Part shown: positions 1 to 64,000 of the stretch, in pieces
Position numbering within the stretch: the first letter of the stretch is position 1
Layout of the letters: every line of letters begins with the position of its first letter
Assembly: GCA_964397315.1 (NCBI GenBank)
Contig: CAYNHV010000001.1
Span: 12,367 to 76,366 of the forward strand
Direction of reading: 5' to 3'
Source of the DNA: an uncultured Methanosarcinales archaeon
GTDB lineage: Archaea > Nanobdellota > Nanobdellia > Woesearchaeales > UBA12501
Length of the DNA stretch: 64,000 nucleotides
The notes under the pieces: generated by a model
The model's database searches: none
What the model saw: the letters and a program-made list of their open reading frames with translations, nothing else
What the model was told of the DNA's origin: nothing
Program-made: the position numbers and the translations under genes

Positions 1-137
1 AAGAGGATCTTATAGAGTTAAACAACAAAAAGAAAGACATAGTAAACAGAATAGAGAACATGCTGACGAAAAAAAACAGGCATGAGGTATTTGTCCTCAA
101 CCATATGATGTTCCTGGTCAAAACTTGCGAGGACTTT

Positions 138-2288
138 TCAACCTCCATGTTCATGCTCAATTACCACTGATTTAGTCTCACCCAATGCTTCCCTGAGACC
201 ATCATAATTGCCTTCTTCTTTCCAGTAGTGTTCAGGATGATGTTCCTTTATGAGGTCTATTGTGCGTGTGCTGTTCTCAACAAGAAGATGCCTTTTATCA
301 GACATTACAGGCCTTTCTGGGGAGCTCCACGCAGAGCAGAGACAGAGGGACCTGAAAATAACAGACTGGAGATATTTCAGGTGAAAATTGTTGAAATCAC
401 TTATTCTCTCATCCTCAGAGTACTTATTGTACGACTCCGCATATTGGGTGATAATCTCCTGTTTTTCCTTATCATCGAAATAGTCACCGTAATCTGTTAG
501 ATTTGCCAGATCAAACTGCATCGGAACAAGCCCCTTATTCTCCCAGTCAAGCGCTATGATCTTTCCCCCCTCTGTTACAATCCATTGCTCAGGGTGGCCG
601 TCCTTATTGAAGACAAAAGGCTCCTCTTTCAAGTATTCCAAAAGGGGGAGGAGGCTTTGGTTCATCATTTCTATTGTTCTCTCAGGCAGATGTAAATCAG
701 GGTTATAGACTTTTCTCTCCAGATAATCTTTCAGATTAACAGGTTCCAGGCCTTCTGAGGGCATCCTCGCGTGTATAAGGGCAAGAAAGTCTGCTGTTTT
801 TAGAAACATATCCTTTTTTCCTGTTAATTCGTAAAGAAGCTGTCCTTTTTCTCTCTTTAGAGTATACACATATGAATCTCCAAAAGGGAAAATGCTTCTG
901 GATTCGGGGACCCTATAATCCTCAAAAGGTTCTGACAGCGCTCTTCCATTGTTTGTCAGTCTCGTCTCTTCTTCAAGAGATTTTCTGTCCCCTCTCTTGA
1001 AGAGAAACATGTTCCTGAAAAATTCCCTTGGTTCATACTCAAGAATTTCGTTGGCAGACTCTCCTTTCTTTTTGAATTTTTTCTGTAATTCAGTGTCAGA
1101 GAGCAGTAGATCCAAAGTTTTTTTCCATTCCTGAGCAGATTTCTCTTTATCCCCTGACTCTTCTAGCATCAAAGCATAGATTGCCTTTGAATCTAAGTTT
1201 TCAGGAAATTTTTCTGAGATTCTCCCCTTGATTCTTTCAACATAGGAGTAATCACCAACCATATAAGAGAAAACAAGCATATTAAGATGATTCTCTAAGT
1301 TATCCGGATTCCTTCTTAGTTTTCTCTTGAATCTAAAATACGAAAAAGCGTAATAATTCGGAGAAAAAAGCGAAGACTCTCTCATAAGCTGTATTAATTT
1401 AGGAGTTTCTTCCCTACTAATTCCGCTGTTTATATTTACCAGTGCTTGGTCCAAATAGCCTTCTTTTATATAATCTGTAGCTAAATCAAAAAAAGCTATT
1501 CTACAGGGAACACATTCAACGGCTTTCTCTAGTTCTTTTAGTGATCCATAACTAGATGTTTTTAACTTGAGTATTTTGCTTTTAGCGGAGTGATAAAGAA
1601 ATTTTTTAGAATCCTCTTTTGAAAGAGTATCTAATAAAGAAGTCGCATAATAAGAAAGACCATATATTCCAGCAGTTATTGATGAAGTCATAAGCAGAAC
1701 AGAATAATACATTTCGTTAATGAATGTCTTTAATTCTTCTTTTGAATCAAATATAGTTCTGATTTTGTCAGGATAATCGCTCCAACTAAAATAAGCATTA
1801 TTCAGGTGGGCATTCATTTCTACAATATCTGCACTAACTGCTGACATCACAGGAATATTTAAAGATAGATAGATAGCAGTTGGGATTAAAGCAGTCAGGA
1901 ATGGCCTCTCAAGAAACCAGTTTATGAATCCCTTGTTTTGTTTATCTTTTCCTTCATTTTTATCCTTGCCTACAAGTTTAACAACTTTCTTTCCAAGAGC
2001 GGATCTTAAGATATTATGAGAGAACCAACCAGTCACCGAAGATGTGACTATATTAAGAATTGAATAGAAAGTACTAATAGAGAAATAGATGTCGGGATTC
2101 GCCTCAAAAGTCTTAAGTACCGCTTTCATACCTTCTCCATAATCTGAGGCTAATTCATGGACAAATAAAGCAGAAGCTGCGCCGCCCACTATTGGTATAA
2201 GGTCAACAATCTCTTCCAGATAAAATTTGGCTTTTTCCTTAGTCTTGTGTTTGGATTCTTCCCTTAATACTGATTCAAGCCCACCCAT
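138..2288 (-). CDS. membrane-anchored kinase-like protein: N-terminal ~4 TM helices, C-terminal choline/aminoglycoside phosphotransferase (ChoK/APH)-like domain
   Basis: 716-aa ORF. The first ~330 aa contain hydrophobic TM-like segments. The C-terminal 'IIALDWENKGLVPMQFDLANL' resembles the (I/V)D(W/F)E(Y/N)xxxxxxxFDLA motif of ChoK/APH kinases, and 'KDGHPEQWIV' sits in the Brenner-motif position. Confidence 0.5.
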   Translation of the reverse strand: MGGLESVLREESKHKTKEKAKFYLEEIVDLIPIVGGAASALFVHELASDYGEGMKAVLKTFEANPDIYFSISTFYSILNIVTSSVTGWFSHNILRSALGKKVVKLVGKDKNEGKDKQNKGFINWFLERPFLTALIPTAIYLSLNIPVMSAVSADIVEMNAHLNNAYFSWSDYPDKIRTIFDSKEELKTFINEMYYSVLLMTSSITAGIYGLSYYATSLLDTLSKEDSKKFLYHSAKSKILKLKTSSYGSLKELEKAVECVPCRIAFFDLATDYIKEGYLDQALVNINSGISREETPKLIQLMRESSLFSPNYYAFSYFRFKRKLRRNPDNLENHLNMLVFSYMVGDYSYVERIKGRISEKFPENLDSKAIYALMLEESGDKEKSAQEWKKTLDLLLSDTELQKKFKKKGESANEILEYEPREFFRNMFLFKRGDRKSLEEETRLTNNGRALSEPFEDYRVPESRSIFPFGDSYVYTLKREKGQLLYELTGKKDMFLKTADFLALIHARMPSEGLEPVNLKDYLERKVYNPDLHLPERTIEMMNQSLLPLLEYLKEEPFVFNKDGHPEQWIVTEGGKIIALDWENKGLVPMQFDLANLTDYGDYFDDKEKQEIITQYAESYNKYSEDERISDFNNFHLKYLQSVIFRSLCLCSAWSSPERPVMSDKRHLLVENSTRTIDLIKEHHPEHYWKEEGNYDGLREALGETKSVVIEHEHGG

Positions 2289-2360
2289 AACACCCAGAAA
2301 TCCAGAAATCCTATTTAAACCTTGCCTTGTCCCTGTTTTGTGGCTAAATCATGGCTGTTC

Positions 2361-3323
2361 TCAGGCCTTCTCAGCCATTCCTGCTGTATCAGGCTTGTTT
2401 CCCATGAACCATTCAGAGGTCTTTCTTATCCCCTCTTCTATGCTCACCTCAGGCTTCCATCCAAGCTCCTTTTCTGCCCTGCTGCATTCCAGGCTTATCC
2501 TGCTCACCTCTCCTGCCACAGCAGGAGTGCTCACTGCTTCAATGTCTGTTCCTGAAGCTTTCTTCAGCATGGAGTATATCTGGTTGACTGATGTCTCCTT
2601 TCCTGTGCCTATGTTGAATATCCTGCTCTTGGTGCTCTTCTCAAGGGCAAGAAGGTTTGCTTTTGCAACATCGCTCACGTAAACGTAATCCCTTGTCTGC
2701 TCTCCGTCCCCGAATATCTGCGGCTTTTCCCTGTTGATTATCTTGTTGAGGAATATGGCAACAACACCTGCCTCTCCGAAGGGGTCCTGTCTCGGGCCGT
2801 AGACATTAGCATATCTCAGTATGTTGAAGTCAATTCCATACATGTGCGAGTAGAGGAACACGTAATGCTCTGCGCAGTGTTTTGACACGCCGTAATGCGA
2901 GATCGGCATTATAGGATGGCCCTCAGAGCATGGTATCTTCTCTGGCTCCCCATAGCACGCCCCTCCTGAGCTGGCGTAAACAAACTTCTTCACCTTGTAG
3001 TCCCTGCAAAGCTCAAGAAGCTCTAGGGTCCCCACAATGTTTGATAAAGCGTCAAAGACAGGCTCTGCAACTGACTTCCTCACATTTACCTGTGCTGCCT
3101 GATGCACTACAAAGTCAGGTTTCTCTTTCTCAAAAACTTTCTCAAGGAATGGCGTGTTCTTTATGTCAACCTCGTAGAATCTTGCTTTTGGGTTTATGTT
3201 CTTCCTGTTCCCTGTGGAAAGGTCATCCACAAGAGCAACATCATAACCATTGTTAATCAGGATATCAGCAACATGGCTGCCTATGAATCCTGCCCCTCCT
3301 GTAACCATGACCCTGCCTTTCAT
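2361..3323 (-). CDS. NAD-dependent epimerase/dehydratase (UDP-glucose/UDP-glucuronate 4-epimerase-like)
   Basis: N-terminal Rossmann motif 'VMVTGGAGFIGSH', a YxxxK region and a C-terminal sugar-nucleotide-binding region. 320 aa. Confidence 0.85.
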   Translation of the reverse strand: MKGRVMVTGGAGFIGSHVADILINNGYDVALVDDLSTGNRKNINPKARFYEVDIKNTPFLEKVFEKEKPDFVVHQAAQVNVRKSVAEPVFDALSNIVGTLELLELCRDYKVKKFVYASSGGACYGEPEKIPCSEGHPIMPISHYGVSKHCAEHYVFLYSHMYGIDFNILRYANVYGPRQDPFGEAGVVAIFLNKIINREKPQIFGDGEQTRDYVYVSDVAKANLLALEKSTKSRIFNIGTGKETSVNQIYSMLKKASGTDIEAVSTPAVAGEVSRISLECSRAEKELGWKPEVSIEEGIRKTSEWFMGNKPDTAGMAEKA

Positions 3324-4111
3324 TTTTTCCTCCGAAAAACGCTGTCAGCCTCCTTAATGTCCTCTGCCTGGCCCATGTCAAACCTGATGCTCTCCTCTTT
3401 CCTGAGAGCGTGGATGTGAATCCTGCTGTACAGCCTCATTATCAGGCTTCCCAGATGCTCCTCTGCATGCTCAAATCTCATCTCCTTTATTAATCTTATT
3501 GTGTCTGCTGTGAACAGGTAGACAGCAGGGCAAATCCATTCTGACGAGGGCTCTGAAGGCTTCTCCTCAAAGCTCACAAGAAGGCTGTTCTCATCCGTGC
3601 TGAGGCAGGCGCTCTTCCTTATCCTCTCCCTGTCCAGCTCCTTACAGGCAGCCACAACACTTGTCTGCTTTTCCCTGAAGAAATCAACAAGCTCCCTCAA
3701 CTCAATCCTCAGGAGGTTGTCGCCTGCGATAACTATTGTGTCATCCTCAACATCCAATTCCTCAAGCCCCAGAACAAGATCTCTTACTGCTCCCAGCCTC
3801 TCTTGGTTGCTGTTGGTCCTGTCATTCACGAGCCTTATTGAAATCCCTCCATCCCTGTTGTCCTTCCATTTCTCAAACTTTCTGAAGTTACTGTTGTTGA
3901 CAACCAGGACTGCCTCAATTATCCCCGCCCTCTCAAGGTTCTCCATGATGTAATCAATTGCAGGCTTTCCTGCAACAAGAATAAGGGGCTTAGGCCTTCC
4001 CTCAACAGAATCCTTCAGCCTGCTGTAGCCGGCAGGATTCTCTGATCTCAGGGATTCCAGCTCTTGTTTCAATCTTGTGCCGTAGCCTGCCGCAAGTATC
4101 AGGGCTTTCAT
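3320..4111 (-). CDS. sugar-1-phosphate nucleotidyltransferase (glucose-1-phosphate thymidylyl/uridylyltransferase family)
   Basis: 'MKALILAAGYGTRL' pyrophosphorylase signature; 263 aa; 4-nt overlap with the downstream epimerase. Confidence 0.8.
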   Translation of the reverse strand: MKALILAAGYGTRLKQELESLRSENPAGYSRLKDSVEGRPKPLILVAGKPAIDYIMENLERAGIIEAVLVVNNSNFRKFEKWKDNRDGGISIRLVNDRTNSNQERLGAVRDLVLGLEELDVEDDTIVIAGDNLLRIELRELVDFFREKQTSVVAACKELDRERIRKSACLSTDENSLLVSFEEKPSEPSSEWICPAVYLFTADTIRLIKEMRFEHAEEHLGSLIMRLYSRIHIHALRKEESIRFDMGQAEDIKEADSVFRRKK

Positions 4112-5410
4112 TTACCTCCCAACCCCGAAGTAGGTGAAGCCGAGCTGCTTCATCTCCCCCCTGTTGTAGATGTTCCTGCCGTCAAAAATGACAGGCTTGC
4201 TCATGAGCTCTTTCATCTTCTGCCTGTCAAGATTCCTGAACTCGTCCCATTCTGTTGCTATAACAAGCGCGTCAGCTCCTTTCAAAGCCTCATAGGGTGT
4301 TTTTGCATAGGCCACATCCTTCAGTATGCTCTTTGCTGTGTGCTCTGCCTCGGGGTCAAACGCAGTTATATCCACACCTTCCTTCTGGAGCTCCCTTATT
4401 ATTGTCACTGATGGCGCATCCCTCATGTCGTCTGTTTTCGGCTTAAAAGCAAGCCCCCACACAGCTATCTTTTTTCCCTTTAAAGGTTTCAGCTCCTCCT
4501 TTATTTTGGGCACAAGCCACATCTTCTGCGCCTCATTCACCTCATCCACTGCCTTCATGATCTTCATCTCAACCCCCATCTTCTCTCCTGTTGAGATAAT
4601 GCCTTTCACGTCTTTTGGAAAGCAGCTTCCGCCGTATCCTATGCCTGCCTGGAGGAATCTGGAGCCTATCCTGGTGTCAAGGCCTATGCCCTTTGCTATC
4701 ATCTTGACATCCGCCCCTGTTTTTTCGCAGAGCCTCGCTATCTCGTTCATGAAGGATATTCTTGCTGCAAGCATGGCATTGCTCGCGTATTTTATCAGCT
4801 CTGCGCTTTTTATGTCAGTGAACAGTATGGGCCTGCCTGTCCTTTCTATTCCAGAGTATATCTTCTGCATCACCTCTTTTGCCTTTTCGCTCTCAGCCCC
4901 TATCACTATCCTGTCAGGGTTCGTGAAGTCCTTTATCGCGCTGCCCTCTCTCATGAATTCAGGATTGGACACCACATCAAAATCATGCTTTTCCTTTTGA
5001 TTCTCTGAGATTATCCTTTTCACCCGCTCTCCTGTCCCCACAGGGACCGTGCTCTTGTCAACAATCACCTTGTAGCTGTTCATGTGCTCTCCTACGTCTC
5101 TCGCAACAGCCTCAACATACTCCATGTTCACCGAACCGTCATCTGATGAGGGGGTTCCCACGGCTATGAATATGACTTCAGATTCCTGTATCGCCTTTTT
5201 CTTGTCTGTTGTGAATGACAGCCTGTTCTCCCTGAGGTTTCTTTTCACAATGTCCCCCAGGCCGGGCTCGTAGATTGGAATGTCTCCCTTGCTTAACCTG
5301 CTTATCTTCTCCTTGTCAATATCAAGGCATATCACCTCGCTTCCAAGGTCTGCCAGGCAGGCTCCTGTCACGCTTCCAACATATCCTGTCCCTATAATTG
5401 TTATTTTCAT
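4112..5410 (-). CDS. ugd: UDP-glucose/GDP-mannose 6-dehydrogenase family protein (UDP-glucose 6-dehydrogenase-like)
   Basis: 'MKITIIGTGYVGSVTGACLADLG' NAD-binding start, 'GGSCFPKD' catalytic Cys motif, 432 aa. Confidence 0.85.
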   Translation of the reverse strand: MKITIIGTGYVGSVTGACLADLGSEVICLDIDKEKISRLSKGDIPIYEPGLGDIVKRNLRENRLSFTTDKKKAIQESEVIFIAVGTPSSDDGSVNMEYVEAVARDVGEHMNSYKVIVDKSTVPVGTGERVKRIISENQKEKHDFDVVSNPEFMREGSAIKDFTNPDRIVIGAESEKAKEVMQKIYSGIERTGRPILFTDIKSAELIKYASNAMLAARISFMNEIARLCEKTGADVKMIAKGIGLDTRIGSRFLQAGIGYGGSCFPKDVKGIISTGEKMGVEMKIMKAVDEVNEAQKMWLVPKIKEELKPLKGKKIAVWGLAFKPKTDDMRDAPSVTIIRELQKEGVDITAFDPEAEHTAKSILKDVAYAKTPYEALKGADALVIATEWDEFRNLDRQKMKELMSKPVIFDGRNIYNRGEMKQLGFTYFGVGR

Positions 5411-6771
5411 CTTAATCCCCCTATGAGCTTTTCCATCCTCTCCCTTGCCCTTTTCAGGCCGTCTTCTGTGTCAGCTTCCATGTTGAGCCTGAGGAGGGGC
5501 TCGGTGTTTGACTTTCTTAGGTTGAACCACCACCCCTTGAATTCCATGGTCAGCCCGTCAACATGCATTATGTTGACAGCCTCCTGCTTAAGGCTTTCCT
5601 CAACCCCCCTTATGACCTTGTCCTTGTCCTCTATCCTGAAGTTTATCTCCTCTGAGCTGTAATACTTCTCAAAGGGCTTCAGCGCCTCTGAAAGCCCGCA
5701 TCCCTTCTTTGACAGGACATTCAAGACCTTGACCATTGTTATCATGGCTGAGTCAGCATACCAGAAGTCCCTGTAGAAGCAGTGTCCGCTCTTCTCTCCG
5801 CCGAAGAGTATGTCATCCTTTCTCATCTTTTCTTTTATCAGGGCGTGGCCTGCCTTCCACAGCACAGGAATGCCTCCCTTCTCTTTTATCGTGTCCCTCA
5901 CCGCCCAGGTGCTTCTCACCTCGTAGAGTATCTTCTCTCCGGGATTCTTCTCAAGAAATTCCTCAGCCAGGAGGGCTGTTATGAGGTCGCTTGGAACAAG
6001 CCTTCCGTTTTCGTCAACAAAGCCTATCCTGTCAGCGTCACCGTCAAATGCTATTCCCATGTCAGCTTTTCCCCCCCTAACCCTTGATTTCAGCTCCTCT
6101 GTTGTTTCCTCTTTTGAGGGGTTTGCCTCGTGATTCGGGAATGAGCAGTCAACCTCAAAGCAGAGCTTCTCTGCCTCAATGGGAAGGGCTTCCTCTATTT
6201 TAGGAAACACGACAGGGGACATGCCGTTTCCTGCGTCAACCACAAGCCTTAACTTCCTGCTTCTTTTAATCTCTTCTGCAAAAGAGAGCACTTTTTTTGC
6301 GTAATCATCAAGGGGCTTTTTTCCGCTCACACCCCCCTTCCTGGAAGGCTCCTCAAAATTGTTCTCAACAGCAAGCTTCTTTATCTCTTCCATGCCTGTC
6401 TCTCCCCCTATTGGAATTGCCTTTTCCCTGCAGAGCTTCAGGCCGTTATAATCTTTTGGATTGTGGGATGCTGTTATCATGATTCCTGAATCATGGCCGT
6501 AGTTTGCAATAGAGAAGTAAAACATGGGTGTTGTTGAGAGGCCTATGTCAATGACATCAGCTCCCTGGTCTGTTATTCCCTTAACAAGAGACTCATGGAT
6601 TACAGGAGAGCTCTGCCTTGCATCCCTTCCAACAACAACATTGCTGCAGCCCCTAAAAGAGACAAAAGCCCTGCCTATCCTGTAGGCTGCCTCTTCATTG
6701 ATCTGCCCGGGATATACGCCCCTGATGTCATAGGCCTTGAATATTGACTCGTCAATCCTTGTGCCGCCCAT
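5407..6771 (-). CDS. phosphoglucomutase/phosphomannomutase family protein (archaeal GlmM/PMM-like)
   Basis: Active-site 'TASHNPKDYNGLK' phosphoserine loop; four-domain length of 454 aa. Confidence 0.85.
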   Translation of the reverse strand: MGGTRIDESIFKAYDIRGVYPGQINEEAAYRIGRAFVSFRGCSNVVVGRDARQSSPVIHESLVKGITDQGADVIDIGLSTTPMFYFSIANYGHDSGIMITASHNPKDYNGLKLCREKAIPIGGETGMEEIKKLAVENNFEEPSRKGGVSGKKPLDDYAKKVLSFAEEIKRSRKLRLVVDAGNGMSPVVFPKIEEALPIEAEKLCFEVDCSFPNHEANPSKEETTEELKSRVRGGKADMGIAFDGDADRIGFVDENGRLVPSDLITALLAEEFLEKNPGEKILYEVRSTWAVRDTIKEKGGIPVLWKAGHALIKEKMRKDDILFGGEKSGHCFYRDFWYADSAMITMVKVLNVLSKKGCGLSEALKPFEKYYSSEEINFRIEDKDKVIRGVEESLKQEAVNIMHVDGLTMEFKGWWFNLRKSNTEPLLRLNMEADTEDGLKRARERMEKLIGGLR

Positions 6772-7066
6772 ATCTCAATAGGCAACTCAGGCTAGTTTAA
6801 AAATATTGCGCAGAAGGGCGGAGAACTTGCAATCACCTGCAAGAGCTTTTCAGATCGCGCTTCAGAGTGCTCTTTTGCATGGCCTGAAAGCCTCTGTGAA
6901 GCTTCTGAGCCCCTTGCAGAACAGCAAAAGATTTATATATGAGCATTATCCAAATCAATACCTAAAATCAACGACCGTGATGCCAGAGAAAGTCTTTATA
7001 TTATGATTATAAAAGAGCAAAAAGGCGTGATTTGGAAGATTCGCAAAAACCCCGACAAAAGGCGTA

Positions 7067-10000
7067 ATGATGACCAAGATCAACAAACTTGTGATGGATG
7101 GCTTCAAGTCCTTTGCAAAGCGAACAGAGCTTGTTTTTGGAGATGAATTTAACTGCGTTCTGGGACCCAATGGCTCTGGAAAGTCAAACATACTTGACGC
7201 ACTGTGCTTTGTCCTGGGAAAGACCTCTGCAAAGGCCCTGAGGAGCGAAAAATCAGCTAACCTCATCTACAATGGGGGAAAGTCAAAGAAGCCCTCAAAG
7301 GCAGCTGAGGTTTCAATATACTTTGACAACTCAAAAGGGATATTCCCGACTGACGAGAAGGAGGTTAAAATAACCAGGATAGTGAGGAAGACAGGGCAGA
7401 GCATATACAGGATAAACAATGAGACACGGACAAGGCAGCAGATACTGGAGCTTCTTTCCCTTGCAAGGATAAACCCTGACGCCTATAACATAATCCTCCA
7501 GGGAGATATAGTGAGGTTTGTTGAGATGCCTCCTGAGGAGAGAAGGCAGCTTGTGGAGGAGATCTCGGGCATATCAGTCTATGAGGAGAAAAAGCAGAAG
7601 GCGGTCAATGAGCTGCAGAGGGTTGAGGAGAGGATAAAAGAAGCTGACATTGTCCTCAATGAGAGAAAAAACAGGCTTACCGAGCTGAAGAGGGAGAGGG
7701 ACCAGGCAATAAAGTACAAGGACATCAATGACCGGATAAAGAAAAGCAAGGCATCCCTCATCTACAAGAGGCTGCAGAACAAAAAGAAGGAAAAGGAGGA
7801 GTTTGACTCCAAGACAGAGAGACAGAAGGGCCTTCTTGATGACAAGCAGAAGCAGATAGACGCTATAAAGAATGAGATAAAAGAAAAGAAGTCAAGAATA
7901 GACGAGATAAACAAGGAGATAGAGGCGAAAGGCGAGAAGGATCAGGTGGAGCTCAACAAGGAGATAGAGAAGCTTAAGGTTGACATAGCATCATCAAAGA
8001 ACAGGGTTGAATCCCTGAAAACAGAGATAAACAAGATAAAGCAGAGGAAAAAACAGCTTAATGATAATCTGGAGGAAAAAAAATCCAAGATAAAGAAGCT
8101 TGAGGAGGAGAAAGAGGACATGAAAAAGCAGGTGTCCAACAGGGAAAAAGAGATAGGGCAGATAGACAAGAAAATGAGCGAGTTCAGGAAGAAGAACAAG
8201 CTTGATGATGTTGAGGGGCTGGAAAAGGACATTGACAGGATAGACAGGGAAGCAGAGGAAAAGCAGAAGGAAATACAGAAGCTCAGGGAGGAGCAGCAGG
8301 AGCTTCTCAGGCAGAAGGACAAGATAGAGTTCAGGATTAACGCAATAGACGAGAAGATATCAAAGGTGCTTGAGGTTGAGAAGGAGAACAAGGAGAAGAT
8401 AGAAGAGCTAAAGTCAAAAAGGGACAGGTTCAAGAGCATCACGATGGGGCTTAACAAGGCTCTGGGAAAGAGCCCTGAGATAACCTCCCAGCTTGAGAAT
8501 GCGAGAAACTCCCAGCTGAAGCTTCAGGAGGAAATTTCAAAGCTCAATGCAAAGAACATGTCAATCAAGGAGAAGCTGAGAGAGAACAGCGCAGTGAGAA
8601 GGATACTTGAGCAGAAGAACAGCATTCCAGGAATACACGGCACTGTATCCGAGCTGGGAAAGGTGAACTCCAAATACTCCCTTGCCATGGAGATAGCGGC
8701 AGGGCCCAAAACAACCTCAGTTGTTGTAAAGGACGACAAGGTGGCAGGAAAATGCATAAAATACCTCAAGGACAACAAGCTTGGAATAGCCACTTTCATT
8801 CCCCTGAACAAGATAAAAGGTGTTGAAAAGAAGCCTGAGATAAAGAAGATGGCCTCATCAGAGGGGGTTCACGGCTTTGCGATAGACCTCATATCATTTG
8901 ACCCAAAGTTCAGGAATGTTTTCTCTTATGTCTTCAGCAACACCCTTGTTGTGGACTCAATAGATGCTGCAAGAAGGATAGGGGTTGGGAAGGCCAAGAT
9001 GGTCAGTGTTGACGGGGACCTTGCAGAGCTCAGCGGAGCCATGCAGGGAGGCTACAGGGCGAGGAAAGGCTCCGGCCTCGGGTTCGCGGAAAAGGATGTT
9101 GAGAAGGACATAAAGGAATGCGAAAAGAAGCTGGAGGATAATGAGAGCCTTGTTAATAGGCTGGAGAAGGACAAGAAAGAGAACGAGAATAACGTCGCAA
9201 AACTAAGAGAGGAGAAGGCCCATCTTGAGGGCGACATAATAAAGCTTGAAAAGCTGCTGAACCTGCAGTCTGGAGACACGGAAGACTCAAGGAAGGAGAG
9301 AAAAGAGCTTGAGAAGCAGGCAAAAGAGGTTGAGAAAAAGATTGAGGATGTGGCTTCAAGAATCACAGAGTGCAACAAGAGCCTTTCTGAGAACAAGACA
9401 AAGAGGCAGGAGATAAGGAACAGGATAAGCGAGCTCAGGAACCCCTCCCTCATAGCAGAGCTTAATGCTTTTGAGGAGAAGAGAAACCAGCTCAAGGAGG
9501 AGGTTGTGGCAAAGAAGGGTGAGGAAAAGAATATTGAGGCCCAGATACAGAATGTCTTCAGCCCTGAGCTGGAGAACACCCAAAAGATAATAAGGCAGAA
9601 CGAGAAAGAGGAAAAGGACTTTCAGGAGGAGATAAAGAGCCTTAACGAGAACATATCCTTGATGTCAGCTGACCTCAAGGAGAAGGAGGAAAAGCAGAGG
9701 AAGTTCCAGACAAAATTCAGGGACCTCTTCTCAGATAAGTCAAAGATAGACGAGAAAGTAAAGAAGCAGGAGCAGAATCTTGAGACCCTCTCAGAGCAGT
9801 ACAAGAGCATAGAGCAGAGGATTAACACAATAAATGTTGACTCAGCAAAGGTAAGGGCGGAGCTGCAGAGCCTTGAGGAGGAATTCAGGGACTATGAGGG
9901 GGTTGAGGTGATAAAGAACAAGTCAGAGCAGGAGCTGAGGAAGGAGATAGGCACCTGCGAGGGAGTGCTCACAAAGCTGGGCAATGTGAATATGAAGTCA

Positions 10001-10567
10001 CTTGAGATATTTGACCAGGTTGAGAATGAATATAATGATCTCACAAAGAAGAAGGAGAAGCTGCTGCTTGAGAAGGAGGATGTTCTTGTGATGATGAACG
10101 AGATAGAGTTAAAGAAGAAGGACATGTTCATGAAGACGTTCAATGTGGTGAACGACAACTTCAAGAGCATATTCTCCGCCCTTTCCAGCAAGGGAGAGGC
10201 ATCCCTTGTGCTTGAAAATGAGGAGATGCTATTTGATGGCGGGATCCTGATAAAGGTCAGGATAACAGGCAACAAGTTCCTGGACATAAGAAGCCTTTCA
10301 GGAGGGGAGAAGTCTATGACAGCACTGGCATTCATATTCTCAATACAGGAGCACGAGCCAGCCTCATTCTATGTTCTTGACGAGGTGGATGCCGCGCTTG
10401 ACAAGAAAAACTCAGAGAAGCTGTCCCAGCTGGTCAAGAAATACTCAGAGAATGCCCAGTACATCATGATAAGCCACAATGACGGAGTCATAAACGAGGC
10501 CAGCATACTTTACGGCGTGAGCATGGACGAGCACGGCAAGAGCAACGTGGTCAGCCTTAAGGTGTGA
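7067..10567 (+). CDS. smc: chromosome segregation protein SMC
   Basis: Walker A 'GPNGSGKSN' at the N-terminus, long coiled-coil K/E-rich arms, a hinge, and a C-terminal 'LSGGEKSMTALAFIFSIQ...VLDEVDAALD' signature/Walker B. 1166 aa. Confidence 0.9.
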   Translation: MMTKINKLVMDGFKSFAKRTELVFGDEFNCVLGPNGSGKSNILDALCFVLGKTSAKALRSEKSANLIYNGGKSKKPSKAAEVSIYFDNSKGIFPTDEKEVKITRIVRKTGQSIYRINNETRTRQQILELLSLARINPDAYNIILQGDIVRFVEMPPEERRQLVEEISGISVYEEKKQKAVNELQRVEERIKEADIVLNERKNRLTELKRERDQAIKYKDINDRIKKSKASLIYKRLQNKKKEKEEFDSKTERQKGLLDDKQKQIDAIKNEIKEKKSRIDEINKEIEAKGEKDQVELNKEIEKLKVDIASSKNRVESLKTEINKIKQRKKQLNDNLEEKKSKIKKLEEEKEDMKKQVSNREKEIGQIDKKMSEFRKKNKLDDVEGLEKDIDRIDREAEEKQKEIQKLREEQQELLRQKDKIEFRINAIDEKISKVLEVEKENKEKIEELKSKRDRFKSITMGLNKALGKSPEITSQLENARNSQLKLQEEISKLNAKNMSIKEKLRENSAVRRILEQKNSIPGIHGTVSELGKVNSKYSLAMEIAAGPKTTSVVVKDDKVAGKCIKYLKDNKLGIATFIPLNKIKGVEKKPEIKKMASSEGVHGFAIDLISFDPKFRNVFSYVFSNTLVVDSIDAARRIGVGKAKMVSVDGDLAELSGAMQGGYRARKGSGLGFAEKDVEKDIKECEKKLEDNESLVNRLEKDKKENENNVAKLREEKAHLEGDIIKLEKLLNLQSGDTEDSRKERKELEKQAKEVEKKIEDVASRITECNKSLSENKTKRQEIRNRISELRNPSLIAELNAFEEKRNQLKEEVVAKKGEEKNIEAQIQNVFSPELENTQKIIRQNEKEEKDFQEEIKSLNENISLMSADLKEKEEKQRKFQTKFRDLFSDKSKIDEKVKKQEQNLETLSEQYKSIEQRINTINVDSAKVRAELQSLEEEFRDYEGVEVIKNKSEQELRKEIGTCEGVLTKLGNVNMKSLEIFDQVENEYNDLTKKKEKLLLEKEDVLVMMNEIELKKKDMFMKTFNVVNDNFKSIFSALSSKGEASLVLENEEMLFDGGILIKVRITGNKFLDIRSLSGGEKSMTALAFIFSIQEHEPASFYVLDEVDAALDKKNSEKLSQLVKKYSENAQYIMISHNDGVINEASILYGVSMDEHGKSNVVSLKV

Positions 10568-10614
10568 ATTCTTGAGAGTGTTTTAGTGATTGAATAAAGG
10601 GATTGAGGAAGAAC

Positions 10615-11730
10615 TCAGCCGAGCATCTCGCTTATCTCCTTTACTGTCCTGTCCCAGCTATAGGCTGAGGTTATTGTCTTTCTTGCCATTGAGCCTATCG
10701 CCCTCCTGAGGTCCTCATTGTCCGCAAGTTTTGAGAGCTTTCTTGCAAGCACAGAAGGCTCTCTCGCAGGAAAGAGATAGCCGTTCCTGCCGTCAGAGAT
10801 GTACTCCTGCATGCCTCCCACTGGTGTTGCAACAACAGAAAGGCCGCAGCTCATTGCTTCCATGGTGGCAAGGGAGGATGTTTCTGTAAGGCTGGGCATT
10901 ACGAATATGTCCATTGCCTGGTAGTATTTCCTAACATCATTGGAAACCTCAACATGCTTGATGCCTGTCATGTCATCAAACATGGTGGAAAGCTCAATGC
11001 CCTTTCCTATGATGAGCAGCCTGAGGCGCTCGTTCTTTTTCTTCACACTCCTGAATGCCCTGTAAAGCGTGGGAAGATCCTTCTCTCTTGCTATCCTGCC
11101 CACAAAACCCACCACAACTGAATTCTGGCTGAGCCCTGCCCTCTTCCTGGCATTCCTCTTGCTTTTTGGGGGCCTGAACAGCGAAGTGTTCACGCCCAGG
11201 GGAATCACCCTCATCTGCGGGCTTATTCCCGCGTACTTAAGTGACTTCTCGCTGGTGGATGAGGGAACAAATATGAAGTCGCACTTGTTGTAAACATACC
11301 TGGCGAATGATTTTGTCAGCGCGCTTATTGTCCTTTTGAACTTGTCTATGCTCTTGGGAACAAGCTCCCACTCCAGTGAGTGGGCGTAGGCGTAGAGAGG
11401 CTTGCGGAGCCTGTCAGCCCATATCATGGCCATGCCACCTATGGGGCCTATGCTCTGTGTGAAGACAACATCAGCCTCTTTAACATACTTTCTTATGGTG
11501 AAAGGCCTTATCTTGGGAGGATGATAATCTCCTGCCATGAAACTGTGCACGGGAATCCTTGTTATTTCCACATTCTTCATGACAGCCTTTTTTCCCCTGA
11601 ATTCAGGGACTATAAGCCTTATGTCATAATGCCTGGCCAGCCTCGGCACTGTCTCTGCCAGGAACCTGCTTATGCCATCCCATCTTGGAAGGAAAGAGTC
11701 CGCTGCTATGAGCAATTTTTTCTTTTTCAT
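10615..11730 (-). CDS. glycosyltransferase family 4 (GT-B fold)
   Basis: C-terminal 'E(x7)E'-type region 'MPSLTETSSLATMEAMSCGLSVVAT...YISDGRNGYLF'. 371 aa. Confidence 0.8.
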   Translation of the reverse strand: MKKKKLLIAADSFLPRWDGISRFLAETVPRLARHYDIRLIVPEFRGKKAVMKNVEITRIPVHSFMAGDYHPPKIRPFTIRKYVKEADVVFTQSIGPIGGMAMIWADRLRKPLYAYAHSLEWELVPKSIDKFKRTISALTKSFARYVYNKCDFIFVPSSTSEKSLKYAGISPQMRVIPLGVNTSLFRPPKSKRNARKRAGLSQNSVVVGFVGRIAREKDLPTLYRAFRSVKKKNERLRLLIIGKGIELSTMFDDMTGIKHVEVSNDVRKYYQAMDIFVMPSLTETSSLATMEAMSCGLSVVATPVGGMQEYISDGRNGYLFPAREPSVLARKLSKLADNEDLRRAIGSMARKTITSAYSWDRTVKEISEMLG

Positions 11731-11795
11731 TCTTACAATGATTTATGGGTGTGTTTCATGAGTGGCTTCTGTTTTATCATTCACCTGTCTTGTAC

Positions 11796-12617
11796 CTATC
11801 TTATCTTGTGGAACACCTCTGCAAAGAGGCAGTGGGCTTTGAGCCCGTGCTTTATTGCCCTGTAGTATACGCTCCATAGCAGGGAGAGCATTGAGAGCCA
11901 CTGGCTTTCAAAGCACTTAAGGGCCTTTGTCTTTTTCCTGAATGTTTTTGTTATGTCCACATAAAGCTTCGGAACATTCCTTTCCCTTATCTTGAGGGGA
12001 TTCCACACGTCAAAAGAGTATAAATCTCCATTATAGCCTATCTCATCGCACAGCTCAACCACGAACTTGTTGACGGCTGTGTGGTCAGGGAGGGGATCGT
12101 CACCAGAGTGGGTGAATATCTTTGACGGCTTATATTTTCTTATCAGCCTGCGCGTCTTTTCGTGCATCTCCATCTCCACAAAATCAGTGGGAAAGTTCCC
12201 CTCTCTCATGCCGAAGAATATTGTCCTTTCAGCCCCTATTATTTTTGCTGCCTCATGGCTTTCCTTAACCCTCATCCTGACAGTCACTTTCTTCTTGAGC
12301 CAGGGATGGCTCTTCTCGCCGTAGGAGAGCACAACTATTATCACCCTTCCGCCCTCTTCAGCGTATTTTGCAAGTGTCCCACCCACCCCAAATATCTGGT
12401 CGTCTGAATGAGCGCAGATGACAAGCACTGAATCCTTCTTTTTCCTGCTGGAGCTCTTGGAGGGCCTATTCCCCTTTGATCCGGCTTTCCCCCGGTTTTT
12501 GCCCCTGCCCGTGCCTGCAGCCATGAGGCCTCTTATTTGAGAACTATTTTTATATTTTACTGAACAAGCAGGTGCAGGAGCTTTATTCAGCGTTTTGCCC
12601 CCGCCTGTTTCTGCCAC
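11796..12617 (-). CDS. PIG-L/LmbE family N-acetylglucosaminyl deacetylase with Lys/Arg-rich N-terminal extension
   Basis: 'VLVICAHSDDQIFGVGGTLAKY...GGRVIIVVLSYGE' is an LmbE signature. The N-terminal ~65 aa are rich in G/K/R/S. Confidence 0.7.
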   Translation of the reverse strand: MAETGGGKTLNKAPAPACSVKYKNSSQIRGLMAAGTGRGKNRGKAGSKGNRPSKSSSRKKKDSVLVICAHSDDQIFGVGGTLAKYAEEGGRVIIVVLSYGEKSHPWLKKKVTVRMRVKESHEAAKIIGAERTIFFGMREGNFPTDFVEMEMHEKTRRLIRKYKPSKIFTHSGDDPLPDHTAVNKFVVELCDEIGYNGDLYSFDVWNPLKIRERNVPKLYVDITKTFRKKTKALKCFESQWLSMLSLLWSVYYRAIKHGLKAHCLFAEVFHKIR

Positions 12618-12964
12618 CTGAACTTGTAGTCAATGTTCTTTTTTTTGAGGAATCTTATGAAATCATCATGGGTGTCAAAAGAGAGCTTTTCAGCGTTGCC
12701 CTCCCCGTTTGTCACGCACTCCTCAGGTGAGTAATCCCTGCACACGCTCGGCCTCCTGCTGTGGTTCATGCACATTCCGTTCTTTCTCCACTCGCATGGA
12801 GTCAGGAATTCAACGTACCAGTCATTCTCGTCATCAACAAACACTCTCACGTCCTTGTGGAGGAGAAACCAGAGTATCTCCTGATAATCCTGCTTTGAGG
12901 TGGGCCTGTCCAGCTCAATAGCAACGTGATTGCAGCATCTTCCGCAGTTTTTGCAGTCAGCCAT
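12587..12964 (-). CDS. YkgJ/UPF0153-family putative Zn/Fe-S cluster protein (CxxCxxCC)
   Basis: 'MADCKNCGRCCNHVAIEL' motif. The track ORF runs to 13147, but that upstream part overlaps the neighbouring ORF and is Arg-rich low complexity, so the internal ATG at ~12964 is the preferred start. Confidence 0.55.
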   Translation of the reverse strand: MADCKNCGRCCNHVAIELDRPTSKQDYQEILWFLLHKDVRVFVDDENDWYVEFLTPCEWRKNGMCMNHSRRPSVCRDYSPEECVTNGEGNAEKLSFDTHDDFIRFLKKKNIDYKFRWQKQAGAKR

Positions 12965-13028
12965 TTTAAGAGGGCCAAAAAGGTCATTTATAAGATTTTC
13001 CTTTGGAGATATGAACCCTGCTCTGTGC

Positions 13029-13307
13029 TCAGGACTGCCCCTCAGGTTCTTTCTCTTCCTCCTCCTGGGGCATGTGCTCAAGCGCCTTCTGCATGAGAGG
13101 GATTGCCGCCTCTGCCTCGTCCCTGAACATCCTGCCCAGCTTGGCAAACTTCCACTCTCCGGTGTTATTGTCCAGGTTCTGTCTTGTCAGCTGCATCTTT
13201 GGGGTGCCGTCATTGTAGGAGAAAACACCCACTATTATCCTTGTTGTCTCAAACTGAGCTGTCTCAGAGAAAAGCTCTTTGTCCAGATTCTTGTCAAATG
13301 CCATCAT
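13029..13307 (-). CDS. small hypothetical protein with acidic C-terminus (possible PC4/YdbC-like nucleic-acid-binding fold)
   Basis: 92-aa ORF with a compact beta-rich core 'IIVGVFSYNDGTPKMQLTRQNLDNNTGEWKFAKLGRM' and an EEEEKE tail. The fold assignment is a guess. Confidence 0.35.
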   Translation of the reverse strand: MMAFDKNLDKELFSETAQFETTRIIVGVFSYNDGTPKMQLTRQNLDNNTGEWKFAKLGRMFRDEAEAAIPLMQKALEHMPQEEEEKEPEGQS

Positions 13308-13322
13308 ATCCCTCCTGTTTTA

Positions 13323-13488
13323 TGTCAAAAACCACCGGTCAGAGACCGGTGGCATGAAGCGAAAGCTTCATTCTCATTCTTTATTGACCTGTGGTTTTTG
13401 AGCATGCTCAGAAATATACCCTCTGCGGATATGCCTTTGTGGACTTTGTCCACTGGTTAAATAAACCAGTGGTATATTTCTGACATAT
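13323..13488. mobile_element. 166-bp MITE-like structured repeat, copy A (intergenic, 12 bp from the tRNA 3' end)
   Basis: Near-identical (1 mismatch) to 42593..42758. Terminal inverted repeats are TGTCAAAAA / TTTCTGACATA. It has three internal perfect hairpins, one with a GAAA tetraloop. Confidence 0.65.
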
Positions 13489-13500
13489 CAAACATGATAA

Positions 13501-13664
13501 TGCGCCGACCGGGACTTTCGAACAAGGGTTTTACGACCCGAAAGTCAACCACGTGGATTTTCCAGCGCAAACCCTCAGTTTTCGAACCCGGATAGTCGGC
13601 TTGGAAGGCCGAAGTTTGCCAGGCCTGCCCATGGCAGGTCTCATAGCCATTAGACCACCGGCGC
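13501..13664 (-). tRNA. tRNA-Gly(UCC), predicted to contain two introns (24 nt after the D-arm; 66 nt in the T-loop)
   Basis: On the minus strand: acceptor GCGCCGG/UCGGCGC (one G-U) with discriminator A. D-arm GUCU-AAUGGCUAUG-AGAC with GG in the loop. Anticodon arm UCGGC-CUUCCAA-GCCGA. T-arm CCGGG-UUCGAAA-CCCGG. The mature ~74 nt form is obtained only after removing forward 13614..13637 and 13514..13579. Confidence 0.55.
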
Positions 13665-13700
13665 ATTAATGCCAAGCATTAGATCTGAAAAACACCCCCT

Positions 13701-14795
13701 TTATAAAGGTTTCTTTAGCTCCTTTTTCAGCTGTTTTATGAATCTCTTGTTGTCCTTCTTCTTTATCACTGCCCCGCAGGCATGCTCGTGACCCCCTCCA
13801 AACCCATCTACATTCTTCAGGGCGCTCTCAAGGGCTGCTGATATGTTATCTTCAGCTGACCTCAGGCTGTATTTTATCTCTCCTGACTTCTCCCTGCCCA
13901 CCAGTATTATCTTGGTAGGATAATTGAAAAGCATCTCGTTAGCTACCTCGCTTGAGAAGCTGAACTTCTCACCCTTGTAGATGAACACAAAGAAGTCGTC
14001 CTTTTTCACCTCTCTCTTGGCCTTTTTCAGGAGGTTTTCATAATGCTCCTCAACACTCTTGTATCTCTTGTAGAGGAACCTTCCTGCAGGGGTCTTCTGC
14101 TTCAGGATCTCATACGGGCTGTCTATCCTTGTGAGGATTTTCATGCACCTTATCACATTCTCCTTCCTGCCTTTAAGGACAAAAGAGAGTATTCTCACCA
14201 GCCTGCCTATGGGCTGGGCAAAGAGAGCTTCTTCAGGCCTTCTCACAGAAGAGTCAAGCAGCTCAGGGTACTGCCTTACAAATTCATCCCTGAAGCCGGG
14301 CATCTGCCAGTCCCCTATTGAGCCTGCCATTGCAATCCAAATGTCCTGCTTCACAACCTCATAGCATATCCTTGATATGCATGTGTCATCCCCAGGCTCT
14401 TTTTTCCTTGGGTTAAAGTAGAGCACCCTGTCCCTCTTGAGGGGGGTGTGGTGGTCAACCCAGACAACAGAAATGCCCATCTCAGACATGTCATCAATGA
14501 AATCCTGCTCTACCATTGCAATGTCAAGAACAAAAACCTTGTCAGGCAGGTACTCCTTTACCTTTCTGGTGTAATTCTTCCTGTCAATCTTGGGTGTTGT
14601 CTTTACAATGGATCCCTTGCCCTCACCTATCCTCCTGTAGAAGAGCAGGAACGAAGCCAGGCCGTCTGCGTCATCATGGAAGAATATGAGGGGCCTCTTG
14701 CAGGAGGAGAGTTCCTCCCTGAGCCTCTGGATGTGTCTTTTCTCAAGCATGATCTCACCAACACTGAATTCAAAAAAAGATGATATTATGGGCAT
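13701..14795 (-). CDS. DHH-family phosphoesterase (NrnA/RecJ-like, DHH + DHHA1)
   Basis: 'FFHDDADGLAS' (motif I/II), 'VDHHTP' (DHH) and 'GGGHEHACG' (DHHA1 GGGH). 364 aa. Confidence 0.75.
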   Translation of the reverse strand: MPIISSFFEFSVGEIMLEKRHIQRLREELSSCKRPLIFFHDDADGLASFLLFYRRIGEGKGSIVKTTPKIDRKNYTRKVKEYLPDKVFVLDIAMVEQDFIDDMSEMGISVVWVDHHTPLKRDRVLYFNPRKKEPGDDTCISRICYEVVKQDIWIAMAGSIGDWQMPGFRDEFVRQYPELLDSSVRRPEEALFAQPIGRLVRILSFVLKGRKENVIRCMKILTRIDSPYEILKQKTPAGRFLYKRYKSVEEHYENLLKKAKREVKKDDFFVFIYKGEKFSFSSEVANEMLFNYPTKIILVGREKSGEIKYSLRSAEDNISAALESALKNVDGFGGGHEHACGAVIKKKDNKRFIKQLKKELKKPL

Positions 14796-14829
14796 GAAAC
14801 ATGAAGGCCATTTATAAAATTATTGCATT

Positions 14830-15495
14830 CTACTGCGCTCTTTTTATGCTGTTGCCTGCCGCGCCTGTTTTGTTTTCCTTCAGCATGCCCTCCAGCTGGG
14901 AGGGGTCTGTGCAGCCGTTTATGTTTGTCACAAAAACAGCGCCCCTGTTCTCTGAGTATACATCGTGAAAGTCAAGCATTGCCCCTGCAATCACAAGCTT
15001 TCCCGAGTCAATCATGCTTTTGTATTTTTCCACTGCTCTCCTCACCTGGAAGTCAACATTTTGCTCTGCATACTTTGTTTCCCGCAGAACAGGATCAGGG
15101 TCGTCAAACTTATTTCCGAGGCCTGCCTTGAGGGTGTCAAGCTCTCTCCTTACAGGCTCTTTCTCCCCTGAATAATCAGACAGCGCTGCTTTCACTGCTC
15201 CACAGCCTGTGTGACCGAGAATCATAAGCAAGGGCGTCCTGAGGTGCATTATTCCATAATCAACAGACCCCTCTGCAGTGGACACCTGATTGCCTATGTT
15301 CCTTATGTGAAATATGTAGTTTGTAGGGTCAAGGCTGAATATCCTGCTTGATAGCCTTGAGTCAGAACAGCTTACCAGAGTCACCTTGGGGCTCTGGCCT
15401 TCCTGCAGTTCCTCAAAGCTTCTGTTGGGGGTTGATGCTGAATAATCCTCATTCCCCCTTACGAGCGCTGAAATTATCTCTTCTGCCCCTGTCAT
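14830..15495 (-). CDS. beta-class carbonic anhydrase
   Basis: 'CSDSR' and 'HTGCGAV' zinc-ligand motifs. 221 aa. Confidence 0.8.
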   Translation of the reverse strand: MTGAEEIISALVRGNEDYSASTPNRSFEELQEGQSPKVTLVSCSDSRLSSRIFSLDPTNYIFHIRNIGNQVSTAEGSVDYGIMHLRTPLLMILGHTGCGAVKAALSDYSGEKEPVRRELDTLKAGLGNKFDDPDPVLRETKYAEQNVDFQVRRAVEKYKSMIDSGKLVIAGAMLDFHDVYSENRGAVFVTNINGCTDPSQLEGMLKENKTGAAGNSIKRAQ

Positions 15496-16106
15496 TTCTT
15501 GATCCTCTTCAGCCTGAATACGTTCTCCCTTTCCATCTCCTCCAGCCTGAACCTTATGAAGCCTGCTGTCTCCTCCATCTCAGGTATCACTGCAAACTCA
15601 AGCGCGTTCACCCTTCTTTTTGTCTTCTCTATCTCATTCAGCAGTTTCTTCATTGATGTCTCTATCTCTGCAGCCAGTATTACCTTCTCCACAACCTTTT
15701 CATAGGATGCTGCTGCCTCGTCTATCAATGAAGAGCTGTCGTAAACTCCATAACCCCTCTCCTCCATTGACTTCTGGAGGCCCTCGCTCTCTATCTTGGG
15801 CACAACAACGCCCATTATGTTCTTCTTCTGAAGCTCTATTGAAGGCTTCTGGCTTACAGCCATTGCGAGGGACCTGAGCTTTACATCCCCCTCAACAGCC
15901 CTTGCCATGTTCATCTTCTCAACAGCATCCCTGTACTCCTGTGTGAGCTCCTGCCTCAGGGTCTTTGCCTTCTTCAGGATCTCAAAGAAGTCAAGTATCA
16001 GGCCGTCCCTCTTCTTCTTGAGCAGGCTGTGGCCTGACCTTGCCAGCTTTACCTTGTTCTTTAGCTTTATGAGCTCGCTTCTCGTAGGCTTTACGTCCAG
16101 TGCCAT
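15492..16106 (-). CDS. atpD: A-type ATP synthase subunit D
   Basis: 'MALDVKPTRSELIKLKNKVKLARSGHSLLKKKRD' is a typical subunit D N-terminus. It is the last gene of the operon. Confidence 0.85.
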   Translation of the reverse strand: MALDVKPTRSELIKLKNKVKLARSGHSLLKKKRDGLILDFFEILKKAKTLRQELTQEYRDAVEKMNMARAVEGDVKLRSLAMAVSQKPSIELQKKNIMGVVVPKIESEGLQKSMEERGYGVYDSSSLIDEAAASYEKVVEKVILAAEIETSMKKLLNEIEKTKRRVNALEFAVIPEMEETAGFIRFRLEEMERENVFRLKRIKK

Positions 16107-16125
16107 TTTAAGTCATTCTGCTCTT

Positions 16126-17676
16126 TCACTTCTTCCCGGAGCTCTTTTTGCTCTTTGCCTTTTTCCGCGTTTTCTTTTTGCCTGAGGCCTTTGACTTTCC
16201 TGCACTCTTTCCGCTTTCCTTTTTGTTTCCTGCTTCTTTCTCAGGAGTTTTTTTCTCTGCGGTATTCCCTGCCTCTGCAGATGCTTTCTTGCCGGTCTCT
16301 TCTTTGCCAGTCCCTTTTCCATAGTGCTTCTCTTTCATCTCAGGGCTTATCCTTGTGAGCTCCTCCTCTGGCATCTCCCTGAGCAGGCTCCACCCAAGGT
16401 CAAGTGTTTCATGTATGCTCCTGTCCTCGTTCTTTCCCTGCCTGACGAACCTGTCCTCAAAGTGGCCTGCAAAGTGCAGGAGCCTCTTGTCCCTCTCGCT
16501 TAGGGCCTCCTCCCCAACAATAGCCACAAGGCCTCTCTGGTCTCTTCCCTCTGCATAGTTGGCGTAAAGCTGGTCAGACACCTGCTTGTGGTCCTCTCTT
16601 GTCTTCCCTTTTCCTATGCCCATGTTCATGAGCCTTGAAAGGGAGGGAAGCACGTCTATTGGAGGGTAGATGTTCTTCCTGTGCAGCTCCCTGCTGAGCA
16701 CTATCTGCCCCTCTGTTATGTAGCCTGTAAGATCAGGTATTGGGTGGGTTATGTCATCCCCTATCATGGTGAGTATAGGGAATTGGGTTATGGAGCCCTT
16801 TCTTCCCTGCACCATTCCTGCCCTCTCGTAGATCCCTGCAAGGTCGGTGTACATGTATCCCGGATACCCTCTTCTTCCGGGAATCTCCTCCCTTGCAGCT
16901 CCTATCTCCCTGAGGCTCTCGCAGTAGTTTGTCATATCCGTGAGTATGACAAGCACGTGCATGTCCTTCTCATAAGCGAAGTATTCCGCTGCTGTCAGGG
17001 CCATCTTTGGCGTAACAAGCCTCTCAACTGCAGGGTCGTCAGCCAGGTTGAGGAAAACAACAGACCTCTCAAGCGCGCCTGTCTCCTCAAAGTCCCTGAT
17101 GAAAGTCTGGGCTTCCTCGTTTGTTATTCCCATTGCAGCGAATATGACAACAAAGCCCTCCTTCTGGCCTATTACCTTGGCCTGCCTTGCTATCTGCAGC
17201 GCTATCTCATTGTGAGGCAGTCCTGACCCTGAGAAAATGGGAAGCTTCTGCCCTCTCACAAGAGTGTTCATCGCGTCAATTGTTGATATTCCTGTCTGGA
17301 TAAAGTCAGCAGGGGGGCCTCTTGCGTAAGGGTTGATGGCTGATCCTGTGATGTCCATCTTTTTCTCTGGTATTATCTCAGGCCCTCCATCAATAGGCTT
17401 TCCTGCTCCGCTGAGTATCCTGCCGAGCATGTCATCTGAAACAGGAAGAGTCATTGTCTCTCCGAGAAACTTGACTCCCGACTTCTTGTCAATGCCTCTG
17501 GTGCCCTCAAACACCTGCACTACGACAAGGTCGTCGCTTGTGTCAAGCACCTGCCCGTTCTTTATGGATCCGTCAGGCAGCGCTATCCTCACAAGGTCTG
17601 CGTAGCCTATGGGCTCTGTCTTTTCAACAAAGACGAGGGGTCCTGCAATCCTTTTTATTGTCTTGTATTCTTTCAT
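16126..17676 (-). CDS. atpB: A-type ATP synthase subunit B with ~60-aa Lys-rich C-terminal tail
   Basis: Conserved regulatory-subunit core ('IAGPLVFVE', '[11 protein letters not shown]', '[14 protein letters not shown]'). The tail '[19 protein letters not shown]...[17 protein letters not shown]' is in frame up to the stop. Confidence 0.9.
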
Positions 17677-17709
17677 GATATCACCTTGGCCATGACTTTC
17701 ATCTTGTCC

Positions 17710-19527
17710 TCATTTTACCAGCCTGTCAAACTCAGAGTCCATCTCCCTCTGGACGCTGTTCAACAGCTTCTCGTAGTCCTTTGTGAATTTTGCGTCTGAC
17801 ACCCTGTTTCTTGACTTTGTCTGCATGATGTCCTGTATTCTCGCTCCTGCCTCAAGCGCGTTTTCCGCAAGGCCCTGGAAGTGTGTTATGGTCTTCATGA
17901 TGAGGTGGTCTTTCTTGAGCTCCGAGTATGTGTCCACTTCGTGGAATGCGTTCTGCTGGAGCAGGAACTCCCTTATCATCCTTGCAACTTCAAGAGTCAG
18001 CTGCTCTTTTTCAGGGAGCGCGTCTGATCCCACCAGCTGCACTATCTCCATGAGCTTGTCCTCTTCCTGAAGTACTGACATGCACTTATTTATCAGCTCC
18101 CTCCAGTCTGAACCCACGTTCTTGGCGTACCAGGGCTCAAGCGTGTTAAGATAAAGGCTGTATGAGGTGAGCCAGTTTATGGACGGGAAGTGCCTTCTTT
18201 GGGCAAGCTTGGCGTCAAGAGCCCAGAATGTTTTTGTCACCCTGAGTGTTCCCTGTGTCACAGGCTCTGAGAAGTCCCCTCCAGGCGGGCTTACAGCTCC
18301 TATGATGGTGACAGAGCCCTCCTCCTTCTCCCTGCCCTGTCCGAGAGGTATTATCCTTCCTGCTCTCTCGTAGAACTCTGAGAGTTTTGTGGAGAGGTAC
18401 GCCGGATAGCCTTCCTCTCCAGGCATCTCCTCAAGCCTTGATGATATCTCCCTCATTGCCTCAGCCCATCTTGATGTTGAGTCTGCCATCAGGGCAACAG
18501 AGTATCCCATGTCCCTGAAGTATTCTGCTATTGTTATTCCTGTGTAAACTGATGCCTCTCTTGCTGCAACAGGCATATTTGATGTGTTTGCTATCAGAAC
18601 TGTCCTGTTCATGAGCGGCTTTCCTGATTTGGGATCTGTAAGATTAGGGAATTCAGTGAGCACTTCTGTCATCTCATTGCCCCTCTCCCCGCATCCTATG
18701 TAGACGACTATGTCTGCGTCAGACCACTTTGCCAGCTGCTGCTGGGAAACGGTTTTTCCGGCTCCAAAGGGGCCTGGTATTGAGCCTGTTCCTCCCTTTG
18801 CAAGAGGAAAGAGCACGTCAAATATCCTCTGTCCTGTTATAAGCGGCAGCTCAGGAGCGAGCTTTTTCGCAGACGGCCTGGAATTTCTCACAGGCCACTT
18901 CTGCTTCATGCTTATCTTTTGCTTTCCATCAAGCACAGCTATTGTGTCACTTACAGTGAACTTTCCTGATTTTATCTCAGTTATCTTCCCTTCCATTCCC
19001 GGAGGGACCATCACCTTGTGCATGAACCCTTCAGTCTCCTCAACCTCCCCGATAATATCGCCTGTCTTTACTCTGTCTCCTTTCTTTGCTTTTGGCCTGA
19101 AATCCCATTTCTTGTCAGGATTCAGCCCCGGAGCATCAACACCCCTTGTTATGAAATCTCCCATGTCTTTCTTTAGAACAGGAAGAGGCCTTTGTATTCC
19201 GTCGTAGATGCTTGTCAGGAGGCCCGGGCCGAGCTCAACAGACAGGGGCATTCCAGTGTTCTCAACAGGCTCTCCTGGCTTTATTCCAGATGTGTCCTCA
19301 TAGACCTGTATGACTGTCTTGTCCTCGCTTATCTGGATGACCTCTCCCATGAGGCCTTCTTTTCCAACCTTTACAACATCATACATCCTGGCTTTCATGC
19401 CTTTTGCCACCACAACAGGGCCTGCTATCCTGTAAAGGACTCCCCCATCCCCCCTGGAAGCGTCTTTGCCCTCATGGCTTTTCCTTGATCCTGTTTTCCT
19501 TCCTGATTTTCTTGTTTTCATTGCCAT
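17710..19527 (-). CDS. atpA: A-type ATP synthase catalytic subunit A with basic N-terminal extension
   Basis: Walker A 'GPFGAGKT', '[10 protein letters not shown]', ~600 aa. Start placed at 'MAMKTRK', just after the atpF stop with a GGTGA spacer. The track's TTG start at 19557 would overlap atpF. Confidence 0.9.
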
Positions 19528-19537
19528 TATATCACCT

Positions 19538-19852
19538 TCAGTCCTTCCATAGGTCAACTCCTATTGATTTTATGATCATGTGCCTTAATGCCTCCTGGGC
19601 TCCTGCCTCTGAGGAGACGACAACAGTAACGGGCCTGACGCTTGTCTCTGCGGTCTCTCTCATTCTTTCGCTGAGGCTGTTCATTGTTTCCTCATCTGCT
19701 ATGATTATCCCTGTGTTCTCTGACTCCATCATCTCAGAGAATCTCCTGTCAGCCTCTTTTGCATCAGCAGTTTTCAGGTCAGCCACATTGCTTATCCCCG
19801 CAAGCCTGAACCCGAGGGTGAATTCCGGTTTTCCTATGACAGCCAGCTCCAT
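19538..19852 (-). CDS. atpF: A-type ATP synthase subunit F
   Basis: '[20 protein letters not shown]' is a typical subunit F start. 104 aa. Confidence 0.8.
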
Positions 19853-19853
19853 T

Positions 19854-20942
19854 TTATCCTCCTATTACCAGCTCGTTCTCTATGAACTCATCCTGCAGGC
19901 CGAGCTGTTTTCCTTTTATGAGCATCCTTATGTTCCTTGCCTCTATCTCCTTTGCAAACATGTATCCAAGGATTACGTCAACAGACAGGGGGTATGTATG
20001 GAGGAGCAGTATCACATCATCAAGAAGCTGCTTGCTTAGCTTCAGCTCAACAGGGGCTATGTCCTTTTTTGACCTGTCATAGGCTGCTGTTATTTTAGCA
20101 TAACCCATCTTTTCCAGCATGCCCATCAGAGAGTCTGTGTCCTCAGCTCCTGCAAGCTTTCTTAAGTCTGCAACGCTAAGGTCTGCTCCTGACGGGATGA
20201 GGAACCTCTCTGCCTCTTCCCTTTCAATGCCCGCTTTCTTCATCCTCAGCAGAATCTTGATGTTGAGCGTGTCAATCTCATTCTCTATGAATTTCCTGAA
20301 CACATGCCCCTGCCTGGGCATTTTTCTGGAGAACTCTATTGCTCCCTCATAGTATGCCCTGTCCAGCAGGTTCTCCAGCGCAAAAAGGCTGTTCTTCTCT
20401 CTGAATAATTCAATGGCTTGATTCACGAGCTCCTGATCAGGAAGGTCAATGGCCTTGATTATGTCCTCTATTGACTCCTTTTTCAAAAGGTCAAGGAGAA
20501 AGCTCTCGCTTAGCTCCCCCACAGGAATTAGAAGGTCCTTTATCCTCTCCTCACTCTGGCCTGTGAACCTTCCCCTGATTATTGTCTTGAGATTCCATAT
20601 GTCATTCCTTTTCATGTATTCCTCCATGACTCTTCTCAGCCCGTCATACTCCGCTATTCTCTTGAGCTTGTTGAAAGTCTTGACTATGTTCTTGTTAAGT
20701 GCCAGCTCCACAAGCTCCACTCCTGAATAGCTCACTGCCATCTCGTCTATCTCTTTCTTGTATTCAGTCTCCTGCAGGAATCTTATGATGTCGTTCAGCT
20801 TCATCTTCAGAAGGCGGTAATAATCATCTTTTCTTATGAGCTTGCTCCTCATCACAGCAACACGGGCATAGGTGTACGGAGCCTCGCCTAGCCTTATCTT
20901 TCCCTCCTTCCTTTTATTTTCTGTCACAAGCTCCTGCATCAT
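19854..20942 (-). CDS. atpC: A-type ATP synthase subunit C
   Basis: 362 aa; 'YTYARVAVMRSKLI' N-terminal signature; correct operon position. Confidence 0.75.
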   Translation of the reverse strand: MMQELVTENKRKEGKIRLGEAPYTYARVAVMRSKLIRKDDYYRLLKMKLNDIIRFLQETEYKKEIDEMAVSYSGVELVELALNKNIVKTFNKLKRIAEYDGLRRVMEEYMKRNDIWNLKTIIRGRFTGQSEERIKDLLIPVGELSESFLLDLLKKESIEDIIKAIDLPDQELVNQAIELFREKNSLFALENLLDRAYYEGAIEFSRKMPRQGHVFRKFIENEIDTLNIKILLRMKKAGIEREEAERFLIPSGADLSVADLRKLAGAEDTDSLMGMLEKMGYAKITAAYDRSKKDIAPVELKLSKQLLDDVILLLHTYPLSVDVILGYMFAKEIEARNIRMLIKGKQLGLQDEFIENELVIGG

Positions 20943-20981
20943 CTTCTTGCTCTCCCTATTGCGCTGCTTCCATCATCTGAG

Positions 20982-21542
20982 CTATGTGCTGGTGAAAAGG
21001 CTTGATGCTATCCTCTGGAGGCTGTCCTTTTGTATGCTGTCAAGCATCTCCTCATAGCTGTAGTCAACCCTTATGCTAGAGTCCTCATTCTCCGCTATTA
21101 TGCCTCCTGTCATGTCCGCTTCAATGAACTTAACCCCTTTCGCGCTGCTTACCGCCTTTTTGTCCCTGCTGCTGCCGTAGACAAGCGCAACCTTTATCTC
21201 TTTTCCCGCTTTTGAGAGAAGCTTTTTCACGTGCTCATCCCTCTTATTCTGGGGAATCCCTGCAAGTTTTTGCTTGACTCCAGAGAATACCCGGTCAACC
21301 ATCTCCTTTTTCTTGTCAAGCTTCATCTTTTTGACATCAAACTCAGCGCCTGACCTCTCTTTCCTCTCCAGCGCCTCCAGGACCTTGCGGGTGTCCTCTT
21401 CTGATGACTCCCTGCACTTCTGTATCTGCTCCTCTGTATCTTTGGCTATCTTCTCAGCCTCTCTCCTGCTTTCAGCAGCTATGCTTTCAGCTTCCTTCTT
21501 TGCTTTGTCCAGTATTTCCTTTCTCACTTCTTCAAGTCCCAT
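20982..21542 (-). CDS. atpE: A-type ATP synthase subunit E
   Basis: 186 aa with a coiled-coil charged N-terminus 'EEVRKEILDKAKKEAESI'; correct operon position. Confidence 0.7.
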   Translation of the reverse strand: MGLEEVRKEILDKAKKEAESIAAESRREAEKIAKDTEEQIQKCRESSEEDTRKVLEALERKERSGAEFDVKKMKLDKKKEMVDRVFSGVKQKLAGIPQNKRDEHVKKLLSKAGKEIKVALVYGSSRDKKAVSSAKGVKFIEADMTGGIIAENEDSSIRVDYSYEEMLDSIQKDSLQRIASSLFTST

Positions 21543-21594
21543 TTTATACCTCTTGGAATAGGCGGGCCACTAAACACAAAAGCATTTAGTGGGC

Positions 21595-21819
21595 TCATGC
21601 CATTCCAATTATAAGGATAGCCACTACAAGTCCGAAGATGACAATGGTCTCTGGGATCACTGTAAGGATAAGCCCCTTACCAAATAATCCCTCTTTCTCT
21701 GCCATTGCACCTACTGCAGCAGATCCTATCTGCTTCTCTGCAATTGCTGTTGCTATTGCTGTCACGCTTATGGCTACTCCTGCGCTAAGCGCGATAAGTC
21801 CTGTTCCTAAATCCGCCAT
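21595..21819 (-). CDS. atpK: A-type ATP synthase proteolipid subunit K (c)
   Basis: Two TM helices 'GLIALSAGVAISVTAIATAIA...ILTVIPETIVIFGLVVAILIIG' with the conserved Glu in helix 2. Start set at internal 'MADLG'; the track ORF begins 24 codons upstream. Confidence 0.8.
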   Translation of the reverse strand: MADLGTGLIALSAGVAISVTAIATAIAEKQIGSAAVGAMAEKEGLFGKGLILTVIPETIVIFGLVVAILIIGMA

Positions 21820-21856
21820 TTTTTCTACCTCCTGTGTTTTGTTTATCCTGTTTTTC

Positions 21857-23734
21857 CTATTCAACTTTTGTTTCTGCCCCGAATGGAGCATATCTCATGC
21901 CTCCACCATGATAGAACTTGGTGAAGAACTCCACGTAATGGAGCCTTAATGAGTGAAGGAAAGGGCTTATCAGCCCAAGCCCTATGTTCAGGGTGTGGCC
22001 TGCTCCCAGGAGAAGGACAGCGCCTATTGCTCCTGCAATGCCTGCTGCAAAGAGCTTTCCTGAGAGGTCGTTGACCACTACTGCCAGTGTCACTGATGCA
22101 AGCCCTACTGCCATCAGCCTCGCATAGGAAAGCATGTGGCTGAATATCGCGGGTATCTCAACAAGGCCCTTGGCACCCTCTCCCTTGTATATCATAAAGA
22201 CAGCAAGCGCAGCCAGGAGCCCTCCTGCTGCTGGGTGCGGGGTGTATGGGATTATGCCTGTGAAGCTTAATGCGAGCAGGACAACTCCTGCCTCAAGCAC
22301 CAGCCAGCTCAGCTTCTCAAACACCGCGCTCTCCAGGCCGTGAGACCTTAGCTCGTTGTAGAATCCCACAAGCAGGCCTATGTTAACATGCGCTGCTCCT
22401 ATGGCTATTGCAGCAAGGAGAAGGCCATGGGTGTCATGAAGCCTGTTTATGAGGATTGGATGGTAGAGCTCAACCCCGAAGTATTCCGCAAAAAGCGCAC
22501 CGAATATTATTGTGGATATTGAGGCGAATATCATTGCATTGACAAGCCTTCCGAAATCCCCTTTTATCCTTGTCCTTAACACCAGGAACAGGATTAAGGT
22601 GACTGCCCCATACCCCACGTCTCCGAGCATGAAGCCGTAGAATATCGGGAAGGTAAGGAACATGAGGAAAGTGGGGTCAATCTCCTTGTACTTTGGCAGA
22701 GTGTAAAGGTCCATGAACCACTCGTAGAACCTCACTGGCTTTGGATTGTCAAGCTTTATTGGCACTTCATCCTCTTCTGATATCTCTTCAGAATACATAT
22801 ACACCTTTCCGTTTGATACGCTTTCTATCTCTTTCATTGCCTTGTTCAGCTTTTTGGATGGAACAAAGCCTTTTATCACAAATGCCTCCTCTGTAGCTCC
22901 GAAGCGGAGGGGGGCTTCTGCTTTCTCTGCCTCTTTTGAAAGCATGCTTTCTGTCCTGAGGAGATAGCCTGACCATTCTCTTTTTGTGTCTTCCAGCTCT
23001 TTTTTGAGGCTGAGCTTTTTTCTTTCCAGCTCTTTTATTCTTGAATCCAGTTTCTTGAGCTCTTCTGAAGCCCTGCCCCTGAGGCCCTCATCCCTTATGA
23101 AGGATGTGTCAATCTCTGTGAAACCTCTTTTTGAGAGCTTTTCTGATATTTCCTGCCTTAGGCTTTTGTCAAAGAAAAAAAGAGCTATGTTCTTTCCGCC
23201 CTCATGGGCTGTCAGGGTCCTGCACCTTCCTTTGGCGCTCTTTAGCTCTTCTGAAAGCCCTTTCACATCCTCAATGTATCCTAGGAGGTGGTCTATTGAC
23301 TCATAGTCATGGAACGCGTCAAGGCTGATCTTGAGCAGGCTTATCTTGTCTGTTATGTCCCTTCTCTCCCTGAGGGTGTTTATGCTCTCTTCTGTCTCTT
23401 TTATTCTTGATGAGTCCAGGGATATCCTGTCATTCAGCCCCTCCATCTTCTTCTTTACTGAAGCCAGGCCGGGCTTTTCTTCCTGTGATAGGTTTTGTGA
23501 GACGTTTTTATGCTGTATGCCGAGGAATGAAATGAGGGATCTAAGGGTCACGAGAAGCTCTGATATCTCTTCAGAATCCCCCATTGGAGAGCCTATGTCA
23601 AGGTCCTCTGTCCTGGCATGGTCCATTAGGTGGTATATCCTCATGCTGTGGAGCCTGTCAACTATATTATAGGACAGGCTCTTGGGCCCTATGATTGTGA
23701 GCTTTGACATCTGTTCGGGCTTTAGCATTTTCAA
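21857..23734 (-). CDS. atpI: A-type ATP synthase subunit I (a)
   Basis: 625 aa. Hydrophilic coiled-coil N-terminal half and a polytopic C-terminal half containing the conserved Arg region 'LRLHYVEFF'. Confidence 0.85.
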   Translation of the reverse strand: MKMLKPEQMSKLTIIGPKSLSYNIVDRLHSMRIYHLMDHARTEDLDIGSPMGDSEEISELLVTLRSLISFLGIQHKNVSQNLSQEEKPGLASVKKKMEGLNDRISLDSSRIKETEESINTLRERRDITDKISLLKISLDAFHDYESIDHLLGYIEDVKGLSEELKSAKGRCRTLTAHEGGKNIALFFFDKSLRQEISEKLSKRGFTEIDTSFIRDEGLRGRASEELKKLDSRIKELERKKLSLKKELEDTKREWSGYLLRTESMLSKEAEKAEAPLRFGATEEAFVIKGFVPSKKLNKAMKEIESVSNGKVYMYSEEISEEDEVPIKLDNPKPVRFYEWFMDLYTLPKYKEIDPTFLMFLTFPIFYGFMLGDVGYGAVTLILFLVLRTRIKGDFGRLVNAMIFASISTIIFGALFAEYFGVELYHPILINRLHDTHGLLLAAIAIGAAHVNIGLLVGFYNELRSHGLESAVFEKLSWLVLEAGVVLLALSFTGIIPYTPHPAAGGLLAALAVFMIYKGEGAKGLVEIPAIFSHMLSYARLMAVGLASVTLAVVVNDLSGKLFAAGIAGAIGAVLLLGAGHTLNIGLGLISPFLHSLRLHYVEFFTKFYHGGGMRYAPFGAETKVE

Positions 23735-23736
23735 TT

Positions 23737-24057
23737 TCAGCTTCTTATTCTTTCCTCCAGTTCTTTCATCACAAGCTCTTCTGTCTTGCTGAGGTTTTTC
23801 TTTGCTGTCTCCTCTATCTTTTCTGCCTCTTTCCTGCCTTTTTCAAGTATCTTCTCTTTCTCCTTCTCTGCATCTGAAGCCTTCTTCTTTATCCTCTCAT
23901 CCATCTCTTTGTCAATCTTCTGCTGCTCCTGGCTGAGCTTTTTCATTGCCTCTTGTCTTGCCCTGCTTATGGCATCCTCCTTCTTCTTTTCAGCATCCTC
24001 TTTCATCTTTTTTGCCTTTTTCTCGGCTTCGCGTATGTCCTTTAATGCCTTGTCCAT
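23737..24057 (-). CDS. atpH: A-type ATP synthase subunit H
   Basis: 106-aa K/E-rich coiled-coil protein, first gene of the operon. Confidence 0.55.
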   Translation of the reverse strand: MDKALKDIREAEKKAKKMKEDAEKKKEDAISRARQEAMKKLSQEQQKIDKEMDERIKKKASDAEKEKEKILEKGRKEAEKIEETAKKNLSKTEELVMKELEERIRS

Positions 24058-24085
24058 TTTAACACCTTTTCTGCTTTGTTTTCCC

Positions 24086-24106
24086 TTGTTTTATATTTAT
24101 ATACCA
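24086..24106 (-). promoter_or_regulatory. putative TATA/BRE promoter of the atp operon
   Basis: Minus-strand 'GGTATATAAATATAAAA' lies ~35-45 bp upstream of the atpH ATG. Confidence 0.3.
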
Positions 24107-24134
24107 AATAGACTATTTACTGTATTTGGCTGTA

Positions 24135-25022
24135 TTATTCCGCTTGGTTTGTCACTGCCCAGTCTATGAACACCTCAGATATGTTGATGAGGTAATGCCT
24201 TATCCTAACCTTGTGGTAGGATTCTATTCCCTTTATCTTGTCCTCGCTGAGGCTGAGGGAGGTTTTTGAAAATTTTATTGCAGACTTGTAGTCAAGCTCC
24301 TTCTTGGGGTCTGTAGCCAGCTCTACTACCTCCTTCAGGGACCTCACGACCTCCAGCACCTTCTCAAGGAACTTCTTGTCATTGTGGTCAAGAAGGATTA
24401 TGTGGTCTGCCAGCCTCTCAAGGTCTTTTGATATCAGAGCTGTATAGAAGAGGTCAACTGTCTTCATCTTTGACTCGCTCTTGTATGTCATTGAGCTTAT
24501 CACTGACTTGTCAACCATTATCCTGTTGCGGTCTATCTCCTCCTCATACTTCTGGACCAGGTCCTTGTTCGGATTCTGGGTCATCACAACAAGCATGTTC
24601 TTTATCTTGTTGACCATTGTCCTGAGAAGCATGTTCGGCTCTCCTGCAGCCACTGAGGACTCGCAGGTTATTGTCCTGCCCTTGTTCTCAACCTCTATAA
24701 GCTCAACATTGACCAGCCTTTTCTGGTCAAGAAGCTCCCTGTAGTTAAGGGGCTTCTCCAGGTGTATCTTGAAAGAGTCCGCGGGGTTTATGTAGCAGGC
24801 CATCACCACCTTGTTGACAATGTCAACATTATCCCCTTTTATGTTTATGTCAACGTGCTTGGGGCTCTTCTTGAGCAGCCTTGGAGTCACAATAAGGCTG
24901 CCTCCGCCCCCTCTCGTAAGGCTGACTGTAGCGCCTGATGTTATGCTGTATTCCTTGCACCATGATGTGGGAAGGTACAGGTAATTCATGTCTCCTGTCT
25001 TCTGCACTTTCCTTATATCCAT
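24135..25022 (-). CDS. putative regulator: N-terminal SpoVT/AbrB-like domain plus PhoU-like helical domain
   Basis: N-terminal 'KVQKTGDMNYLYLPTSWCKEYSI...TVSLT' is a swapped-hairpin-like segment. The C-terminal ~200 aa are helical with a repeated E/D-rich pattern as in PhoU homologs. Confidence 0.4.
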   Translation of the reverse strand: MDIRKVQKTGDMNYLYLPTSWCKEYSITSGATVSLTRGGGGSLIVTPRLLKKSPKHVDINIKGDNVDIVNKVVMACYINPADSFKIHLEKPLNYRELLDQKRLVNVELIEVENKGRTITCESSVAAGEPNMLLRTMVNKIKNMLVVMTQNPNKDLVQKYEEEIDRNRIMVDKSVISSMTYKSESKMKTVDLFYTALISKDLERLADHIILLDHNDKKFLEKVLEVVRSLKEVVELATDPKKELDYKSAIKFSKTSLSLSEDKIKGIESYHKVRIRHYLINISEVFIDWAVTNQAE

Positions 25023-25159
25023 ACTAAGTAGGAGGTAAATAGAACCTATTTATAAAATCTTTGGTTTTTTAGGGATATTTTATTTTCATATACAGCTGTA
25101 ATATGAAAAATATTTGTAAATAGCTTCTGTAAATCATTTGGATATGGCTTATAAAGGGG

Positions 25160-25408
25160 GTGGCGGGCCGGTATGGCATGGACAATTACACCATGTTTTT
25201 CGGATTCTGCATGTTTGTTATAGGCATGATTGTGGGCAGGATAACCATGGCAATACAATATGAGGTGATGAAGCCCATTGCTGGGTCCAGGAAAAAAAGA
25301 AAGAAAAAGCCCAGGGGGCAGGAAAAGAAAAGGATTGAGCAGCCTCCTGCTGATGAGAAAGAAGCAAGAAGGGAATTCTATGATTATATGAGGAACAGAA
25401 GGCCATAG
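25160..25408 (+). CDS. small membrane protein with Lys/Arg-rich C-terminus (hypothetical)
   Basis: One TM segment 'TMFFGFCMFVIGMIVGRI' followed by 'SRKKRKKKPRGQEKKR'. 82 aa. Confidence 0.3.
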   Translation: MAGRYGMDNYTMFFGFCMFVIGMIVGRITMAIQYEVMKPIAGSRKKRKKKPRGQEKKRIEQPPADEKEARREFYDYMRNRRP

Positions 25409-25446
25409 GCATAAAATATTTATATCAAGACACGCTTTGGCTGGTT

Positions 25447-25953
25447 ATGAGAAGCCTCAGCAGGAAGTCCCAGATTCCGTCAACAGTGTTTATCTATGCT
25501 CTTGCAGCAATAATCATAGCCCTCATCCTCATATTTGGTTACATGGCAATAGGAAAGCTCATGACCACCTCCTGCGAGACAGAGAAGGCAAAGTTCAAGT
25601 CAGACCTTAAGTCAGTCATAGAAGAGGACGCGACATACGGAAAGAACACAGTGATTGAGCTTTCTGCTCCATGCAATTATGAGGAACTGTGCTTTGTTGC
25701 GAAAAGTGAGGAAGGAGCGCTTTCTGAGGACATAAAAGGAAGGTATCCTCTTGCTGCAGATGTTGCAGAATCCTCTGACAATGTTTTTCTTGCAGACATT
25801 GACGGAAACATAGAGCCGTTTGAGGTTGGAAGATTCAAGATACATGGAGATGCAGCCTACTCACCAGACCTTTGCGTGGAAGAGGACATGGGAGAGTTCA
25901 GGTTCAGGATAAAAGGAGAGGGAGACTTTGCCCTTATAGTGCCTATAAGCTGA
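25447..25953 (+). CDS. membrane-anchored/secreted Cys-containing hypothetical protein
   Basis: N-terminal TM/signal anchor 'VFIYALAAIIIALILIFGYMAIG' and four Cys in the soluble part. 168 aa. Confidence 0.35.
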   Translation: MRSLSRKSQIPSTVFIYALAAIIIALILIFGYMAIGKLMTTSCETEKAKFKSDLKSVIEEDATYGKNTVIELSAPCNYEELCFVAKSEEGALSEDIKGRYPLAADVAESSDNVFLADIDGNIEPFEVGRFKIHGDAAYSPDLCVEEDMGEFRFRIKGEGDFALIVPIS

Positions 25954-26032
25954 AGAGCTGTTTTTGCTGATCTCTCATGGTATTACCCACCCTTATTCCA
26001 CAACCATCAGGCAGGTTTTCTCTTTCTGAAAC

Positions 26033-26133
26033 TGCACAACTTCCAGCTTCTGCATCCAATAAGCCCGCCCAGTAATATGCTTAAAGCGCGCTTAGGTGGA
26101 GTTGGTGCGCTAAGCATATTGAAGGGGGTGGGA
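26033..26133. repeat. conserved ~100-bp intergenic element, copy 1 (contains a 13-bp-stem hairpin)
   Basis: ~85% identical to 29946..30078. The core is 'CTTCTGCATCCAATAAGCCC...ATATGCTTAAAGCGC...TGGAGTTGGTGC...AGCATAT..AAGGGGG'. Lies upstream of a + strand gene. Confidence 0.5.
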
Positions 26134-26212
26134 GATTGCCAAACGAAGTTTGGCAAGTCTAATACTGCAAAACAAAGTTTTGCAGGCCTGAAAATACTTT
26201 GTATTTTCAGTA
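26134..26212. other. three tandem perfect hairpins (8-10 bp AU-rich stems) in a long non-coding leader
   Basis: TTGCCAAAC-GAAG-TTTGGCAA; CTGCAAAAC-AAAG-TTTTGCAG; CTGAAAATAC-TTT-GTATTTTCAG. Confidence 0.5.
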
Positions 26213-26468
26213 ATCCCAGACGCTTGACTAAGCGAAGCTTAGGCAAGTCTTATAATTTCGACTTCAGTCGGAATTATATTTAAGCTTGCGCGAGTCGGGA
26301 TTATTTTTAGGGGGACTTATCCAGATGTAAGTGCGACTGGGGCGGAGGTCAGGTCTGGATTAACCAGAACAATCAGAATATGCATAGGAGATTCTTAATC
26401 ATGATACCTCATATATCCCAACTTGAGCCTGCGCAATCTTTATAAAAAAAGGCCCAGAACAAACTTAT

Positions 26469-27428
26469 ATGGCAAAGTATCTTGTTACAGGAGGCGCGGG
26501 ATTCATAGGCAGCCATCTTGCTGAAACTCTTGCCAAACAGGGCCATAACGTCACTGTGGTGGACAACCTTTTTGACGGGAAGAGGGAGAACCTCAGCAGT
26601 GTCATGGACAGCATAGAGTTTATTGAGGGAGACATCCGCGACAAGCAGGTGATGGGCCGCGCCTGCAAAGGCGCTGATTTCATACTCCACCAGGCAGCGA
26701 GAAGGTCTGTTCCAGCCTCTCTAAAGGACCCTTTTGAGTATAATGACGTGAACATCAACGGCACTCTTAACATTCTTGAGGCAGCAAGAAGGAATGATGT
26801 CAGGAGGGTCTTGTTAGCTTCCTCCTCCTCTGTCTACGGTGATGTGAAGGAATTCCCTGAAAAGGAGTCTTTCAGGCCTGACCCAAGGTCTCCGTATGCC
26901 CTGACAAAGCTGGCAGGAGAGCATTACCTGAGCATATACTGGAAGCTCTACGGCCTTGAGACAGTCTCACTAAGGTACTTCAACGTGTTCGGCCCGCGCC
27001 AGGACCCTAACAGCCAGTACGCTGTTGTCATGCCTCTCTTCATAAAGGCAGTTTCAGAGGGAAATCAGCCGAAAATATTTGGGGATGGGGAGCAGAGCAG
27101 GGATTTCACTTACATAGCAAATGTTGTTGAAGGCAACCTGAAGGCCTGCGCTGCGCCAAAGGAGAAGGCTGCAGGAGAGGTCTTTAATATTGCTGACGGA
27201 AACTCCATAAGCGTCAATGAGATCGCGGGAAAGATAATCGAGATGTTAGGAAAAGAAATAAAGCCTGTGCACGCGGAAGAGAGACCCGGTGATGTGATGA
27301 AAACGCAGGCTGACAACACAAAGGCAAAAAAGCTGCTTGGCTACAAGGGGGATGTCAGCTTTGATGATGGATTGAGGAGAACTGTTGAATGGTTCAGCAA
27401 AGAATTCAGCAGAAATAAACAGCCTTAA
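26469..27428 (+). CDS. NAD-dependent epimerase/dehydratase (UDP-sugar 4-epimerase, WbpP/UDP-glucuronate epimerase-like)
   Basis: 'LVTGGAGFIGSHL', a YxxxK region and C-terminal 'DGEQSRDFTYI'. 319 aa. Confidence 0.85.
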   Translation: MAKYLVTGGAGFIGSHLAETLAKQGHNVTVVDNLFDGKRENLSSVMDSIEFIEGDIRDKQVMGRACKGADFILHQAARRSVPASLKDPFEYNDVNINGTLNILEAARRNDVRRVLLASSSSVYGDVKEFPEKESFRPDPRSPYALTKLAGEHYLSIYWKLYGLETVSLRYFNVFGPRQDPNSQYAVVMPLFIKAVSEGNQPKIFGDGEQSRDFTYIANVVEGNLKACAAPKEKAAGEVFNIADGNSISVNEIAGKIIEMLGKEIKPVHAEERPGDVMKTQADNTKAKKLLGYKGDVSFDDGLRRTVEWFSKEFSRNKQP

Positions 27429-28015
27429 ACGCCCAGATATTCTATTATGGCGCTTGCGCAGGCCTCAATATCCTGGCTCCCTGAATCAACAGTTATCTCA
27501 GGACCTTCAGGATCCTCATAAGGGGCGGAAACTCCTGTGAAGTCATCTATCTCCCCCTGCCTTGCCTTCCTGTAAAGGCCCTTGGGATCGCGCTTCTCGC
27601 ACTCCTCAACAGGGCACCTTACATAAACCTCAACAAAATCATCCCCTATCAGCTTTCTGGCAAAATCCCTCTCCTTCCTGTACGGGCTTATGAAGCAGAC
27701 AATAGTGTAAAGTCCCGAGTCATAGAACAGCCTTGCGACCTCAGCTATCCTTCTTATGTTCTCCCTCCTGTCCTCCTCTGAGAAGCCCAGGTCGCTGTTA
27801 AGGCCGTGCCTTACGTTATCACCGTCAAGAACATAGGATACAACACCCTTCTCAAAGAGCTTTTTCTCAACCTCCCTGGCTATTGATGACTTGCCTGAGC
27901 TTGGCAGGCCTGTGAACCACAGCACCCTGTTATTAAACCCGAGAAGCTTTGACCTGCTGTCTTTTGATACATGGCCGTCATGCCACACCACATTTGATGA
28001 TTTTCCTGATCCCAT
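27425..28015 (-). CDS. cysC: adenylylsulfate (APS) kinase
   Basis: P-loop 'GLPSSGKSS' and the canonical 'LDGDNVRHGLNSDLGFSEEDRRENIRR'. 196 aa. Confidence 0.85.
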   Translation of the reverse strand: MGSGKSSNVVWHDGHVSKDSRSKLLGFNNRVLWFTGLPSSGKSSIAREVEKKLFEKGVVSYVLDGDNVRHGLNSDLGFSEEDRRENIRRIAEVARLFYDSGLYTIVCFISPYRKERDFARKLIGDDFVEVYVRCPVEECEKRDPKGLYRKARQGEIDDFTGVSAPYEDPEGPEITVDSGSQDIEACASAIIEYLGV

Positions 28016-28039
28016 TTTGGAAGCTAATCTGGAAGCTGC

Positions 28040-28954
28040 TTAAAGCATTGCCTCAAGGAATTTCACAAGCTCCTCAGCGCAGTCCTCCATTGACTTTTTC
28101 TCTGTGTCAAGCACTATATCAGGATTCTCCGGCTCCTCATAATCCTGGGAAACGCCTGTAAAGTCCTTTATCTCCCCCTTCTCAGCTTTCCTGTAAAGTC
28201 CTTCCTCATCCCTCTTCTTGGATGTCTCAACAGATGATTTCACGTACACCTCAACATAATGGCCGTGCTTCTCAAGCTCTTTTCTTATCCTCTTTCTCTG
28301 CGACTCGTAAGGGGTTATGAACGAGCAAAGGACTATGGCCCTGTTCCGTGAGAGCATCTCAGCAATGTGCATGGCCCTCTCAAGGTTGGTGTCCCTGTCC
28401 TTCTTGGAGAAACCGAGGTCTTTTGATATTGTCTTACGGAGTATTGAGCCGTCAAGCCTCTCAGCCTGGATGCCTCTCTGCTCCAGCTTGTAGGCTGTAA
28501 GCTCTGCTATCTCTGACTTGCCTGACTTGGGCAGGCCTGTGAGCCACACAACAACGCCCTTTCCAGTGAGATAATCCTCAAGAATCTTGTCAGCTCCCTC
28601 TGGTATGAACTCCTTCCACGAGAAGTCATTCTTCTCAATCCTGTCCCTTATCTCTGTCGCGGATATCTGCTTTATGTTGTCAGGCACCTCTATCTCATTG
28701 ACCTCATACCCGACTCCCCTGCCGTAGTTTATGCTTTCAATGTCATCTATTATCATGACCTTTGCATCCACCTTCAGCTTTGACATCGCCGCCTCTATCA
28801 TCCTCTTTCTCATCAGGGGAGGGTAGATGTCATAAGGCGTGTCCCTCACTAGTATCAGGAGGGGCTTTCCCTCATCAATCTTCTTCTGCATTATTGCAAG
28901 GTGGCCCTTGTGGAATGGAGTCCATCTTCCAATAAAAACAGCTCTCTTAGTCAT
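28040..28954 (-). CDS. two-domain protein: HxGH (NMNAT/cytidylyltransferase-like) nucleotidyltransferase domain fused to an APS-kinase-like domain
   Basis: N-terminal 'AVFIGRWTPFHKGHLAIM' is an HxGH motif. The C-terminal P-loop is 'GLPKSGKSE', and 'LDGSILRKTISKDLGFSKKDRDTNLER' is degenerate relative to canonical DGDN(V/I)RHGL. 304 aa. Confidence 0.7.
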   Translation of the reverse strand: MTKRAVFIGRWTPFHKGHLAIMQKKIDEGKPLLILVRDTPYDIYPPLMRKRMIEAAMSKLKVDAKVMIIDDIESINYGRGVGYEVNEIEVPDNIKQISATEIRDRIEKNDFSWKEFIPEGADKILEDYLTGKGVVVWLTGLPKSGKSEIAELTAYKLEQRGIQAERLDGSILRKTISKDLGFSKKDRDTNLERAMHIAEMLSRNRAIVLCSFITPYESQRKRIRKELEKHGHYVEVYVKSSVETSKKRDEEGLYRKAEKGEIKDFTGVSQDYEEPENPDIVLDTEKKSMEDCAEELVKFLEAML

Positions 28955-29750
28955 TCTTGATCATCTCCAGAAGGGTGCTGTGTGACCTGTTGTTTGACAC
29001 TATAAAGCCTCCTTCCACCAGAGTGGAGGGCTTGTTGTATTTTAAAGGTTTCCCCTCCAGGCCTGTCATGATGCCTCCAGCCTCCCTGACTACGATGTCC
29101 ATTGCGCAGATATCCCACTCATGGACAGGACCGAGCCTTATGTAAACATCAGCCTCTCCTGCTGCTATAAGGCATCCCTTGACCGAGCTTCCGCTGGTAA
29201 TCGTAGATTTGAAGCCTGCTTCTTTTATTATTCTAAGGAGATTTTCTGAAGCGTGAGACCTGCTCCTTACTATTGTCATATCACTTATTTTGCCATTGCC
29301 TGAAACGCTTATCCTCCTTTTGCTCCCTTTTTTCTCGTGGAACGCCCCTCCCCCTTTCACAGCCCAGTACAGGTCTTCCTTTGCAGGCACGAATATCACT
29401 CCCAGCACTGGCTCTCCCTGCATGACAAGGGCTATGTTCACAGTAAACTCGCCAAGCTTGTTTATGAACTCCCTCGTGCCGTCCAGAGGGTCCACCACCC
29501 ACAAGGCATCTGCCCCAAGCCTTCCTGTGTCATCCTCTGCCTCCTCTGTGAGCATGGGATGTGGGAATCTTTTCAGCTCTTCTGTTATTATGTCATTGGC
29601 TGCATGGTCCGCTTCTGTCACAGGATTGTCCTCTCTTCCACCCTTCTGCCTGACACTGACACCCTCCCTTTCCTGAGAGTAGAACTCCATAATCCTCCTG
29701 CCGGCTTTCAGGGCTGCATTCCTGGCTGCCTCAAGCTCTTTCTCAAACAT
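28947..29750 (-). CDS. cysQ: inositol-monophosphatase-fold phosphatase, CysQ-like 3'(2'),5'-bisphosphate nucleotidase candidate
   Basis: 'WVVDPLDGTREF' and 'EADVYIRLG' IMPase/CysQ motifs, with the PAPS genes as context. 267 aa. Confidence 0.7.
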   Translation of the reverse strand: MFEKELEAARNAALKAGRRIMEFYSQEREGVSVRQKGGREDNPVTEADHAANDIITEELKRFPHPMLTEEAEDDTGRLGADALWVVDPLDGTREFINKLGEFTVNIALVMQGEPVLGVIFVPAKEDLYWAVKGGGAFHEKKGSKRRISVSGNGKISDMTIVRSRSHASENLLRIIKEAGFKSTITSGSSVKGCLIAAGEADVYIRLGPVHEWDICAMDIVVREAGGIMTGLEGKPLKYNKPSTLVEGGFIVSNNRSHSTLLEMIKND

Positions 29751-29945
29751 GATTCAGAGCCTGCAGGCCAGGTTTATATAGTTTTTGCAAGGATTAATCA
29801 AGAGGATGAGGTGTTCCAAGAGTGGTTTGCTTATGATGCCAGGCACTTCCAGGGGGGATAATAAGTTTATGCTGATAAATCCTGGTACTTCCCTCCCTTG
29901 CGAGGCTGGGTTAATGCTGATAGCTCATGGTAATTCCCGCCCTTA

Positions 29946-30078
29946 CTGCACAACTGCTTAGCAGGTTCACACCTTCTGGAACAGCACGACTCTCTGCTTC
30001 TGCCTCTAATAAGCCCTCCCAATGATATGCTTAAAGCGCTCTGTGGAGTTGGTGCTCTGAGCATGTTAAAGGGGGGGA
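29946..30078. repeat. conserved ~100-bp intergenic element, copy 2 (with ~45-nt insertion relative to copy 1)
   Basis: Same core as 26033..26133. Located ~250 bp upstream of the + strand sulfotransferase gene. Confidence 0.5.
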
Positions 30079-30332
30079 GAACTCTGGAGGAATTCACCCT
30101 TATAAAACGAGCATCATTCTTAGAACTCATAAACAGGAATGCAGCAAAGCTTGCATTAACCACCATATTTAGAGGAGGCTCAATTTCCTGCGCGTGAACT
30201 GAGTAACGCCGTTCTGGCGGCAATATCTGGAGGATTTACGAATCTTAAATAATATTCTGAGTGGCGGTCAACTTTGCTTGTGCTGAAGTGTTTTCAGCAA
30301 TCTTTAAATATGCGAAGTTTTGCTTAAACTAC

Positions 30333-30893
30333 ATGGTCAACTACATAGTCTCAGGCTGCCCCAGGTCAGGAACCTCCATGCTCATGAGGATACTGAACAA
30401 TGCAGGATTTCCAATTGCCAGGGATGAGAAGAGGAAGGCTGACAAGGACAATGTGCACGGATATTTTGAGGTGCATAACATAATAAACAAGCTTAAGGAC
30501 AATCCCGAGCTTGTGTCCAGGTATGACAACAAGATTCTTAAGGTGACGCACTTCGGCATCCAGTACCTTCCTGAGAGGGAAGAAGGATGGTACAAGGTGA
30601 TATACATTGAGAGGGACATTGAGGAGGTTCTTGACTCAATGGAGAAGATGATGGGCCAGTCTGACGAGCAGAGAGAGGAAACAAGGCAGGCCTTCCTGAA
30701 GTTTGACAAGAAGGTGAGAGAGCTCATGGAGGAGAGGGAGGACATTGATTACATAATAGTGAGCCACAGGAAGCTGATAAAAAAGCCAGATCCTGAGATT
30801 GAAAGGATAATAAGTTTCTACGGCATTGACCCATCAAGAAAGAAGGCAATGCTTGAGGCGATTGACCCAAAGAGCTACAGGAACAGGAGATAG
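30333..30893 (+). CDS. sulfotransferase family protein
   Basis: 5'-PSB-like 'IVSGCPRSGTSML' at the N-terminus and an 'IERD' region. Start chosen at 'MVNYIV'; the track ORF begins 24 codons upstream at 30261. Confidence 0.6.
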   Translation: MVNYIVSGCPRSGTSMLMRILNNAGFPIARDEKRKADKDNVHGYFEVHNIINKLKDNPELVSRYDNKILKVTHFGIQYLPEREEGWYKVIYIERDIEEVLDSMEKMMGQSDEQREETRQAFLKFDKKVRELMEEREDIDYIIVSHRKLIKKPDPEIERIISFYGIDPSRKKAMLEAIDPKSYRNRR

Positions 30894-30894
30894 C

Positions 30895-31122
30895 TCATTC
30901 AAGATAACCCAGGCTTCTCAGCCTTTTCTTTATCTTTTCCTCATCCTCTTTTGAGAATGACTCCTGCCTGTTCTTCCCCTCCACCCTGTCCATGACCTGC
31001 TCCATGACATAGGTTATGTATTCTCCTGCATCGCTGAACTCGCTGCTTTTGACTCTCTTGTCAATCCTCTTTGCCAGCTTCTCGGGTATGCTGATGCTTC
31101 TTTTTCCAGCCATTGCCATCAT
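30895..31122 (-). CDS. ribbon-helix-helix (CopG/Arc-like) DNA-binding protein
   Basis: 'KRSISIPEKLAKRIDK' is a beta-strand-helix pattern. 75 aa. Confidence 0.5.
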   Translation of the reverse strand: MMAMAGKRSISIPEKLAKRIDKRVKSSEFSDAGEYITYVMEQVMDRVEGKNRQESFSKEDEEKIKKRLRSLGYLE

Positions 31123-31146
31123 CTCCTTTCCGTAAGTTTCCTGATT

Positions 31147-33354
31147 TCACTCCCACTGCTTGATGTAGGTGACAACCCTTCCCCCCACAGGGTCTGAGAC
31201 ATCACTCAGAAGCTTGAACTTCTCAACCCCTATGCCATTCATGAAGTAAAGCCTTGCGAACACGCTGTCAGTAAGCTCTGTTCTCATGAGAACAGCCTTG
31301 TAAGCTCCTGTTTCAGGATACACCAGGAGGGTGTAAGGGCCTGTCTGGTTTGACTCAAAAATGCTGTCCTGCCCCACTATAATCACTGGGAATTGCTGGC
31401 CCTTATACTCCAGCTCTCCGCTTTTCATGTCAAGCACAAAGTTCTTCCCGCATTTCATAATTCTCTGCTCCTTGTCCTGGGAGCAGCGCGAGGGCTGCGA
31501 TATGGAAGGTATCTTTGGAAGGCTGAAGTCCTCGTGCTCCTCTGCATTGAAGTCCCAGTTTGTGTAGTATCTGAAAACATCCATCTTGCCTATCATGTCA
31601 TTGTCAAGCACAAGATACCCCTTCTGAGGGTTTTTGCAGAAGTCCTGGCTGAGGTTTATCTCGGGGCTTCTGCTTCTTTTTCCGCAGTCCAGCATCCTGA
31701 ATATCCTTATCGCCTCTGTCTCGTTTGACGTAAGGGCCCTCGCTGTCCAGTAGAGCCTTGGATTACCACTGCCGCCTGCAGCGTTGTTTATGAGCACATC
31801 ATCATCAAGATAATACTCATAAAGGTAGCCGTTGTGCCACCACAGATTTACTATGAAATCACCTGTTGCATTCTCCAGAATGTCCCTGCTTGCCTTCTCA
31901 ACAGGGCTTGTCATCAGGGGCGTCCTGGCTGTCCTTTCCTGGATGGCAGGAGAGAGTGATGCTGAGATTATGACAAGGAGTATGATGGTGAGTATAGCAA
32001 AAGAGTGCTTAACAGGAATCCTGGGCTTCAGCTTCTTGTCTGCAAAATTCAGCAGATGGGTGCTGCCGTAGGATATCAGAATAACAAAGGGCAGGCCGAA
32101 GAAGGAAAGGAACCTTATTGACTTCCAGCCAACAAAGAGCATCATAAGGAACCATAACGATGTAAAGACAGCGTATTTTGTTTTTTTGCCTGGCTTCCTG
32201 TGATGATAAATCATCATTAATAGTGACAGGAGGGCGAGAGCCGCGAGAATGCTGCCGTTAAGGACATAAAGCAGCGCGCTTTTTCCAGGCTGGGCTACCT
32301 CCATTCTTTCTTTTGCTGAGAAAAGCTCTGTTGTTGTTGAGAGTGCGCTGGGAAAGTTTCCTGTCTCCTCAAGCATGCCTAGCTTCTTCTTGACCCTGTC
32401 CACCTCGCTTCTCACGGATTTTGTGTCATCAGCTATTGAGAACACGCCTATTACAATTACAGTGAGTATTACTGCAACGACATAGTATTTTCTTGAGCCT
32501 TTCTCTTTTATTTTCCAGTATAACTCATATGCTGCATAAAGCACTGCAAACAAGATGATTATGAATATGATATAGTACCAACCTGACCAGGTGAACCTGA
32601 ACAGCAGTGTGACAGGCATTATCAGCAGAAGACAGATTATCTGCCTTATGTTGTTTCTTGCCTTGTCTTTCAGGCTTTTTCCCTTGTTCTTCATGCCAAT
32701 GCCTTCAAAGAACAGGAATACTATCAGGGCTGAGAGGAAGAGGTTGAGGAAGTTCGTGTCAACAAATCCTGCCTGCGTGGCTGTGAAGTACTGGGGGTGT
32801 ACGGCGAGCAGGAATGACGCAAGAAAGCCTCCCATGTTGTTCGTGAGCTTTCTTGCTGTGAAGAAAACAAGGACTATTGTGAGGAGGGAGAATATTGTGG
32901 GAAGCCAGAATGCAGTTCCCATCAGAGTGGCATTGCTGTTGAATGCGCTGGCCAGTTTGTAGGTGTTTGCCTCAAGCCACGGCAGGAATGACCTTGCTTC
33001 ACCGCCCTCAAGAACATGGTTTGTCCTCCTGAGATAGGTGTATGAATCAACACCATAGATGTAGGTGTTTCCATTATCATCCCTGAAAGCGCTCTTGTAC
33101 TGATCTGAGACCTCTTTTATCTTCTCTTTTGCCTGGCTTGTGCCTATAAGATTTTCGCTGCCCGTGCTCCTGTAGTATGCATTAACATTCTCCTCTGCCA
33201 TCCTGTCAATTGCAGGAAGGCCTGCCGCGTAGAGGTGGAGGGAGAGGCAGACTATGAGGGGGATGAGGATGAGAAATGCTGTCTGGCGCTTTTGCAGGAA
33301 CTTCCCTGCTTGTTTCATGCCTATTGAGACATCATCTTTTTTCTTTGAGGCCAT
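31147..33354 (-). CDS. aglB: AglB/STT3-like oligosaccharyltransferase (variant WWDYG motif: WWHNG)
   Basis: 735 aa. A TM1-first-loop 'GVDSYTYLRRTNHVLEGG' resembles the STT3 EL1 'DPYFNYRATRYLVENG'. There are ~12 TM segments, followed by a C-terminal soluble domain with 'NLWWHNGYLYEY'. Confidence 0.6.
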   Translation of the reverse strand: MASKKKDDVSIGMKQAGKFLQKRQTAFLILIPLIVCLSLHLYAAGLPAIDRMAEENVNAYYRSTGSENLIGTSQAKEKIKEVSDQYKSAFRDDNGNTYIYGVDSYTYLRRTNHVLEGGEARSFLPWLEANTYKLASAFNSNATLMGTAFWLPTIFSLLTIVLVFFTARKLTNNMGGFLASFLLAVHPQYFTATQAGFVDTNFLNLFLSALIVFLFFEGIGMKNKGKSLKDKARNNIRQIICLLLIMPVTLLFRFTWSGWYYIIFIIILFAVLYAAYELYWKIKEKGSRKYYVVAVILTVIVIGVFSIADDTKSVRSEVDRVKKKLGMLEETGNFPSALSTTTELFSAKERMEVAQPGKSALLYVLNGSILAALALLSLLMMIYHHRKPGKKTKYAVFTSLWFLMMLFVGWKSIRFLSFFGLPFVILISYGSTHLLNFADKKLKPRIPVKHSFAILTIILLVIISASLSPAIQERTARTPLMTSPVEKASRDILENATGDFIVNLWWHNGYLYEYYLDDDVLINNAAGGSGNPRLYWTARALTSNETEAIRIFRMLDCGKRSRSPEINLSQDFCKNPQKGYLVLDNDMIGKMDVFRYYTNWDFNAEEHEDFSLPKIPSISQPSRCSQDKEQRIMKCGKNFVLDMKSGELEYKGQQFPVIIVGQDSIFESNQTGPYTLLVYPETGAYKAVLMRTELTDSVFARLYFMNGIGVEKFKLLSDVSDPVGGRVVTYIKQWE

Positions 33355-33425
33355 TGTGCATGGCCAGCGAGGGCTGGTTTATAAATATTTTGAAGGCTCT
33401 GGCTTTGCATCAGAAAACTATTTAA

Positions 33426-34253
33426 ATGAGGCAGGAAAAGGTAGTGCCTGAGGGTTTTTTAATGAAGCTCATAGACAATAGGGGAAGGCTATTCGGAAAG
33501 TATAACATCATAGATGTGATGGTTGTCCTGTTCATACTCTTAGTGGTTATTGTGGGAGCAAGGTTTGTTCTTGTCCAGCCAGAAGCTGAATGGACCATAG
33601 TTAAGGTGAGGGCAGGCAACCAGCCTGACTATGTTGCTGACAGCCTCGCTGTTGGAGACCTTTTATTGGGTGGTGAAGGCAATGTCATAGGCAACATAAC
33701 AGAGCTGCAGATTCTGCCTGACGGAGGGGACAACAAGAACATTGTGATGAAACTCAATCTCAATACTGAAACCCAGGATAACAAGACACTCTTTAATGAC
33801 AATGAGCTGAAGATCGGCTCTAGCATAGGGATTAGCACAAAGAAAGTGACTGTAAAAGGCACTGTCACTATTGCAGGGTTCGAAGGCAGGAAGATAACAA
33901 AGGAGGAGCTTGTTGACAGGACAGTTCAGCTAGAGATCAGGAATGCGAGGCCCTGGCTTGCAGATGCTGTTTCAGAAGGCGCCAGCCAGAGGAACAGCAA
34001 GAACAGGGTTGTGGCTGAGGTGGTTGAGAAGAATGTTGAGCCTGCAGAAGTGGTCTTTACAACAGAGACAGGAGAGGTTGTAAAGCGAGACCATCCTGTT
34101 AACAAGGATGTGACCCTTGGAGTGAGACTTACATTAGAGGAGAGAGAGGGCGGGCTTTACTTCCAGGGCCGCAAGGTCAGCATAAGCAGGAGCCTGAAGC
34201 TTGAGCTTGACAGTGTTGAGATCAGCGGCACTATCACGTCAATAAGCGGGTGA
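33426..34253 (+). CDS. membrane-anchored extracellular hypothetical protein
   Basis: N-terminal TM 'IIDVMVVLFILLVVIVGARFVLV' followed by a beta-rich T/V/N-rich domain. 275 aa; the start could be internal 'MKLIDN'. Confidence 0.4.
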   Translation: MRQEKVVPEGFLMKLIDNRGRLFGKYNIIDVMVVLFILLVVIVGARFVLVQPEAEWTIVKVRAGNQPDYVADSLAVGDLLLGGEGNVIGNITELQILPDGGDNKNIVMKLNLNTETQDNKTLFNDNELKIGSSIGISTKKVTVKGTVTIAGFEGRKITKEELVDRTVQLEIRNARPWLADAVSEGASQRNSKNRVVAEVVEKNVEPAEVVFTTETGEVVKRDHPVNKDVTLGVRLTLEEREGGLYFQGRKVSISRSLKLELDSVEISGTITSISG

Positions 34254-34408
34254 ACGCATCTGCTGCCATTCTAAAGGCTGTTCCGGTCTGCGCTTCGCAG
34301 TTTCAGAAAATTTATAAATGTATTATGCGATATACTCTCCTAAAGCATTATTTACAAGAGCATTATTTGCAAGATTATTAAATTGTTCGCTCTGCAGGGG
34401 CCGCGCTT

Positions 34409-37132
34409 ATGCCTGAAAAAAAAGAGAGCTGGCATGCAAAATCCATTGACGAGATGTTCAAGAGTCTTGACACCAAAAGGGATGGGCTTTCGTCCAAGGA
34501 TGCTGAAAAGCGGCTTGAGGAGCACGGCTACAATGAGTTCAGCGCAGGAGAGAAGAAAACACCCATCAGGATATTCCTCAGGCAGTTCAAGAGCCTTCTT
34601 GTGTGGATACTGATCCTTGCAGCAGGAATATCATTCTTCATAGGCCACACCATAGAGTTTGCTGTCATCCTCATAATCATAATCCTCATAATCATCATAA
34701 ACTTCTTCGGAGAGTACAAGGCATCACGGGACATGGAGGCCCTGAAGGAGCTGAGCCCTAAAAAGTCTGTTGTGATAAGGGATGGAAAGAAGAAAGAGAT
34801 ACTCTCAAGGGAGCTCGTGCAAGGAGACATTCTCGTGCTGAGAAGGGGGGATATTGCAGGGGCTGACGCGAGGCTGATAGAATGCAACACCATCAAGGCT
34901 GACGAGTCAGCATTGACCGGAGAGTCTGAGCCTGTGCTGAAGAAGACAGGGACATTCAAGGATGATGCCCCTCTTGCCCAGAGGAAGAACATGGTTTTCT
35001 CAGGGACGAGCATCACAGACGGCAACGGACTTGCTGTTGTGGTGGATGTGGGAGAGGGCACTGAGATGGGAAAGATATCCGCGATGATGAAGGGTGTAAA
35101 AGAGGAGAAAACACCGCTCCAGAAAAGGCTGGACAGGATGACCAAGCAGATATCAGTTGGAGTTGTTTTCCTCTCGCTCATAGTCTTCTTCACAGGCCTC
35201 GCCCATGAGATTCCACTGGCAGCCATGCTGATATTCTCCATGGCAGTGATAGTGTCAGGAATACCTGAGAGCCTGCCCACTGTGATTGCCATCACCCTTG
35301 CAGCAGGCGTGAAGAAGATGGCGGGCAGGAACGCCATAGTAAAGAGGATGCCCGCTGTTGAGACCCTAGGAACCTGCACCACAATATGCTCTGACAAGAC
35401 AGGCACAATAACCCAGAACAAGATGGTGGTCCAGAATATCCTCACCTCTGATGTTGAGCTGGATGTGACAGGAGAGGGGTACAAGCCTGAAGGCATTTTC
35501 CTGCTTGAGGATGATGAGTTTGATCCCATGAAGCATAAGACAGTGTCAAAGATGCTTGAGATAGGGGTGTTGTGCAACAACTCAGAGGTAAAAAATGAGA
35601 AAGGAAGGTGGAGCATTGACGGAGAGGCCACAGAAGGCTCCCTCATGGTTCTGGCAAAAAAAGCAGGGATAGACCATGAGGAGTACAGGAACAGCTATGA
35701 GAGGAAGAAGGAGCATCCGTTTGATGCTGATAGGAAGTGCATGAGCACAGTCCATGTGCACAAGAAAAAGCATTTTGTATACTCAAAGGGAGCTCCTGAG
35801 ATGCTCCTGAAAAAGGCAAAATACTACCTGCACGCTGGAGAGGTTAAGAAGCTTGACAGGAAGACAGCTGACTTCTTCATTGAGCAGAACAGAGCTTACG
35901 CGGAAAATGGCCTGAGGGTTCTGGGGCTGGCTTTCAAGGAGCACAAGGGATCAATGGAGATTGAGGATGTGGAGTCAGAGCTTGTTTTTGCCGGCCTGGT
36001 GTCAATAAGAGACCCTCCGAGAGAGGGGGTCAAGGGCTCAGTGGAGAAGTGCAGGCAGGCTGGAATGAGGGTTGTCATGATCACAGGGGATAATGAGGCA
36101 ACAGCAAAGTCAATAGCAGGAGATGTGGGCATATACTCTGAGGGTGACACTGTGATGACAGGCAGCCAGGTTGAGAGCATGGATGAGAATTCATTTAAGA
36201 GGGCTGTGAACAACACCACAGTGTACGCGAGAGTCTCGCCTTCCCACAAGCTCAAGATTGTTGACACCCTGCAGAAGGCAGGCAATGTGGTGGCAATGAC
36301 AGGAGACGGGGTGAATGACGCGCCTGCGCTGAAGAAATCTGATATAGGCATTGCAATGGGAGAGAGGGGGACTGAGGTTGCCAAGGAATCTGCAGAGCTG
36401 GTGCTCAAGGATGACAACTTCAACACAATAGCCAATGCAGTGGAGGAGGGAAGGACGATATACGAGAACATCAGGAAGTTCATAAGCTACCTTCTGGTGG
36501 GCAACATCTCAGAGGTCCTTATAGTGCTGATAGCAGTGGTTCTTGGAGTGAACCTGCCCCTCACAGCCCTGATGATACTATTCATAAACCTTGTGACAAG
36601 CGAGCTGCCTGCAATAGGCCTGAGCTTTGAGAAACCCTCCCCTAAGATCATGAGTGAGAAGCCCAGGGACCCTAATGAGGGAATACTCAGTGAGTACATA
36701 CTGCTCAAGATAGCCCAGATAGTGCCCCTGGTTGTGCTGGGCACAATAATAGTGTACACATGGGAGCTTGTGGTGAAGGGAGTTCCTCTGGCAAATGCGC
36801 AGACAGTGGCATTTGCTATAATAGTCTTTATGGAGCTGTTCCACTCCCTCAATGTGAGGAGCTGGGGTGAGTCAATATTCACCAGAAGGTTCTTCACAAA
36901 CGCGTACCTGCACGGAGGCATAATACTCTCTGCGCTTCTTACTCTCGCTGCTATATACCTCAGGCCCCTGCAGGAGATATTTGGTACAGTGCCGTTGGGA
37001 GCTGCTGAGTGGGTGATCATACTTGCGGTCTCAGCAAGCGTGATATTCTTCATGGAGATACAGAAGACCATAGTCCAGGCTGAGATGAGGGAGAAGCAGA
37101 AGATGGGCCTCTATCCATCAAGAGGTGGCTAG
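34409..37132 (+). CDS. cation-transporting P-type ATPase (type II, Ca2+/cation pump-like)
   Basis: 'CSDKTGTITQN' phosphorylation motif, 'TGDN', 'GDGVNDAPALKKSDIGIAMG' hinge, 10 TM segments. 907 aa. Confidence 0.9.
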   Translation: MPEKKESWHAKSIDEMFKSLDTKRDGLSSKDAEKRLEEHGYNEFSAGEKKTPIRIFLRQFKSLLVWILILAAGISFFIGHTIEFAVILIIIILIIIINFFGEYKASRDMEALKELSPKKSVVIRDGKKKEILSRELVQGDILVLRRGDIAGADARLIECNTIKADESALTGESEPVLKKTGTFKDDAPLAQRKNMVFSGTSITDGNGLAVVVDVGEGTEMGKISAMMKGVKEEKTPLQKRLDRMTKQISVGVVFLSLIVFFTGLAHEIPLAAMLIFSMAVIVSGIPESLPTVIAITLAAGVKKMAGRNAIVKRMPAVETLGTCTTICSDKTGTITQNKMVVQNILTSDVELDVTGEGYKPEGIFLLEDDEFDPMKHKTVSKMLEIGVLCNNSEVKNEKGRWSIDGEATEGSLMVLAKKAGIDHEEYRNSYERKKEHPFDADRKCMSTVHVHKKKHFVYSKGAPEMLLKKAKYYLHAGEVKKLDRKTADFFIEQNRAYAENGLRVLGLAFKEHKGSMEIEDVESELVFAGLVSIRDPPREGVKGSVEKCRQAGMRVVMITGDNEATAKSIAGDVGIYSEGDTVMTGSQVESMDENSFKRAVNNTTVYARVSPSHKLKIVDTLQKAGNVVAMTGDGVNDAPALKKSDIGIAMGERGTEVAKESAELVLKDDNFNTIANAVEEGRTIYENIRKFISYLLVGNISEVLIVLIAVVLGVNLPLTALMILFINLVTSELPAIGLSFEKPSPKIMSEKPRDPNEGILSEYILLKIAQIVPLVVLGTIIVYTWELVVKGVPLANAQTVAFAIIVFMELFHSLNVRSWGESIFTRRFFTNAYLHGGIILSALLTLAAIYLRPLQEIFGTVPLGAAEWVIILAVSASVIFFMEIQKTIVQAEMREKQKMGLYPSRGG

Positions 37133-37236
37133 TGAGGCAGTGGCTGTTGTTGTGTGTTAAAGCTCCTGCAACCAAGCTCTTGTCCTGGAACTTCTGCAGT
37201 ATCTCAAATATGCTGTTCTCTCTTTTTATGAATTTT

Positions 37237-37878
37237 TCAAACATTTTCAGCTTCCCTGTAGCGCACGCCTGTTTCCCTTCTGTACATCTTGCTTATCATC
37301 TCCAATGCAGGCTGGAAGTTGTATATGTGCCTCTTCATGAATGATATGGTGGATTCCAAGCTGTCAACAGGAATCCTGTCTGAGTAAGACACAGGAAAAT
37401 CGTCCAATAACTCTATGGAGTAGAATATGCCTTTTCCGGATCCTGTCTTTAAGCCTAATCTCCTGCAATGCTCTTTGAAATCTTCTGCATCGCTCTTTTT
37501 TACCTTTATGAAGATGGGGTAATGGTCCTTGAACCTTGCTATGTTGTATCCTCCTTTTGTCCATATAAAGACCGCGTCTGTCTTTGTGAAGCAGTATTTC
37601 ACCCCGAACAATCCCAACACAGAGTAGTGGAAGCTTATGCTGCCTGCAAAGTTCTCTTTGATATAATCCAAGGTGCTCCTGTAGAAGCTGTTGTTCTCGT
37701 CCAATTCCAACGCCTGCCTGCTGCTCCTGAAAACCCCCTTTTCAGCCAATTCCTTCACCCACTTGTGGGTCCAGCCATAGCTCAAGCCTATCCTTTTGGA
37801 TATTGAATTAATTGAATCCTTCTTCCTTGCTGCTATGATTATCCTCATAGTGTGCGGGTTCAATATGTCCAAATCCAT
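37237..37878 (-). CDS. hypothetical protein with N-terminal winged-helix-like segment
   Basis: 213-aa ORF; 'ISKRIGLSYGWTHKWVKELAEKGV' is HTH-like. Confidence 0.35.
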   Translation of the reverse strand: MDLDILNPHTMRIIIAARKKDSINSISKRIGLSYGWTHKWVKELAEKGVFRSSRQALELDENNSFYRSTLDYIKENFAGSISFHYSVLGLFGVKYCFTKTDAVFIWTKGGYNIARFKDHYPIFIKVKKSDAEDFKEHCRRLGLKTGSGKGIFYSIELLDDFPVSYSDRIPVDSLESTISFMKRHIYNFQPALEMISKMYRRETGVRYREAENV

Positions 37879-37961
37879 AGTTATCAGTATAGTGATAGGT
37901 AGTATTTAAAGGTTTTGGTTGTCAAAAAAGCCAAAAATATAAAAGAGAGTGTCTCTCAGCA

Positions 37962-38228
37962 TTGGGAATGGGGCATAGAGAGGTTTTCTGGCTCAGGTGC
38001 AGGTCATGCGGGAGGAGAGGGAAGTACATTGCAGACCCTGAGGAAATATCATATCAGAAAGGGCATGGCCTTATCCTGAAGTGGGGCCTTGAGTGCAAGT
38101 TCTGCAGCACACCCCTTACTCATGACAACCTGACAGAGATGAGTGTCAAGGAATTGTATATGTATCTGGCAGGCAGGCAGATTGGTGTTGCTGATCTTCT
38201 GCTGAAAGAGAATCGTTCAGATTACTGA
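37962..38228 (+). CDS. small zinc-ribbon protein (CxxC...CxxC)
   Basis: 'CRSCGRRG...CKFCSTP'. 88 aa. Its stop codon lies inside the 65-bp junction repeat. Confidence 0.4.
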   Translation: MGMGHREVFWLRCRSCGRRGKYIADPEEISYQKGHGLILKWGLECKFCSTPLTHDNLTEMSVKELYMYLAGRQIGVADLLLKENRSDY

Positions 38229-38290
38229 AAGATTTTTCCATAAAACCTTTCAGTGCACTGAAAGAAATAGGGTTTCGGCTGTGGGGATTG
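38225..38290. repeat. ~65-bp junction repeat copy 1 (CTGAAAGATTTTT..AAAACCTTTCAGTGCACTGAAAG..GGGTTTCGGCTG)
   Basis: A direct repeat of this sequence occurs at 40688..40753. It contains the inverted repeat CTGAAAG/CTTTCAG. Confidence 0.55.
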
Positions 38291-38392
38291 GTTTATAAAA
38301 GGCTGTTCTATTAGATTTAATAGGTTTATAAGGGTTTTTTGGGAGGATATGCTTTCTAAAACAAGAAAAATTTAAATATCAGAAAGTATTAT

Positions 38393-38629
38393 TTGATATT
38401 AATGGATATCACAGGATATGAAATTGAGATCAGGAGGCATGCTCTCATAAGGGCTATGCAGAGAGGAGTGAGCCCTGACATGGTGGAGGCCACAATAAAG
38501 GGAGGCAGAATAGAAAGTTTTGGAAAGAATAACAAAAGGTTTTCAAAAAAGTACAAGGCTTTCACAGTAGTCTGTGTTGATGAGATTACAGGCACAAGAG
38601 TAAAGATTGTTACAATAGAAACAAGATGA
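38393..38629 (+). CDS. small toxin-like protein (DUF4258/BrnT-like family guess) of a two-gene TA-like pair
   Basis: 78 aa. It overlaps by 4 nt with a downstream zinc-ribbon/SpoVT-AbrB antitoxin-like gene. Confidence 0.4.
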   Translation: MILMDITGYEIEIRRHALIRAMQRGVSPDMVEATIKGGRIESFGKNNKRFSKKYKAFTVVCVDEITGTRVKIVTIETR

Positions 38630-38946
38630 GGTGTGTTAAAATGGCAAAAAAATGTTCTGAATGCGGCGGGAGCATGAAAGAGCTCAAGGCAAAGACTTCT
38701 GAAGGCGTAAGCTACACTTATTTCAGGTGCGGGAAATGCGGGGAGGAGATCCTCAGCATGGGCCAGCTTCACAGTGTAGCAGAGAAGTACAGGAAAATCA
38801 AGAGATACCATGCAAAGCTCTCATCCTGGGGAAGAAACATAGGGCTCAGGATACCGAAGGAGCTGGCTGAGAGATACCATTTCAGCGATGATGACGAGGT
38901 CACCATAATCCCAGAGAAAGATGGAATAAGGATAATACCTGCCTGA
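38626..38946 (+). CDS. antitoxin-like protein: YgiT/MqsA-type zinc ribbon + SpoVT/AbrB-like C-terminal domain
   Basis: 'CSECGGSM...YTYFRCGKCGEE' followed by 'GRNIGLRIPKELAERYHFSDDDEVTIIPEKDGIRIIP'. Confidence 0.5.
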   Translation: MRCVKMAKKCSECGGSMKELKAKTSEGVSYTYFRCGKCGEEILSMGQLHSVAEKYRKIKRYHAKLSSWGRNIGLRIPKELAERYHFSDDDEVTIIPEKDGIRIIPA

Positions 38947-39046
38947 GCAATTACATTGTAGCGGAGACTCTCACAGAGGCTGAGCTAGGCAGGGAGCTTA
39001 ACAAGGATCTTGTAATATTCTGGAGTGTCCTGAGAAACATAAAACC

Positions 39047-47525: not shown

Positions 47526-48489
47526 GCTGGAAGGAAAGAGTGTGCTTGTGATAGGTGGAGCGGGATTCATAGGAAGCCATGTTGTGGCTGAACTGCTGAA
47601 GGAGCCTGTGAAAGAGGTCGTGATATATGATAATTTTGCTAGAGGAAGATATGAGCATATCAACAAGCTGCTGAAGGACAGCAGATGCAGGCTCTTTGAG
47701 GATGGAGGAGATATAAGAGACATTGATGTTCTGGATGCTGCAATGAAGGATGTTGACTATGTGATACACCTTGCAGCAATGTGGCTGCTCCACTGCAAGG
47801 ATTACCCACGAACAGCATTTAACGTCAATATTGAGGGCACTTTCAATGTTCTTGATGCCTGCGTCAAAAACAAGATAAAAAAGCTTGTGTATTCTTCATC
47901 AGCATCGGTATATGGCACTGCTGTTGAGGTGCCTATTAAAGAAAGCCACCCTTTCCTCAACAAGAACTTTTATGGGGCCACAAAAATAGCGTCAGAGGCG
48001 ATGTGCACAGCCTTTTATGACAGGTACGGCCTGGATTTTGTAGGATTAAGATATATGAACGTGTTCGGGCCGCTGCAGGACCAAAAAGCAGTTTACACAG
48101 GAGTAATACCAGTTATGCTGAACAAGATAGAAGAGGGAAAAGAGATAACCATAAATGGTGATGGCTCACAGGCCTATGACTTCATCTATGTAGAGGATGT
48201 TGCCAGGGCCAATGTATGCGCACTGAAGAGCGACGCAACAGATGACTTCTTCAATGTTGGATCAGGGATCAGGACAACAATAAAAGATCTCGCAGAGAAT
48301 ATACTCAAACTGAAGGGATCAGAGCAGAAGATAAGGTTCATTCCCTACAGCGAGGGGGATGCAAGATCTCTAGTACAGGACAGGGTGGGATCAACAGAGA
48401 AAGCTGAAAAAGAGCTCGGGTTCAGGCATAAGTATTCTCTTGAGGAAGGCCTGAAGAAGCTTATTGGGTGGAGAAATAAAGCAAAATAG
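47512..48489 (+). CDS. NAD-dependent epimerase/dehydratase
   Basis: 'VLVIGGAGFIGSHV', 'YGATK'. 325 aa. Confidence 0.85.
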   Translation: MMANKLEGKSVLVIGGAGFIGSHVVAELLKEPVKEVVIYDNFARGRYEHINKLLKDSRCRLFEDGGDIRDIDVLDAAMKDVDYVIHLAAMWLLHCKDYPRTAFNVNIEGTFNVLDACVKNKIKKLVYSSSASVYGTAVEVPIKESHPFLNKNFYGATKIASEAMCTAFYDRYGLDFVGLRYMNVFGPLQDQKAVYTGVIPVMLNKIEEGKEITINGDGSQAYDFIYVEDVARANVCALKSDATDDFFNVGSGIRTTIKDLAENILKLKGSEQKIRFIPYSEGDARSLVQDRVGSTEKAEKELGFRHKYSLEEGLKKLIGWRNKAK

Positions 48490-48504
48490 ATTAGGGGGAT
48501 TATA

Positions 48505-49935
48505 ATGAAAGTTTTTTTAGTAAGTCCACCACAACCAAAAAAAGATTTAGTATCAAACTTAAGTAAAGGGGAGGGTTTTATTTTACCTTATAGTTTGCTG
48601 TGTATTGCAACATACCTTAATTACAAGAAACACAAAGCTAAAGTTTTGGATTGTCCTGCAGAGCACATATCTAATAAAAATCTTTATGATATAATAAAAA
48701 AAGAGAAACCTGATGTGGTAGGATTAACAGCTTTTACTTTTACTATCCCAAAAGCATACAACGCTGCTGAAACTATTAAAAAGGCTTCACCAAACACTAA
48801 AGTAGCTCTAGGCGGCATTCACGCAAGTGTTCTTCCTATTCAATGTTTAAAGGAGTGCAGGCATATAGATTTTGTTGTTATTGGAGAGGGAGAGTATGTT
48901 TTTGAAAGATTATTAGAGGCTCTCGAAAAAAAAGGCGCTCTTTCAGAGGTTAGTAATTTAGCATACAGAGAAGGAAAAGCCCATAGATTAACAAAAAAAG
49001 AGCATATATTTCTAGATCCCAATAAATTGCCTCTTCCAGATTATAGCTTATTAAACATGGACAGGTATGTTCCTCACAGGGGAAATTATAAAGATTTACC
49101 ATGTTACAGTTTTTATACCAGCAGAGGGTGTCCTTTCCAATGTTCATTTTGCTCTGCCAATATAAATATGGGAAGAATGATCAGAAGGAAAAGCATAAAC
49201 AGGTGTATTAAAGAGATAAAAATTTTGGTTAATAAGTATGGGGCAAGAGGACTGATAATCCAAGACTCAACATTTACCATCCAGAAAGAGTGGGTAAGAA
49301 ACTTTTGTAAAGCTTTATTAAAAAATAATATCAGATTAAGCTGGAGAGCTAATACAAGAGCAGACTGTGTGGACCTGAAAACCTTAAAGTTGATGAAAAA
49401 AGCAGGATGTTATAGGATTAATGTTGGATTTGAATCTGGAAATCAAGAAACACTGGATTTTATAAATAAAGGGACTACTCTAAAGCAGAATAAAAGAGCA
49501 GCATATCTTGCAAGAAAAGCAGGTTTGCAGATAGGGTCATCCTTCATAATAGGGCTTCCTAATGAAGGGATGAAGGAGGTTATGAATACTATCAGGTTCG
49601 CTAAGGAAATAAAAGCTAAACATGCTCAGTTTTACCTTCCCATACCCTATCCTGGAACAAAACTCATGGATTTATGCAAAAAGTACGGAGGGGTAAGAGA
49701 AAATACAAGATGGGAAGATTTTGGCTCTAGAGATTTCAGCAATGCAGTATATATAAACAAAAACTTTGACAAAGAAACCTTTAAGAATCTGCCCAATATG
49801 GCATTTAGAAGATTTTATCTTGATCCTAAAACAGTAGCCAGACTTATTTTTACTATAGGAAGCTTTCACGAGTTAAAAGATACTCTGGGAACTCTTAAAT
49901 CAATAGCAAAAAAAGCCATATTTAACAGACTATAA
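48505..49935 (+). CDS. B12-binding domain radical SAM protein (class B radical SAM, methyltransferase-like)
   Basis: N-terminal B12-binding-like region and 'YTSRGCPFQCSFCS' (CxxxCxxC). 476 aa. This is the start of a visibly AT-richer segment. Confidence 0.8.
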   Translation: MKVFLVSPPQPKKDLVSNLSKGEGFILPYSLLCIATYLNYKKHKAKVLDCPAEHISNKNLYDIIKKEKPDVVGLTAFTFTIPKAYNAAETIKKASPNTKVALGGIHASVLPIQCLKECRHIDFVVIGEGEYVFERLLEALEKKGALSEVSNLAYREGKAHRLTKKEHIFLDPNKLPLPDYSLLNMDRYVPHRGNYKDLPCYSFYTSRGCPFQCSFCSANINMGRMIRRKSINRCIKEIKILVNKYGARGLIIQDSTFTIQKEWVRNFCKALLKNNIRLSWRANTRADCVDLKTLKLMKKAGCYRINVGFESGNQETLDFINKGTTLKQNKRAAYLARKAGLQIGSSFIIGLPNEGMKEVMNTIRFAKEIKAKHAQFYLPIPYPGTKLMDLCKKYGGVRENTRWEDFGSRDFSNAVYINKNFDKETFKNLPNMAFRRFYLDPKTVARLIFTIGSFHELKDTLGTLKSIAKKAIFNRL

Positions 49936-49936
49936 A

Positions 49937-50797
49937 ATGAAAATACTAGTTACAGGATCTTCAGGTTACCTAGGAAATGCTTTTATTAAACAATTTAAGG
50001 ATGAGCATGATATAATAGGACTTGACAGAGACAATAGAAAAAGAGATTATAAAAAAGTGCAAGGAGATCTCTCTAATTATAAGAAAATCATGAAAAATCT
50101 GGATGAGATAAAAGATGTGGACTGCATAGTGCATTTTGCGAGCCTTACTGATATAAAAGAGTGTGAAAAAAACAAAATGGCGGCTTTGGAAACTAATCTA
50201 ATGGGGACATGGGCACTTTTAGAGCATGGAAAAAGAGTGGGCATAAGAAAATTCATATACATCTCCACAGGAAGCATATATAAAAAAACAGAAAAAGAAG
50301 TGTCAGAAGAAGATGAAACAGAAGCTGATAACTTTTATGAAAGCACTAAACTTATGGCAGAAGAAATCTGCAAACAATATTCGAATAAATTTGATATAAT
50401 AATGTTAAGACCTTTTTTTCCTTATGGAAAAAACACCCATCCAAACAGATTGATAAATAAAATCATTCAGAATGTAAAAGATGGAAAGAGCATAATTCTA
50501 AATAGAAAAAATAAGCCAATTGTATCTCCAATATATGTAGATGACATGAGCAATGCAATAGATACCATAATAAAGAAGGACAAAGAAGAAAAAATTTCAA
50601 TATATAATCTTGCTGGCCCAAACGGATACTCCATAAAAGAGATTGCAGAAATAATTGGGAAAATAATCAATAAAAAACCAAAATACCAAAAAGGAAAGTC
50701 AGACTCCTCCAACTTCTGTGGTTCTGCAATAAGACTTAAAAGTTTAGGTATTAAATTGCATAATATAGAGGAAGGCTTAAGATTAACCATGGAATAA
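49937..50797 (+). CDS. NAD(P)-dependent epimerase/reductase (RmlD/short SDR-like)
   Basis: 'ILVTGSSGYLGNAF', a 'YESTK' YxxxK. 286 aa. Confidence 0.6.
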   Translation: MKILVTGSSGYLGNAFIKQFKDEHDIIGLDRDNRKRDYKKVQGDLSNYKKIMKNLDEIKDVDCIVHFASLTDIKECEKNKMAALETNLMGTWALLEHGKRVGIRKFIYISTGSIYKKTEKEVSEEDETEADNFYESTKLMAEEICKQYSNKFDIIMLRPFFPYGKNTHPNRLINKIIQNVKDGKSIILNRKNKPIVSPIYVDDMSNAIDTIIKKDKEEKISIYNLAGPNGYSIKEIAEIIGKIINKKPKYQKGKSDSSNFCGSAIRLKSLGIKLHNIEEGLRLTME

Positions 50798-50833
50798 GTT
50801 GGCAACATCAGCAGTATATAGTTTAAAAAGAAT

Positions 50834-52702
50834 ATGTGCGGCATAACAGGATTATTCAATTTTTCAGGAAGTGCGGCTTCTGATGATGTAATCAAGAGCA
50901 TGACAGATGCCATAAAGCACAGGGGACCTGACGGCGAAGGTTTCTTTAGGGAAGGGAATATGGCTTTAGGCCACAGGAGGCTCTCTATAATAGACCTCAG
51001 TGAGAAAGGCAGCCAGCCCATGAAAGATGAAAACGCCTCTGTTATAATAGCATATAATGGTGAGGTTTACAATTTCAAGGATATCAGGAAAGAGCTTAAG
51101 GAGAAAGGCTATGATTTCAGGTCAGAAACAGATACAGAGGTTGTCCTTTATGCATACAAGGAGTGGGGCATCTCATGCATAAGAAGATTCAATGGAATGT
51201 TCGCTTTTGCATTGTGGGACAGGAAGAATAAAAAGGGCTATCTTGCAAGGGACAGGTATGGGATAAAGCCCCTCTATTATTACAAGGATGGGGAGAAGCT
51301 TGTCTTTGGGTCTGAGATAAAAGCCATACTTAAACATCCTGAAATAAAGGCAGATCTGGACTACAAGGCCCTCAAAGAGTATTTCACATTCCAGAATGTG
51401 CTGTCAGACAGGACCCTCTTTAAGGGAATAAGACTTATGGAGCCAGGCAGTTACATAGAATTCGGGCCTGAGACATTCAACAAGGAAAGATATTGGGATT
51501 ATGATTTCATCTCAGGAGAGCTAAAGCTTCAAAAAAAGGAGATAATAAGCAAGCTCAGGGAGATATTTGAAAGAGCTGTTAGGAGGCAGATGGTGAGTGA
51601 TGTGCCTGTCTCCAGCTATCTGAGCAGCGGGATGGACTCATGCTCAATAGCAACTGTTGCCTCCGGAAACACTGAAAACATGAGAACATTCACAGCAGGC
51701 TTTGACATGAGGGGGGTATCAGGTTTTGAGAATGATTTTGATGAGAGAGAAAAAGCCAGGATAATGGCAGAGCATCTTTCCACAGAACATCATGAGACAG
51801 AGGTAAGCTCTGAATTCATGGAAAAATCCATGGAAACCCTTGTTTACCATATTGAGGATTTAAGGATGGGAATGAGCTTTCCTAACTATGCTGTGGCAGG
51901 TCTTGTGTCAGGCCATAACAAGGTTGTGCTGGCAGGGACAGGAGGTGACGAGCTTTTCTGCGGCTACCCATGGAGATATAACCATGCTGTGGGCAACAAA
52001 GACAGAGGGGAATACATCAGGAATTATTATGGACTCTGGCAGAGGTTGGCAGGAGATGATGAGAAGCAGGAGATGTTCACGCAAGAAGCCTTAAGGATGA
52101 TGGAGGATTACGACACTTTTGAAGTGTTCAGGAAGGTTTTTGACAAAAAAAACATTGACCCAAATAATAACAGGGACTGTGTAAACAATGCGCTCCAGTT
52201 TGAAGCAAGAACATTCCTCCACGGTCTGCTTGTTATTGAAGACAAGATCAGCATGGCGCATTCCCTGGAGACAAGAGTCCCTTTTCTTGATAATGAGATG
52301 GTGGACCTTGCCATGAAAACACCTCTCAGTCTTAAGCTAAAGAATTATGAGAAGCTTATGAGAGCAGGGCCTGATGAAGCAGAGGCATTGAGAGGCAGTT
52401 ATGTTGAGTCCACAGACGGCAAGCTCATACTTAGGGAGGCCATGGAAGGGCTTATACCAGAGGAGATAGCCTTCAACAAGAAGCAGGGATTCTCTGCCCC
52501 TGTTGCAGAATGGTTCAGGAAACATAGCAGGAGCTATGTGGAAGATGTTTTGCTTTCAGAAAAAGCCTTAAATAGGGGCATATTCAACCCGGAATATGTG
52601 AGAAAAAGGCTGCAGGCCCATTTTGAGGGGAAGGAGAACAACAGGCTCCTCATATGGTCCCTGTTATGCTTTGAGCACTGGTGCAGGAGATGGTTGGATT
52701 GA
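50834..52702 (+). CDS. asnB: asparagine synthase (glutamine-hydrolyzing) family amidotransferase (WbpS-like candidate)
   Basis: Ntn 'MCGITG', 'GHRRLSIIDLS', PP-loop 'SSGMDSCSIA'. 622 aa. Confidence 0.85.
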   Translation: MCGITGLFNFSGSAASDDVIKSMTDAIKHRGPDGEGFFREGNMALGHRRLSIIDLSEKGSQPMKDENASVIIAYNGEVYNFKDIRKELKEKGYDFRSETDTEVVLYAYKEWGISCIRRFNGMFAFALWDRKNKKGYLARDRYGIKPLYYYKDGEKLVFGSEIKAILKHPEIKADLDYKALKEYFTFQNVLSDRTLFKGIRLMEPGSYIEFGPETFNKERYWDYDFISGELKLQKKEIISKLREIFERAVRRQMVSDVPVSSYLSSGMDSCSIATVASGNTENMRTFTAGFDMRGVSGFENDFDEREKARIMAEHLSTEHHETEVSSEFMEKSMETLVYHIEDLRMGMSFPNYAVAGLVSGHNKVVLAGTGGDELFCGYPWRYNHAVGNKDRGEYIRNYYGLWQRLAGDDEKQEMFTQEALRMMEDYDTFEVFRKVFDKKNIDPNNNRDCVNNALQFEARTFLHGLLVIEDKISMAHSLETRVPFLDNEMVDLAMKTPLSLKLKNYEKLMRAGPDEAEALRGSYVESTDGKLILREAMEGLIPEEIAFNKKQGFSAPVAEWFRKHSRSYVEDVLLSEKALNRGIFNPEYVRKRLQAHFEGKENNRLLIWSLLCFEHWCRRWLD

Positions 52703-52712
52703 ATGATAGGCA

Positions 52713-53297
52713 TCAGTCTATAGCAATCCTGTATGTGTTTTTGACCCTATCAATGTACCACTTATCTATAGAGAGTGTTGATGGATAGTTATATCTCTCA
52801 TCAACAGCAAAAATATTAACTTGCCCGAAAGAGGATGCTCTGTTATTGGACAGGTTAACAAATCCAAACCCTGCATAATAGTTTTTTCCGTCCCATTTCG
52901 GAAATGGCCTTGTAGGGGAGGTTAATGTCATGTACCATGTGCCGTTCCTATGCAGGGTTTTATAATAGTGAAAATCCCCCTGCAACACAAGATCTGTGTT
53001 GTACATTGCATTCCAGTGTTCAACAGTCCTGGCTTCAGTCTTACTCCATCCTATTGCCCTGCGTCCTTGGCTATCAAACAATACAGGGGGTTCGGATATC
53101 ATAATGAGAGTTTTGTTTCTATATTTCCTCAGATTATTTTTGATCCATTCCATCTGATTATCTGTTGGTTTGCCGCTGTGAAGTCCCACAGGATTTATCT
53201 CATTCCCGTTAACCACCATAAAATTATACTCGCCTACATTTGCCATAAAATTCCATTTCATGGTGGGAAATGTTCCGTTCTTTTTGGCCTCATTCAA
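52713..53297 (-). pseudogene. C-terminal fragment of a metallophosphoesterase (purple-acid-phosphatase-like), N-terminal metal-binding motifs absent
   Basis: 'LVLQGDFHYY' matches the GHxHxYER-type C-terminal motif. There is no GDxHG/GDxxDRG upstream, the in-frame upstream is closed by stops, and the only start is TTG. Confidence 0.4.
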
Positions 53298-53364
53298 AAT
53301 GTTTCTTTGGGAGTCAAAGAATACAGGCCTCCCAAATGCTTTTGCGTAAATGACCTCCTCCCCG

Positions 53365-53384
53365 ACCTAAAGGTCGGGGAATTA
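53365..53384. other. perfect 8-bp-stem hairpin CCCCGACC-TAAA-GGTCGGGG at the truncation point
   Basis: Palindrome read directly from the sequence. Confidence 0.5.
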
Positions 53385-53656
53385 AACCCCAGTGCTCACT
53401 ACACTCGCATTAGTGTTTTGGAGCCTCATTTTGCCCTTAGGGGCATTTTGAGGTTTTTAAATCTTCATCAAAATTACAGAAGAAGCATATTTCTAAATAT
53501 GGGCAAAACAGAGCTTGGTAATGCTTTTAAATGGCCTTTGGGATGTTTAGACTATTTTAAAAGAGGATTAAAGATAAACAATAATTTTATAAATGTGTGG
53601 TTTTAGATTATTTAAGTCCCGGAGGGGGTATTGAAGAGGGGTGTATATTTAGATAA

Positions 53657-54394
53657 ATGATAATTTTAACTTTTGACATGGACTGGGCACCTGATTGGAT
53701 TATGGAAGATATAGCTGACAGGCTGATTAAAAAAGAAATACCATCAACTTGGCTGGTGACCCATGAGACTCCTTTTATCAAGAAGTTATTAAAATACCCT
53801 TCTCTCTTTGATATAGGATACCACCCTGATTTCTTAAGAAATTCAATAGAAAAAAAAAGTGTTGATTCAATAATGAAAAAAATGAAGAGCATAATTCCTA
53901 GGAGAAACATCATAAGAACTCACTGCCTGTATCAGTATACTGACCTTTTAAGATATTTGTGTACAGACCATGATATACGAGTGGACCTTTCAGTCTATCT
54001 TCATCTGACTCAAGATATAAGATCTCATTTCCTGAATTGCAAGGACGGAAAAAAGCTTCTCAGAATACCTACTTTTTTTGAAGATGACCTCTTTTTTGGT
54101 GAAAACACAGATTGGGGCATAAAAGAGCTTGGAATAGAAAGGGAAGGGTTGAAAGTATTCAACTTTCACCCAATCCATATCGCCCTGAATTCAAAAGATT
54201 ACAGGGGATATAGCGAATTAAAAGAGGAAACGCATGATTTAAAACTTGTAAAAAAAGAGCAAATAAACAAGTTCTTTAATAATGAGAAAGGAATAGAATC
54301 CCTATTTAGTCAGTTAATTGAATTCATGGAGAAAAATAGAGATAAGGTTAAATCATTGCCTGATATTTCAAGAGAATTGGGAGTTAAAATATGA
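53657..54394 (+). CDS. hypothetical protein (possible polysaccharide-deacetylase-like fold)
   Basis: 245 aa; 'TFDMDWAPD', 'GYHPD', 'NFHPIHIALNS'. The family assignment is uncertain. Confidence 0.3.
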   Translation: MIILTFDMDWAPDWIMEDIADRLIKKEIPSTWLVTHETPFIKKLLKYPSLFDIGYHPDFLRNSIEKKSVDSIMKKMKSIIPRRNIIRTHCLYQYTDLLRYLCTDHDIRVDLSVYLHLTQDIRSHFLNCKDGKKLLRIPTFFEDDLFFGENTDWGIKELGIEREGLKVFNFHPIHIALNSKDYRGYSELKEETHDLKLVKKEQINKFFNNEKGIESLFSQLIEFMEKNRDKVKSLPDISRELGVKI

Positions 54395-55146
54395 GGCATG
54401 TAAATATTGATATAAATAAGAACCTGATTAAAGGATTAGGTGAAAATGATTTGTCTTTCCTTAAAAGAGTTTACTCAAAGAATATTAATAAATACAGAGA
54501 AAGAATTAAGATGATTGGATTTGAAGATAAAAACGCTGTGCTTGATGCAGGATGTGGTTTCGGACAGTGGCTTTTTTCCCTTGCAGATATGAACAAAAAG
54601 GTGGTTGGAATAGATTTTTCACAAGAGAGAGTTGATGTATGCAAGGAAATAGCACAAAAGAATAATATAAACAATGTTGAAGTGATTAAATCAAGCATAA
54701 CTAATACAGAATTGAAAGAAGAATCTTTTGATGCCATATTTAGTTATAGTTCAATCTATTTTACTGATTACAGAAAAACACTTAAAGAATTTTACAGGTT
54801 GCTTAAAAAAGGGGGAGTATTGTACTTCACGACCAATAGTTGGGGAAAGTATATATCTGATATCATCAATAATCCTTATCCAACCAGCGATTTTTATCCA
54901 AGATGGTATGCTATAAAGACAATATGGAATACATTCAAGAACAAAAGAGAAGGTTTCTCTATGGAAAACGGAGCCTTGGTTATGTCAAAAAAAAAGACTA
55001 AGAGAATAATGCAAAAAATAGGTTTTTATGATATAAGAATCGATTATGACGGCCACTTATGCACAAAAGACCGAGAACCGCTCCCTTTAGTTCCAGAAAC
55101 ATATATAGGCATGACTCATTCTTTTGAGGTGTTAGCAAGAAAATGA
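54391..55146 (+). CDS. class I SAM-dependent methyltransferase
   Basis: Motif I 'VLDAGCGFGQW'. 251 aa. Confidence 0.75.
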   Translation: MRHVNIDINKNLIKGLGENDLSFLKRVYSKNINKYRERIKMIGFEDKNAVLDAGCGFGQWLFSLADMNKKVVGIDFSQERVDVCKEIAQKNNINNVEVIKSSITNTELKEESFDAIFSYSSIYFTDYRKTLKEFYRLLKKGGVLYFTTNSWGKYISDIINNPYPTSDFYPRWYAIKTIWNTFKNKREGFSMENGALVMSKKKTKRIMQKIGFYDIRIDYDGHLCTKDREPLPLVPETYIGMTHSFEVLARK

Positions 55147-55958
55147 CATGCAACATCTTTTTCATAGTGGGTTGTAGCAGATCTGGCACCACAGCCCTGG
55201 TAAAAATTCTCAATACAGCAGTTAATGCAGAGGTGTTTACCGAACAGGAACCTAAACTCTGCATAAATGCAAGGATAAACTATGAGTTTGGAATGCCTCG
55301 CAGTAAAGATTACATAAAAGAAAGCAAGAGTAAGGCAATCAAGGCTACTCTCTCTAAAGGGAAAAAATATATGGATAAGAACCCTAATTATCTATTCTTT
55401 ATAGATGAACTGATGGCTAACTTTGATTGTAAATTCATTTTTGTTATCAGAGATGGGAGAGATGTAGTAAGAAGTGCTATGGATTATGATGAGTATGGAA
55501 AGAATCTTTACAGAACATTTGAAGATGAAGATAACCCAAAAACAGTGCAACCTGAAGAAGATTTCTGGGATTTTGCAAGACTAAGGCCAAAAAAAACAGA
55601 TACTATATTTTATAGTTGGAAGAGTCTGACAAGATTTGAGAAAGCATCATGGTACTGGGCAAAATTCAATGGTCTGATACTTAAAAAGATAGAGAAGAAG
55701 GATAAAGACAGATTTATTACTGTGGATATCTCAAACATAAATCTAAAAGAAATTGAAAAAATATTCAATTTTGCAGGGCTTGAAGGATTTAATAGAGACA
55801 TAATAAGCAAAATGCTCAAAGAAAGAATCAACTCAGCACAAGAAAAGTGGGGCCTGAAAGATATCTTTCCAAAATGGGATAAATGGGATAATAATATGAA
55901 AGAATCGTTTAGCAGATATGCAGGACGCATGATGAAAAGATTAGGTTATAATAAATAA
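55143..55958 (+). CDS. sulfotransferase family protein
   Basis: 5'-PSB 'FIVGCSRSGTTAL' and 3'-PB 'VIRDGRDVVRSAM'. 271 aa. Confidence 0.75.
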   Translation: MTCNIFFIVGCSRSGTTALVKILNTAVNAEVFTEQEPKLCINARINYEFGMPRSKDYIKESKSKAIKATLSKGKKYMDKNPNYLFFIDELMANFDCKFIFVIRDGRDVVRSAMDYDEYGKNLYRTFEDEDNPKTVQPEEDFWDFARLRPKKTDTIFYSWKSLTRFEKASWYWAKFNGLILKKIEKKDKDRFITVDISNINLKEIEKIFNFAGLEGFNRDIISKMLKERINSAQEKWGLKDIFPKWDKWDNNMKESFSRYAGRMMKRLGYNK

Positions 55959-55990
55959 GGAGACAATTCGATAAGAGAAGGGGGCATGAT

Positions 55991-57598
55991 ATGGAAATAC
56001 TGTTTTTAGTTTTGGTTCTTGCTTTTGGATTGCTATTGAGACTTGCTTTTATAACAAAGGAAGGCACAGATTTATATGTCCATTTCTGGTTAATTAAAAA
56101 GCAGAAAGGAAGAAAATGGGTAAACTATGAGGTAGAAGACTCAATAGTCAAGGGTGTTAGGGCTTACCCAGTGCTTAACCATCTCCTAGTAAGCAAACTG
56201 CCTGAAAAATACTGGATTACAGCAGGAAAGGTATTAAACGCCTCTTATGATATAATAACAGCCGTGCTTGTTTATATCACTGCGAGATTTGTAAATTTAG
56301 AGGGAGGGTTTTATTATAGTGTTGCAGGAATTAGCCTGCCATTGATTTGCACATTTGTATTCTTGACCCTCCCAGTTCTTTTGCCTTCAAGTGCTCGGAT
56401 GAGAACAATAGGGGGAAGGTCCATGGGGCTTCTTTTTGTTTCATTATACTTTGTCAGCTTGGGAGCGGGATATTTAATACACCCAGTCTATTTTTTTCCC
56501 TCTGTGATATTCGGTCTCCTTGCGATACTCAGCTCTAAGTTTGGTTTCCAGACCATCCTTTTATTTTCTTTTTTTCTGGCTTTCATCAAGCTTTCGGTTA
56601 TCCCTTTGATTATTACGACTATCCTGATTATAATAGCTTATACTTTTCCGAAATTAGGGGCATGGACAATAATAAAACACTGGTGGGATCACAGGATATG
56701 GTTCTTCAATAACTATGAGAAGTGTACAGCTTCAGCAGGAAGAAATAATATAAAAGATATACTATTTCTTCCGGTATACTTATTCAGAGACAGAAAAAAA
56801 TTCATCATGCAGTGCTATTTCAAGATTACACCATTAATGGCATTGAGAGTCGTCCCTGTTGTCGTTTTCCTTATCATAATAAGGTTTTTTTACCCTGGTA
56901 TCTGGTCAATAATTCAGAGTAATAGTTATCTGCTATTCTCCTGGGATATAACTGTTGCCTCAATATTCTCCTTCATATTAACTTCAATATATGTTTTTAA
57001 GGGTATGGGAGAAGCTGAAAGATATTTTGAGTACAGTTCTCTCTTCTACTCCATCATATTCCCATTTATAATTTTTAATATCTCTAAGTCAAGAGAAGAT
57101 ATATTATTCTCTGTTCTTTTGCTACAACTTGTGATTATATTATCACACCTTCTGGTTATAAATTATAACAAGCTTGTTGATTCTGAGACGATGATACCCA
57201 AGAACATGAAAGAGGCTGTTGAATGGATTAGGAATAATGTAAGAAAAAGCAATATATTGACGGTTCCCTGTAAACTTTCAGTAGTCTTATCATCCAATGC
57301 AGATAAGGATAACCTCAATAAATTCTATTTTAGGTTTATCATGACGAAAAGAGGGGGTCTAGATTACTTTGAAGAGGACACAGGGGGATACCATTATTCA
57401 CCAGTAAACGGCCTCATGAGATCTAATGAAGTTTTTAGTTTAACTCCCTATGAGATGAAAAGAAAATATAAAGCAGATTATATTGTTGTGGAAAAGAAAT
57501 ATTTTGAAGGTTTAAAGAAAACATTGGGAAAACAAGGCATAAAGTTCCTAAAGAATCCTGTTTTCGAGAATGGGAACTTCCTGATTTATAAGCTTTAA
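55991..57598 (+). CDS. polytopic membrane protein (putative glycan polymerase / GT-C-like)
   Basis: 535 aa with >10 hydrophobic segments, located inside the glycan cluster. Confidence 0.4.
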   Translation: MEILFLVLVLAFGLLLRLAFITKEGTDLYVHFWLIKKQKGRKWVNYEVEDSIVKGVRAYPVLNHLLVSKLPEKYWITAGKVLNASYDIITAVLVYITARFVNLEGGFYYSVAGISLPLICTFVFLTLPVLLPSSARMRTIGGRSMGLLFVSLYFVSLGAGYLIHPVYFFPSVIFGLLAILSSKFGFQTILLFSFFLAFIKLSVIPLIITTILIIIAYTFPKLGAWTIIKHWWDHRIWFFNNYEKCTASAGRNNIKDILFLPVYLFRDRKKFIMQCYFKITPLMALRVVPVVVFLIIIRFFYPGIWSIIQSNSYLLFSWDITVASIFSFILTSIYVFKGMGEAERYFEYSSLFYSIIFPFIIFNISKSREDILFSVLLLQLVIILSHLLVINYNKLVDSETMIPKNMKEAVEWIRNNVRKSNILTVPCKLSVVLSSNADKDNLNKFYFRFIMTKRGGLDYFEEDTGGYHYSPVNGLMRSNEVFSLTPYEMKRKYKADYIVVEKKYFEGLKKTLGKQGIKFLKNPVFENGNFLIYKL

Positions 57599-57612
57599 TA
57601 AATATATAACCA

Positions 57613-59088
57613 GTGGTTAATATGCAAAAAAACAGAATATCTCTTAAAAGAAACCTGATTTATGCTCTGTTCACCAATGCTTTTGTGGCTTTTATGGGGT
57701 TTCTTTTTCATGTGCTGATAATCAGGAATGTCAGCAAGGACTTGTATGGCCAATATTCCTATTTCATCAGTTTGTCATTGATATTTATTGCCCTTTCAAA
57801 CATGGGTTTGACAGGATATTATCTTGTTAATTCATCCAAAAGGAGAAAAGACATGAGTAAAAATTACTATAAAAGTATCTATTTAAGGAGTTTATTAGTA
57901 ATAATTGTTTCTCCTGTATTCTTAATAACATTCATCTTGTTAGAAAACACCCTCAATCTGATATTTTTAACGGTGCTTGCTTTTGTAATATCTGAGAGTT
58001 TCCTCAGAGGAACAATGATCGTTTTTCGCTCACAGGAGATGATCAAATACTGGTCCATAAACCAGGTCTTTTATTATTCAGCGAAATTTCTGCTTTTTTT
58101 CATATTTATTTACATAGTGGATTGGAGTTCGCTTTTATTGTTTCTTTTCCTAACGCTAACAAACACATTGCTCACTCTTTTAGTTAATAGCATATTGAAA
58201 AGAAAACTATTAAGGGTTTCTTTGAGAAAGCTCATTTTAGTTGCAAAAAAAGTTTCTGTAAAGCGCGAAATAAAGAGAATTGTGCCTTTTACATTATTTC
58301 AGGTTTTTTTTATTATGTTCTATAAAGTTGATGTTATAATGATTTCAAAGATGGTGTCTGATTCCGCCGTAGCGTTGTACTCCTCTGCTTTCCTTATAAT
58401 TCAGGCTTTAATCAATGTATCAAAAAGCATTTCAATAGCCATCGCTCCAAGATTTGCTCTTTATTACGAAAAATCAGAGAGAAAAAGATTAGACGAATTG
58501 ATTAACAAATTAATCCCCCTTATTCAGTACACAAGTTTTTTGATATTAGGAATAATATTGGTTTATGGTTGGAAAATAATAATCTTGATATTTAGCGAGA
58601 GATATTCGGATGCCGCAGGCATATTATCAATATTGATATTCTCTTTTTTTCTTATATTTTACCATGACCTTTTCGCCATATTGATGAACAATACAGGACA
58701 TGAATCTTATGCCACTTTATTCTATGGGATAGCTATGGCCATAAATATAATTCCAAACTTTGTGCTTATACCATTGTGGGGTGCGAAAGGAGCCGCAATA
58801 GCAACTGTTGCTGCATTTACTTTTCTGGCTTCTATATCATATATATACACACTAAGAAAGATAACTAATAAAATGGTCTTTTTCAGAAGATTTTTTATAT
58901 TCTCCATTATAACAGCAATTACATATCTTATCTGCAACCACTATTTCAAACAAGAGCTATTCCTTGGAGTAGCAGTTTTTGTTTCAATTTATACGTTATT
59001 GAGTATCATCCTTAAAGTATTTCCAGAGGAAGGTTTTAAGTTTATTAGAGGTATGATAAAAAGTATATCAACAAGAGCTAATAGATGA
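57613..59088 (+). CDS. MOP-superfamily polysaccharide flippase (Wzx-like)
   Basis: 491 aa with ~12-14 TM segments. The N-terminal 'LIYALFTNAFVAFMGFLFHVLIIRNVSKDLYGQYSYF' pattern is typical of Wzx/RfbX. Confidence 0.6.
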   Translation: MVNMQKNRISLKRNLIYALFTNAFVAFMGFLFHVLIIRNVSKDLYGQYSYFISLSLIFIALSNMGLTGYYLVNSSKRRKDMSKNYYKSIYLRSLLVIIVSPVFLITFILLENTLNLIFLTVLAFVISESFLRGTMIVFRSQEMIKYWSINQVFYYSAKFLLFFIFIYIVDWSSLLLFLFLTLTNTLLTLLVNSILKRKLLRVSLRKLILVAKKVSVKREIKRIVPFTLFQVFFIMFYKVDVIMISKMVSDSAVALYSSAFLIIQALINVSKSISIAIAPRFALYYEKSERKRLDELINKLIPLIQYTSFLILGIILVYGWKIIILIFSERYSDAAGILSILIFSFFLIFYHDLFAILMNNTGHESYATLFYGIAMAINIIPNFVLIPLWGAKGAAIATVAAFTFLASISYIYTLRKITNKMVFFRRFFIFSIITAITYLICNHYFKQELFLGVAVFVSIYTLLSIILKVFPEEGFKFIRGMIKSISTRANR

Positions 59089-59097
59089 GGCAGCATA

Positions 59098-60381
59098 TTG
59101 ATGAAAAGAATGTTCAATTATGTAAGAAATATAAACAGATTTAATGAGATTATAGTTCTCCTGTTTTTAGGTGTTCTGTTAGGAGTTGCTAGCTTCTTTG
59201 GTTTTCAAATGGTGTGCACTATCCTACTCTTTATTATTTTGCTTATGATAATTTGGAGAACAAAAAATAAGATCGTTATTGCTGCTTTTTTGATTCGTGT
59301 TGCCATACAACTCATGAATTATAGTTTCTCCATACTTGAGCCCAAAGGCACTTCAGTAGGTTACATGACAATTCTTGAAAGAGCGCGTTTTTCTTTGCTC
59401 ACACAAGGGGACCTTTCCAATGTCTTCTACCAGTCAGGATCATCCAGCTTCCCATACCTTATCCTGCTCTATCCCTTTGCTGTAATCTTCGGAGCATTCA
59501 TAATAAACTTCTTCATAATCAACTCTTTCCTGGGAGCCCTTGCAGTATTCAATGTCTTCAGGATCTCAGACAGGGTTTTCGGCAAAAAAACAGCAATCAT
59601 CTCCTCTCTAATTTTTTGTTTCTCCCCTTATATAGCCTACATGAATGGCGTTTTCTCGAGAGATCCTTTAATCTTACTAATAACTACTCAGATAATCTAC
59701 CTTCTTGTGGATATGGCAAAAAAGAACACGCTCAGACCATCAATATTTGTATTCCTGGGGCTGCTCTTCTTCCTGAGAGTGGAATCATTGCTCATAATAG
59801 CATTTGGCTTTGTAGCTTACAAGTTCATCCAGATAAAGGATATCAGGAAGAACGTACTGCTGATAGCCGCAGCTGTTATCCTTGTCATTTTTCTTTTATC
59901 AAATCTCACAGTATATATGTTTCCAAGAGGTGACTCCCCTGTAAACACGCTTGATGAGTTCAGGGATTATCGGTCTCATGGAAGATCAGTGTATCTAAAA
60001 CACCATCAGTATAACACTCTTTTAGATATTGTGTATTATCTACCATCAAGGTTTGTCTATTTTGCATATTCTCCCCTTCCTCATCAGATAGAAAAGCCCA
60101 GGGACCTGCTCGGGCTTGTAGATAGCGCTATACTGATAATGCTTACGATTTTTGCCTTCCTGTCCAAGAAAACTATTTTAAGAGACAAACAGGCCCTCCT
60201 AATGCTTATAATACTCCTGACAGGATTTGCAGCAAGCTCCATAATAGAGGGAAATGTGGGGGCTGCAATGAGGCACAGGATGCAGTACTCATTCATATTG
60301 TACATCCTAGGCAGTTATTACCTGTCAAAACATTTAAAGATACCAGCATTAGACAGGCTTATTAAGAAAAGGATAATCTGA
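59098..60381 (+). CDS. polytopic membrane protein (Wzy/O-antigen-ligase-like candidate)
   Basis: 427 aa with multiple TM segments and a large loop. Confidence 0.35.
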   Translation: MMKRMFNYVRNINRFNEIIVLLFLGVLLGVASFFGFQMVCTILLFIILLMIIWRTKNKIVIAAFLIRVAIQLMNYSFSILEPKGTSVGYMTILERARFSLLTQGDLSNVFYQSGSSSFPYLILLYPFAVIFGAFIINFFIINSFLGALAVFNVFRISDRVFGKKTAIISSLIFCFSPYIAYMNGVFSRDPLILLITTQIIYLLVDMAKKNTLRPSIFVFLGLLFFLRVESLLIIAFGFVAYKFIQIKDIRKNVLLIAAAVILVIFLLSNLTVYMFPRGDSPVNTLDEFRDYRSHGRSVYLKHHQYNTLLDIVYYLPSRFVYFAYSPLPHQIEKPRDLLGLVDSAILIMLTIFAFLSKKTILRDKQALLMLIILLTGFAASSIIEGNVGAAMRHRMQYSFILYILGSYYLSKHLKIPALDRLIKKRII

Positions 60382-60383
60382 AA

Positions 60384-61322
60384 ATGGAAAGAATAAATGG
60401 AATAATCAAAAAATCAATTCCATCTTTTAAAAGAAGGCATTGGTCGTTTGTAGCAGATATAAAAGCAGGAGATAAAAAATTATTTTTGAAGATACCAAAA
60501 ATGGAGATGGATTTAAGTCTTAAAAAAAGTATGAACAGAAAAAAGAACATTGAACAAGGAATAATTGAAGCTAGAAACCATAAAAAAGCTGAAAGGATTA
60601 AGTTCTCAAAAGGATTCAAAGTTACAAAACTGAGAGAGTACGTCAAAAAGTACAACTGCTTAGTGTTTGATTTTGTTGAGGGGAATAATTTATACAAGGT
60701 CACTCTCAATAATAATCTGATAAGAGATCAAAATCTTGAAAGAGTATTTAAGATAATTGGTAAAAATTTACATATAATGCACAGAATACAGGTTAGTAAG
60801 AAAAACAGTAAGACAGTTGCGGAAGAGATAATGAGATATTCTAAAAGTTTGAAACTACACATTGATAAAAGAGTAATCCACTACTCAAAAAAACAGATTG
60901 TGAAATGCGCTCTCTCAGCAGAAGGTTTTGAAATAAGGAACTTTATCACAAATAATAGATGCATATATTTTTTTGACATTGGAGAGCTAAAAGAAGCTCC
61001 AGTTTATGAGAATTTAGCAAGATTTATTGTAAGCTCTAAAATAATATATTGGAACAAGCTTTTATTCCTTGCCAGATTGAAGATTAATAAAGCTTATAAA
61101 AAATCCTTTCTTAAAGGATACGGGCAGAAAGAAAATGAGCCCATGCTACAAATATTCATACTTAAAGAGCTTTTAAGATTCTATTATCATGCAATATTGT
61201 CTCTTAACCATAGAGTCAAAACACGGTCTATGAGAAAATTAATAAAGCGCTGTTATATCGACAGGTTTTATAAGAGAGAGGTGAACAAATGCCAAGAAAA
61301 AATAATAAATTTGATTACATAA
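60384..61322 (+). CDS. protein-kinase-like fold protein (LPS-kinase/RIO-like, divergent catalytic loop)
   Basis: 'LVFDFVEGNNLY' hinge-like segment and 'IRNFITNNRCIYFFDIGE' in the catalytic-loop/DFG position, with Asn in place of the usual Asp. Confidence 0.35.
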   Translation: MERINGIIKKSIPSFKRRHWSFVADIKAGDKKLFLKIPKMEMDLSLKKSMNRKKNIEQGIIEARNHKKAERIKFSKGFKVTKLREYVKKYNCLVFDFVEGNNLYKVTLNNNLIRDQNLERVFKIIGKNLHIMHRIQVSKKNSKTVAEEIMRYSKSLKLHIDKRVIHYSKKQIVKCALSAEGFEIRNFITNNRCIYFFDIGELKEAPVYENLARFIVSSKIIYWNKLLFLARLKINKAYKKSFLKGYGQKENEPMLQIFILKELLRFYYHAILSLNHRVKTRSMRKLIKRCYIDRFYKREVNKCQEKIINLIT

Positions 61323-61984
61323 AAGATACCAAATTAAAGTATCAGGATAAAGAATATGCAAGGAAATATCATTCAGAGTATTCTGGAAAGCTAAACTTAA
61401 GCCGCTTGAAGCATAAAATTGTAGCATATAGAGAAATTAAAATTGTTAGAGATTTGATAGACTCCATCAACGCAGGAAATAAAATCAGGATACTAGACAT
61501 ACCTTGTGGAACAGGAAAGCTTTTTCCTATTTTCCTGAAAAGAGGATTCTTGATATATGCGGCAGATATATCTAAAGAAATGCTATCATGCATACCAAAA
61601 GAACACATCAAACCTCAAGTAAAAGAGATAAAGACCCTAGATGCTACAAGAGTAGGTTACAAAGATGGGTTTTTTGAGATAGTAATCTGCCTTAGACTAC
61701 TTCACAGGGTGCCACATAAATTAAGGAAAAGAATAATTAAGGAATTGTCTAGAGTCAGCTCTTCTTACATAATACTCAGTGTAGGGGAGCTTCCTTTTAT
61801 TACCAAGATGGTTCATTCATTAAAAGAATTATTCCGTGATGGCAAAACATTGCCCTCACCTGCAACACACAATGAGATTTTGGATCTTGCAAAAAAGAAC
61901 AATCTTGTGATAAAGAAAAGAAAACCAGTGTTTAGGTTTTTGTCAACAGAACATATATATCTTCTGGAAAAATGTGCGGAATAA
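61289..61984 (+). CDS. class I SAM-dependent methyltransferase
   Basis: Motif I 'ILDIPCGTGKLF'. 231 aa. Confidence 0.7.
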   Translation: MPRKNNKFDYIKDTKLKYQDKEYARKYHSEYSGKLNLSRLKHKIVAYREIKIVRDLIDSINAGNKIRILDIPCGTGKLFPIFLKRGFLIYAADISKEMLSCIPKEHIKPQVKEIKTLDATRVGYKDGFFEIVICLRLLHRVPHKLRKRIIKELSRVSSSYIILSVGELPFITKMVHSLKELFRDGKTLPSPATHNEILDLAKKNNLVIKKRKPVFRFLSTEHIYLLEKCAE

Positions 61985-62160
61985 ACCTCATCTTGGACTT
62001 AAGCAACAGGAAAGATCTGAAAAGTCTTGTTTCCTCTATGAACAAGTGCATATCTTACAGGGGCCCTGACCCACAGGGAATCCTTTTGAAGGATAATGCA
62101 TCTTTGGGTCATCGCAGACTGTCCATCCTTGATATTTCAGAGAGAGGAACTGAAAGATAA
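61972..62160 (+). pseudogene. N-terminal 62-codon remnant of an asparagine-synthase (AsnB) gene
   Basis: 'MCGINLIL...YRGPDPQGILLKDNASLGHRRLSILDISERG' parallels 'MCGITGLF...HRGPDGEGFFREGNMALGHRRLSIIDLSEKG' of the gene at 50834, then stops. Confidence 0.6.
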
Positions 62161-62291
62161 GTTTTAAAATCAATGGAAAATGAGATTAGGAAACTTTACA
62201 GGAGTTATTCCAAAAACAGAGAGGATGACTCAAAGAAGCTCTGGAACGTTTATGTGCTTTCAAAATGGCTGGAAAAGAACAGGATAGAACC

Positions 62292-64000
62292 ATGAAAATC
62301 CTTCACATCATAACAAAGCTTGAGGTTGGCGGGGCCCAGCAGAACACAATATACACTGTTGAGCACCTTAATAGGCAGGAGAATGTTCATTCTGAGATAA
62401 TCGCAGGCCCCATTGTCAGCAGGAAGAACCTGATGAAGAACGCAAGGGACAGGGGCATAAATGTCACTGTAATAAAAGGCATAACCAATGAGATAAGGCC
62501 TATAAAAAACCTCACAGCCATGCTGAAAGCCTACAAGCACATAAGAAAAGGAAGGTTTGACATTGTCCACACCCACTCCTCTGTTGCAGGAATAATAGGC
62601 AGGATTGCTGCAAGGCTGGCAAAAACACCAGTAATAATACACACAGTGCATGGCTGGGGTATCAGGCCTGACCTTCCAAAGTGGAAGCTGAAGATATACA
62701 TTCTCCTGGAAAGGATCTGCGCCAGATTCACACACAAGCTCATAACAGTCTCAGAGAGGGACATAAGAAAAGGCCTAAAAAACAGCATAGGAAAGAAGAG
62801 CCAGTACACTGTAATAAGAAGCGGGATTGACATCAGCAGATTCTCAAAAAATATAAACAAGGAAAAGAAGAAAAAAGAGCTTGGCATTGACCCAAAAAAG
62901 CCTGTAGTAGGCATGGTAGGAAGGCTTGACAAGCAGAAGAACCCTCTTGACTTTGTGAGAGCAGCCTCAAAAGTGCAGAAAAAGCATCCAGAAGTCCAGT
63001 TCATCATAGCTGGGGACGGGCCTCTGAGAAAGCAGACAGAATCCCTAATAAAAAAACTGAAAGTAAATAATTTCCACATACTGGGATTCAGGGATGATGT
63101 TAATGAAATCATCCAGATTTTAGACATCTCAGTCCTGACCTCCCTCTGGGAGGGCCTGCCAAGAGTGTTTCCAGAGTCAATGGCTGCAAAAAAACCAATC
63201 ATTGCAACAGATGTTGACGGAGCAAGAGAGGCAATAATCAACAGCAAAAACGGCTTCATAACACAGCCTAAAAAGCCGGAGCAGACAGCAGAAAAAATAT
63301 ATTTCCTCCTGCAGAATCCCAAAAAGGCAAAGAAAATGGGAGAAAATGGCTTTGCAATGGCTGAAAAGTTCTCCCTGAAAACCATGCTTAACAAATTATA
63401 TGAGTTATATCAGAGACGGCAAAAAATGTCTGGAATAAAAGAAAGTTTTATACTTAAAGATAGACCTGCATTACGTAATGCATTGTTCAAGATATTTCAG
63501 ATAATTAACATCACAGCCAGAAAATGTTTTATACCTCTTATAGGATACAACTCATCAGAAAAAATAGTGTCAGAGAGATACAGATTCGTCTGCATAACAA
63601 TACCCATTTGTGGAAGGACCACTCTTCTTGACCTTTTCAGAAATTATTTTGATGATTTTTACATAACAAAAAAGCCTCTCAGCAGATTACTAAAAAGAAA
63701 TCCAGAGTATAACAATTACTTCAAGTTCACAATAATCAGGAACCCCTGGAGCAGAACAGTATCGTGCTATAACAAAAGGGTAGTTAATATCAATGCGTTA
63801 AAAAAGGTTTACCTCCTGAGCAGGTTTAAAGGATTAAACCCAAATATGACATTCAAGGATTTCATAAGATGGCTTAACACAAAGGAGGGTAGTGACGAAA
63901 GAGCTGACAAGCACTGGAAGTCCCCCCATAAATTTCTCATGGATGGTAATGGTAAGATAAGATGTGATTATGTGGGAAAGCTAGAAAGTTTAAGCAGTGA
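62292..64000 (+). CDS. GT4 glycosyltransferase fused in frame to a Sulfotransfer_2-like (carbohydrate sulfotransferase-like) domain; 3' end beyond the window
   Basis: 'MKILHIITKLEVGGAQ' and 'EGLPRVFPESMAAKKPIIATDVDGAREAI...NGF' mark the GT4 part. From ~63430 the sequence reads 'RFVCITIPICGRTTLLDLF' and 'FTIIRNPWSRTVSCYNKR' (5'-PSB/3'-PB-like). No stop occurs between the domains in my reading. Confidence 0.65.
   Translation, partial: MKILHIITKLEVGGAQQNTIYTVEHLNRQENVHSEIIAGPIVSRKNLMKNARDRGINVTVIKGITNEIRPIKNLTAMLKAYKHIRKGRFDIVHTHSSVAGIIGRIAARLAKTPVIIHTVHGWGIRPDLPKWKLKIYILLERICARFTHKLITVSERDIRKGLKNSIGKKSQYTVIRSGIDISRFSKNINKEKKKKELGIDPKKPVVGMVGRLDKQKNPLDFVRAASKVQKKHPEVQFIIAGDGPLRKQTESLIKKLKVNNFHILGFRDDVNEIIQILDISVLTSLWEGLPRVFPESMAAKKPIIATDVDGAREAIINSKNGFITQPKKPEQTAEKIYFLLQNPKKAKKMGENGFAMAEKFSLKTMLNKLYELYQRRQKMSGIKESFILKDRPALRNALFKIFQIINITARKCFIPLIGYNSSEKIVSERYRFVCITIPICGRTTLLDLFRNYFDDFYITKKPLSRLLKRNPEYNNYFKFTIIRNPWSRTVSCYNKRVVNINALKKVYLLSRFKGLNPNMTFKDFIRWLNTKEGSDERADKHWKSPHKFLMDGNGKIRCDYVGKLESLSS

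Follow-up and report, generated by a model that had tools for sequence, protein, structure and literature searches.

Two unrelated places in the window, by which we mean the whole 64-kb stretch of DNA analysed here, carry almost the same sequence: positions 13323-13488 (copy A) and 42593-42758 (copy B) are identical over 166 nt except for a single difference, G at 13337 as against A at 42607. What kind of element is this repeat, and how did one copy come to lie beside a tRNA gene and the other inside a toxin gene? An earlier note on this DNA had reported the near-identity correctly and had proposed a recently mobile, MITE-like element, perhaps one carrying a small structured RNA. We used reconstruction of the insertion site, structural comparison of relatives and searches for an associated transposase to investigate this question. 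In our assessment the repeat is most probably (probability of about 0.85) a PATE (palindrome-associated transposable element) that derives from an IS200-type member of the IS200/IS605 family but has no transposase gene of its own, residing in a Woesearchaeota-like archaeon and mobilised in trans by single-strand "peel-and-paste" transposition.

Boundaries of the element and the interrupted vapC gene

The flanks of copies A and B are unrelated, and similarity breaks off sharply at both sides of both copies, thereby excluding a segmental duplication; the duplicated flanks that the earlier note had named as the sign of such an event are absent. No third copy or notable partial copy was found within the 64-kb window. 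The 92-nt repeats at 42073 and 43049 contain a shared 12-mer, ATAAACCAGTGG; a remnant end came into consideration, but this reading was dropped as the 12-mer has no partner arm. The organization around copy B is as follows:

42240..42464, plus strand: putative vapB antitoxin gene, 74 aa, intact, overlapping the vapC start by 1 nt; assigned by position only
42464..42592, plus strand: vapC (PIN, PF10130), codons 1-43
42593..42755 (or 42594-42756), minus strand: probable PATE copy B, 163 bp, between vapC codons 43 and 44; differs from copy A at 42607
42756..43034, plus strand: vapC codons 44-135 and stop; the first codon is TAT, for a near-invariant Tyr

That copy B splits a vapC gene had been recognised before, and its product is indeed a PIN-domain protein. 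Reconstruction of the junction against homologues shows Lys-Tyr at the break in all 16 of the 16 aligned PIN/VapC proteins; hence, the terminal TAT of the repeat is the host codon for Tyr44, and the element is 163 bp in length (TGTCA...TGACA) rather than the 166 bp previously assigned to it, the last three bases being host DNA. These 163 nt lie exactly between AAG (Lys43) and TAT (Tyr44) of vapC. Their excision restores AAG-TAT and a protein of 135 aa, which is the length of the best homologues, whereas excision of 166 nt keeps the frame but yields a protein of 134 aa. At this junction there is no target duplication and no host base has been gained or lost, bearing out the earlier failure to see a clear target-site duplication, and this is what single-strand transposition predicts. 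As a T adjoins both junctions, a shift of one base is allowed, giving either 13323-13485 or 13324-13486 for copy A, and the boundaries are thus known to within ±1 nt. The evidence from the right end favours the shifted boundary, 13324-13486; the A adjoining the right end on the minus strand is kept in about 20 of 21 Woesearchaeota-type copies, and the shifted-boundary model does not predict that A.

Copy B truncates the VapC toxin after residue 43, and translation continues into the element to give an 88-aa fusion, which is the product annotated in the source record. Neither an intact 135-aa VapC in the protein collection searched nor an empty-site allele was found, and the 74-aa putative VapB had no Pfam match.

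Anatomy of the element

The features of the element, given in the coordinates of copy A and read along the minus strand from the left end, are:

13323..13485 (or 13324-13486), minus strand: probable PATE copy A, 163 bp; extent from the vapC reconstruction, orientation from transposase-bearing relatives
13486..13490 (copy B 42756-42760), minus strand: conserved flank read as the target, TGATA at copy A and TCATA at copy B
13473..13486, minus strand: left-end arm of 13-14 nt, (A)TGTCAGAAATATA; geometry after IS608 (PMC3201880)
13473-13476, minus strand: left guide (GL) position, TATA, the last four arm bases, directly 5' of the hairpin foot
13450..13472 (copy B 42720-42742), minus strand: left-end subterminal palindrome IPL, CCACTGGTT-TATTT-AACCAGTGG
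13353..13356, minus strand: right guide (GR) position, CATG, 5' of the IPR foot; predicts T-G-N-C, TGAC observed
13332..13352 (copy B 42602-42622), minus strand: right-end subterminal palindrome IPR, CCACCGGTC-TCT-GACCGGTGG
13323..13331, minus strand: right-end tail, TTTTTGAC(A); predicted cleavage at TGAC, plus-strand 13324-13327
13325..13401, unstranded: domain 1, stem P1 (13325-13335 with 13391-13401) around IPR and a poorly conserved hairpin at 13354-13371
13400-13409: palindrome GAGCATGCTC, the joint between domains 1 and 2
13409..13482, unstranded: domain 2, stem P2 (13409-13420 with 13471-13482) around a small hairpin at 13439-13453 and IPL

The two CCAC...GTGG hairpins are subterminal, lying 8-9 nt and 13-14 nt from the respective ends, and are alike at seven of nine stem positions; the pattern CCACYGGT...ACCRGTGG had no match in 100 shuffles. 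The three perfect hairpins described earlier (13332-13352, 13354-13371 and 13450-13472) are all present and perfect in copy A, but in copy B the single mismatch sits in the first of them, making a G.T wobble in IPR on the minus strand. A T-N-A-T-A flank is seen at all four independent sites of the subfamily, albeit a small sample, comprising the two in the window, a third in the related locus L076 (TGATA) and a fourth in L078 (TAATA). The TAT that seemed to be part of both copies is thus a sign that these insertions all took the same flank. Conservation of the flank is confined to one side of the element. Only mechanical ORFs of 40-57 aa cross the 163 bp, too short for a transposase.

The tRNA-Gly neighbourhood and the host

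Copy A lies between the 3' end of a tRNA gene (13501) and the start of a 92-aa ORF (13307):

13501..13664, minus strand: tRNA-Gly(UCC) gene with two non-canonical introns; from in-silico splicing and an intron-less orthologue

In the unspliced sequence no tRNA is called by ARAGORN, nor by Rfam at the gathering score; a scan at a permissive Rfam E-value gives a sub-threshold tRNA match at 13566-13628 (14.5 bits; the gathering score is 29). Of the variants spliced in silico, about 5,000 are called as tRNA-Gly(tcc) by ARAGORN, and the intron-less tRNA-Gly orthologue of a related Woesearchaeote aligns exon by exon. The tRNA that had been noted beside copy A is therefore real, but its 3' end is separated from the left end of the element (minus strand) by 14-15 nt, not 12. 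At its other side copy A ends 15-16 nt before the first ATG of the 92-aa ORF, whose ribosome-binding site, GGAGG, adjoins the element, and the minus-strand hairpin followed by T5 is directed at this ORF.

A syntenic Woesearchaeote locus (L096), with genes for a DHH protein, tRNA-Gly, a 93-aa ORF, PIG-L and a glycosyltransferase, has no element, and its spacer is too diverged for base-level alignment. The same organism is represented in runs SRR7048227 and SRR7048220. A Logan contig of this organism, from a run that also contains its DHH gene, breaks off after 31 nt of the element, as a repeat would lead one to expect. The contig index gave no exact match to the product of the 92-aa ORF or to VapB. 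The neighbouring genes include one for the A-type ATPase D subunit, and the best named homologues of the flanking DHH and PIN proteins come from Woesearchaeota/Nanoarchaeota-type MAGs. The host is a Woesearchaeota-like (DPANN) archaeon.

Relatives and spread of the hairpin

We scanned one genome per species with the 21-nt hairpin at 13332-13352, CCACCRGTCAGAGACCGGTGG, as the query. The hairpin, in the form CCACCGGTC-NNN-GACCGGTGG, was recovered at 75 loci, mostly in MAGs of Woesearchaeota, Nanoarchaeia, Altiarchaeota and Methanosarcinales, and at many of these identity is 94-100% over the initial 33-37 nt of the element, with a different interior. Four matches of the 21-mer in high-GC bacteria (L017, L031, L045 and L050), with no other similarity, were taken as chance, and a scan of viral contigs with the hairpin gave no match. 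Full-length relatives of the same architecture were found at L005, L024, L036, L055, L062, L074 and L076-L079, the last four coming from a metagenome scan with the other hairpin, on the right in plus-strand order. Their common architecture comprises the 5' arm, P1 around hairpin 1, the palindrome GAGCATGCTC and P2 around hairpin 3, and extra mini-hairpin modules are present in some relatives (L036, L068 and L075). No earlier description of this hairpin family turned up in the literature searched.

The MAG CAYNRQ01 has 39 unique copies of a cousin of ~180 nt, many of them at contig ends. In these copies the element end together with the target (TT-N-A) recreates TTTAAA, and by an automatic criterion an ORF start lies 21-25 nt downstream of TTTAAA in 8 of the 39. 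The TATA box of an archaeal gene stands at this distance from a leaderless start. Inspection by eye adds a few more copies with an ORF start downstream of TTTAAA, and one with the 5' end of a tRNA there.

Folding, covariation and the possibility of a structured RNA

The element folds far more stably than its shuffled sequence: with RNA parameters, at -69.7 kcal/mol on the plus strand (z = -8.75) and at -64.3 on the minus strand (z = -8.2); with DNA parameters z is -8.0. The check for covariance among homologues, which had been suggested earlier, was carried out on eight sequences: the consensus fold has 45 pairs with 97.2% of cells paired, and compensatory double changes occur in 19 of the 45, seven of them in the P2 stem (helix 4 of the alignment). 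None of 500 shuffles reached the observed values, and slid controls dropped to 32-46% paired. P1 and P2 pair the arm of each end, including the guide position, with an internal segment. The GNRA hairpin at 13354-13371 is not conserved among the relatives.

So stable a fold with such strong covariation could also be that of a structured RNA (a small RNA gene, a ribozyme or a BHB intron), in which case function or mobility would be at the RNA level and splicing might still allow VapC expression. The vapC frame is restored when the element is taken out, and the right hairpin on the minus strand followed by T5 resembles a terminator. However, the window has no Rfam hit at the gathering score, and hits on the element itself in a scan at E <= 10 are at chance level (E >= 0.84). 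The terminal helix TGTCA/TGACA is flanked, by inspection, by bulges of 5 nt and 2 nt rather than the 3-4-3 arrangement of a BHB intron, and relatives do not keep the GNRA tetraloop hairpin. Further, the two copies are oppositely oriented relative to their neighbouring genes and hence to local transcription, with copy A being intergenic and outside any sense transcript. Finally, hairpins of single-stranded DNA to which TnpA binds should covary just as well. We accordingly consider the RNA reading very unlikely.

For IS200/IS605 transposition no need of such covarying stems as P1 and P2 has been described, which weighs to some extent against the PATE reading. As the known mechanism has no need of them, they may be a functional innovation. 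Our tentative, and rather doubtful, suggestion is that they are such an innovation of a DPANN-wide family, acting as self-extruding cruciforms or in a role at the RNA or promoter level. As cruciforms, they may self-extrude and present the ends as single strands independently of replication.

The link to Y1 transposases

A tblastn search with an IS608 TnpA sequence produced weak matches in three loci only, each adjoining the hairpin. The hairpin flanks genes of ~152 aa in L064 (532-993), L069 (3169-3627) and L015, whose products are 63-64% identical to one another and carry H-V-H and Y-I-x-x-Q motifs. They match Pfam Y1_Tnp above the cut-off (E from 7e-12 to 5e-16), and their best NCBIfam match, the IS200/IS605 transposase, scores 51-52 bits, just below its 55-bit cut-off. 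At the 3' end of the L064 gene the sense strand reads CCACCGGTCTCTGACCGGTGG-TTCTTCAC; L015 shares this stem and tail but has an inverted loop, CCACCGGTCAGAGACCGGTGG-TTCTTCAC, so that the loop is no marker of orientation; in L069 this hairpin takes the 5' position. The minus strand of the window reads ...CATG-CCACCGGTCTCTGACCGGTGG-TTTTTGAC(A), a layout matching the hairpin and TTCTTCAC of the transposase gene 3' end, and this match to the sense layout of the transposase genes points to the minus strand as the "top" strand of the element. Pair counts in the stems give no preference for the minus strand: on the plus strand, G.U cells outnumber A.C cells by 8 to 3. The hairpins and the right tail are thus common to this element and to transposase-carrying ones. 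In the window itself tblastn found no Y1 transposase gene.

The transposase family is large: at E <= 1e-10 it comprises 290 clusters, most of them on contigs shorter than 2 kb, as is usual for repeats. One homologue is annotated as "transposase [Nanoarchaeota archaeon]" and another comes from a Komeilibacteria (CPR) MAG. Two sets of identical proteins, P0233 and P0198, occur in about three flank contexts each (L080-L093). The left end of their elements is TATAA| followed by 10-11 nt and the hairpin, and the right end is the hairpin with a tail ending in ...GTTTGAC| or ...TTGTTTAC| (that is, ...TGAC| or ...TTAC|), beyond which the flanks differ. Identical Y1 genes in several contexts with such sharp ends indicate bona fide IS200-type insertion sequences, as opposed to single-copy domesticated genes.

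These observations bear on two other accounts of the repeat. The first is that of a classical MITE, with terminal inverted repeats TGTCA(A/G)AAA recognised by a DDE-type transposase and movement by double-stranded cut-and-paste. The ends are indeed inverted repeats (5 nt perfect, 8 of 9 imperfect), and the size and absent coding capacity would suit such an element. Yet, the insertion left no target duplication at a site whose original sequence can be reconstructed, and the one-sided conservation of the flank is equally at odds with it. The transposase-bearing relatives encode Y1 and not DDE enzymes and lack matching terminal repeats, and what is conserved across phyla is the subterminal hairpin, not the termini. 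A non-systematic look through the 96 loci examined showed no DDE transposon with TGTCA/TGACA ends. The classical MITE reading is thus close to refuted. What survives of the earlier MITE-like label is that the element is small, non-autonomous and recently mobile; its functional ends are the two subterminal CCAC...GTGG hairpins, and the inverted TGTCA/TGACA termini, though real, are a by-product.

The second account is that of REP/BIME-like domesticated repeats that depend on a REP-associated Y1 enzyme (RAYT/TnpAREP) present in single copy, as opposed to a true derivative of an insertion sequence. REPs are imperfect palindromes of 30-40 nt with a conserved GTAG-type tetranucleotide 5' of the foot, and the Y1 gene, in a unique position, is flanked by REP/BIME (PMC3333891). 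Several aspects of the family recall them: related elements are mosaics of hairpin modules (L036, L068 and L075), the copy number in one MAG is high (39 unique copies), each domain resembles a REP doublet, and JGI has named one of the transposase homologues 'RayT'. By analogy, REP/BIME and TnpAREP (PMC3333891) would offer a parallel in hairpin repeats processed by a Y1 HUH enzyme, mosaic palindromic arrays and high copy number in some genomes. In contrast to REPs, the position 5' of the foot holds no conserved GTAG-type tetranucleotide but varies (TATA, TTTT, AATT, ATTT) and covaries with the flank, and the two ends of the element differ from each other and its target is defined. A left and a right end in direct orientation enclose the associated Y1 genes, which behave as mobile insertion sequences, the identical gene being found in several contexts, and the best NCBIfam match of their products is the IS200/IS605 transposase. 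Moreover, copy B is inside a coding gene, which is not extragenic behaviour. A domesticated REP-like origin is therefore improbable, and the IS200-type derivative remains the preferred reading.

Guide positions and the cleavage-site rule

In IS608, TnpA binds subterminal hairpins on one strand and leaves no duplication (PMC3201880, PMC5934647). The enzyme cuts on the 3' side of a tetranucleotide that is external to the element and precedes the left hairpin by 19 nt, and cuts again 10 nt beyond the right hairpin on its 3' side; a guide of four bases, 5' of the foot of each hairpin, reads the cleavage site, AAAG reading TTAC and GAAT reading TCAA (PMC3201880, PMC5934647). These two pairs of guide and site give a register that joins guide position 1 to -3, position 2 to -4 and position 4 to -1.

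The right end of the element conforms to this rule, with CATG predicting TGNC and TGAC being seen, and the same CATG/TGAC class includes most Woesearchaeota copies and the P0233 insertion sequence. Other right ends form the classes GATG/TCAC (L064, L015 and Altiarchaeota copies), AATG/TTAC (the P0198 insertion sequence) and AATT/TTTA (L069). The rule is broken by the L074 subgroup, which has the guide CATT, and by three decayed copies with altered spacers (L020, L056 and L072).

At the left end, ATTT pairs with (T)ATAA in three independent insertion sequences and AATT with TT-N-A, where the unspecified position is truly variable over about 50 sites; in other subfamilies TTTT goes with AAAA and TATT with TAAA. 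The targets of sister subfamilies are TAAAA, TT-N-A and TATAA. In our element TATA predicts T-A-N-T while the four sites read T-N-A-T, so that two of the three specified positions fit. A simple antiparallel duplex of guide and target fits the window subfamily (TAT with ATA) and TTTT/AAAA but fails the AATT subfamilies; conversely, the IS608 register fits the AATT subfamilies but the window subfamily in part only.

Comparison with known elements

PATEs have been defined by near-terminal palindromes related to IS605-type transposons, absence of a target duplication and of a transposase gene, and a 5' targeting oligonucleotide (PMC3119063). The present element shows every one of these sequence-level features, the comparison being by description of features. 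Like the HqIRS of Haloquadratum walsbyi (PMC3119063), it is too short for a transposase and makes no target duplication. As in PATEs generally (PMC3119063), its near-terminal palindromes resemble each other and those of IS200/IS605, it has a 5' targeting oligonucleotide, and the distance from end to palindrome is longer at the 5' than at the 3' end. It differs in having a DPANN-type rather than a haloarchaeal host; in that its autonomous relatives carry only a Y1 tnpA (IS200 type), while most of the haloarchaeal ones are of IS1341/tnpB types; and in its short inverted termini and two long covarying stems, each around one palindrome.

With IS608 and ISDra2 (PMC3201880, PMC5934647) it shares subterminal hairpins at both ends and the absence of duplication, and by analogy may share their precise excision. 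The target tetranucleotide is likewise outside the element at the left end only. The cleavage site would lie 8-10 nt beyond the right hairpin on its 3' side, the tail being 8-9 nt here and 10 nt in IS608; it is predicted in the same register by the tetranucleotide preceding each hairpin foot, with a partial fit only at the left end of our element. The element departs from IS608 in its shorter left arm (13-14 nt compared with 19), in its perfect hairpins without the extra-helical T, and in having no tnpA or tnpB.

Taken together with the geometry of IS608, this anatomy suggests the following course of transposition. While the minus strand of the window is single-stranded, its two subterminal hairpins would be bound by a Y1 (HUH) transposase whose gene lies elsewhere, and the strand would be cut directly after the T-N-A-T flank on the left and directly after TGAC on the right. 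The 163-nt strand would be freed as a circle and the donor resealed without gain or loss, following which the circle would be pasted 3' of another T-N-A-T in single-stranded DNA. Single-strand transposition of this kind would account for the lack of target duplication, the one-sided conserved flank and the near-identity of the copies. A working transposase in this genome is presumed, as are the chemistry and the strand used. Only the two copies have been observed directly in this genome.

Conclusions

An odd repeat thus finds a probable explanation in a well-understood mechanism, and its boundaries have been corrected in the process. Judged from its sequence, the element is a new member or family of IS200/IS605-derived PATEs, of an ordinary kind but in an under-described host group. 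Beyond the window, we identified a clade of IS200-type transposases together with diverse transposase-less derivatives, with one 21-nt hairpin extending across Woesearchaeota, Nanoarchaeia, Altiarchaeota and Methanosarcinales MAGs. This hairpin family is a natural source of covariation data on the rule that links guide and cleavage site in single-strand transposition, and elements of this type are a practical source of contig breaks in DPANN assemblies. If the association with TTTAAA is true, relatives of the CAYNRQ01 type would be promoter-targeting and promoter-preserving elements in streamlined archaeal genomes. For the organism at hand, the consequence of this mobility is that a vapC toxin gene has been inactivated very recently in its genome.

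The genomic context of the two element copies

The gene next to copy A of the PATE, a tRNA-Gly, has an unusual structure:

13501-13664, minus strand: tRNA-Gly(UCC) gene with two non-canonical introns

Because of these introns, the gene received no call from ARAGORN at this position in the window and reached only 14.5 bits in Rfam, under the threshold of 29. The first intron, of ~26 nt, lies at the junction of the D-arm and the anticodon stem, and the second, of ~65 nt, within the T-loop; both are absent from the orthologue of a related Woesearchaeote (L096, ~2005-2077).

Copy B lies in the vapC gene of a cassette that belongs to a small cluster of toxin-antitoxin genes:

40480-43034: toxin-antitoxin island, with an AbiEi-like antitoxin and an AbiEii toxin, then the disrupted vapBC
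42073-42164 and 43049-43140: 92-nt direct repeat, 97% identical, flanking the entire vapBC cassette

The AbiEii protein of the island is a nucleotidyltransferase toxin (PF08843, E 8e-26), and the disrupted vapBC pair follows directly after the AbiEi-like and AbiEii genes. The 92-nt repeat duplicates codons 1-19 of the 180-aa ORF at 43082 together with the region upstream of that ORF. The vapBC cassette resembles an insertion whose duplication is unusually long. One arm of the left hairpin of the PATE recurs exactly within this repeat, as ATAAACCAGTGG.

Further repeats and hairpins in the window

Two other features of this kind were noted:

26136-26311: hairpin cluster, in an intergenic stretch bounded by 25953 and 26469
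38211-38275 and 40674-40738: 65-nt repeat, 82% identical, with the core palindrome CTGAAAGATTTTT...AAAATCTTTCAG

Five or more hairpins, all of them perfect or nearly so, follow one another in this intergenic stretch, such as TTGCCAAAC-GAA-GTTTGGCAA and CTGAAAATAC-TTT-GTATTTTCAG, along with a long-range stem, TAATCCCAGAC/GTCGGGATTA. They may represent a structured RNA or a further non-autonomous element. The cluster is similar to extra hairpin modules within two relatives of the PATE (L068 and L075), as well as to a hairpin downstream of the tRNA-Gly in L096. As for the 65-nt repeat, the AbiEi/AbiEii genes begin a short distance downstream of its second copy.

Relatives of the element in other assemblies

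A Logan contig from the same organism (L094 4096-4333, SRR7048227), whose DHH protein is 100% identical to that of the window, terminates 31 nt into the PATE, in the way characteristic of contigs broken at repeats. Many copies of a ~180-nt cousin element, present in 39 unique copies in the MAG CAYNRQ01 (uncultured archaeon binchicken_co19_608; among loci L001-L073), are situated at contig ends. In at least 8 of the 39 copies an ORF begins 21-25 nt downstream of the cousin's terminal TTTAAA, and at L052 a tRNA lies ~24 nt downstream of it, a spacing that puts the TTTAAA at the position of a TATA box.

A transposase homologue with 66% identity (P0197) is annotated in a MAG of Candidatus Komeilibacteria, a CPR bacterium. 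In the groundwater metagenomes JGI 3300025308 and 3300025309, an autonomous insertion sequence from this transposase clade (L080-L087, L082/L084) occurs together with elements (L076-L079) that are ~76% identical to the window PATE across their whole length, with a closely matching second domain. Some relatives additionally carry 25-30-nt mini-hairpins, TG(T/C)TCAGRAAT...ATTYCTGA(G)CA, located between the two domains:

L036 ~5545-5756, minus strand: mini-hairpin-bearing relative
L075 6900-7074: mini-hairpin-bearing relative
L068: mini-hairpin-bearing relative

The PATE family is therefore mosaic and BIME-like.

Follow-up and report, generated by a model that had tools for sequence, protein, structure and literature searches.

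The window analyzed here is a 64-kb stretch of DNA with a G+C content of 44%. The genes neighboring the locus described below are archaeal and include an A-type ATPase operon, an SMC gene, and, directly upstream of the locus, a DHH/DHHA1 phosphoesterase gene. The best matches of the DHH protein are proteins from Candidatus Woesearchaeota and Nanoarchaeota MAGs, with at most 73% identity. The locus itself occupies positions 13501 to 13664, and its minus strand reads GCGCCGGUGG...UCGGCGCA. This strand carries a 7-bp acceptor stem (GCGCCGG/UCGGCGC) with A73, the anticodon arm UCGGC-CUUCCAA-GCCGA, and the T-stem CCGGG/CCCGG, all present as claimed in an initial annotation that had recognized a tRNA-Gly(UCC) here. 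Two segments must be removed before a cloverleaf forms. Exon 1 (13642 to 13664, on the minus strand like all other parts of the gene) provides tRNA positions 1 to 23, namely, the 5' strand of the acceptor stem, U8 G9, the 5' strand of the D-stem, the D-loop AAUGGCUA, and U22 G23. It is followed by intron 1 (13616 to 13641; 26 nt, AGACCUGCCAUGGGCAGGCCUGGCAA), which interrupts the 3' strand of the D-stem at position 23/24. Exon 2 (13581 to 13615) covers positions 24 to 59, from A24 C25 and U26 through the UCGGC-CUUCCAA-GCCGA anticodon arm, the variable loop CUAU, and the 5' strand of the T-stem (CCGGG) to T-loop positions 54 to 59 (UUCGAA). Intron 2 (13515 to 13580; 66 nt) lies in the T-loop at position 59/60 and is followed by exon 3 (13501 to 13514), which holds positions 60 to 73 (U60, CCCGG, UCGGCGC, and A73). 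CCA is not encoded at the 3' end of the gene.

For comparison, the DHH protein was used as an anchor. In 38 other assemblies, the DHH gene is likewise followed directly by a tRNA-Gly(UCC) gene, giving 39 genes with that of the window. All 38 assemblies are annotated or binned as Woesearchaeota or Nanoarchaeota, although some records are mislabelled "Methanosarcinales." Once the 26-nt and 66-nt introns are removed, the window's gene yields a mature tRNA of 72 nt, which ARAGORN called as tRNA-Gly(tcc). The spliced product has four stems of canonical length: an acceptor stem of 7 bp including one G-U pair, a D-stem of 3 bp plus U13.U22, an anticodon stem of 5 bp with the loop CUUCCAA, and a T-stem of 5 bp with the loop UUCGAAU. 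The conserved nucleotides tested were U8, A14, G18 G19, A21, U33, a purine at position 37, G53-C61, and a T-loop of the form UUCRAAY, and the product carries them, with A37 and UUCGAAU at the two variable points. Its D-arm, GUC(U)-AAUGGCUA-(U)GAC, in which the loop holds A14, G18 G19, and A21, is the same as that of the intronless ortholog in L003 and L007, and only 3 of the 72 positions differ between the mature product and the syntenic intronless tRNA of L003. Glycine identity of the archaeal/eukaryal type is specified by C35 C36, A73, G1-C72, C2-G71, and G3-C70, all of which are present in the spliced product.

The unspliced gene escaped standard searches. No tRNA was detected in the 64-kb window by ARAGORN, with or without intron search, or by Rfam at the gathering score. 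The unspliced locus reached 14.5 bits against the Rfam tRNA model in a permissive search, and a value below the gathering score is expected with the introns present; the L003 tRNA scores 65 bits on the same model (RF00005; gathering score, 29). Other hidden tRNAs were not found in the window either by ARAGORN with introns allowed or by Rfam at an E value of ≤1. Both strands were also scanned for an acceptor stem and a T-arm with an insert allowed, which gave three matches, the tRNA-Gly locus and two others that fall within ORFs and lack any further tRNA feature. At a loosened threshold, ARAGORN returned 97 matches in the window, which were judged to be noise.

The intron borders were set with a bulge-helix-bulge (BHB) geometry of a 4-bp central helix and two 3-nt bulges on opposite strands, with the cut placed after the second bulge nucleotide. 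This geometry is consistent with the BHB definition in PMC4090602, where the motif is a 4-bp helix with two 3-nt bulges and the central helix of the canonical intron holds the first two anticodon bases. Two independent automated searches were run. One enumerated BHB candidates and passed them through a cloverleaf filter, and the other aligned the locus to intronless orthologs and then refined the borders by BHB geometry. Both returned the same pair of introns, 23/24 with 26 nt (central helix 4/4, inner helix 7) and 59/60 with 66 nt (central 4/4, outer 5, inner 10), and the same 72-nt product. Each intron thus has the central helix and two bulges of an archaeal BHB intron, and the proposal of two introns at non-canonical sites, including one within the T-loop, was borne out, with both corrected junctions lying in BHB motifs. 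Other BHB-like pairs in the precursor (s5/s3 = 20/36, 34/50, and 11/34) gave products that are not tRNAs. When intron 2 alone was removed, ARAGORN gave only implausible calls, namely, Ala(ggc) split by a 3-nt intron or a tRNA whose anticodon has 4 nt. For several orthologs, the first solver (BHB plus cloverleaf) was overly strict or gave spurious three-intron solutions, and the alignment-guided refinement was used instead.

In the BHB motif of intron 1, G19-C20-U20a-A21 pairs with UGGC of the intron to form the central helix (GCUA/UGGC, with one G.U pair), which is flanked by the bulges U22 G23|A (UG|A) and A A|A24 (AA|A). Seven pairs and one A.C mismatch make up the hairpin of the inner helix. 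On the outer side, the helix consists of one contiguous pair, G18-C25, or of 2 to 3 pairs if irregularities are allowed, and this junction is therefore a relaxed motif. The cut between G23 and A24 is the one at which the window matches the intronless ortholog of L003 and L007 (...GGCUAUGACUUCGGCC...) after removal of 26 nt, exon 1 being identical to the same part of these orthologs. The 23/24 site and its geometry were also found in L092, L027, and L101. Over the four orthologs, 95.5% of cells were paired, compared to at most 45.5% in slid controls, four sequences being too few for shuffles.

The initial annotation had drawn the borders differently, with a 24-nt intron 1 at 13614 to 13637 and a 66-nt intron 2 at 13514 to 13579 (position 60/61), which would give a 74-nt tRNA with a 4-bp GUCU/AGAC D-stem, a 10-nt D-loop, and the T-loop UUCGAAA. 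ARAGORN accepts this 74-nt product as tRNA-Gly(tcc) too, so the core observation holds. However, no BHB motif is present at those borders, and none of the three equivalent placements of a 24-nt intron provides a central helix. The 74-nt product also has two extra nucleotides (AG) compared with the D-arm of every ortholog; the arm of the 72-nt tRNA matches L003 and L007 instead. The alternative further needs A60, which is absent from all orthologs with a resolved mature sequence, and the strict BHB predicts cuts that yield U60. We regard the 74-nt structure as extremely improbable. With the corrected borders of both introns, the mature tRNA is 72 nt rather than 74 nt.

Intron 2 is a strict 3-4-3 hBHBh' motif. 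Its outer helix is the 5-bp T-stem (pre-tRNA nucleotides 74 to 78 with 152 to 156), its central helix pairs U54-U55-C56-G57 with CGAA of the intron (nucleotides 145 to 148), and the two bulges read A58 A59|A (AA|A) and A G|U60 (AG|U). A long hairpin of 10 pairs with one mismatch serves as the inner helix. Insertion at 59/60 gives the canonical T-loop UUCGAAU, and the orthologs with a resolved mature sequence have U or C at position 60 and in no case A. The direct repeat GTTCGAAA around intron 2 is neither a scar of duplication nor a further tRNA piece but the palindromic central-helix strand of this BHB: TTCGAA is its own reverse complement, and the intron copy pairs with T-loop positions 54 to 57. 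Pairing at this site is kept across the 14 orthologs that have it, with 87.8% of cells paired compared to 78.6% in shuffles. The covariation score of 0.304 (shuffles, 0.146) was reached by 0 of 500 shuffles, and every slid control scored lower. Covariation is seen between position 57 and the intron base that it pairs with, which form G-C in nine of the 14 orthologs, A-U in three, and a mismatch in two.

Compared with shuffled sequences, the pre-tRNA has a more stable fold (z = -3.41). The BHB-competent conformers differ from the minimum free energy (MFE) fold, at a cost of about 4.7 kcal/mol each, and the conformer with both motifs has -61.1 kcal/mol compared to -69.7 kcal/mol. The MFE fold shows the 3' bulge of intron 2 and the T-stem, but in it the 5' bulge is displaced by 2 nt and the central helix grows to 6 bp. 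Part of the energy gap is due to an alternative helix of nucleotides 7 to 12 with 17 to 22. RNAfold predicts the same helix in the mature tRNA, indicating that the thermodynamic model is a poor guide for the D-arm.

The 39 orthologs have zero to three introns at five sites (20a/21, 23/24, 37/38, 53/54, and 59/60), in about a dozen combinations. The 59/60 site is occupied in 14 of 39 genes, the 23/24 site in 4 of 39, and the 37/38 site in 23 of 39. Nine orthologs have no intron. A single intron is present at 37/38 in 10, at 59/60 in four, and at 23/24 in one (L092). Six orthologs have introns at 37/38 and 59/60, and the pair 23/24 and 59/60 was found only in the window. The other pairs were seen once each: 23/24 with 37/38 (L027), 23/24 with 53/54 (L101, which is cut by a contig end), 20a/21 with 59/60 (L034), and 37/38 with 53/54 (L091). 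Three introns are present at 20a/21, 37/38, and 59/60 in L016, at 20a/21, 37/38, and 53/54 in two orthologs (L018 and L063), and at 37/38, 53/54, and 59/60 in L061. The two T-arm introns of L061 can be parsed in two ways, with one and the same product. The intron of L019 was resolved by neither solver and was assigned to 37/38 by analogy with the near-identical L022. Two minor observations were made in this set. The 53/54 introns of L091, L063, and L061 have common ends (AAATG...CATTCGGAAA), and in L044 other tRNA genes (Ser, Lys, and Glu) also bear introns.

Relatedness does not predict the presence of introns in this gene. The orthologs in L007 and L005, with 73% and 70% DHH identity to the window, have no introns, and those in L008 and L009 (about 71%) have an unrelated 27- to 31-nt intron at 59/60. 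Since the relatives with the most similar DHH proteins have no intron or a different one, and the pattern is patchy among syntenic orthologs, the gene is a poor taxonomic marker, contrary to what had been suggested for it. Judged from these comparisons, the introns are part of a fast-turnover population, with zero to three introns at five alternative sites across the orthologs. There appears to be no earlier detailed description of such an intron mosaic in a single gene across Woesearchaeota.

A candidate archaeal promoter lies on the minus strand at 13700 to 13714 and consists of a TATA box, TTTATAAA (13700 to 13707), and an A-rich BRE-like motif, AGAAACC (13708 to 13714). This stretch and the stop codon of the preceding DHH gene overlap. 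All close orthologs have the TATA box upstream, and a block, [AC]CTTTATAAA, is conserved in front of the tRNA gene in L003 to L006, L091, and L092. The distance from the end of the TATA block to the mature 5' end is 24 to 25 nt in the orthologs and 35 nt in the window. We infer that the TATA/BRE motif may act as the promoter of the gene. Downstream, the T-run is weak (UUU), which can be attributed to a repeat element 9 nt past the gene. A tRNA-Gly(UCC) is needed by this genome, since GGA and GGG make up 426 of the 739 glycine codons in the window's genes, GGA being the commonest.

A decaying pseudogene or an integration remnant would be a different interpretation of the locus, in which the insertions disrupted a former tRNA-Gly gene and no functional tRNA is made. 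The failure of standard tools on the locus and the weak outer helix of intron 1 would fit such decay, as would the MITE-like repeat 9 nt downstream and the partial tRNA duplicates, typical integration scars, that adjoin the ortholog in L029 and L097. However, both insertions sit exactly in BHB geometry, and their removal restores all stems (with one G-U pair and a U13.U22 mismatch that is common to L003) and leaves a product 3 nt from an intact ortholog. Both sites also recur in other genomes with different intron sequences but with the pairing kept, the promoter motif is intact, the conserved syntenic slot is occupied, and the majority of glycine codons are GGA or GGG. We consider loss of function very unlikely on these grounds. 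The reading that we prefer, with a probability of roughly 0.88, is that 13501 to 13664 holds a functional gene for tRNA-Gly(UCC), with two BHB introns, in a DPANN archaeon of the Woesearchaeota type. It draws on the gene with its exon/intron borders and BHB geometry, on the synteny of the orthologs and the covariation of the BHB helices, and on the promoter motif.

If the gene works in this way, transcription from the TATA/BRE promoter at the end of the DHH gene would give a leader followed by about 164 nt of pre-tRNA. EndA would recognize the two BHB motifs and cut past the second nucleotide of each 3-nt bulge, releasing the 26-nt D-stem intron and the 66-nt T-loop intron. An RtcB-type ligase would then join the exons of 23, 35, and 14 nt into the 72-nt tRNA, and CCA would be added after exon joining. 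Neither an EndA (tRNA_int_endo) nor an RtcB domain was found when 50 of the 63 called ORFs in the 64-kb window were scanned with Pfam. The canonical 37/38 intron has the same 3-4-3 geometry as the window's introns and presumably the same cleavage and ligation chemistry. The window's copy has no 37/38 intron, unlike 23 of the 39 orthologs, and because its introns are in the D-stem and the T-loop, a BHB can form only when the D-arm is unfolded and the T-loop is paired.

Insertions of another kind, such as group I or group II introns or other non-BHB elements, or a split or permuted tRNA assembled in trans, have next to no chance of accounting for the locus. Group I introns are found in tRNA genes of the Patescibacteria, another group of ultrasmall prokaryotes (PMC13011429). 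However, inserts of 26 and 66 nt are far below the size of a group I or II ribozyme, no Rfam intron family was matched, and the three exons are collinear on the same strand behind a single promoter.

Long T-loop introns (59 to 66 nt) form at least two sequence families across divergent genomes, one consisting of those of the window and L012 and the other of those of L017 and L034, the latter two being 70% identical. Short introns at 59/60 are unrelated to each other. The intron of the window and the 64-nt 59/60 intron of L012 (locus at about 3100 to 3260) are 83.8% identical, compared to 84.7% for the mature tRNAs, about 51 to 58% for the gene flanks, and 58% for the DHH proteins. Relatives with 66 to 73% DHH identity have no 59/60 intron or the unrelated one of 27 to 31 nt. 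BLAST of intron 2 against all fetched loci found a further copy in L012 only. A three-block pattern of intron 2 gave three unrelated matches in JGI metagenomes, in GC-rich, apparently coding DNA outside a tRNA context, and neither this pattern nor an exon pattern matched a viral contig collection. RNAalifold found no compensatory change between the introns of the window and L012, two sequences being too few for this purpose.

Intron 2 resembles the box C/D sRNA intron of euryarchaeal tRNA-Trp(CCA) (cited in PMC4090602) in being unusually long (about 65 nt compared to a typical 12 to 25 nt) and conserved in sequence, but it differs in its insertion site and in having no conserved C/D boxes. No UGAUGA and no conserved C (RUGAUGA) or D (CUGA) boxes were found in intron 2. 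Its sole CUGA is UUGA in the homologous L012 intron, and a permissive Rfam search gave only a chance-level snoRNA match (E = 4.9). Neither a box C/D sRNA nor any other known RNA was thus recognized in intron 2. Tentatively, the 66-nt intron might be more than a passive spacer, either a horizontally mobile BHB intron that homes to the T-loop of tRNA-Gly or a selected stable RNA, perhaps circular, but we think this unlikely.

Non-canonical multi-intron tRNA genes are already known in archaea, DPANN included, and the locus fits this class, with two introns that both lie outside 37/38 and at recurrent sites. PMC4090602 lists 59/60 and 53/54 among known insertion sites. In ARMAN-2, T-loop introns are found in tRNA-Cys(GCA) at 59/60, where cleavage was demonstrated in vitro, and in tRNA-Pro(GGG) at 53/54 and 59/60 (Fujishima et al. 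2011, PMC3239211). The latter pair is the one seen within the T-arm of L061. Kaneta et al. (2018, PMC5829648) ran tRNAscan-SE 2.0 on DPANN genomes, including one Woesearchaeota genome, and linked DPANN alpha4 EndAs with an L3 loop to increased tRNA gene disruption. Set against PMC4090602 and these two studies, the initial annotation's restriction of such genes to only a few archaeal lineages is too narrow.

ARMAN-2 (Ca. Micrarchaeum) is like the window in its DPANN host, the 59/60 site, a BHB formed from the T-stem and T-loop positions 54 to 57, and multiple introns per gene. It is unlike the window in that other isoacceptors are interrupted rather than Gly-UCC, and the second intron of the window is in the D-stem at 23/24. 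The 59/60 introns also differ in length, with 13 nt in ARMAN-2 tRNA-Cys(GCA) and 66 nt in the window. The ARMAN-2 EndA is epsilon2, whereas other DPANN lineages are reported to have alpha4 with an L3 loop (PMC5829648); the EndA of the window's genome is not among the scanned ORFs. In the Thermoproteales, up to three BHB introns per gene occur at non-canonical sites that include 20/21, 22/23, 25/26, 53/54, 56/57, and 59/60, and similar introns in different genes and genomes have been interpreted as the result of transposition (PMC4090602 and PMC4033280, which review the multi-intron genes of Sugahara et al. 2007/2008 and Fujishima et al. 2010). Like the orthologs of the window's gene, these genes gain and lose introns rapidly between relatives and hold up to three per gene. 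In contrast, the Thermoproteales are Crenarchaeota (TACK) with an (alpha-beta)2 EndA that has a crenarchaeal loop, and the window's host is a DPANN archaeon with a mesophile-like G+C content of 44%. The 23/24 site of the window does not appear in the list of Thermoproteales sites in the available portions of these reviews.

The locus extends a pattern that has been detailed mainly for Thermoproteales and ARMAN-2 and involves no new mechanism. Because ARAGORN and Rfam miss a gene that decodes the commonest glycine codons, annotation without intron-aware tools would make genomes of this lineage seem to be missing an essential tRNA. The syntenic series of 39 genomes could be used to estimate rates of BHB intron gain and loss in DPANN archaea and could also show which relaxed motifs are tolerated by a DPANN endonuclease.

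Several further features were observed around the gene and its orthologs. A repeat of about 166 to 170 nt is present twice in the window, at 13323 to 13492 and at 42593 to 42762, both on the minus strand and with 98.8% identity. With its terminal inverted repeats of about 10 nt (ATGTCAGAAA ... TTTTTGACAT) and two perfect hairpins in its interior, it looks like a MITE-type mobile element; a plasmid collection contained no match to it. The copy at 13323 to 13492 is the element that starts 9 nt past the 3' end of the tRNA. In L003 (about 2111 to 2230), L004, L005, and L094, one or two long hairpins lie directly 3' of the tRNA-Gly gene. They have a common loop/stem motif, AATCCC-AGACGAGCTTGCGAGTC-GGGATT, and constitute a conserved structured element whose sequence is unlike that of the window's repeat. 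In L029, past the end of the DHH gene, a repeat of the 5' 16 nt of tRNA-Gly lies about 95 nt upstream of the intact gene, and in L097 (about 1137 to 1421) the 3' end, GCCGGCGCAT, is repeated about 60 nt downstream of the intact gene. Both partial duplicates resemble scars left by an element that integrated into the tRNA gene.

Elsewhere in the window, the second repeat copy adjoins a gene at 41385 to 42074 (plus strand) for an AbiEii-type nucleotidyltransferase toxin (PF08843, E = 6e-26). Several small ORFs without a family match lie near it, as does an AAA_14/DUF4143 ATPase at 39393 to 40673, and this region may be a small mobile or defence islet. The region from about 48000 to 64000 has a G+C content of 33 to 40%, compared to 44 to 50% elsewhere in the window, and contains sugar-modification genes (B12/radical SAM, epimerases, asparagine synthase, a WbmS-like deacetylase, sulfotransferases, methyltransferases, and a flippase). 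The whole region probably represents a variable island for surface glycans. At 53337 to 53477 (minus strand), a subthreshold match to the Rfam HgcC family RNA covers the full model length (31.9 bits compared to a gathering score of 50; E = 0.0016) and lies antisense within an ORF at 52950 to 53606 that has no Pfam match. The B subunit of the A-type ATPase (16126 to 17676, minus strand) has a C-terminal tail of about 60 amino acids rich in Lys, Ser, and Gly, which is unusual for this subunit.

What the first reader, a model, noticed from the sequence alone, without database searches (positions are those of the whole stretch)
27425..30893. Self-contained PAPS supply module (CysC, CysC-fusion, CysQ) plus sulfotransferase, immediately upstream of AglB
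This 3.5-kb block holds an APS kinase, a second APS-kinase-containing fusion, an IMPase-fold CysQ-like PAP phosphatase and a sulfotransferase with the PSB motif SGCPRSGTS. The oligosaccharyltransferase AglB follows at 31147..33354.

Two further sulfotransferases sit in the downstream glycan island (55143..55958 and the GT4 fusion at 62292). This suggests a dedicated pathway for sulfating a surface or N-linked glycan, not sulfur assimilation.
Basis: partly seen in the sequence, partly recalled or inferred. Interest (0 to 1): 0.7.

Follow-up and report, generated by a model that had tools for sequence, protein, structure and literature searches.

The report
PAPS sulfation module with hidden sulfurylase
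A tiny-genome (DPANN) archaeon carries a compact gene set for making the activated sulfate donor PAPS to sulfate its surface sugars, and the missing first enzyme is probably an unrecognised, miniature relative of an NAD-making enzyme that recurs next to sulfate-pathway genes in many bacteria, archaea and phages.

Summary
The window holds no sulfate-reduction genes, so glycan sulfation is the best reading.

The listed module is not self-contained, because the 64-kb window has no canonical ATP sulfurylase (Sat or CysDN).

The fusion's N-terminal 128 residues (Ndom) form a compact HxGH nucleotidyltransferase. It is closest to archaeal NMN adenylyltransferase (NMNAT). It keeps the ATP-handling residues but lacks about 24-33 residues, replaced by an invariant N-Y-G-R-x-V-G-Y loop.

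- In 63 of 80 genomes retrieved by Ndom motifs alone, it is fused (in either order) or adjacent to an APS kinase.
- In Nitrospirales it follows sulfite reductase and an Fe-S APS reductase, where Sat would sit.
- Sulfotransferases are frequent neighbours.

I infer that Ndom is an unrecognised sulfate adenylyltransferase.

The fused kinase domain here has lost the catalytic Asp (LDGS). All 11 such loci carry a separate canonical CysC; fusions with an intact DGD do not.

No biochemistry exists, and Sat elsewhere in the genome is not excluded. The link to N-glycans specifically is weak.

The parts
26469..27428 (+). NAD-dependent sugar-nucleotide epimerase/dehydratase (TviC/GalE-like). It is convergent with cysC and part of the conserved four-gene block.
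   Evidence: Pfam Epimerase E 5.9e-69. The best NCBIfam similarity is TviC, below its cutoff. The gene is syntenic in L002 and L082. The same cluster occurs in 12 DPANN loci.
27425..28015 (-). Canonical APS kinase CysC (196 aa), the presumed working kinase of the module.
   Evidence: APS_kinase E 2e-66 and TIGR00455 252.7 bits against a cutoff of 138.7. The motifs GLPSSGKS, LDGDNVR and CFISP are intact.
28040..28564 (-). APS-kinase-like C-terminal domain of the 304-aa fusion (residues about 131-304). The P-loop and APS-contact positions are kept, but the catalytic-loop Asp is lost (LDGSILR). It is probably non-catalytic, serving APS/PAPS binding, scaffolding or regulation.
   Evidence: APS_kinase E 5e-53. 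In 94 fusion homologues this position reads D35 K21 S13 G8 N6 H4. The motif list is and the alignment.
28571..28954 (-). Ndom: the N-terminal 128-residue compact HxGH nucleotidyltransferase domain of the fusion, proposed to be the sulfate adenylyltransferase of the module.
28947..29750 (-). CysQ-type 3'(2'),5'-bisphosphate nucleotidase (PAP phosphatase). It is the first gene of the cysQ-fusion-cysC operon and overlaps the fusion gene by 8 nt.
   Evidence: Inositol_P E 1.3e-55 and TIGR01331 228.3 bits against a cutoff of 228.8. The DPLDGT and WD..A motifs are visible in the translation. A TATA-like TTTATATA lies about 25 nt upstream on the coding strand.
30333..30893 (+). PAPS-type sulfotransferase, divergent from the cysQ operon. 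The ORF is open from 30261; the probable start is the ATG at 30333.
   Evidence: Sulfotransfer_1 E 1.4e-11 and Sulfotransfer_3 E 1.1e-9. The 5'-PSB motif GCPRSGTS is present. TTTAAATA lies at 30304-30311.
31147..33354 (-). STT3-family oligosaccharyltransferase (AglB) with an atypical WWHNG motif, convergent with the sulfotransferase gene.
   Evidence: PF02516 84.7 bits against a cutoff of 24.5. It has WWHNG where homologues P0293-P0295 have WWDKG.
55143..55958 (+). Second sulfotransferase, in the low-GC glycan island.
   Evidence: Sulfotransfer_3 E 1.1e-11 and Sulfotransfer_1 E 6.4e-7. The motif GCSRSGTT is visible.
62292..63998 (+). GT4 glycosyltransferase fused to a Sulfotransfer_2 domain. 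It runs off the end of the window.
   Evidence: Glycos_transf_1 E 8.5e-44 and Sulfotransfer_2 E 1.4e-12 at residues 425-568.
25960..26133 (.). Copy A of a direct repeat of about 175 nt that brackets the epimerase-cysC-fusion-cysQ block.
   Evidence: blastn gives 77.8% identity over 171 nt, E 3e-33. The alignment is and the repeat families D1 and D3.
29910..30080 (.). Copy B of the same direct repeat, in the 580-nt divergent intergenic region between cysQ and the sulfotransferase.
   Evidence: It contains a long hairpin and has no Rfam match.

Best explanation
The block is a dedicated PAPS supply and recycling unit for sulfating cell-surface glycans in a Woesearchaeota-type DPANN archaeon.

Proposed chemistry:
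1. The N-terminal 128-residue domain (Ndom) of the 304-aa fusion is an NMNAT-derived HxGH nucleotidyltransferase whose nicotinamide-nucleotide pocket region has been replaced by a short Arg-bearing loop. It adenylylates sulfate: ATP + sulfate -> APS + PPi. This step is inferred.
2. The neighbouring canonical CysC phosphorylates APS to PAPS. This rests on family membership.
3. The divergently transcribed sulfotransferase and two more in the downstream glycan island, one fused to a GT4, transfer sulfate to sugars. The family is shown; the acceptor is inferred.
4. CysQ hydrolyses the inhibitory by-product PAP. This rests on family membership.

The kinase-like domain fused to Ndom has lost the catalytic-loop Asp. 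It most likely survives as an APS/PAPS-binding scaffold or regulator, after a separate CysC took over catalysis. This is inferred from a perfect correlation across loci.

Ndom plus an APS kinase therefore acts as a minimal PAPS synthase that does without Sat or CysDN.
For: No Sat, CysD, CysN, CysH or sulfite reductase was found in the 64 kb (motif scan).

Ndom as an active adenylyltransferase:
- The fold is confident (pLDDT 94).
- Ndom residues R10, H15, H18 and R103 align with M. thermautotrophicum NMNAT R11, H16, H19 and R136, the positions targeted in PDB mutant entries 1m8f, 1m8g, 1m8k and 1m8j. They are invariant or at least 90% conserved across 42 diverse members.
- About 24-33 NMNAT residues between beta3 and 'GYEV' are replaced by the near-invariant loop N-[YW]-G-R-x-V-G-Y.

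Association with APS metabolism:
- The 80 loci were retrieved with two Ndom-only peptide patterns. In 18 Ndom is fused to an APS-kinase(-like) domain, and in 45 such a gene lies within 600 bp.
- Of the top 150 cluster representatives, 46 are kinase-Ndom fusions and 14 are Ndom-kinase fusions, so both orders occur.
- Five Nitrospirales loci read Rrf2 - sulfite reductase - Fe-S-type CysH - standalone Ndom, with no kinase.
- Sulfotransferases share the operon in Chitinophagaceae, Saprospiraceae, marine DPANN and other DPANN loci.
- No Sat or CysDN signature occurs in about 1.39 Mb of these loci, except in L049, where Ndom is a 62-aa remnant beside CysD and CysN.
- Two members weakly match Pfam ATP-sulfurylase (26.0 and 23.8 bits against a gathering score of 24.3). 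NCBIfam's Sat/CysC model aligns to the window protein from residue 83, upstream of the kinase domain.

Degenerate kinase domain:
- All 11 loci whose fusion has a degenerate loop (DGS, DSK, DGG, NST, DSN, QSK) carry a separate canonical CysC.
- Fusions with an intact DGD (L009, L010, L012, P0046 in L087-L089, and bacterial L022, L027, L039, P0114) show no separate CysC.
Against: - There is no biochemical evidence for any member of the family.
- By sequence and structure Ndom is nearer to NMNAT and PPAT than to Sat. It lacks the Sat motifs QxRNPxHxxH and GRDHAG.
- Only 64 kb of a contig of about 155 kb, from an incomplete genome, was examined, so a canonical sat or cysDN may lie elsewhere. Some DPANN genomes are reported to encode sat and cysN (bioRxiv 10.1101/2020.05.14.094862).
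- Larger bacterial genomes that carry Ndom very likely also have CysDN.
- The sulfate-binding role of R79 and R37 is inferred without coordinates or docking.
- NMNAT fused to a P-loop kinase has a known non-sulfur precedent in NadR.
- Glycan sulfation itself is untested.
Confidence: 0.6

Rival explanations
1. The N-terminal domain is an ordinary NMN (or other) adenylyltransferase unrelated to sulfate. APS is supplied by a canonical Sat or CysDN elsewhere in the genome, and the block contributes only the kinase, the PAP phosphatase and the sulfotransferase.
For: The best sequence and structure matches are archaeal NMNATs. One source annotates a standalone member as NMN adenylyltransferase. Some DPANN genomes are reported to have sat and cysN. 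The rest of the genome was not seen.
Against: NMNAT residues about 77-109 are deleted and replaced by a family-specific loop. The domain scores far below the NadM model cutoff (34.2 against 181.2 bits). The fusion or adjacency with APS kinase, the position in sulfite reductase-CysH operons and the linkage to sulfotransferases across many phyla, including bacteria, have no rationale under an NAD role.
Confidence: 0.2
2. The N-terminal domain is a non-catalytic regulatory or oligomerisation domain of an APS kinase. It would be analogous to the inactive Sat-like domains of the Thiobacillus denitrificans and Entamoeba histolytica APS kinases.
For: Two-domain APS kinases with dead Sat-like domains that modulate the kinase are a known precedent (PMC13213808; PMC3734648).
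Against: All ATP-handling residues are invariant or nearly so in Ndom, unlike the precedents, which lost their substrate-binding elements. About half of the family is standalone (80 of the top 150), including copies in operons without any kinase. In this lineage it is the kinase domain that shows decay, not Ndom.
Confidence: 0.1
3. Ndom and its kinase partner make a different 3'-phosphorylated adenylate, in an NadR-like or CoA-synthase-like two-step logic on another small anion or phospho-compound. The association with sulfate genes would be only partial.
For: The short partner kinases in Marinimicrobia, MGIII and SAR11 (142-155 aa) match CysC only at E of about 1e-10 to 1e-12 and lack the lid segment. 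The phage copies sit in contexts with no obvious sulfur pathway. NadR and PPAT-DPCK show that the same architecture serves other substrates (established knowledge).
Against: Those short kinases keep the [LIV]DGDDLR loop of APS kinases. In the window lineage, Bacteroidota and Nitrospirales the partners are bona fide CysC, CysQ, CysH, sulfite reductase and sulfotransferases.
Confidence: 0.07
4. The module serves assimilatory sulfate reduction (PAPS to sulfite to sulfide) rather than sulfation.
For: CysC and CysQ belong to the assimilatory pathway in enterobacteria (established knowledge). Ndom itself sits in an assimilatory operon in Nitrospirales.
Against: The window has no PAPS reductase or sulfite reductase, has three sulfotransferases, and its whole context is glycan biosynthesis.
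Confidence: 0.03

Closest known systems
Bifunctional PAPS synthases (metazoan PAPSS1/2; Aquifex aeolicus Sat-APS kinase, PDB 2gks)
   Different: Ndom has 128 residues, against a much larger Sat module. It matches no Pfam ATP-sulfurylase model, lacks the QxRNPxHxxH and GRDHAG motifs, and descends from the NMNAT branch. In this window the kinase half is degenerate.
Penicillium chrysogenum ATP sulfurylase with a C-terminal APS-kinase-like allosteric domain
   Same: A sulfate-activating domain is followed by an APS-kinase-like domain that has no kinase activity and binds a pathway nucleotide (PMC3734648). This matches the proposed status of residues 131-304 (LDGS).
   Different: The catalytic domain there is canonical Sat. 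Allosteric PAPS binding is demonstrated there and is only conjectured here. Here the P-loop is still intact.
Two-domain APS kinases with an inactive Sat-like domain (Thiobacillus denitrificans 3cr8; Entamoeba histolytica EhAPSK)
   Same: The architecture is an N-terminal nucleotidyltransferase-fold domain plus a C-terminal APS kinase, with one half catalytically dead.
   Different: The polarity is opposite. In those proteins the Sat-like half has lost its substrate-binding elements and the kinase works. Here the nucleotidyltransferase motifs are invariant and the kinase loop has decayed.
Archaeal NMN adenylyltransferase (NadM type: MJ0541 1f9a, MTH150 1ej2) and NadR (NMNAT plus ribosylnicotinamide kinase)
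   Different: Ndom lacks about 24-33 residues (MJ0541 residues 77-109), replaced by the loop N-Y-G-R-x-V-G-Y. By my recollection that NMNAT segment carries nicotinamide contacts; I did not test this. Ndom falls far below the NadM model cutoff. Its partners are sulfur-pathway genes, not NAD genes.
Sulfated archaeal N-glycans (Haloferax volcanii low-salt tetrasaccharide, Agl5-Agl15; Agl7 needed for the sulfated hexose)
   Same: This is the precedent for sulfate on a dolichol-phosphate-linked, N-linked archaeal glycan encoded by a dedicated gene cluster (PMC3892788).
   Different: That glycan is in a haloarchaeon, it is attached without AglB, and no PAPS-supply genes are described in that cluster. 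Here the glycan and its acceptor are unknown and the organism is an uncultured DPANN archaeon.

Membership tests
APS kinase (CysC; PF01583 / TIGR00455): standalone gene 27425-28015 | Profile score above the curated cutoff | tested here: met
   TIGR00455 252.7 bits against 138.7; PF01583 223.2 bits against 21.1.
APS kinase (CysC; PF01583 / TIGR00455): standalone gene 27425-28015 | P-loop GxxxxGK[ST], the LDGDNxR loop and the SFISP segment | tested here: met
   GLPSSGKS, LDGDNVR and CFISP are present.
APS kinase: C-terminal domain of the fusion (28040-28564) | Profile score above the curated cutoff | tested here: met
   TIGR00455 190.5 bits against 138.7; PF01583 E 5e-53.
APS kinase: C-terminal domain of the fusion (28040-28564) | The second Asp of the LDGD(N)xR loop. 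It is conserved in 66 of 67 Ndom-adjacent standalone kinases here. Its role as Mg/3'-OH catalytic residue is recalled from the APS-kinase literature. | tested here: not met
   The window has LDGSILR. Among 94 fusion homologues the position reads D35 K21 S13 G8 N6 H4.
CysQ 3'(2'),5'-bisphosphate nucleotidase (TIGR01331) | Equivalog profile score above the cutoff | tested here: inconclusive
   228.3 bits against a cutoff of 228.8. Pfam Inositol_P is far above its cutoff. CysQ is the best-scoring IMPase subfamily.
CysQ 3'(2'),5'-bisphosphate nucleotidase (TIGR01331) | PAP phosphatase activity | not testable with these tools
   This needs an enzyme assay. The conserved position next to CysC in at least 11 loci supports the role.
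Canonical ATP sulfurylase (Sat; PF01747): Ndom | Match to the Pfam ATP-sulfurylase profile, and the QxRNPxHxxH and GRDHAG motifs | tested here: not met
   The window protein has no PF01747 hit at E <= 0.01. Its motifs are GRWTPFHKGH and YGRGVGY. Only two distant family members touch PF01747 (26.0 and 23.8 bits).
Canonical ATP sulfurylase (Sat; PF01747): Ndom | HxGH nucleotidyltransferase fold shared with the Sat catalytic domain | tested here: met
Canonical ATP sulfurylase (Sat; PF01747): Ndom | Catalysis of ATP + sulfate -> APS + PPi | not testable with these tools
   This is inferred from genomic context only.
Archaeal NMN adenylyltransferase (NadM; TIGR01527): Ndom | Equivalog profile score above the cutoff | tested here: not met
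   34.2 bits against a cutoff of 181.2, and only residues 4-68 match.
Archaeal NMN adenylyltransferase (NadM; TIGR01527): Ndom | ATP-site motifs GRxxPxHxGH and ISxTxxR | tested here: met
   GRWTPFHKGH and ISATEIR are present. G9, H15, H18 and S98 are invariant, and R10, T100 and R103 are at least 90% conserved.
Archaeal NMN adenylyltransferase (NadM; TIGR01527): Ndom | The complete core, including the segment between beta3 and 'GYEV' (MJ0541 residues 77-109) | tested here: not met
   Profile positions 79-88 span MJ0541 residues 76-110, so about 24-33 residues are missing. The domain has 128 residues against 168-181.
PAPS-dependent sulfotransferase (PF00685 / PF13469): 30333-30893 | Profile score above the cutoff and a 5'-phosphosulfate-binding loop | tested here: met
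   PF00685 44.7 bits against 22; PF13469 39.3 bits against 27; GCPRSGTS is present.
AglB / STT3 oligosaccharyltransferase | STT3 profile score above the cutoff | tested here: met
   PF02516 84.7 bits against 24.5.
AglB / STT3 oligosaccharyltransferase | WWDxG motif | tested here: not met
   The window has WWHNG at residue 505. Homologues P0293-P0298 have WWDKG or WWDFG.

The most novel reading that the evidence does not exclude
Ndom defines a third, previously unrecognised class of ATP sulfurylase, alongside Sat and CysDN. It is a module of about 115-130 residues that evolved from NadM-type NMN adenylyltransferase by replacing the nicotinamide-nucleotide-binding segment with an Arg-bearing loop.

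Paired or fused with an APS kinase, it forms the smallest known PAPS synthase. Paired with an Fe-S APS reductase, it feeds assimilatory sulfate reduction.

The family comprises at least 241 clusters at 50% identity. It occurs in DPANN archaea, marine Thermoplasmata, Bacteroidota, Marinimicrobia, Nitrospirales, Chlamydiae, SAR11-related MAGs and cultured Xylella, Xanthomonas and Stenotrophomonas phages. Where the sources examined name its members at all, they are called 'adenylyl-sulfate kinase', 'kinase', 'NMN adenylyltransferase' or hypothetical.
Probability: 0.55. Interest if true: 0.85.

Novelty: new variant of a known kind. Interest (0 to 1): 0.72.

Why it matters
Sulfate activation is thought to have two enzymatic solutions, homo-oligomeric Sat and GTP-driven CysDN.

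A third, miniature solution would change several things:
- It would alter how sulfur assimilation and sulfation capacity are scored in genomes and metagenomes. Pathways now called incomplete, with cysC or cysH but no sat or cysDN, could be complete.
- It would explain how genome-reduced DPANN archaea and marine lineages afford sulfated surface glycans or lipids.
- It would add a candidate auxiliary metabolic gene in phages.
- It would offer a very small enzyme pair for in-vitro PAPS regeneration.

It would also be a clear case of substrate-pocket replacement turning a dinucleotide synthase into an anion adenylyltransferase.

Even without that, the locus gives gene-level evidence for glycan sulfation in an uncultured DPANN archaeon.

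Tried and rejected
- **Canonical Sat/CysDN/CysH/Sir in the window.** I looked with Pfam on about 50 ORFs and a six-frame motif scan. None was found.
- **The same scan over 90 sequences, about 1.39 Mb.** It found CysH in five Nitrospirales loci and CysD/CysN only in L049. My first CysD regex (SGGKDS) was too strict, so I loosened it.
- **Ndom as a truncated Sat.** I rejected this as a family assignment. The profile against PDB gives NMNAT 8e-18 but Sat only 0.036, and Foldseek's top 50 contain no Sat.
- **RNA or pseudogene in the 580-nt cysQ/sulfotransferase intergenic region.** There was no Rfam hit at gathering score or at E <= 1, no tRNA, folding z-scores of -0.26 and -1.62, and no convincing protein remnant. 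Instead I found a direct repeat.
- **Literature.** The ten permitted full-text searches found no description of an NMNAT-like/APS-kinase fusion or an alternative ATP sulfurylase. The library is incomplete, so this is weak evidence of absence.
- **Full-length AF2 model.** pLDDT 86.5 and pTM 0.63 gave no confident inter-domain geometry, so I make no channelling claim.

Full report
**1. Checking the observation**

- 27425-28015(-) is a canonical APS kinase: PF01583 E 2e-66, and TIGR00455 252.7 bits against a cutoff of 138.7.
- 28040-28954(-) encodes 304 aa, with an APS-kinase domain at residues 132-283 (E 5e-53).
- 28947-29750(-) is an IMPase-fold protein whose best subfamily is CysQ. TIGR01331 scores 228.3 bits, a hair under the 228.8 cutoff.
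- 30261-30893(+) is a sulfotransferase (PF00685 E 1.4e-11) carrying GCPRSGTS.
- 31147-33354(-) is an STT3/AglB protein.
- The two downstream sulfotransferases are real: 55143-55958, and a GT4-Sulfotransfer_2 fusion from 62292 that runs off the window.

One minor correction concerns the sulfotransferase start. It most likely begins at the ATG at 30333, 22-29 nt downstream of a TTTAAATA box. cysQ has a matching TATA-like box on the other strand. cysQ, the fusion and cysC therefore form one leftward operon with an 8-nt overlap and a 24-nt gap, divergent from the sulfotransferase.

The organism is a Woesearchaeota/Nanobdellota (DPANN) archaeon. The closest homologue (89%) and the closest locus are labelled as such.

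**2. What the window does and does not contain**

Pfam annotation of about 50 ORFs shows several groups of genes:
- an A/V-type ATPase operon;
- sugar-nucleotide enzymes (PGM/PMM, UDP-glucose dehydrogenases, NTP transferase, several epimerases, a DegT aminotransferase);
- GT4 enzymes and a flippase;
- methyltransferases, an asparagine-synthase-like amidotransferase and a B12 radical-SAM protein.

There is also no Sat and no CysD or CysN. A six-frame motif scan agrees. A module made of CysC, a second CysC and CysQ cannot start from sulfate, so the 'self-contained' claim has a gap.

**3. The overlooked domain**

Residues 1-128 of the fusion (Ndom) give only sub-threshold hits: CTP_transf_like E 5.5e-3 and NadM-type NMNAT 34-42 bits against cutoffs of 127-181.

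Structure and similarity:
- With 72 homologues, AlphaFold gives a confident compact Rossmann-like model (pLDDT 94).
- Foldseek's best hits are archaeal NMNATs (TM 0.75), followed by PPAT.
- A profile of 42 diverse family members hits NMNAT at E 8e-18, but the PAPSS1 Sat domain only at E 0.036, on the ISxT motif.

Ndom is therefore an NMNAT-derived member of the same HxGH superfamily as Sat, not a Sat.

Conserved and missing parts:
- The profile alignment equates Ndom R10, H15, H18 and R103 with M. thermautotrophicum NMNAT R11, H16, H19 and R136. Those are the residues mutated in PDB entries 1m8f, 1m8g, 1m8k and 1m8j.
- These residues are invariant or at least 90% conserved in the family.
- MJ0541 residues 77-109 have no counterpart. 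They are replaced by a near-invariant loop S-[VI]-N-[YW]-G-R-x-V-G-Y.
- From memory, that NMNAT segment carries nicotinamide-contacting residues. I could not verify this with the tools.

The ATP half-site is thus preserved, while the second-substrate site is rebuilt and smaller, with a new conserved Arg.

**4. Genomic association**

I scanned one genome per species (GTDB) using two peptide patterns that both lie in Ndom, so retrieval was blind to neighbouring genes. This gave 80 loci. ORF calling plus phmmer showed:
- Ndom fused to an APS-kinase(-like) domain in 18 loci;
- a separate kinase gene within 600 bp in 45 loci;
- no kinase in 16 loci, several of which are fragments.

Both fusion orders exist. 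Among the 150 best representatives of 241 clusters (E <= 1e-10; 50%-identity clustering of 1.8 billion proteins), 46 are kinase-Ndom, 14 are Ndom-kinase and 80 are standalone.

The lineages are Woesearchaeota/Nanoarchaeia, MGIII/Poseidoniia, Flavobacteriales, Chitinophagaceae, Saprospiraceae, Marinimicrobia, Chlamydiae, a Pelagibacteraceae MAG and Nitrospirales.

Sulfotransferases share the operon or neighbourhood in several of these:
- Chitinophagaceae: kinase-Ndom-Sulfotransfer_3;
- Saprospiraceae: sulfotransferase-desaturase-LGT-fusion;
- marine DPANN;
- Marinimicrobia;
- the DPANN relatives, where sulfotransferases are the most frequent specific neighbours after GT1/GT4 (7 and 5 of 148 ORFs).

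The most telling case is five Nitrospirales loci that read Rrf2 regulator - sulfite reductase (NIR_SIR + TusA) - CysH - standalone Ndom, with no kinase. That CysH carries the ECC...CAPC and KECGLH cysteines. By established knowledge these mark Fe-S, APS-dependent reductases. APS kinase, APS reductase and, through PAPS, sulfotransferases and CysQ share one requirement: a supply of APS.

No Sat or CysDN signature occurs anywhere in about 1.39 Mb of these loci, with one exception. In L049 CysD (carrying an intein) and CysN are present, and Ndom is reduced to a 62-residue remnant.

Two distant family members graze Pfam's ATP-sulfurylase model (26.0 and 23.8 bits against a gathering score of 24.3). 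NCBIfam's Sat/CysC model aligns to the window protein from residue 83.

The sources name these proteins 'adenylyl-sulfate kinase', 'kinase', 'nicotinamide mononucleotide adenylyltransferase' or nothing. Ten full-text searches found no description of the family.

**5. The second kinase is probably not a kinase**

Every standalone kinase next to an Ndom keeps [LIV]DGD[NED][LIV]R (66 of 67). In the DPANN Ndom-kinase fusions the second Asp is free to vary: D35 K21 S13 G8 N6 H4 among 94 sequences. The window has LDGSILR.

The P-loop, the R173, F182, D186, R187 and N190 positions and the FITP segment remain conserved, so nucleotide binding is likely kept.

The correlation across loci is clean:
- All 11 loci whose fusion has a degenerate loop also encode a separate canonical CysC in the cluster. 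These are the window, L002, L003, L001/L004 (one locus fetched twice), L005, L006, L007, L008, L011, L013 and L014.
- The fusions with an intact DGD have no separate CysC in the visible flanks. These are L009, L010, L012, P0046 at L087-L089, and the bacterial kinase-Ndom fusions L022, L027, L039 and P0114. L010 and L012 are truncated on one side, so the negative set is smaller than it looks.

This fits an ancestral bifunctional enzyme whose kinase half was relieved of catalysis once a standalone CysC was present. It then persisted as a binding, scaffold or regulatory domain. The documented parallels are the kinase-like allosteric domain of Penicillium Sat and, with reversed polarity, the dead Sat-like domains of T. 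denitrificans and E. histolytica APS kinases (PMC3734648; PMC13213808).

The full-length model folds both domains but gives no reliable interface (pTM 0.63).

**6. Mechanism proposed**

- Shown: the gene families, operon structure, synteny, conservation patterns and fold.
- Inferred: Ndom catalyses ATP + sulfate -> APS + PPi; CysC makes PAPS; the three sulfotransferases decorate glycans built by the surrounding enzymes; CysQ removes PAP.

The thermodynamically poor first step would be pulled by the tightly linked kinase. That would explain why Ndom is so often fused to one or adjacent to one.

The link to N-glycans is the weakest part:
- AglB adjacency recurs only in L007.
- AglB here has WWHNG where its nearest relatives have WWDKG.
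- In Haloferax the sulfated N-glycan is attached without AglB (PMC3892788).

'Surface glycan' is therefore safer than 'N-glycan'.

**7. Rivals**

- Ndom could be an NAD-pathway or other adenylyltransferase, with Sat encoded elsewhere. The window covers 64 kb of a contig of about 155 kb, and some DPANN genomes have sat and cysN. This cannot be excluded, but it does not explain the cross-phylum linkage.
- Ndom could be a dead regulatory domain. Invariant catalytic residues and the abundance of standalone copies argue against this.
- Some branches, such as those with short lid-less kinases in Marinimicrobia/MGIII or the phage copies, may act on another substrate.
- An assimilatory role for this particular locus is unlikely.

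**8. Novelty and verdict**

As a PAPS/sulfotransferase cluster in an archaeal glycan island, the locus is a new member of a known kind. What raises it is the non-canonical sulfate-activation candidate and the decayed kinase domain, so I file it as a new variant of a known kind. The stronger reading, a third class of ATP sulfurylase, is stated separately. Cultured phages (Xylella phage Salvo gp32) and simple complementation make the hypothesis directly testable.

Noticed in passing
window 25960-26133 and 29910-30080: A direct repeat of about 175 nt (77-84% identity) brackets exactly the epimerase-cysC-fusion-cysQ block. This is the same block that is syntenic with the closest relative, L002. 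The repeat contains a long hairpin, has no Rfam match and has no copy in the 91 fetched loci. It could be a cassette boundary, a recombination scar or a duplicated regulatory or ncRNA element.
   Followed up: partly
window 31147-33354 (AglB residue 505): The oligosaccharyltransferase has WWHNG instead of the WWDxG motif. Its three nearest homologues (42-49% identity) have WWDKG and more distant ones WWDFG. Its activity or acceptor recognition may therefore be altered.
   Followed up: partly
window 27879-27921 vs 28506-28548: A 43-nt stretch is 84% identical at the DNA level between the P-loop-coding parts of cysC and the fusion's kinase domain. This hints at gene conversion or a relatively recent shared origin of the two kinase copies.
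   Followed up: no
L091 3989-4735 (Xylella phage Salvo NC_042345 15167-15913, gp32 'kinase'); L090 (IMG/VR contig, 362 kb): Cultured Casjensviridae phages of Xylella, Xanthomonas and Stenotrophomonas encode a short APS-kinase-like domain fused to Ndom (Ndom HMM E 2e-30). A jumbo viral contig encodes a 355-aa version. In Salvo a gene annotated as cysteine dioxygenase lies about 3.5 kb upstream.
   Followed up: partly
L043 6059-10414 (and L034, L038, L045, L046): Nitrospirales operon of Rrf2 - sulfite reductase-TusA fusion - Fe-S CysH - standalone Ndom. This is an assimilatory sulfate-reduction operon with Ndom where Sat would be expected.
   Followed up: yes
L049 4699-8104 and 10001-10186: An archaeal MAG has CysN and an intein-containing CysD next to a 62-residue remnant of the Ndom fusion. 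This is the only locus with canonical CysDN and the only one with a decayed Ndom.
   Followed up: partly
L035 10506-10901 (also L031, L032, L036): In marine Flavobacteriales an additional 132-aa TagD-like cytidylyltransferase (motif HPGY) sits between cysC and Ndom. It is not a member of the Ndom family.
   Followed up: partly
P0227 (432 aa) and P0157 (249 aa); window 13701-14795: Ndom relatives are also fused to a DHHA1 domain and to DUF6717. By established knowledge the DHH/DHHA1 family includes NrnA-type pAp phosphatases. The window itself encodes a DHH/DHHA1 protein at 13701-14795(-).
   Followed up: no
window about 48000-64000: GC content drops from about 0.44-0.49 to 0.33-0.40 across the glycan island, which holds the other two sulfotransferases, a B12 radical-SAM protein, an asparagine-synthase-like enzyme, a WbmS-like deacetylase and methyltransferases. 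This suggests a horizontally acquired or fast-evolving surface-glycan island.
   Followed up: no
window 39393-43034: A patch of defence or toxin-antitoxin-like genes (AAA_14 + DUF4143 ATPase, AbiEii nucleotidyltransferase toxin, and small ORFs not annotated here) separates the AglB region from the glycan island.
   Followed up: no
L070, L057, L061, L053, L042: In Marinimicrobia, marine Thermoplasmata and some Bacteroidota and Gammaproteobacteria, Ndom (with or without a short kinase) lies beside S-adenosylmethionine synthetase, S-adenosylhomocysteine hydrolase, a PfkB kinase or, judged from its N-terminal sequence only, a methionine synthase. This is a second, sulfur-amino-acid context.
   Followed up: partly

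Follow-up and report, generated by a model that had tools for sequence, protein, structure and literature searches.

The window analysed here, a 64-kb stretch of DNA taken as a whole from a Woesearchaeota-like DPANN archaeon, encodes a two-domain protein which is likely to be a minimal, non-canonical ATP sulfurylase joined to a pseudokinase domain. This reading was inferred from comparative genomics and is not supported by any biochemical evidence. The identities of the domains, the states of their motifs, the conservation of the family and the statistics of gene fusion and gene neighbourhood are shown by the analyses described below.

A nucleotidyltransferase-kinase fusion gene in a cysQ-cysC operon

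The fusion protein is encoded by an open frame of 304 aa (28040..28954, minus strand, as are all of its domains and motifs given below). Its N-terminal part (residues 1-131; 28562..28954) is a small HIGH-type nucleotidyltransferase domain, the candidate minimal ATP sulfurylase, and its C-terminal part (residues 132-304; 28040..28561) is an APS-kinase-family domain (PF01583, E=5e-53), predicted to be an inactive, nucleotide-binding pseudokinase. The open frame is not a chance one, because homologs of similar length (300-310 aa, 55-89% identity) form about 75 clusters in DPANN archaea.

The gene order in the window is cysQ - fusion - cysC, and this arrangement is repeated in a second locus (L001). 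The stand-alone canonical APS kinase gene, cysC (27425..28015, minus strand), lies 24 nt downstream of the fusion and its product carries LDGDNVRHGL and scores far above the cut-offs of TIGR00455 (252.7 bits, cut-off 138.7) and PRK03846 (265.6, cut-off 163). On the other side, the start of the fusion is overlapped by 8 nt by a gene for a CysQ-like 3'(2'),5'-bisphosphate nucleotidase, or PAP phosphatase (28947..29750, minus strand; PF00459, E=1e-55). TIGR01331 (CysQ) was by far the top-scoring family for this gene, with 228.3 bits falling just under the cut-off of 228.8. Both neighbours had been named as such in the initial annotation, and with this small reservation on CysQ the claim held.

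A PAPS-dependent sulfotransferase is encoded divergently from the operon (30261..30893, plus strand; PF00685, E=1.4e-11; PF13469, E=1.1e-9), and a second sulfotransferase is found in a distal glycan cluster (55143..55958, plus strand; PF13469, E=1.1e-11). Convergent with cysC is a gene for an NAD-dependent UDP-sugar epimerase of the TviC/GalE-like type (26469..27428, plus strand; PF01370, E=6e-69), and an AglB/STT3 oligosaccharyltransferase (31147..33354, minus strand; PF02516, E=1.3e-23) is the probable user of the (sulfated) glycan. A flanking 150-nt repeat matched no Rfam family and no tRNA. Neither Sat nor CysD/CysN was found in the 64-kb window by a six-frame motif scan, by Pfam searches of 38 ORFs or by phmmer with E. 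coli CysD/CysN, and the Sat motifs QxRNPxHxxH and GRDHAG did not occur in any frame. The claim that no canonical sulfate adenylyltransferase is present in the 64 kb thus held for the window by motif, Pfam and phmmer scans alike.

The N-terminal domain belongs to a conserved mini HIGH nucleotidyltransferase family

The segment FIGRWTPFHKGHLAIM was confirmed in the fusion protein. Its HxGH part, H15-K-G-H18 in GRWTPFHKGH, is encoded at 28901..28912 and is the signature with which HIGH nucleotidyltransferases bind the alpha and beta phosphates of ATP. ISATEIR (28646..28666) provides ISxTxxR, the other ATP-binding signature of this superfamily. Between the two lie Arg37, in V-R-D-T after strand 2 (28844..28846), and a loop with the sequence G78-R79-G-V81-G82-Y83 (28706..28723).

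At 50% identity, homologs of the small domain fall into 153 clusters; the members examined numbered 172. G9, R10, H15, G17, H18 and G78 were invariant in 172/172, and Arg was found at position 37 in 171/172. The loop was conserved to a similar extent (R79 in 170/172; V81, G82 and Y83 each in 171/172), as was the ISxTxxR motif (S98 in 169/172, T100 in 168/172 and R103 in 171/172). Residues of the catalytic type are thus invariant despite an overall identity of ~40%. The family signature can be written as G-R-x2-P-x-H-x-G-H ... (V/I)-R-(D/N/E) ... D-I-E-x-x-N-x-G-R-x-V-G-Y ... I-S-x-T-x-x-R, within 110-135 aa; the window protein has all of its residues and matches the family profile with E=2e-57. 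We conclude that the small domain represents a distinct, conserved and previously unannotated family, defined in this analysis and termed here the APS-enzyme-linked mini HIGH nucleotidyltransferases.

By sequence and fold the small domain is nearest to archaeal NMNAT; both NMNAT and PPAT resemble it more closely than Sat does. Matches to the CTP_transf_like and NMNAT families were sub-threshold only; the NMNAT profiles PRK01153 and TIGR01527 gave 46.0 bits (cut-off 127) and 37.5 bits (cut-off 181.2), and 19/19 diverse family members likewise fell below the NMNAT cut-offs. GRxxPxHxGH and ISxTxxR are common to the small domain and to archaeal NMNAT/NadM (MJ0541, 1F9A; M. thermautotrophicus, 1EJ2). 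However, 1F9A could be aligned at residues 4-76 and 110-153 only, and profile positions 77-84, eight residues of the family, correspond to the 33 residues 77-109 of NMNAT, so that a segment of about 25-33 residues is swapped for an 8-residue S-x-N-Y-G-R-G-V loop. In NMNAT, residues 77-109 bear nicotinamide-binding residues together with one strand and one helix, and it is in place of this ~33-residue NMN-binding segment that the G-R-G-V-G-Y loop sits. A further difference is that Arg37 replaces a Gly of NMNAT ('IGIGSAQ' in the alignment to 1F9A). It is inferred that the loop closes a small anion pocket and that Arg37 is a family-specific contact for the anion, sulfate; no pocket geometry was inspected for either. 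A bona fide NMNAT or PPAT ortholog was ruled out by the sub-threshold scores and the deletion of the substrate segment. The initial annotation had named an NMNAT/CoaD ortholog with a complete pocket as an outcome that would refute a sulfurylase role, and this outcome was not met, the central segment being missing.

The small domain is equally not a canonical Sat. That family (PF01747, with a PUA-like N-domain) has a gathering score of 24.3, and the 131-aa domain reached 13.4 bits over the HxGH region alone. The ATPS domain of Sat/MET3/PAPSS (EC 2.7.7.4) nevertheless belongs to the same HIGH-nucleotidyltransferase superfamily and catalyses the reaction proposed here. In bifunctional Sat-CysC proteins (Aquifex 2GKS; PRK05537) the domain order is that of the window fusion, and the PRK05537 alignment spans residue 83 and the ISxT helix and runs on into the kinase-like domain. 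A structure prediction of the two-domain protein, proposed as a check in the initial annotation, gave as its top Foldseek matches 1M8P and 2GKS, two bifunctional proteins in which ATP sulfurylase and APS kinase follow each other in the order of the window fusion.

The kinase-like domain has lost its catalytic Asp

The C-terminal domain was identified as an APS-kinase-family domain by PF01583 (179.7 bits, cut-off 21.1) and TIGR00455 (190.5 bits, cut-off 138.7), and its structure model superposes on APS kinases at 1.3-2.2 Å RMSD. The P-loop GLPKSGKS is retained (28514..28537), and the DGDN loop reads LDGS instead of the catalytic LDGD (28445..28456, in the context LDGSILRKTI), the second Asp being lost. 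The initial description of the protein, an HxGH domain followed by an APS-kinase-like domain with the P-loop GLPKSGKS(E) and the altered LDGSILRKTI, therefore held, with all motifs located. Among 81 homologs, K146 of the P-loop and the APS-binding R173 and R187 were invariant. In the window's clade the position of the second Asp drifts among S/G/K/N/H/R/E/A/T, with P-loop and Arg unchanged. In competent APS kinases this Asp serves as catalytic base or positions Mg-ATP. In human APS kinase (PAPSS1), D87A or D89A abolishes activity (PMC8528679), and the equivalent Asp of M. tuberculosis CysC is the proposed catalytic base (PMC4373884). From the motif state and this mutagenesis literature, the C-terminal domain is predicted to be a pseudokinase that would not phosphorylate APS.

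Loss of the Asp was closely tied to the presence of a second kinase. A separate CysC was found in 12/12 loci with a degenerate DGD loop in the fusion and in 0/15 loci with an intact loop (Fisher p=5.8e-8, in which independence is overstated, since the loci share kinship); an NJ tree suggested two or more loss groups, but few events. As Asp loss always occurs with a separate canonical CysC, it fits a non-catalytic, binding or regulatory role, although the role itself remains inferred. The suggestion of a part for the fusion protein in channelling or regulating APS/PAPS was supported by these observations. The window's clade thus documents a transition from enzyme to pseudoenzyme, in which the kinase domain decays once a stand-alone CysC is present.

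The same plan, an active sulfurylase module followed by a dead APS-kinase-like domain with an active APS kinase encoded by a separate gene, is known from fungal ATP sulfurylase (Penicillium chrysogenum 1I2D/1M8P), the top structural match of the full-length model. In the fungal protein the dead domain no longer has a P-loop, and the PAPS that it binds is an allosteric inhibitor. In contrast, the kinase-like domain of the window protein retains the P-loop and only its DGD loop has decayed, and the sulfurylase modules are unrelated in size and motifs. Two-domain sulfate-activation fusions with one pseudo-enzyme domain are also known from Thiobacillus denitrificans (3CR8) and Entamoeba histolytica (EhAPSK), where a degenerate sulfurylase-like domain modulates the other domain (PMC13213808). 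The polarity there is reversed, in that the sulfurylase-like domain is dead and the kinase active, whereas in the window protein it is the kinase-like domain that is degenerate.

The small domain accompanies APS-consuming enzymes

The comparison covered 169 bacterial, archaeal and viral loci, with flanks of +-8-10 kb and crude ORF calling. The loci are phylogenetically non-independent, and some cellular DNA may be present among the IMG/VR contigs. The small domain was fused to an APS kinase, in either order, or encoded <500 bp from one in 152/169 loci. Cellular loci comprised 59 stand-alone genes, 17 small+APSK and 13 APSK+small fusions, and viral loci 67, 1 and 12, respectively. An APSK ORF lay within 500 bp of the stand-alone gene in 47/59 cellular and 62/67 viral cases, frequently with overlap. 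By the TIGR00455 and PF01583 cut-offs, which they exceed, the partner kinases are canonical APS kinases. Four Nitrospirales loci are without APSK; here the small gene follows Rrf2, NirA/sulfite reductase(+TusA) and a thioredoxin-dependent APS reductase (TIGR02055, 272 bits, cut-off 235). The small domain thus accompanies two different APS-consuming enzymes, at the position usually held by sat or cysDN.

The wider neighbourhood had the same character. CysQ was present in 16 loci, and sulfotransferases occurred beside polysaccharide genes in at least 32/64 of the loci longer than 12 kb. Epimerases were the most frequent non-kinase neighbour family (40 loci). On haloarchaeal megaplasmids a sulfotransferase gene and an APSK+small fusion, in this order, form a compact module, and a Saprospiraceae operon and locus L008 have a sulfation context like the other loci. 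Three stand-alone Marinoscillum copies (L078, L079 and L081) had no sulfur genes nearby. The isolated Xylella and Xanthomonas phage contexts were uninformative.

These data bear on the possibility that the small domain is an adenylyl- or cytidylyltransferase for another phosphorylated substrate, such as NMN, 4'-phosphopantetheine or a sugar or polyol phosphate, the product being 3'-phosphorylated by the kinase. This is unlikely. As mentioned above, the domain lacks the NMN-binding segment and scores far under the equivalog cut-offs; moreover, the partner kinases are canonical APS kinases, and the genes that recur nearby encode sulfotransferases, CysQ, APS reductase and sulfite reductase rather than enzymes of NAD or CoA metabolism. 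A CoA-synthase-like (PPAT+DPCK) or NAD(P)-synthase-like module, suggested by the chemistry of a nucleotidyltransferase followed by a 3'-kinase, was ruled out by the neighbourhood and the canonical APSK partners.

Sat motifs were found in none of the 169 loci, the screen being of two signature motifs only and within limited flanks. CysDN, checked by phmmer with E. coli CysD/CysN, adjoins the small gene in 1/169 loci, L037, where Arg79 is replaced by His, the sole substitution at this position. CysDN/NodPQ is a functional analogue that occupies the same operon position, beside cysC, cysH and sulfotransferases, and has an unrelated fold (PP-loop ATPase + EF-Tu-like GTPase) with GTPase coupling. 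NodPQ provides a dedicated supply of PAPS for glycan sulfation.

It could be envisaged instead that the small domain has no catalytic activity and serves APS kinase as a nucleotide sensor or regulator, with APS supplied by a canonical Sat or CysDN encoded elsewhere. In favour of this, dead sulfurylase-like domains that modulate APSK have a precedent (PMC13213808) and 3CR8 was among the fold matches; further, the small domain and CysDN coexist in L037, and the absence of Sat has not been shown genome-wide. However, the precedent dead domains have lost their substrate-binding motifs, whereas HxGH, ISxTxxR and four Arg are invariant or nearly so in the 172 members, which span bacteria, archaea and viruses. 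The small domain is also found without a kinase, beside APS reductase and sulfite reductase, and in the window's clade the degenerating part is the kinase domain, not the nucleotidyltransferase. A regulatory partner is thus an improbable reading.

Proposed mechanism

We favour the view that the fusion acts in a PAPS-producing cysQ - fusion - cysC operon for glycan sulfation. The small domain, descended from NMNAT-like ancestors, would catalyse the attack of sulfate on the ATP alpha-phosphate to give APS and PPi. ATP would be held by GRxxPxHxGH and ISxTxxR in the manner of NMNAT and Sat, and the short G-R-x-V-G-Y loop in place of the NMN segment would, together with Arg37, leave a pocket that fits a small oxyanion. 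The kinase-like domain, with P-loop and APS-binding Arg kept and the catalytic Asp gone, may bind APS, PAPS or a nucleotide without phosphorylating APS. It could capture or hand over APS and so pull the unfavourable sulfurylase equilibrium, serve as a scaffold that dimerises with CysC, or act as a regulator, as the inactive kinase-like domain does in fungal ATP sulfurylase. Canonical CysC would then make PAPS, sulfotransferases would consume it and CysQ would clear PAP.

Comparative genomics supported the initial hypothesis of a minimal HxGH domain supplying APS, but activity remains unproven. Sulfate as the substrate and the catalytic competence of the small domain are inferred from fusion, adjacency and operon context only, and its sulfate specificity, given the greater nearness to NMNAT and PPAT, likewise rests on context alone. 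Further points speak against a sulfurylase. The reaction is thermodynamically very unfavourable, and a small enzyme without GTPase coupling is unproven; in addition, CysDN is adjacent in L037, and the absence of sat/cysDN is known for the 64-kb window and the flanks of the loci, not for whole genomes, and many carriers (Chitinophagaceae, haloarchaea) probably possess canonical enzymes elsewhere.

A different reaction on APS or sulfate might also be considered, such as that of an APS:phosphate adenylyltransferase (ADP-sulfurylase-like), or one with another NTP or with selenate or thiosulfate. The context links the protein to APS/PAPS metabolism but to no specific reaction, and the pocket residues differ from those of Sat. 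Against this, NTP alpha-phosphate transfer with release of PPi is what HIGH and ISxTxxR motifs typically indicate, and the partner enzymes require APS as substrate, so that a side reaction using up APS would work against them. The fold of the known ADP-sulfurylases is a different one. We regard this alternative as very improbable.

Implications of a possible minimal ATP sulfurylase

All sulfate assimilation and all PAPS-dependent sulfation start from sulfate activation, and to our knowledge no sulfate-activating enzyme types are recognised beyond Sat and CysDN. The literature searched contained no description of a small or non-canonical ATP sulfurylase or of a nucleotidyltransferase-APSK fusion, which is not proof of novelty. 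A bolder reading, to which we lean with reserve, is that the family constitutes a third, evolutionarily independent class of ATP sulfurylase, NMNAT-derived and of ~110-135 aa, which in the window's DPANN clade is joined to an APS/PAPS-binding pseudokinase for channelling or feedback control. The hypothesis is directly testable in cultured carriers, among them Halostagnicola larsenii XH-48 (WP_049954638.1) and a number of strains of Haladaptatus and Natronococcus.

If true, members of the class would occur widely, both in marine bacteria (SAR406, SAR11, Flavobacteriales, Nitrospirales) and archaea (DPANN, haloarchaea, MGIII, Thaumarchaeota) and on viral contigs, of which hundreds carry them. 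As partners of APS kinase or APS reductase they would close the 'missing sat' gaps left in pathways of sulfur assimilation and sulfation. At ~120 aa the enzyme would be smaller than any known to activate sulfate, which is of use for engineering PAPS supply, and it would show cleanly how an NMNAT-type scaffold can be adapted to an inorganic anion. Viruses would carry a complete two-gene PAPS module, and pathway reconstructions scored on sat/cysDN would under-call sulfate activation in abundant marine lineages, DPANN archaea, haloarchaea and viruses.

The fusion gene and its genomic setting

The minus-strand ORF 28040..28954 codes for a protein of 304 aa. Residues 132-283 are a strong match to the APS-kinase family (PF01583, E=5e-53; TIGR00455, 190.5 bits against a cut-off of 138.7), and residues 1-131 gave cytidylyltransferase-like and NMNAT family matches, all sub-threshold. 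The initial annotation had described an HxGH nucleotidyltransferase (NTase) fused to an APS-kinase-like domain; this observation was confirmed by ORF, motif and family matches, with HxGH, ISATEIR, the P-loop GLPKSGKS and LDGS in place of LDGD all at the expected coordinates. Its flanking genes were upheld by the same means: a CysQ-like PAP phosphatase (28947..29750) lies upstream with an 8-nt overlap, and a canonical APS kinase, CysC (27425..28015; LDGDNVRHGL), lies 24 nt past the fusion gene. A sulfotransferase (30261..30893) and AglB (31147..33354) are encoded near this operon and a second sulfotransferase at 55143..55958, the remaining window holding mostly surface-glycan biosynthesis genes, an A-type ATPase operon and an SMC protein. 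Neither Sat nor CysD/CysN was detected in the 64-kb window by a six-frame motif scan, Pfam searches of 38 ORFs and phmmer with E. coli CysD and CysN, and the claim that no canonical sulfate adenylyltransferase is present thus held at that scope. Fusion homologues of the same length (55-89% identity) were found in Woesearchaeota, Nanobdellota and Pacearchaeota MAGs, which makes the source organism a DPANN archaeon.

Three further features of the window were recorded. A direct repeat of ~150 nt (77% identity; 25980-26135 and 29930-30080) lies either side of the epimerase-cysC-fusion-cysQ block; no further copy occurs in the window, and neither an Rfam match nor a tRNA was found. It could be a regulatory element common to both sites, or what is left of a mobile or duplicated boundary. 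A DHH/DHHA1-family phosphoesterase (13701-14795, minus strand) adjoins the A-type ATPase operon. pAp phosphatases are among the members of this family, and an atypical PAP phosphatase has been reported in M. thermolithotrophicus (PMC10322725), which we take to be a DHH/DHHA1-family example; the phosphoesterase of the window could be a second enzyme for PAP removal. Between two glycan clusters (39393-42074) lie an AAA_14/DUF4143 ATPase and an AbiEii-type nucleotidyltransferase toxin, resembling a type IV toxin-antitoxin or abortive-infection system.

The small domain defines an unannotated nucleotidyltransferase family

Sequence searches agreed that the closest solved relatives of the small N-terminal domain are NMNATs, the alignment being limited to the two ends. 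Family profile positions 6-76 correspond to residues 4-76 of MJ0541 and positions 85-130 to residues 110-153, and eight family residues (S-x-N-Y-G-R-G-V) stand opposite 33 NMNAT residues. The region lost holds the nicotinamide nucleotide in NMNAT structures. Whereas NMNATs have the Gly of IGIGSAQ, the small domain has the all but invariant Arg37 (V-R-D-T; numbering of the window protein). Comparison with ATP-sulfurylase and NMNAT profiles, a check proposed in the initial annotation, showed that all 19 diverse members match NMNAT models far under the cut-offs (46 against 127 bits; 37.5 against 181), and that 14 of the 19 match PF01747 weakly, around the HxGH region only. Hence the small domain is not a bona fide NMNAT, nor is it a canonical Sat, but a shortened HIGH nucleotidyltransferase of NMNAT type which has kept the ATP-binding signatures.

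A profile search of 1.84 billion representatives returned 153 clusters (50% identity) at E<=1e-30, in which stand-alone proteins of 108-200 aa are mixed with fusions of 250-430 aa. Members are publicly named only 'cytidyltransferase-like protein', 'NMN adenylyltransferase', 'adenylyl-sulfate kinase' or 'kinase', the last including PHROGs phrog_10255, a short-kinase and small-domain fusion. No small or non-canonical enzyme of this kind was described in the literature searched, which is not proof of absence. Overall identity across the family is ~40%, and G9, R10, H15, G17, H18 and G78 are invariant in the 172 members collected, with R37, V81, G82, Y83 and R103 kept in 171, R79 in 170, S98 in 169 and T100 in 168. 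This pattern, with four conserved arginines, resembles an active site for anionic substrates, an inference from sequence alone. A purely regulatory role for the small domain appears unlikely, as its catalytic-type residues are invariant. R79 deviates in two members only, L037 (a CysDN-bearing locus discussed below) and L023. The latter (4121-4507) and L022 (9998-10387), both DPANN loci, carry stand-alone small NTases without a kinase domain inside the fusion clade; L023, with R37Q and a deletion of Arg79, is by its residues probably a decaying copy.

Physical association with APS kinase

Scanning species-representative genomes turned up 80 loci, with 104 relatives in all, in DPANN, Saprospiraceae, Chitinophagaceae, Flavobacteriales, Nitrospirales, Marinimicrobia, Pelagibacteraceae, MGIII, Thaumarchaeota, Acidobacteriota and Gammaproteobacteria. 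With the window and eight previously retrieved loci added, this cellular set contained 30 APS-kinase fusions in both domain orders (17 with the small domain first, 13 with the kinase first) and 59 stand-alone small genes, 47 of which have an APS-kinase ORF within 500 bp, mostly abutting or overlapping. Across cellular and viral loci, the small domain is physically tied to APS kinase in 152 of 169. Domain identities, motif states, conservation and these fusion and neighbourhood statistics are shown directly, subject to crude ORF calling, flanks of no more than 10 kb and the phylogenetic non-independence of the loci. Recurrent neighbours were UDP-sugar epimerases and dehydrogenases, glycosyltransferases, Wzx/Wzz/Wza-type proteins, sulfotransferases (in at least 32 of the 64 loci longer than 12 kb) and CysQ (16 loci); the Marinoscillum copies had no informative neighbours. 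It could be envisaged that the small domain is an ordinary adenylyltransferase for another phosphate ester, working with a matching 3'-kinase. However, its substrate segment is deleted, its partners are canonical APS kinases and its neighbours are sulfur-specific, and this explanation is unlikely.

In many marine lineages the partner kinase is short (~150 aa), divergent and a genuine PF01583 member (63 bits). This subtype of ~140-155 aa (GQPGSGKT...IDGDDLR...DYSxxGRxxNI...HTxExRGxE) occurs in marine bacteria and archaea (L045, L051, L057, L060, L067-L075, L082 and L085), always paired with a small NTase and often in overlapping genes; it passes PF01583 without the usual C-terminal lid motifs. 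Separately, the kinase-first fusion of L006 (1-20909) lies in a gene cluster with a DegT aminotransferase and nine or more radical-SAM genes, which may specify a pathway for a sulfated natural product or glycan.

In IMG/VR, 384 viral contigs carried a relative, many of 100-385 kb. The best 80 comprised 13 fusions and 67 stand-alone genes, 62 of the latter with an APS kinase within 500 bp, so that 75 of these 80 loci (L089-L168) are fused or linked. IMG/VR may contain cellular DNA, and these loci could either be a two-gene module with which viruses activate sulfate or reflect contamination by cellular sequences. Xylella phage Salvo (L171, 15167-15913) and related Xanthomonas and Stenotrophomonas phages, isolated siphophages of 55 kb, encode a 248-aa short-kinase and small-NTase fusion annotated 'kinase' (phrog_10255), close to a MazG-like pyrophosphatase and a 'cysteine dioxygenase'; the Xylella and Xanthomonas phage contexts are of little informative value. 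Megaplasmids of cultured haloarchaea carry a compact module of a sulfotransferase, a kinase-first fusion annotated 'cysC' and a YqcI/YcgG-family gene (L169, 8494-9345, on the Halostagnicola larsenii XH-48 plasmid; L170; and eight other megaplasmids), and in the H. larsenii protein both kinase and NTase motifs are intact.

An APS-reductase operon and the absence of neighbouring Sat motifs

Four Nitrospirales loci lack APS kinase, and there the small gene is fourth in a conserved array, following an Rrf2 regulator, a NirA/sulfite-reductase-family protein with a TusA domain and a thioredoxin-dependent APS reductase (TIGR02055, 272.3 bits against a cut-off of 235.3; CC...CxxC and ECGLH motifs). 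This pathway consumes APS directly and is complete but for an ATP sulfurylase; by gene context, the small NTase would occupy the usual place of sat or cysDN. Members of the family are thus found alongside two APS consumers that differ in mechanism, and we regard the Nitrospirales context as decisive for the sulfurylase reading. Being kinase-free, it also counts against the purely regulatory role. A different APS- or oxyanion-related reaction is considered very unlikely.

Two Sat signature motifs were found in none of the 169 loci within flanks of +-8-10 kb, whole genomes not being covered, and homology searches of the same flanks detected CysD and CysN in one, L037 (5117-8259), from an Acidobacteriota MAG. 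Here cysD/cysN are divergently adjacent to a small-first fusion, the small domain of which has His at the otherwise invariant Arg79. This could fit Arg79 mattering for a function made redundant by CysDN; a single case, it proves nothing.

The degenerate kinase domain

APS kinase activity depends on the second Asp of the DGDN loop: D87A or D89A abolishes activity of the human enzyme (PMC8528679), and in M. tuberculosis CysC the corresponding Asp has been proposed as the catalytic base (PMC4373884). The window fusion has LDGS at this site. Where the context of a fusion is known, a degenerate loop (LDGS, IDGS, LDSK, IDSK, LDSN, LDGG, LQSK or LNST) is accompanied by a separate canonical CysC at the locus in 12 of 12 cases, and an intact (L/I)DGD in 0 of 15 (nominal Fisher p=5.8e-8, inflated by shared ancestry). 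In an NJ tree, LDGD is kept in outgroups and one nested DPANN subclade, and degenerate forms make up at least two groups. The loop position drifts widely, the first Asp sometimes also being lost (LNSK, MNSK, LTGS, LHGG), and despite this drift the P-loop Lys and APS-binding arginines are invariant, the signature of a nucleotide-binding pseudo-enzyme. The kinase domain is thus likely to be such a pseudo-enzyme, a conclusion drawn from sequence alone without binding data. The top structural match of the full-length model was fungal ATP sulfurylase 1M8P, in which an active sulfurylase module likewise precedes an APS-kinase-like domain that is dead, the active kinase being encoded by a gene of its own; for the window protein this arrangement remains a proposal.

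A proposed miniature ATP sulfurylase

In the mechanism we propose, the N-terminal domain would bind ATP via GRxxPxHxGH and ISxTxxR, use Arg37 and the G-R-x-V-G-Y loop to form a small pocket for sulfate, and catalyse adenylyl transfer to sulfate, giving APS and PPi. The tethered pseudokinase would capture APS (or sense PAPS) and hand on to CysC, perhaps via an APS-kinase-type dimer interface, and this capture and hand-over would help to pull an unfavourable equilibrium. CysC would then form PAPS, from which sulfotransferases would sulfate glycans for AglB-dependent N-glycosylation or other surface polymers, CysQ removing PAP. ATP and sulfate binding, catalysis and the pseudokinase role are all inferred, with neither biochemistry nor model coordinates. 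The interpretation of the initial annotation, a non-canonical ATP sulfurylase or a fusion acting in APS/PAPS channelling or regulation, is supported by independent comparative evidence, its activity being inferred. Overall, in the absence of biochemistry, we lean modestly towards a mini ATP sulfurylase with a pseudokinase. The reaction and the superfamily are known; new would be the miniature enzyme family, unannotated in every source checked, and its pseudokinase fusion. The claim is a broad one, and is directly testable by complementation or in cultured haloarchaea, which offer a tractable system for the sulfurylase hypothesis.
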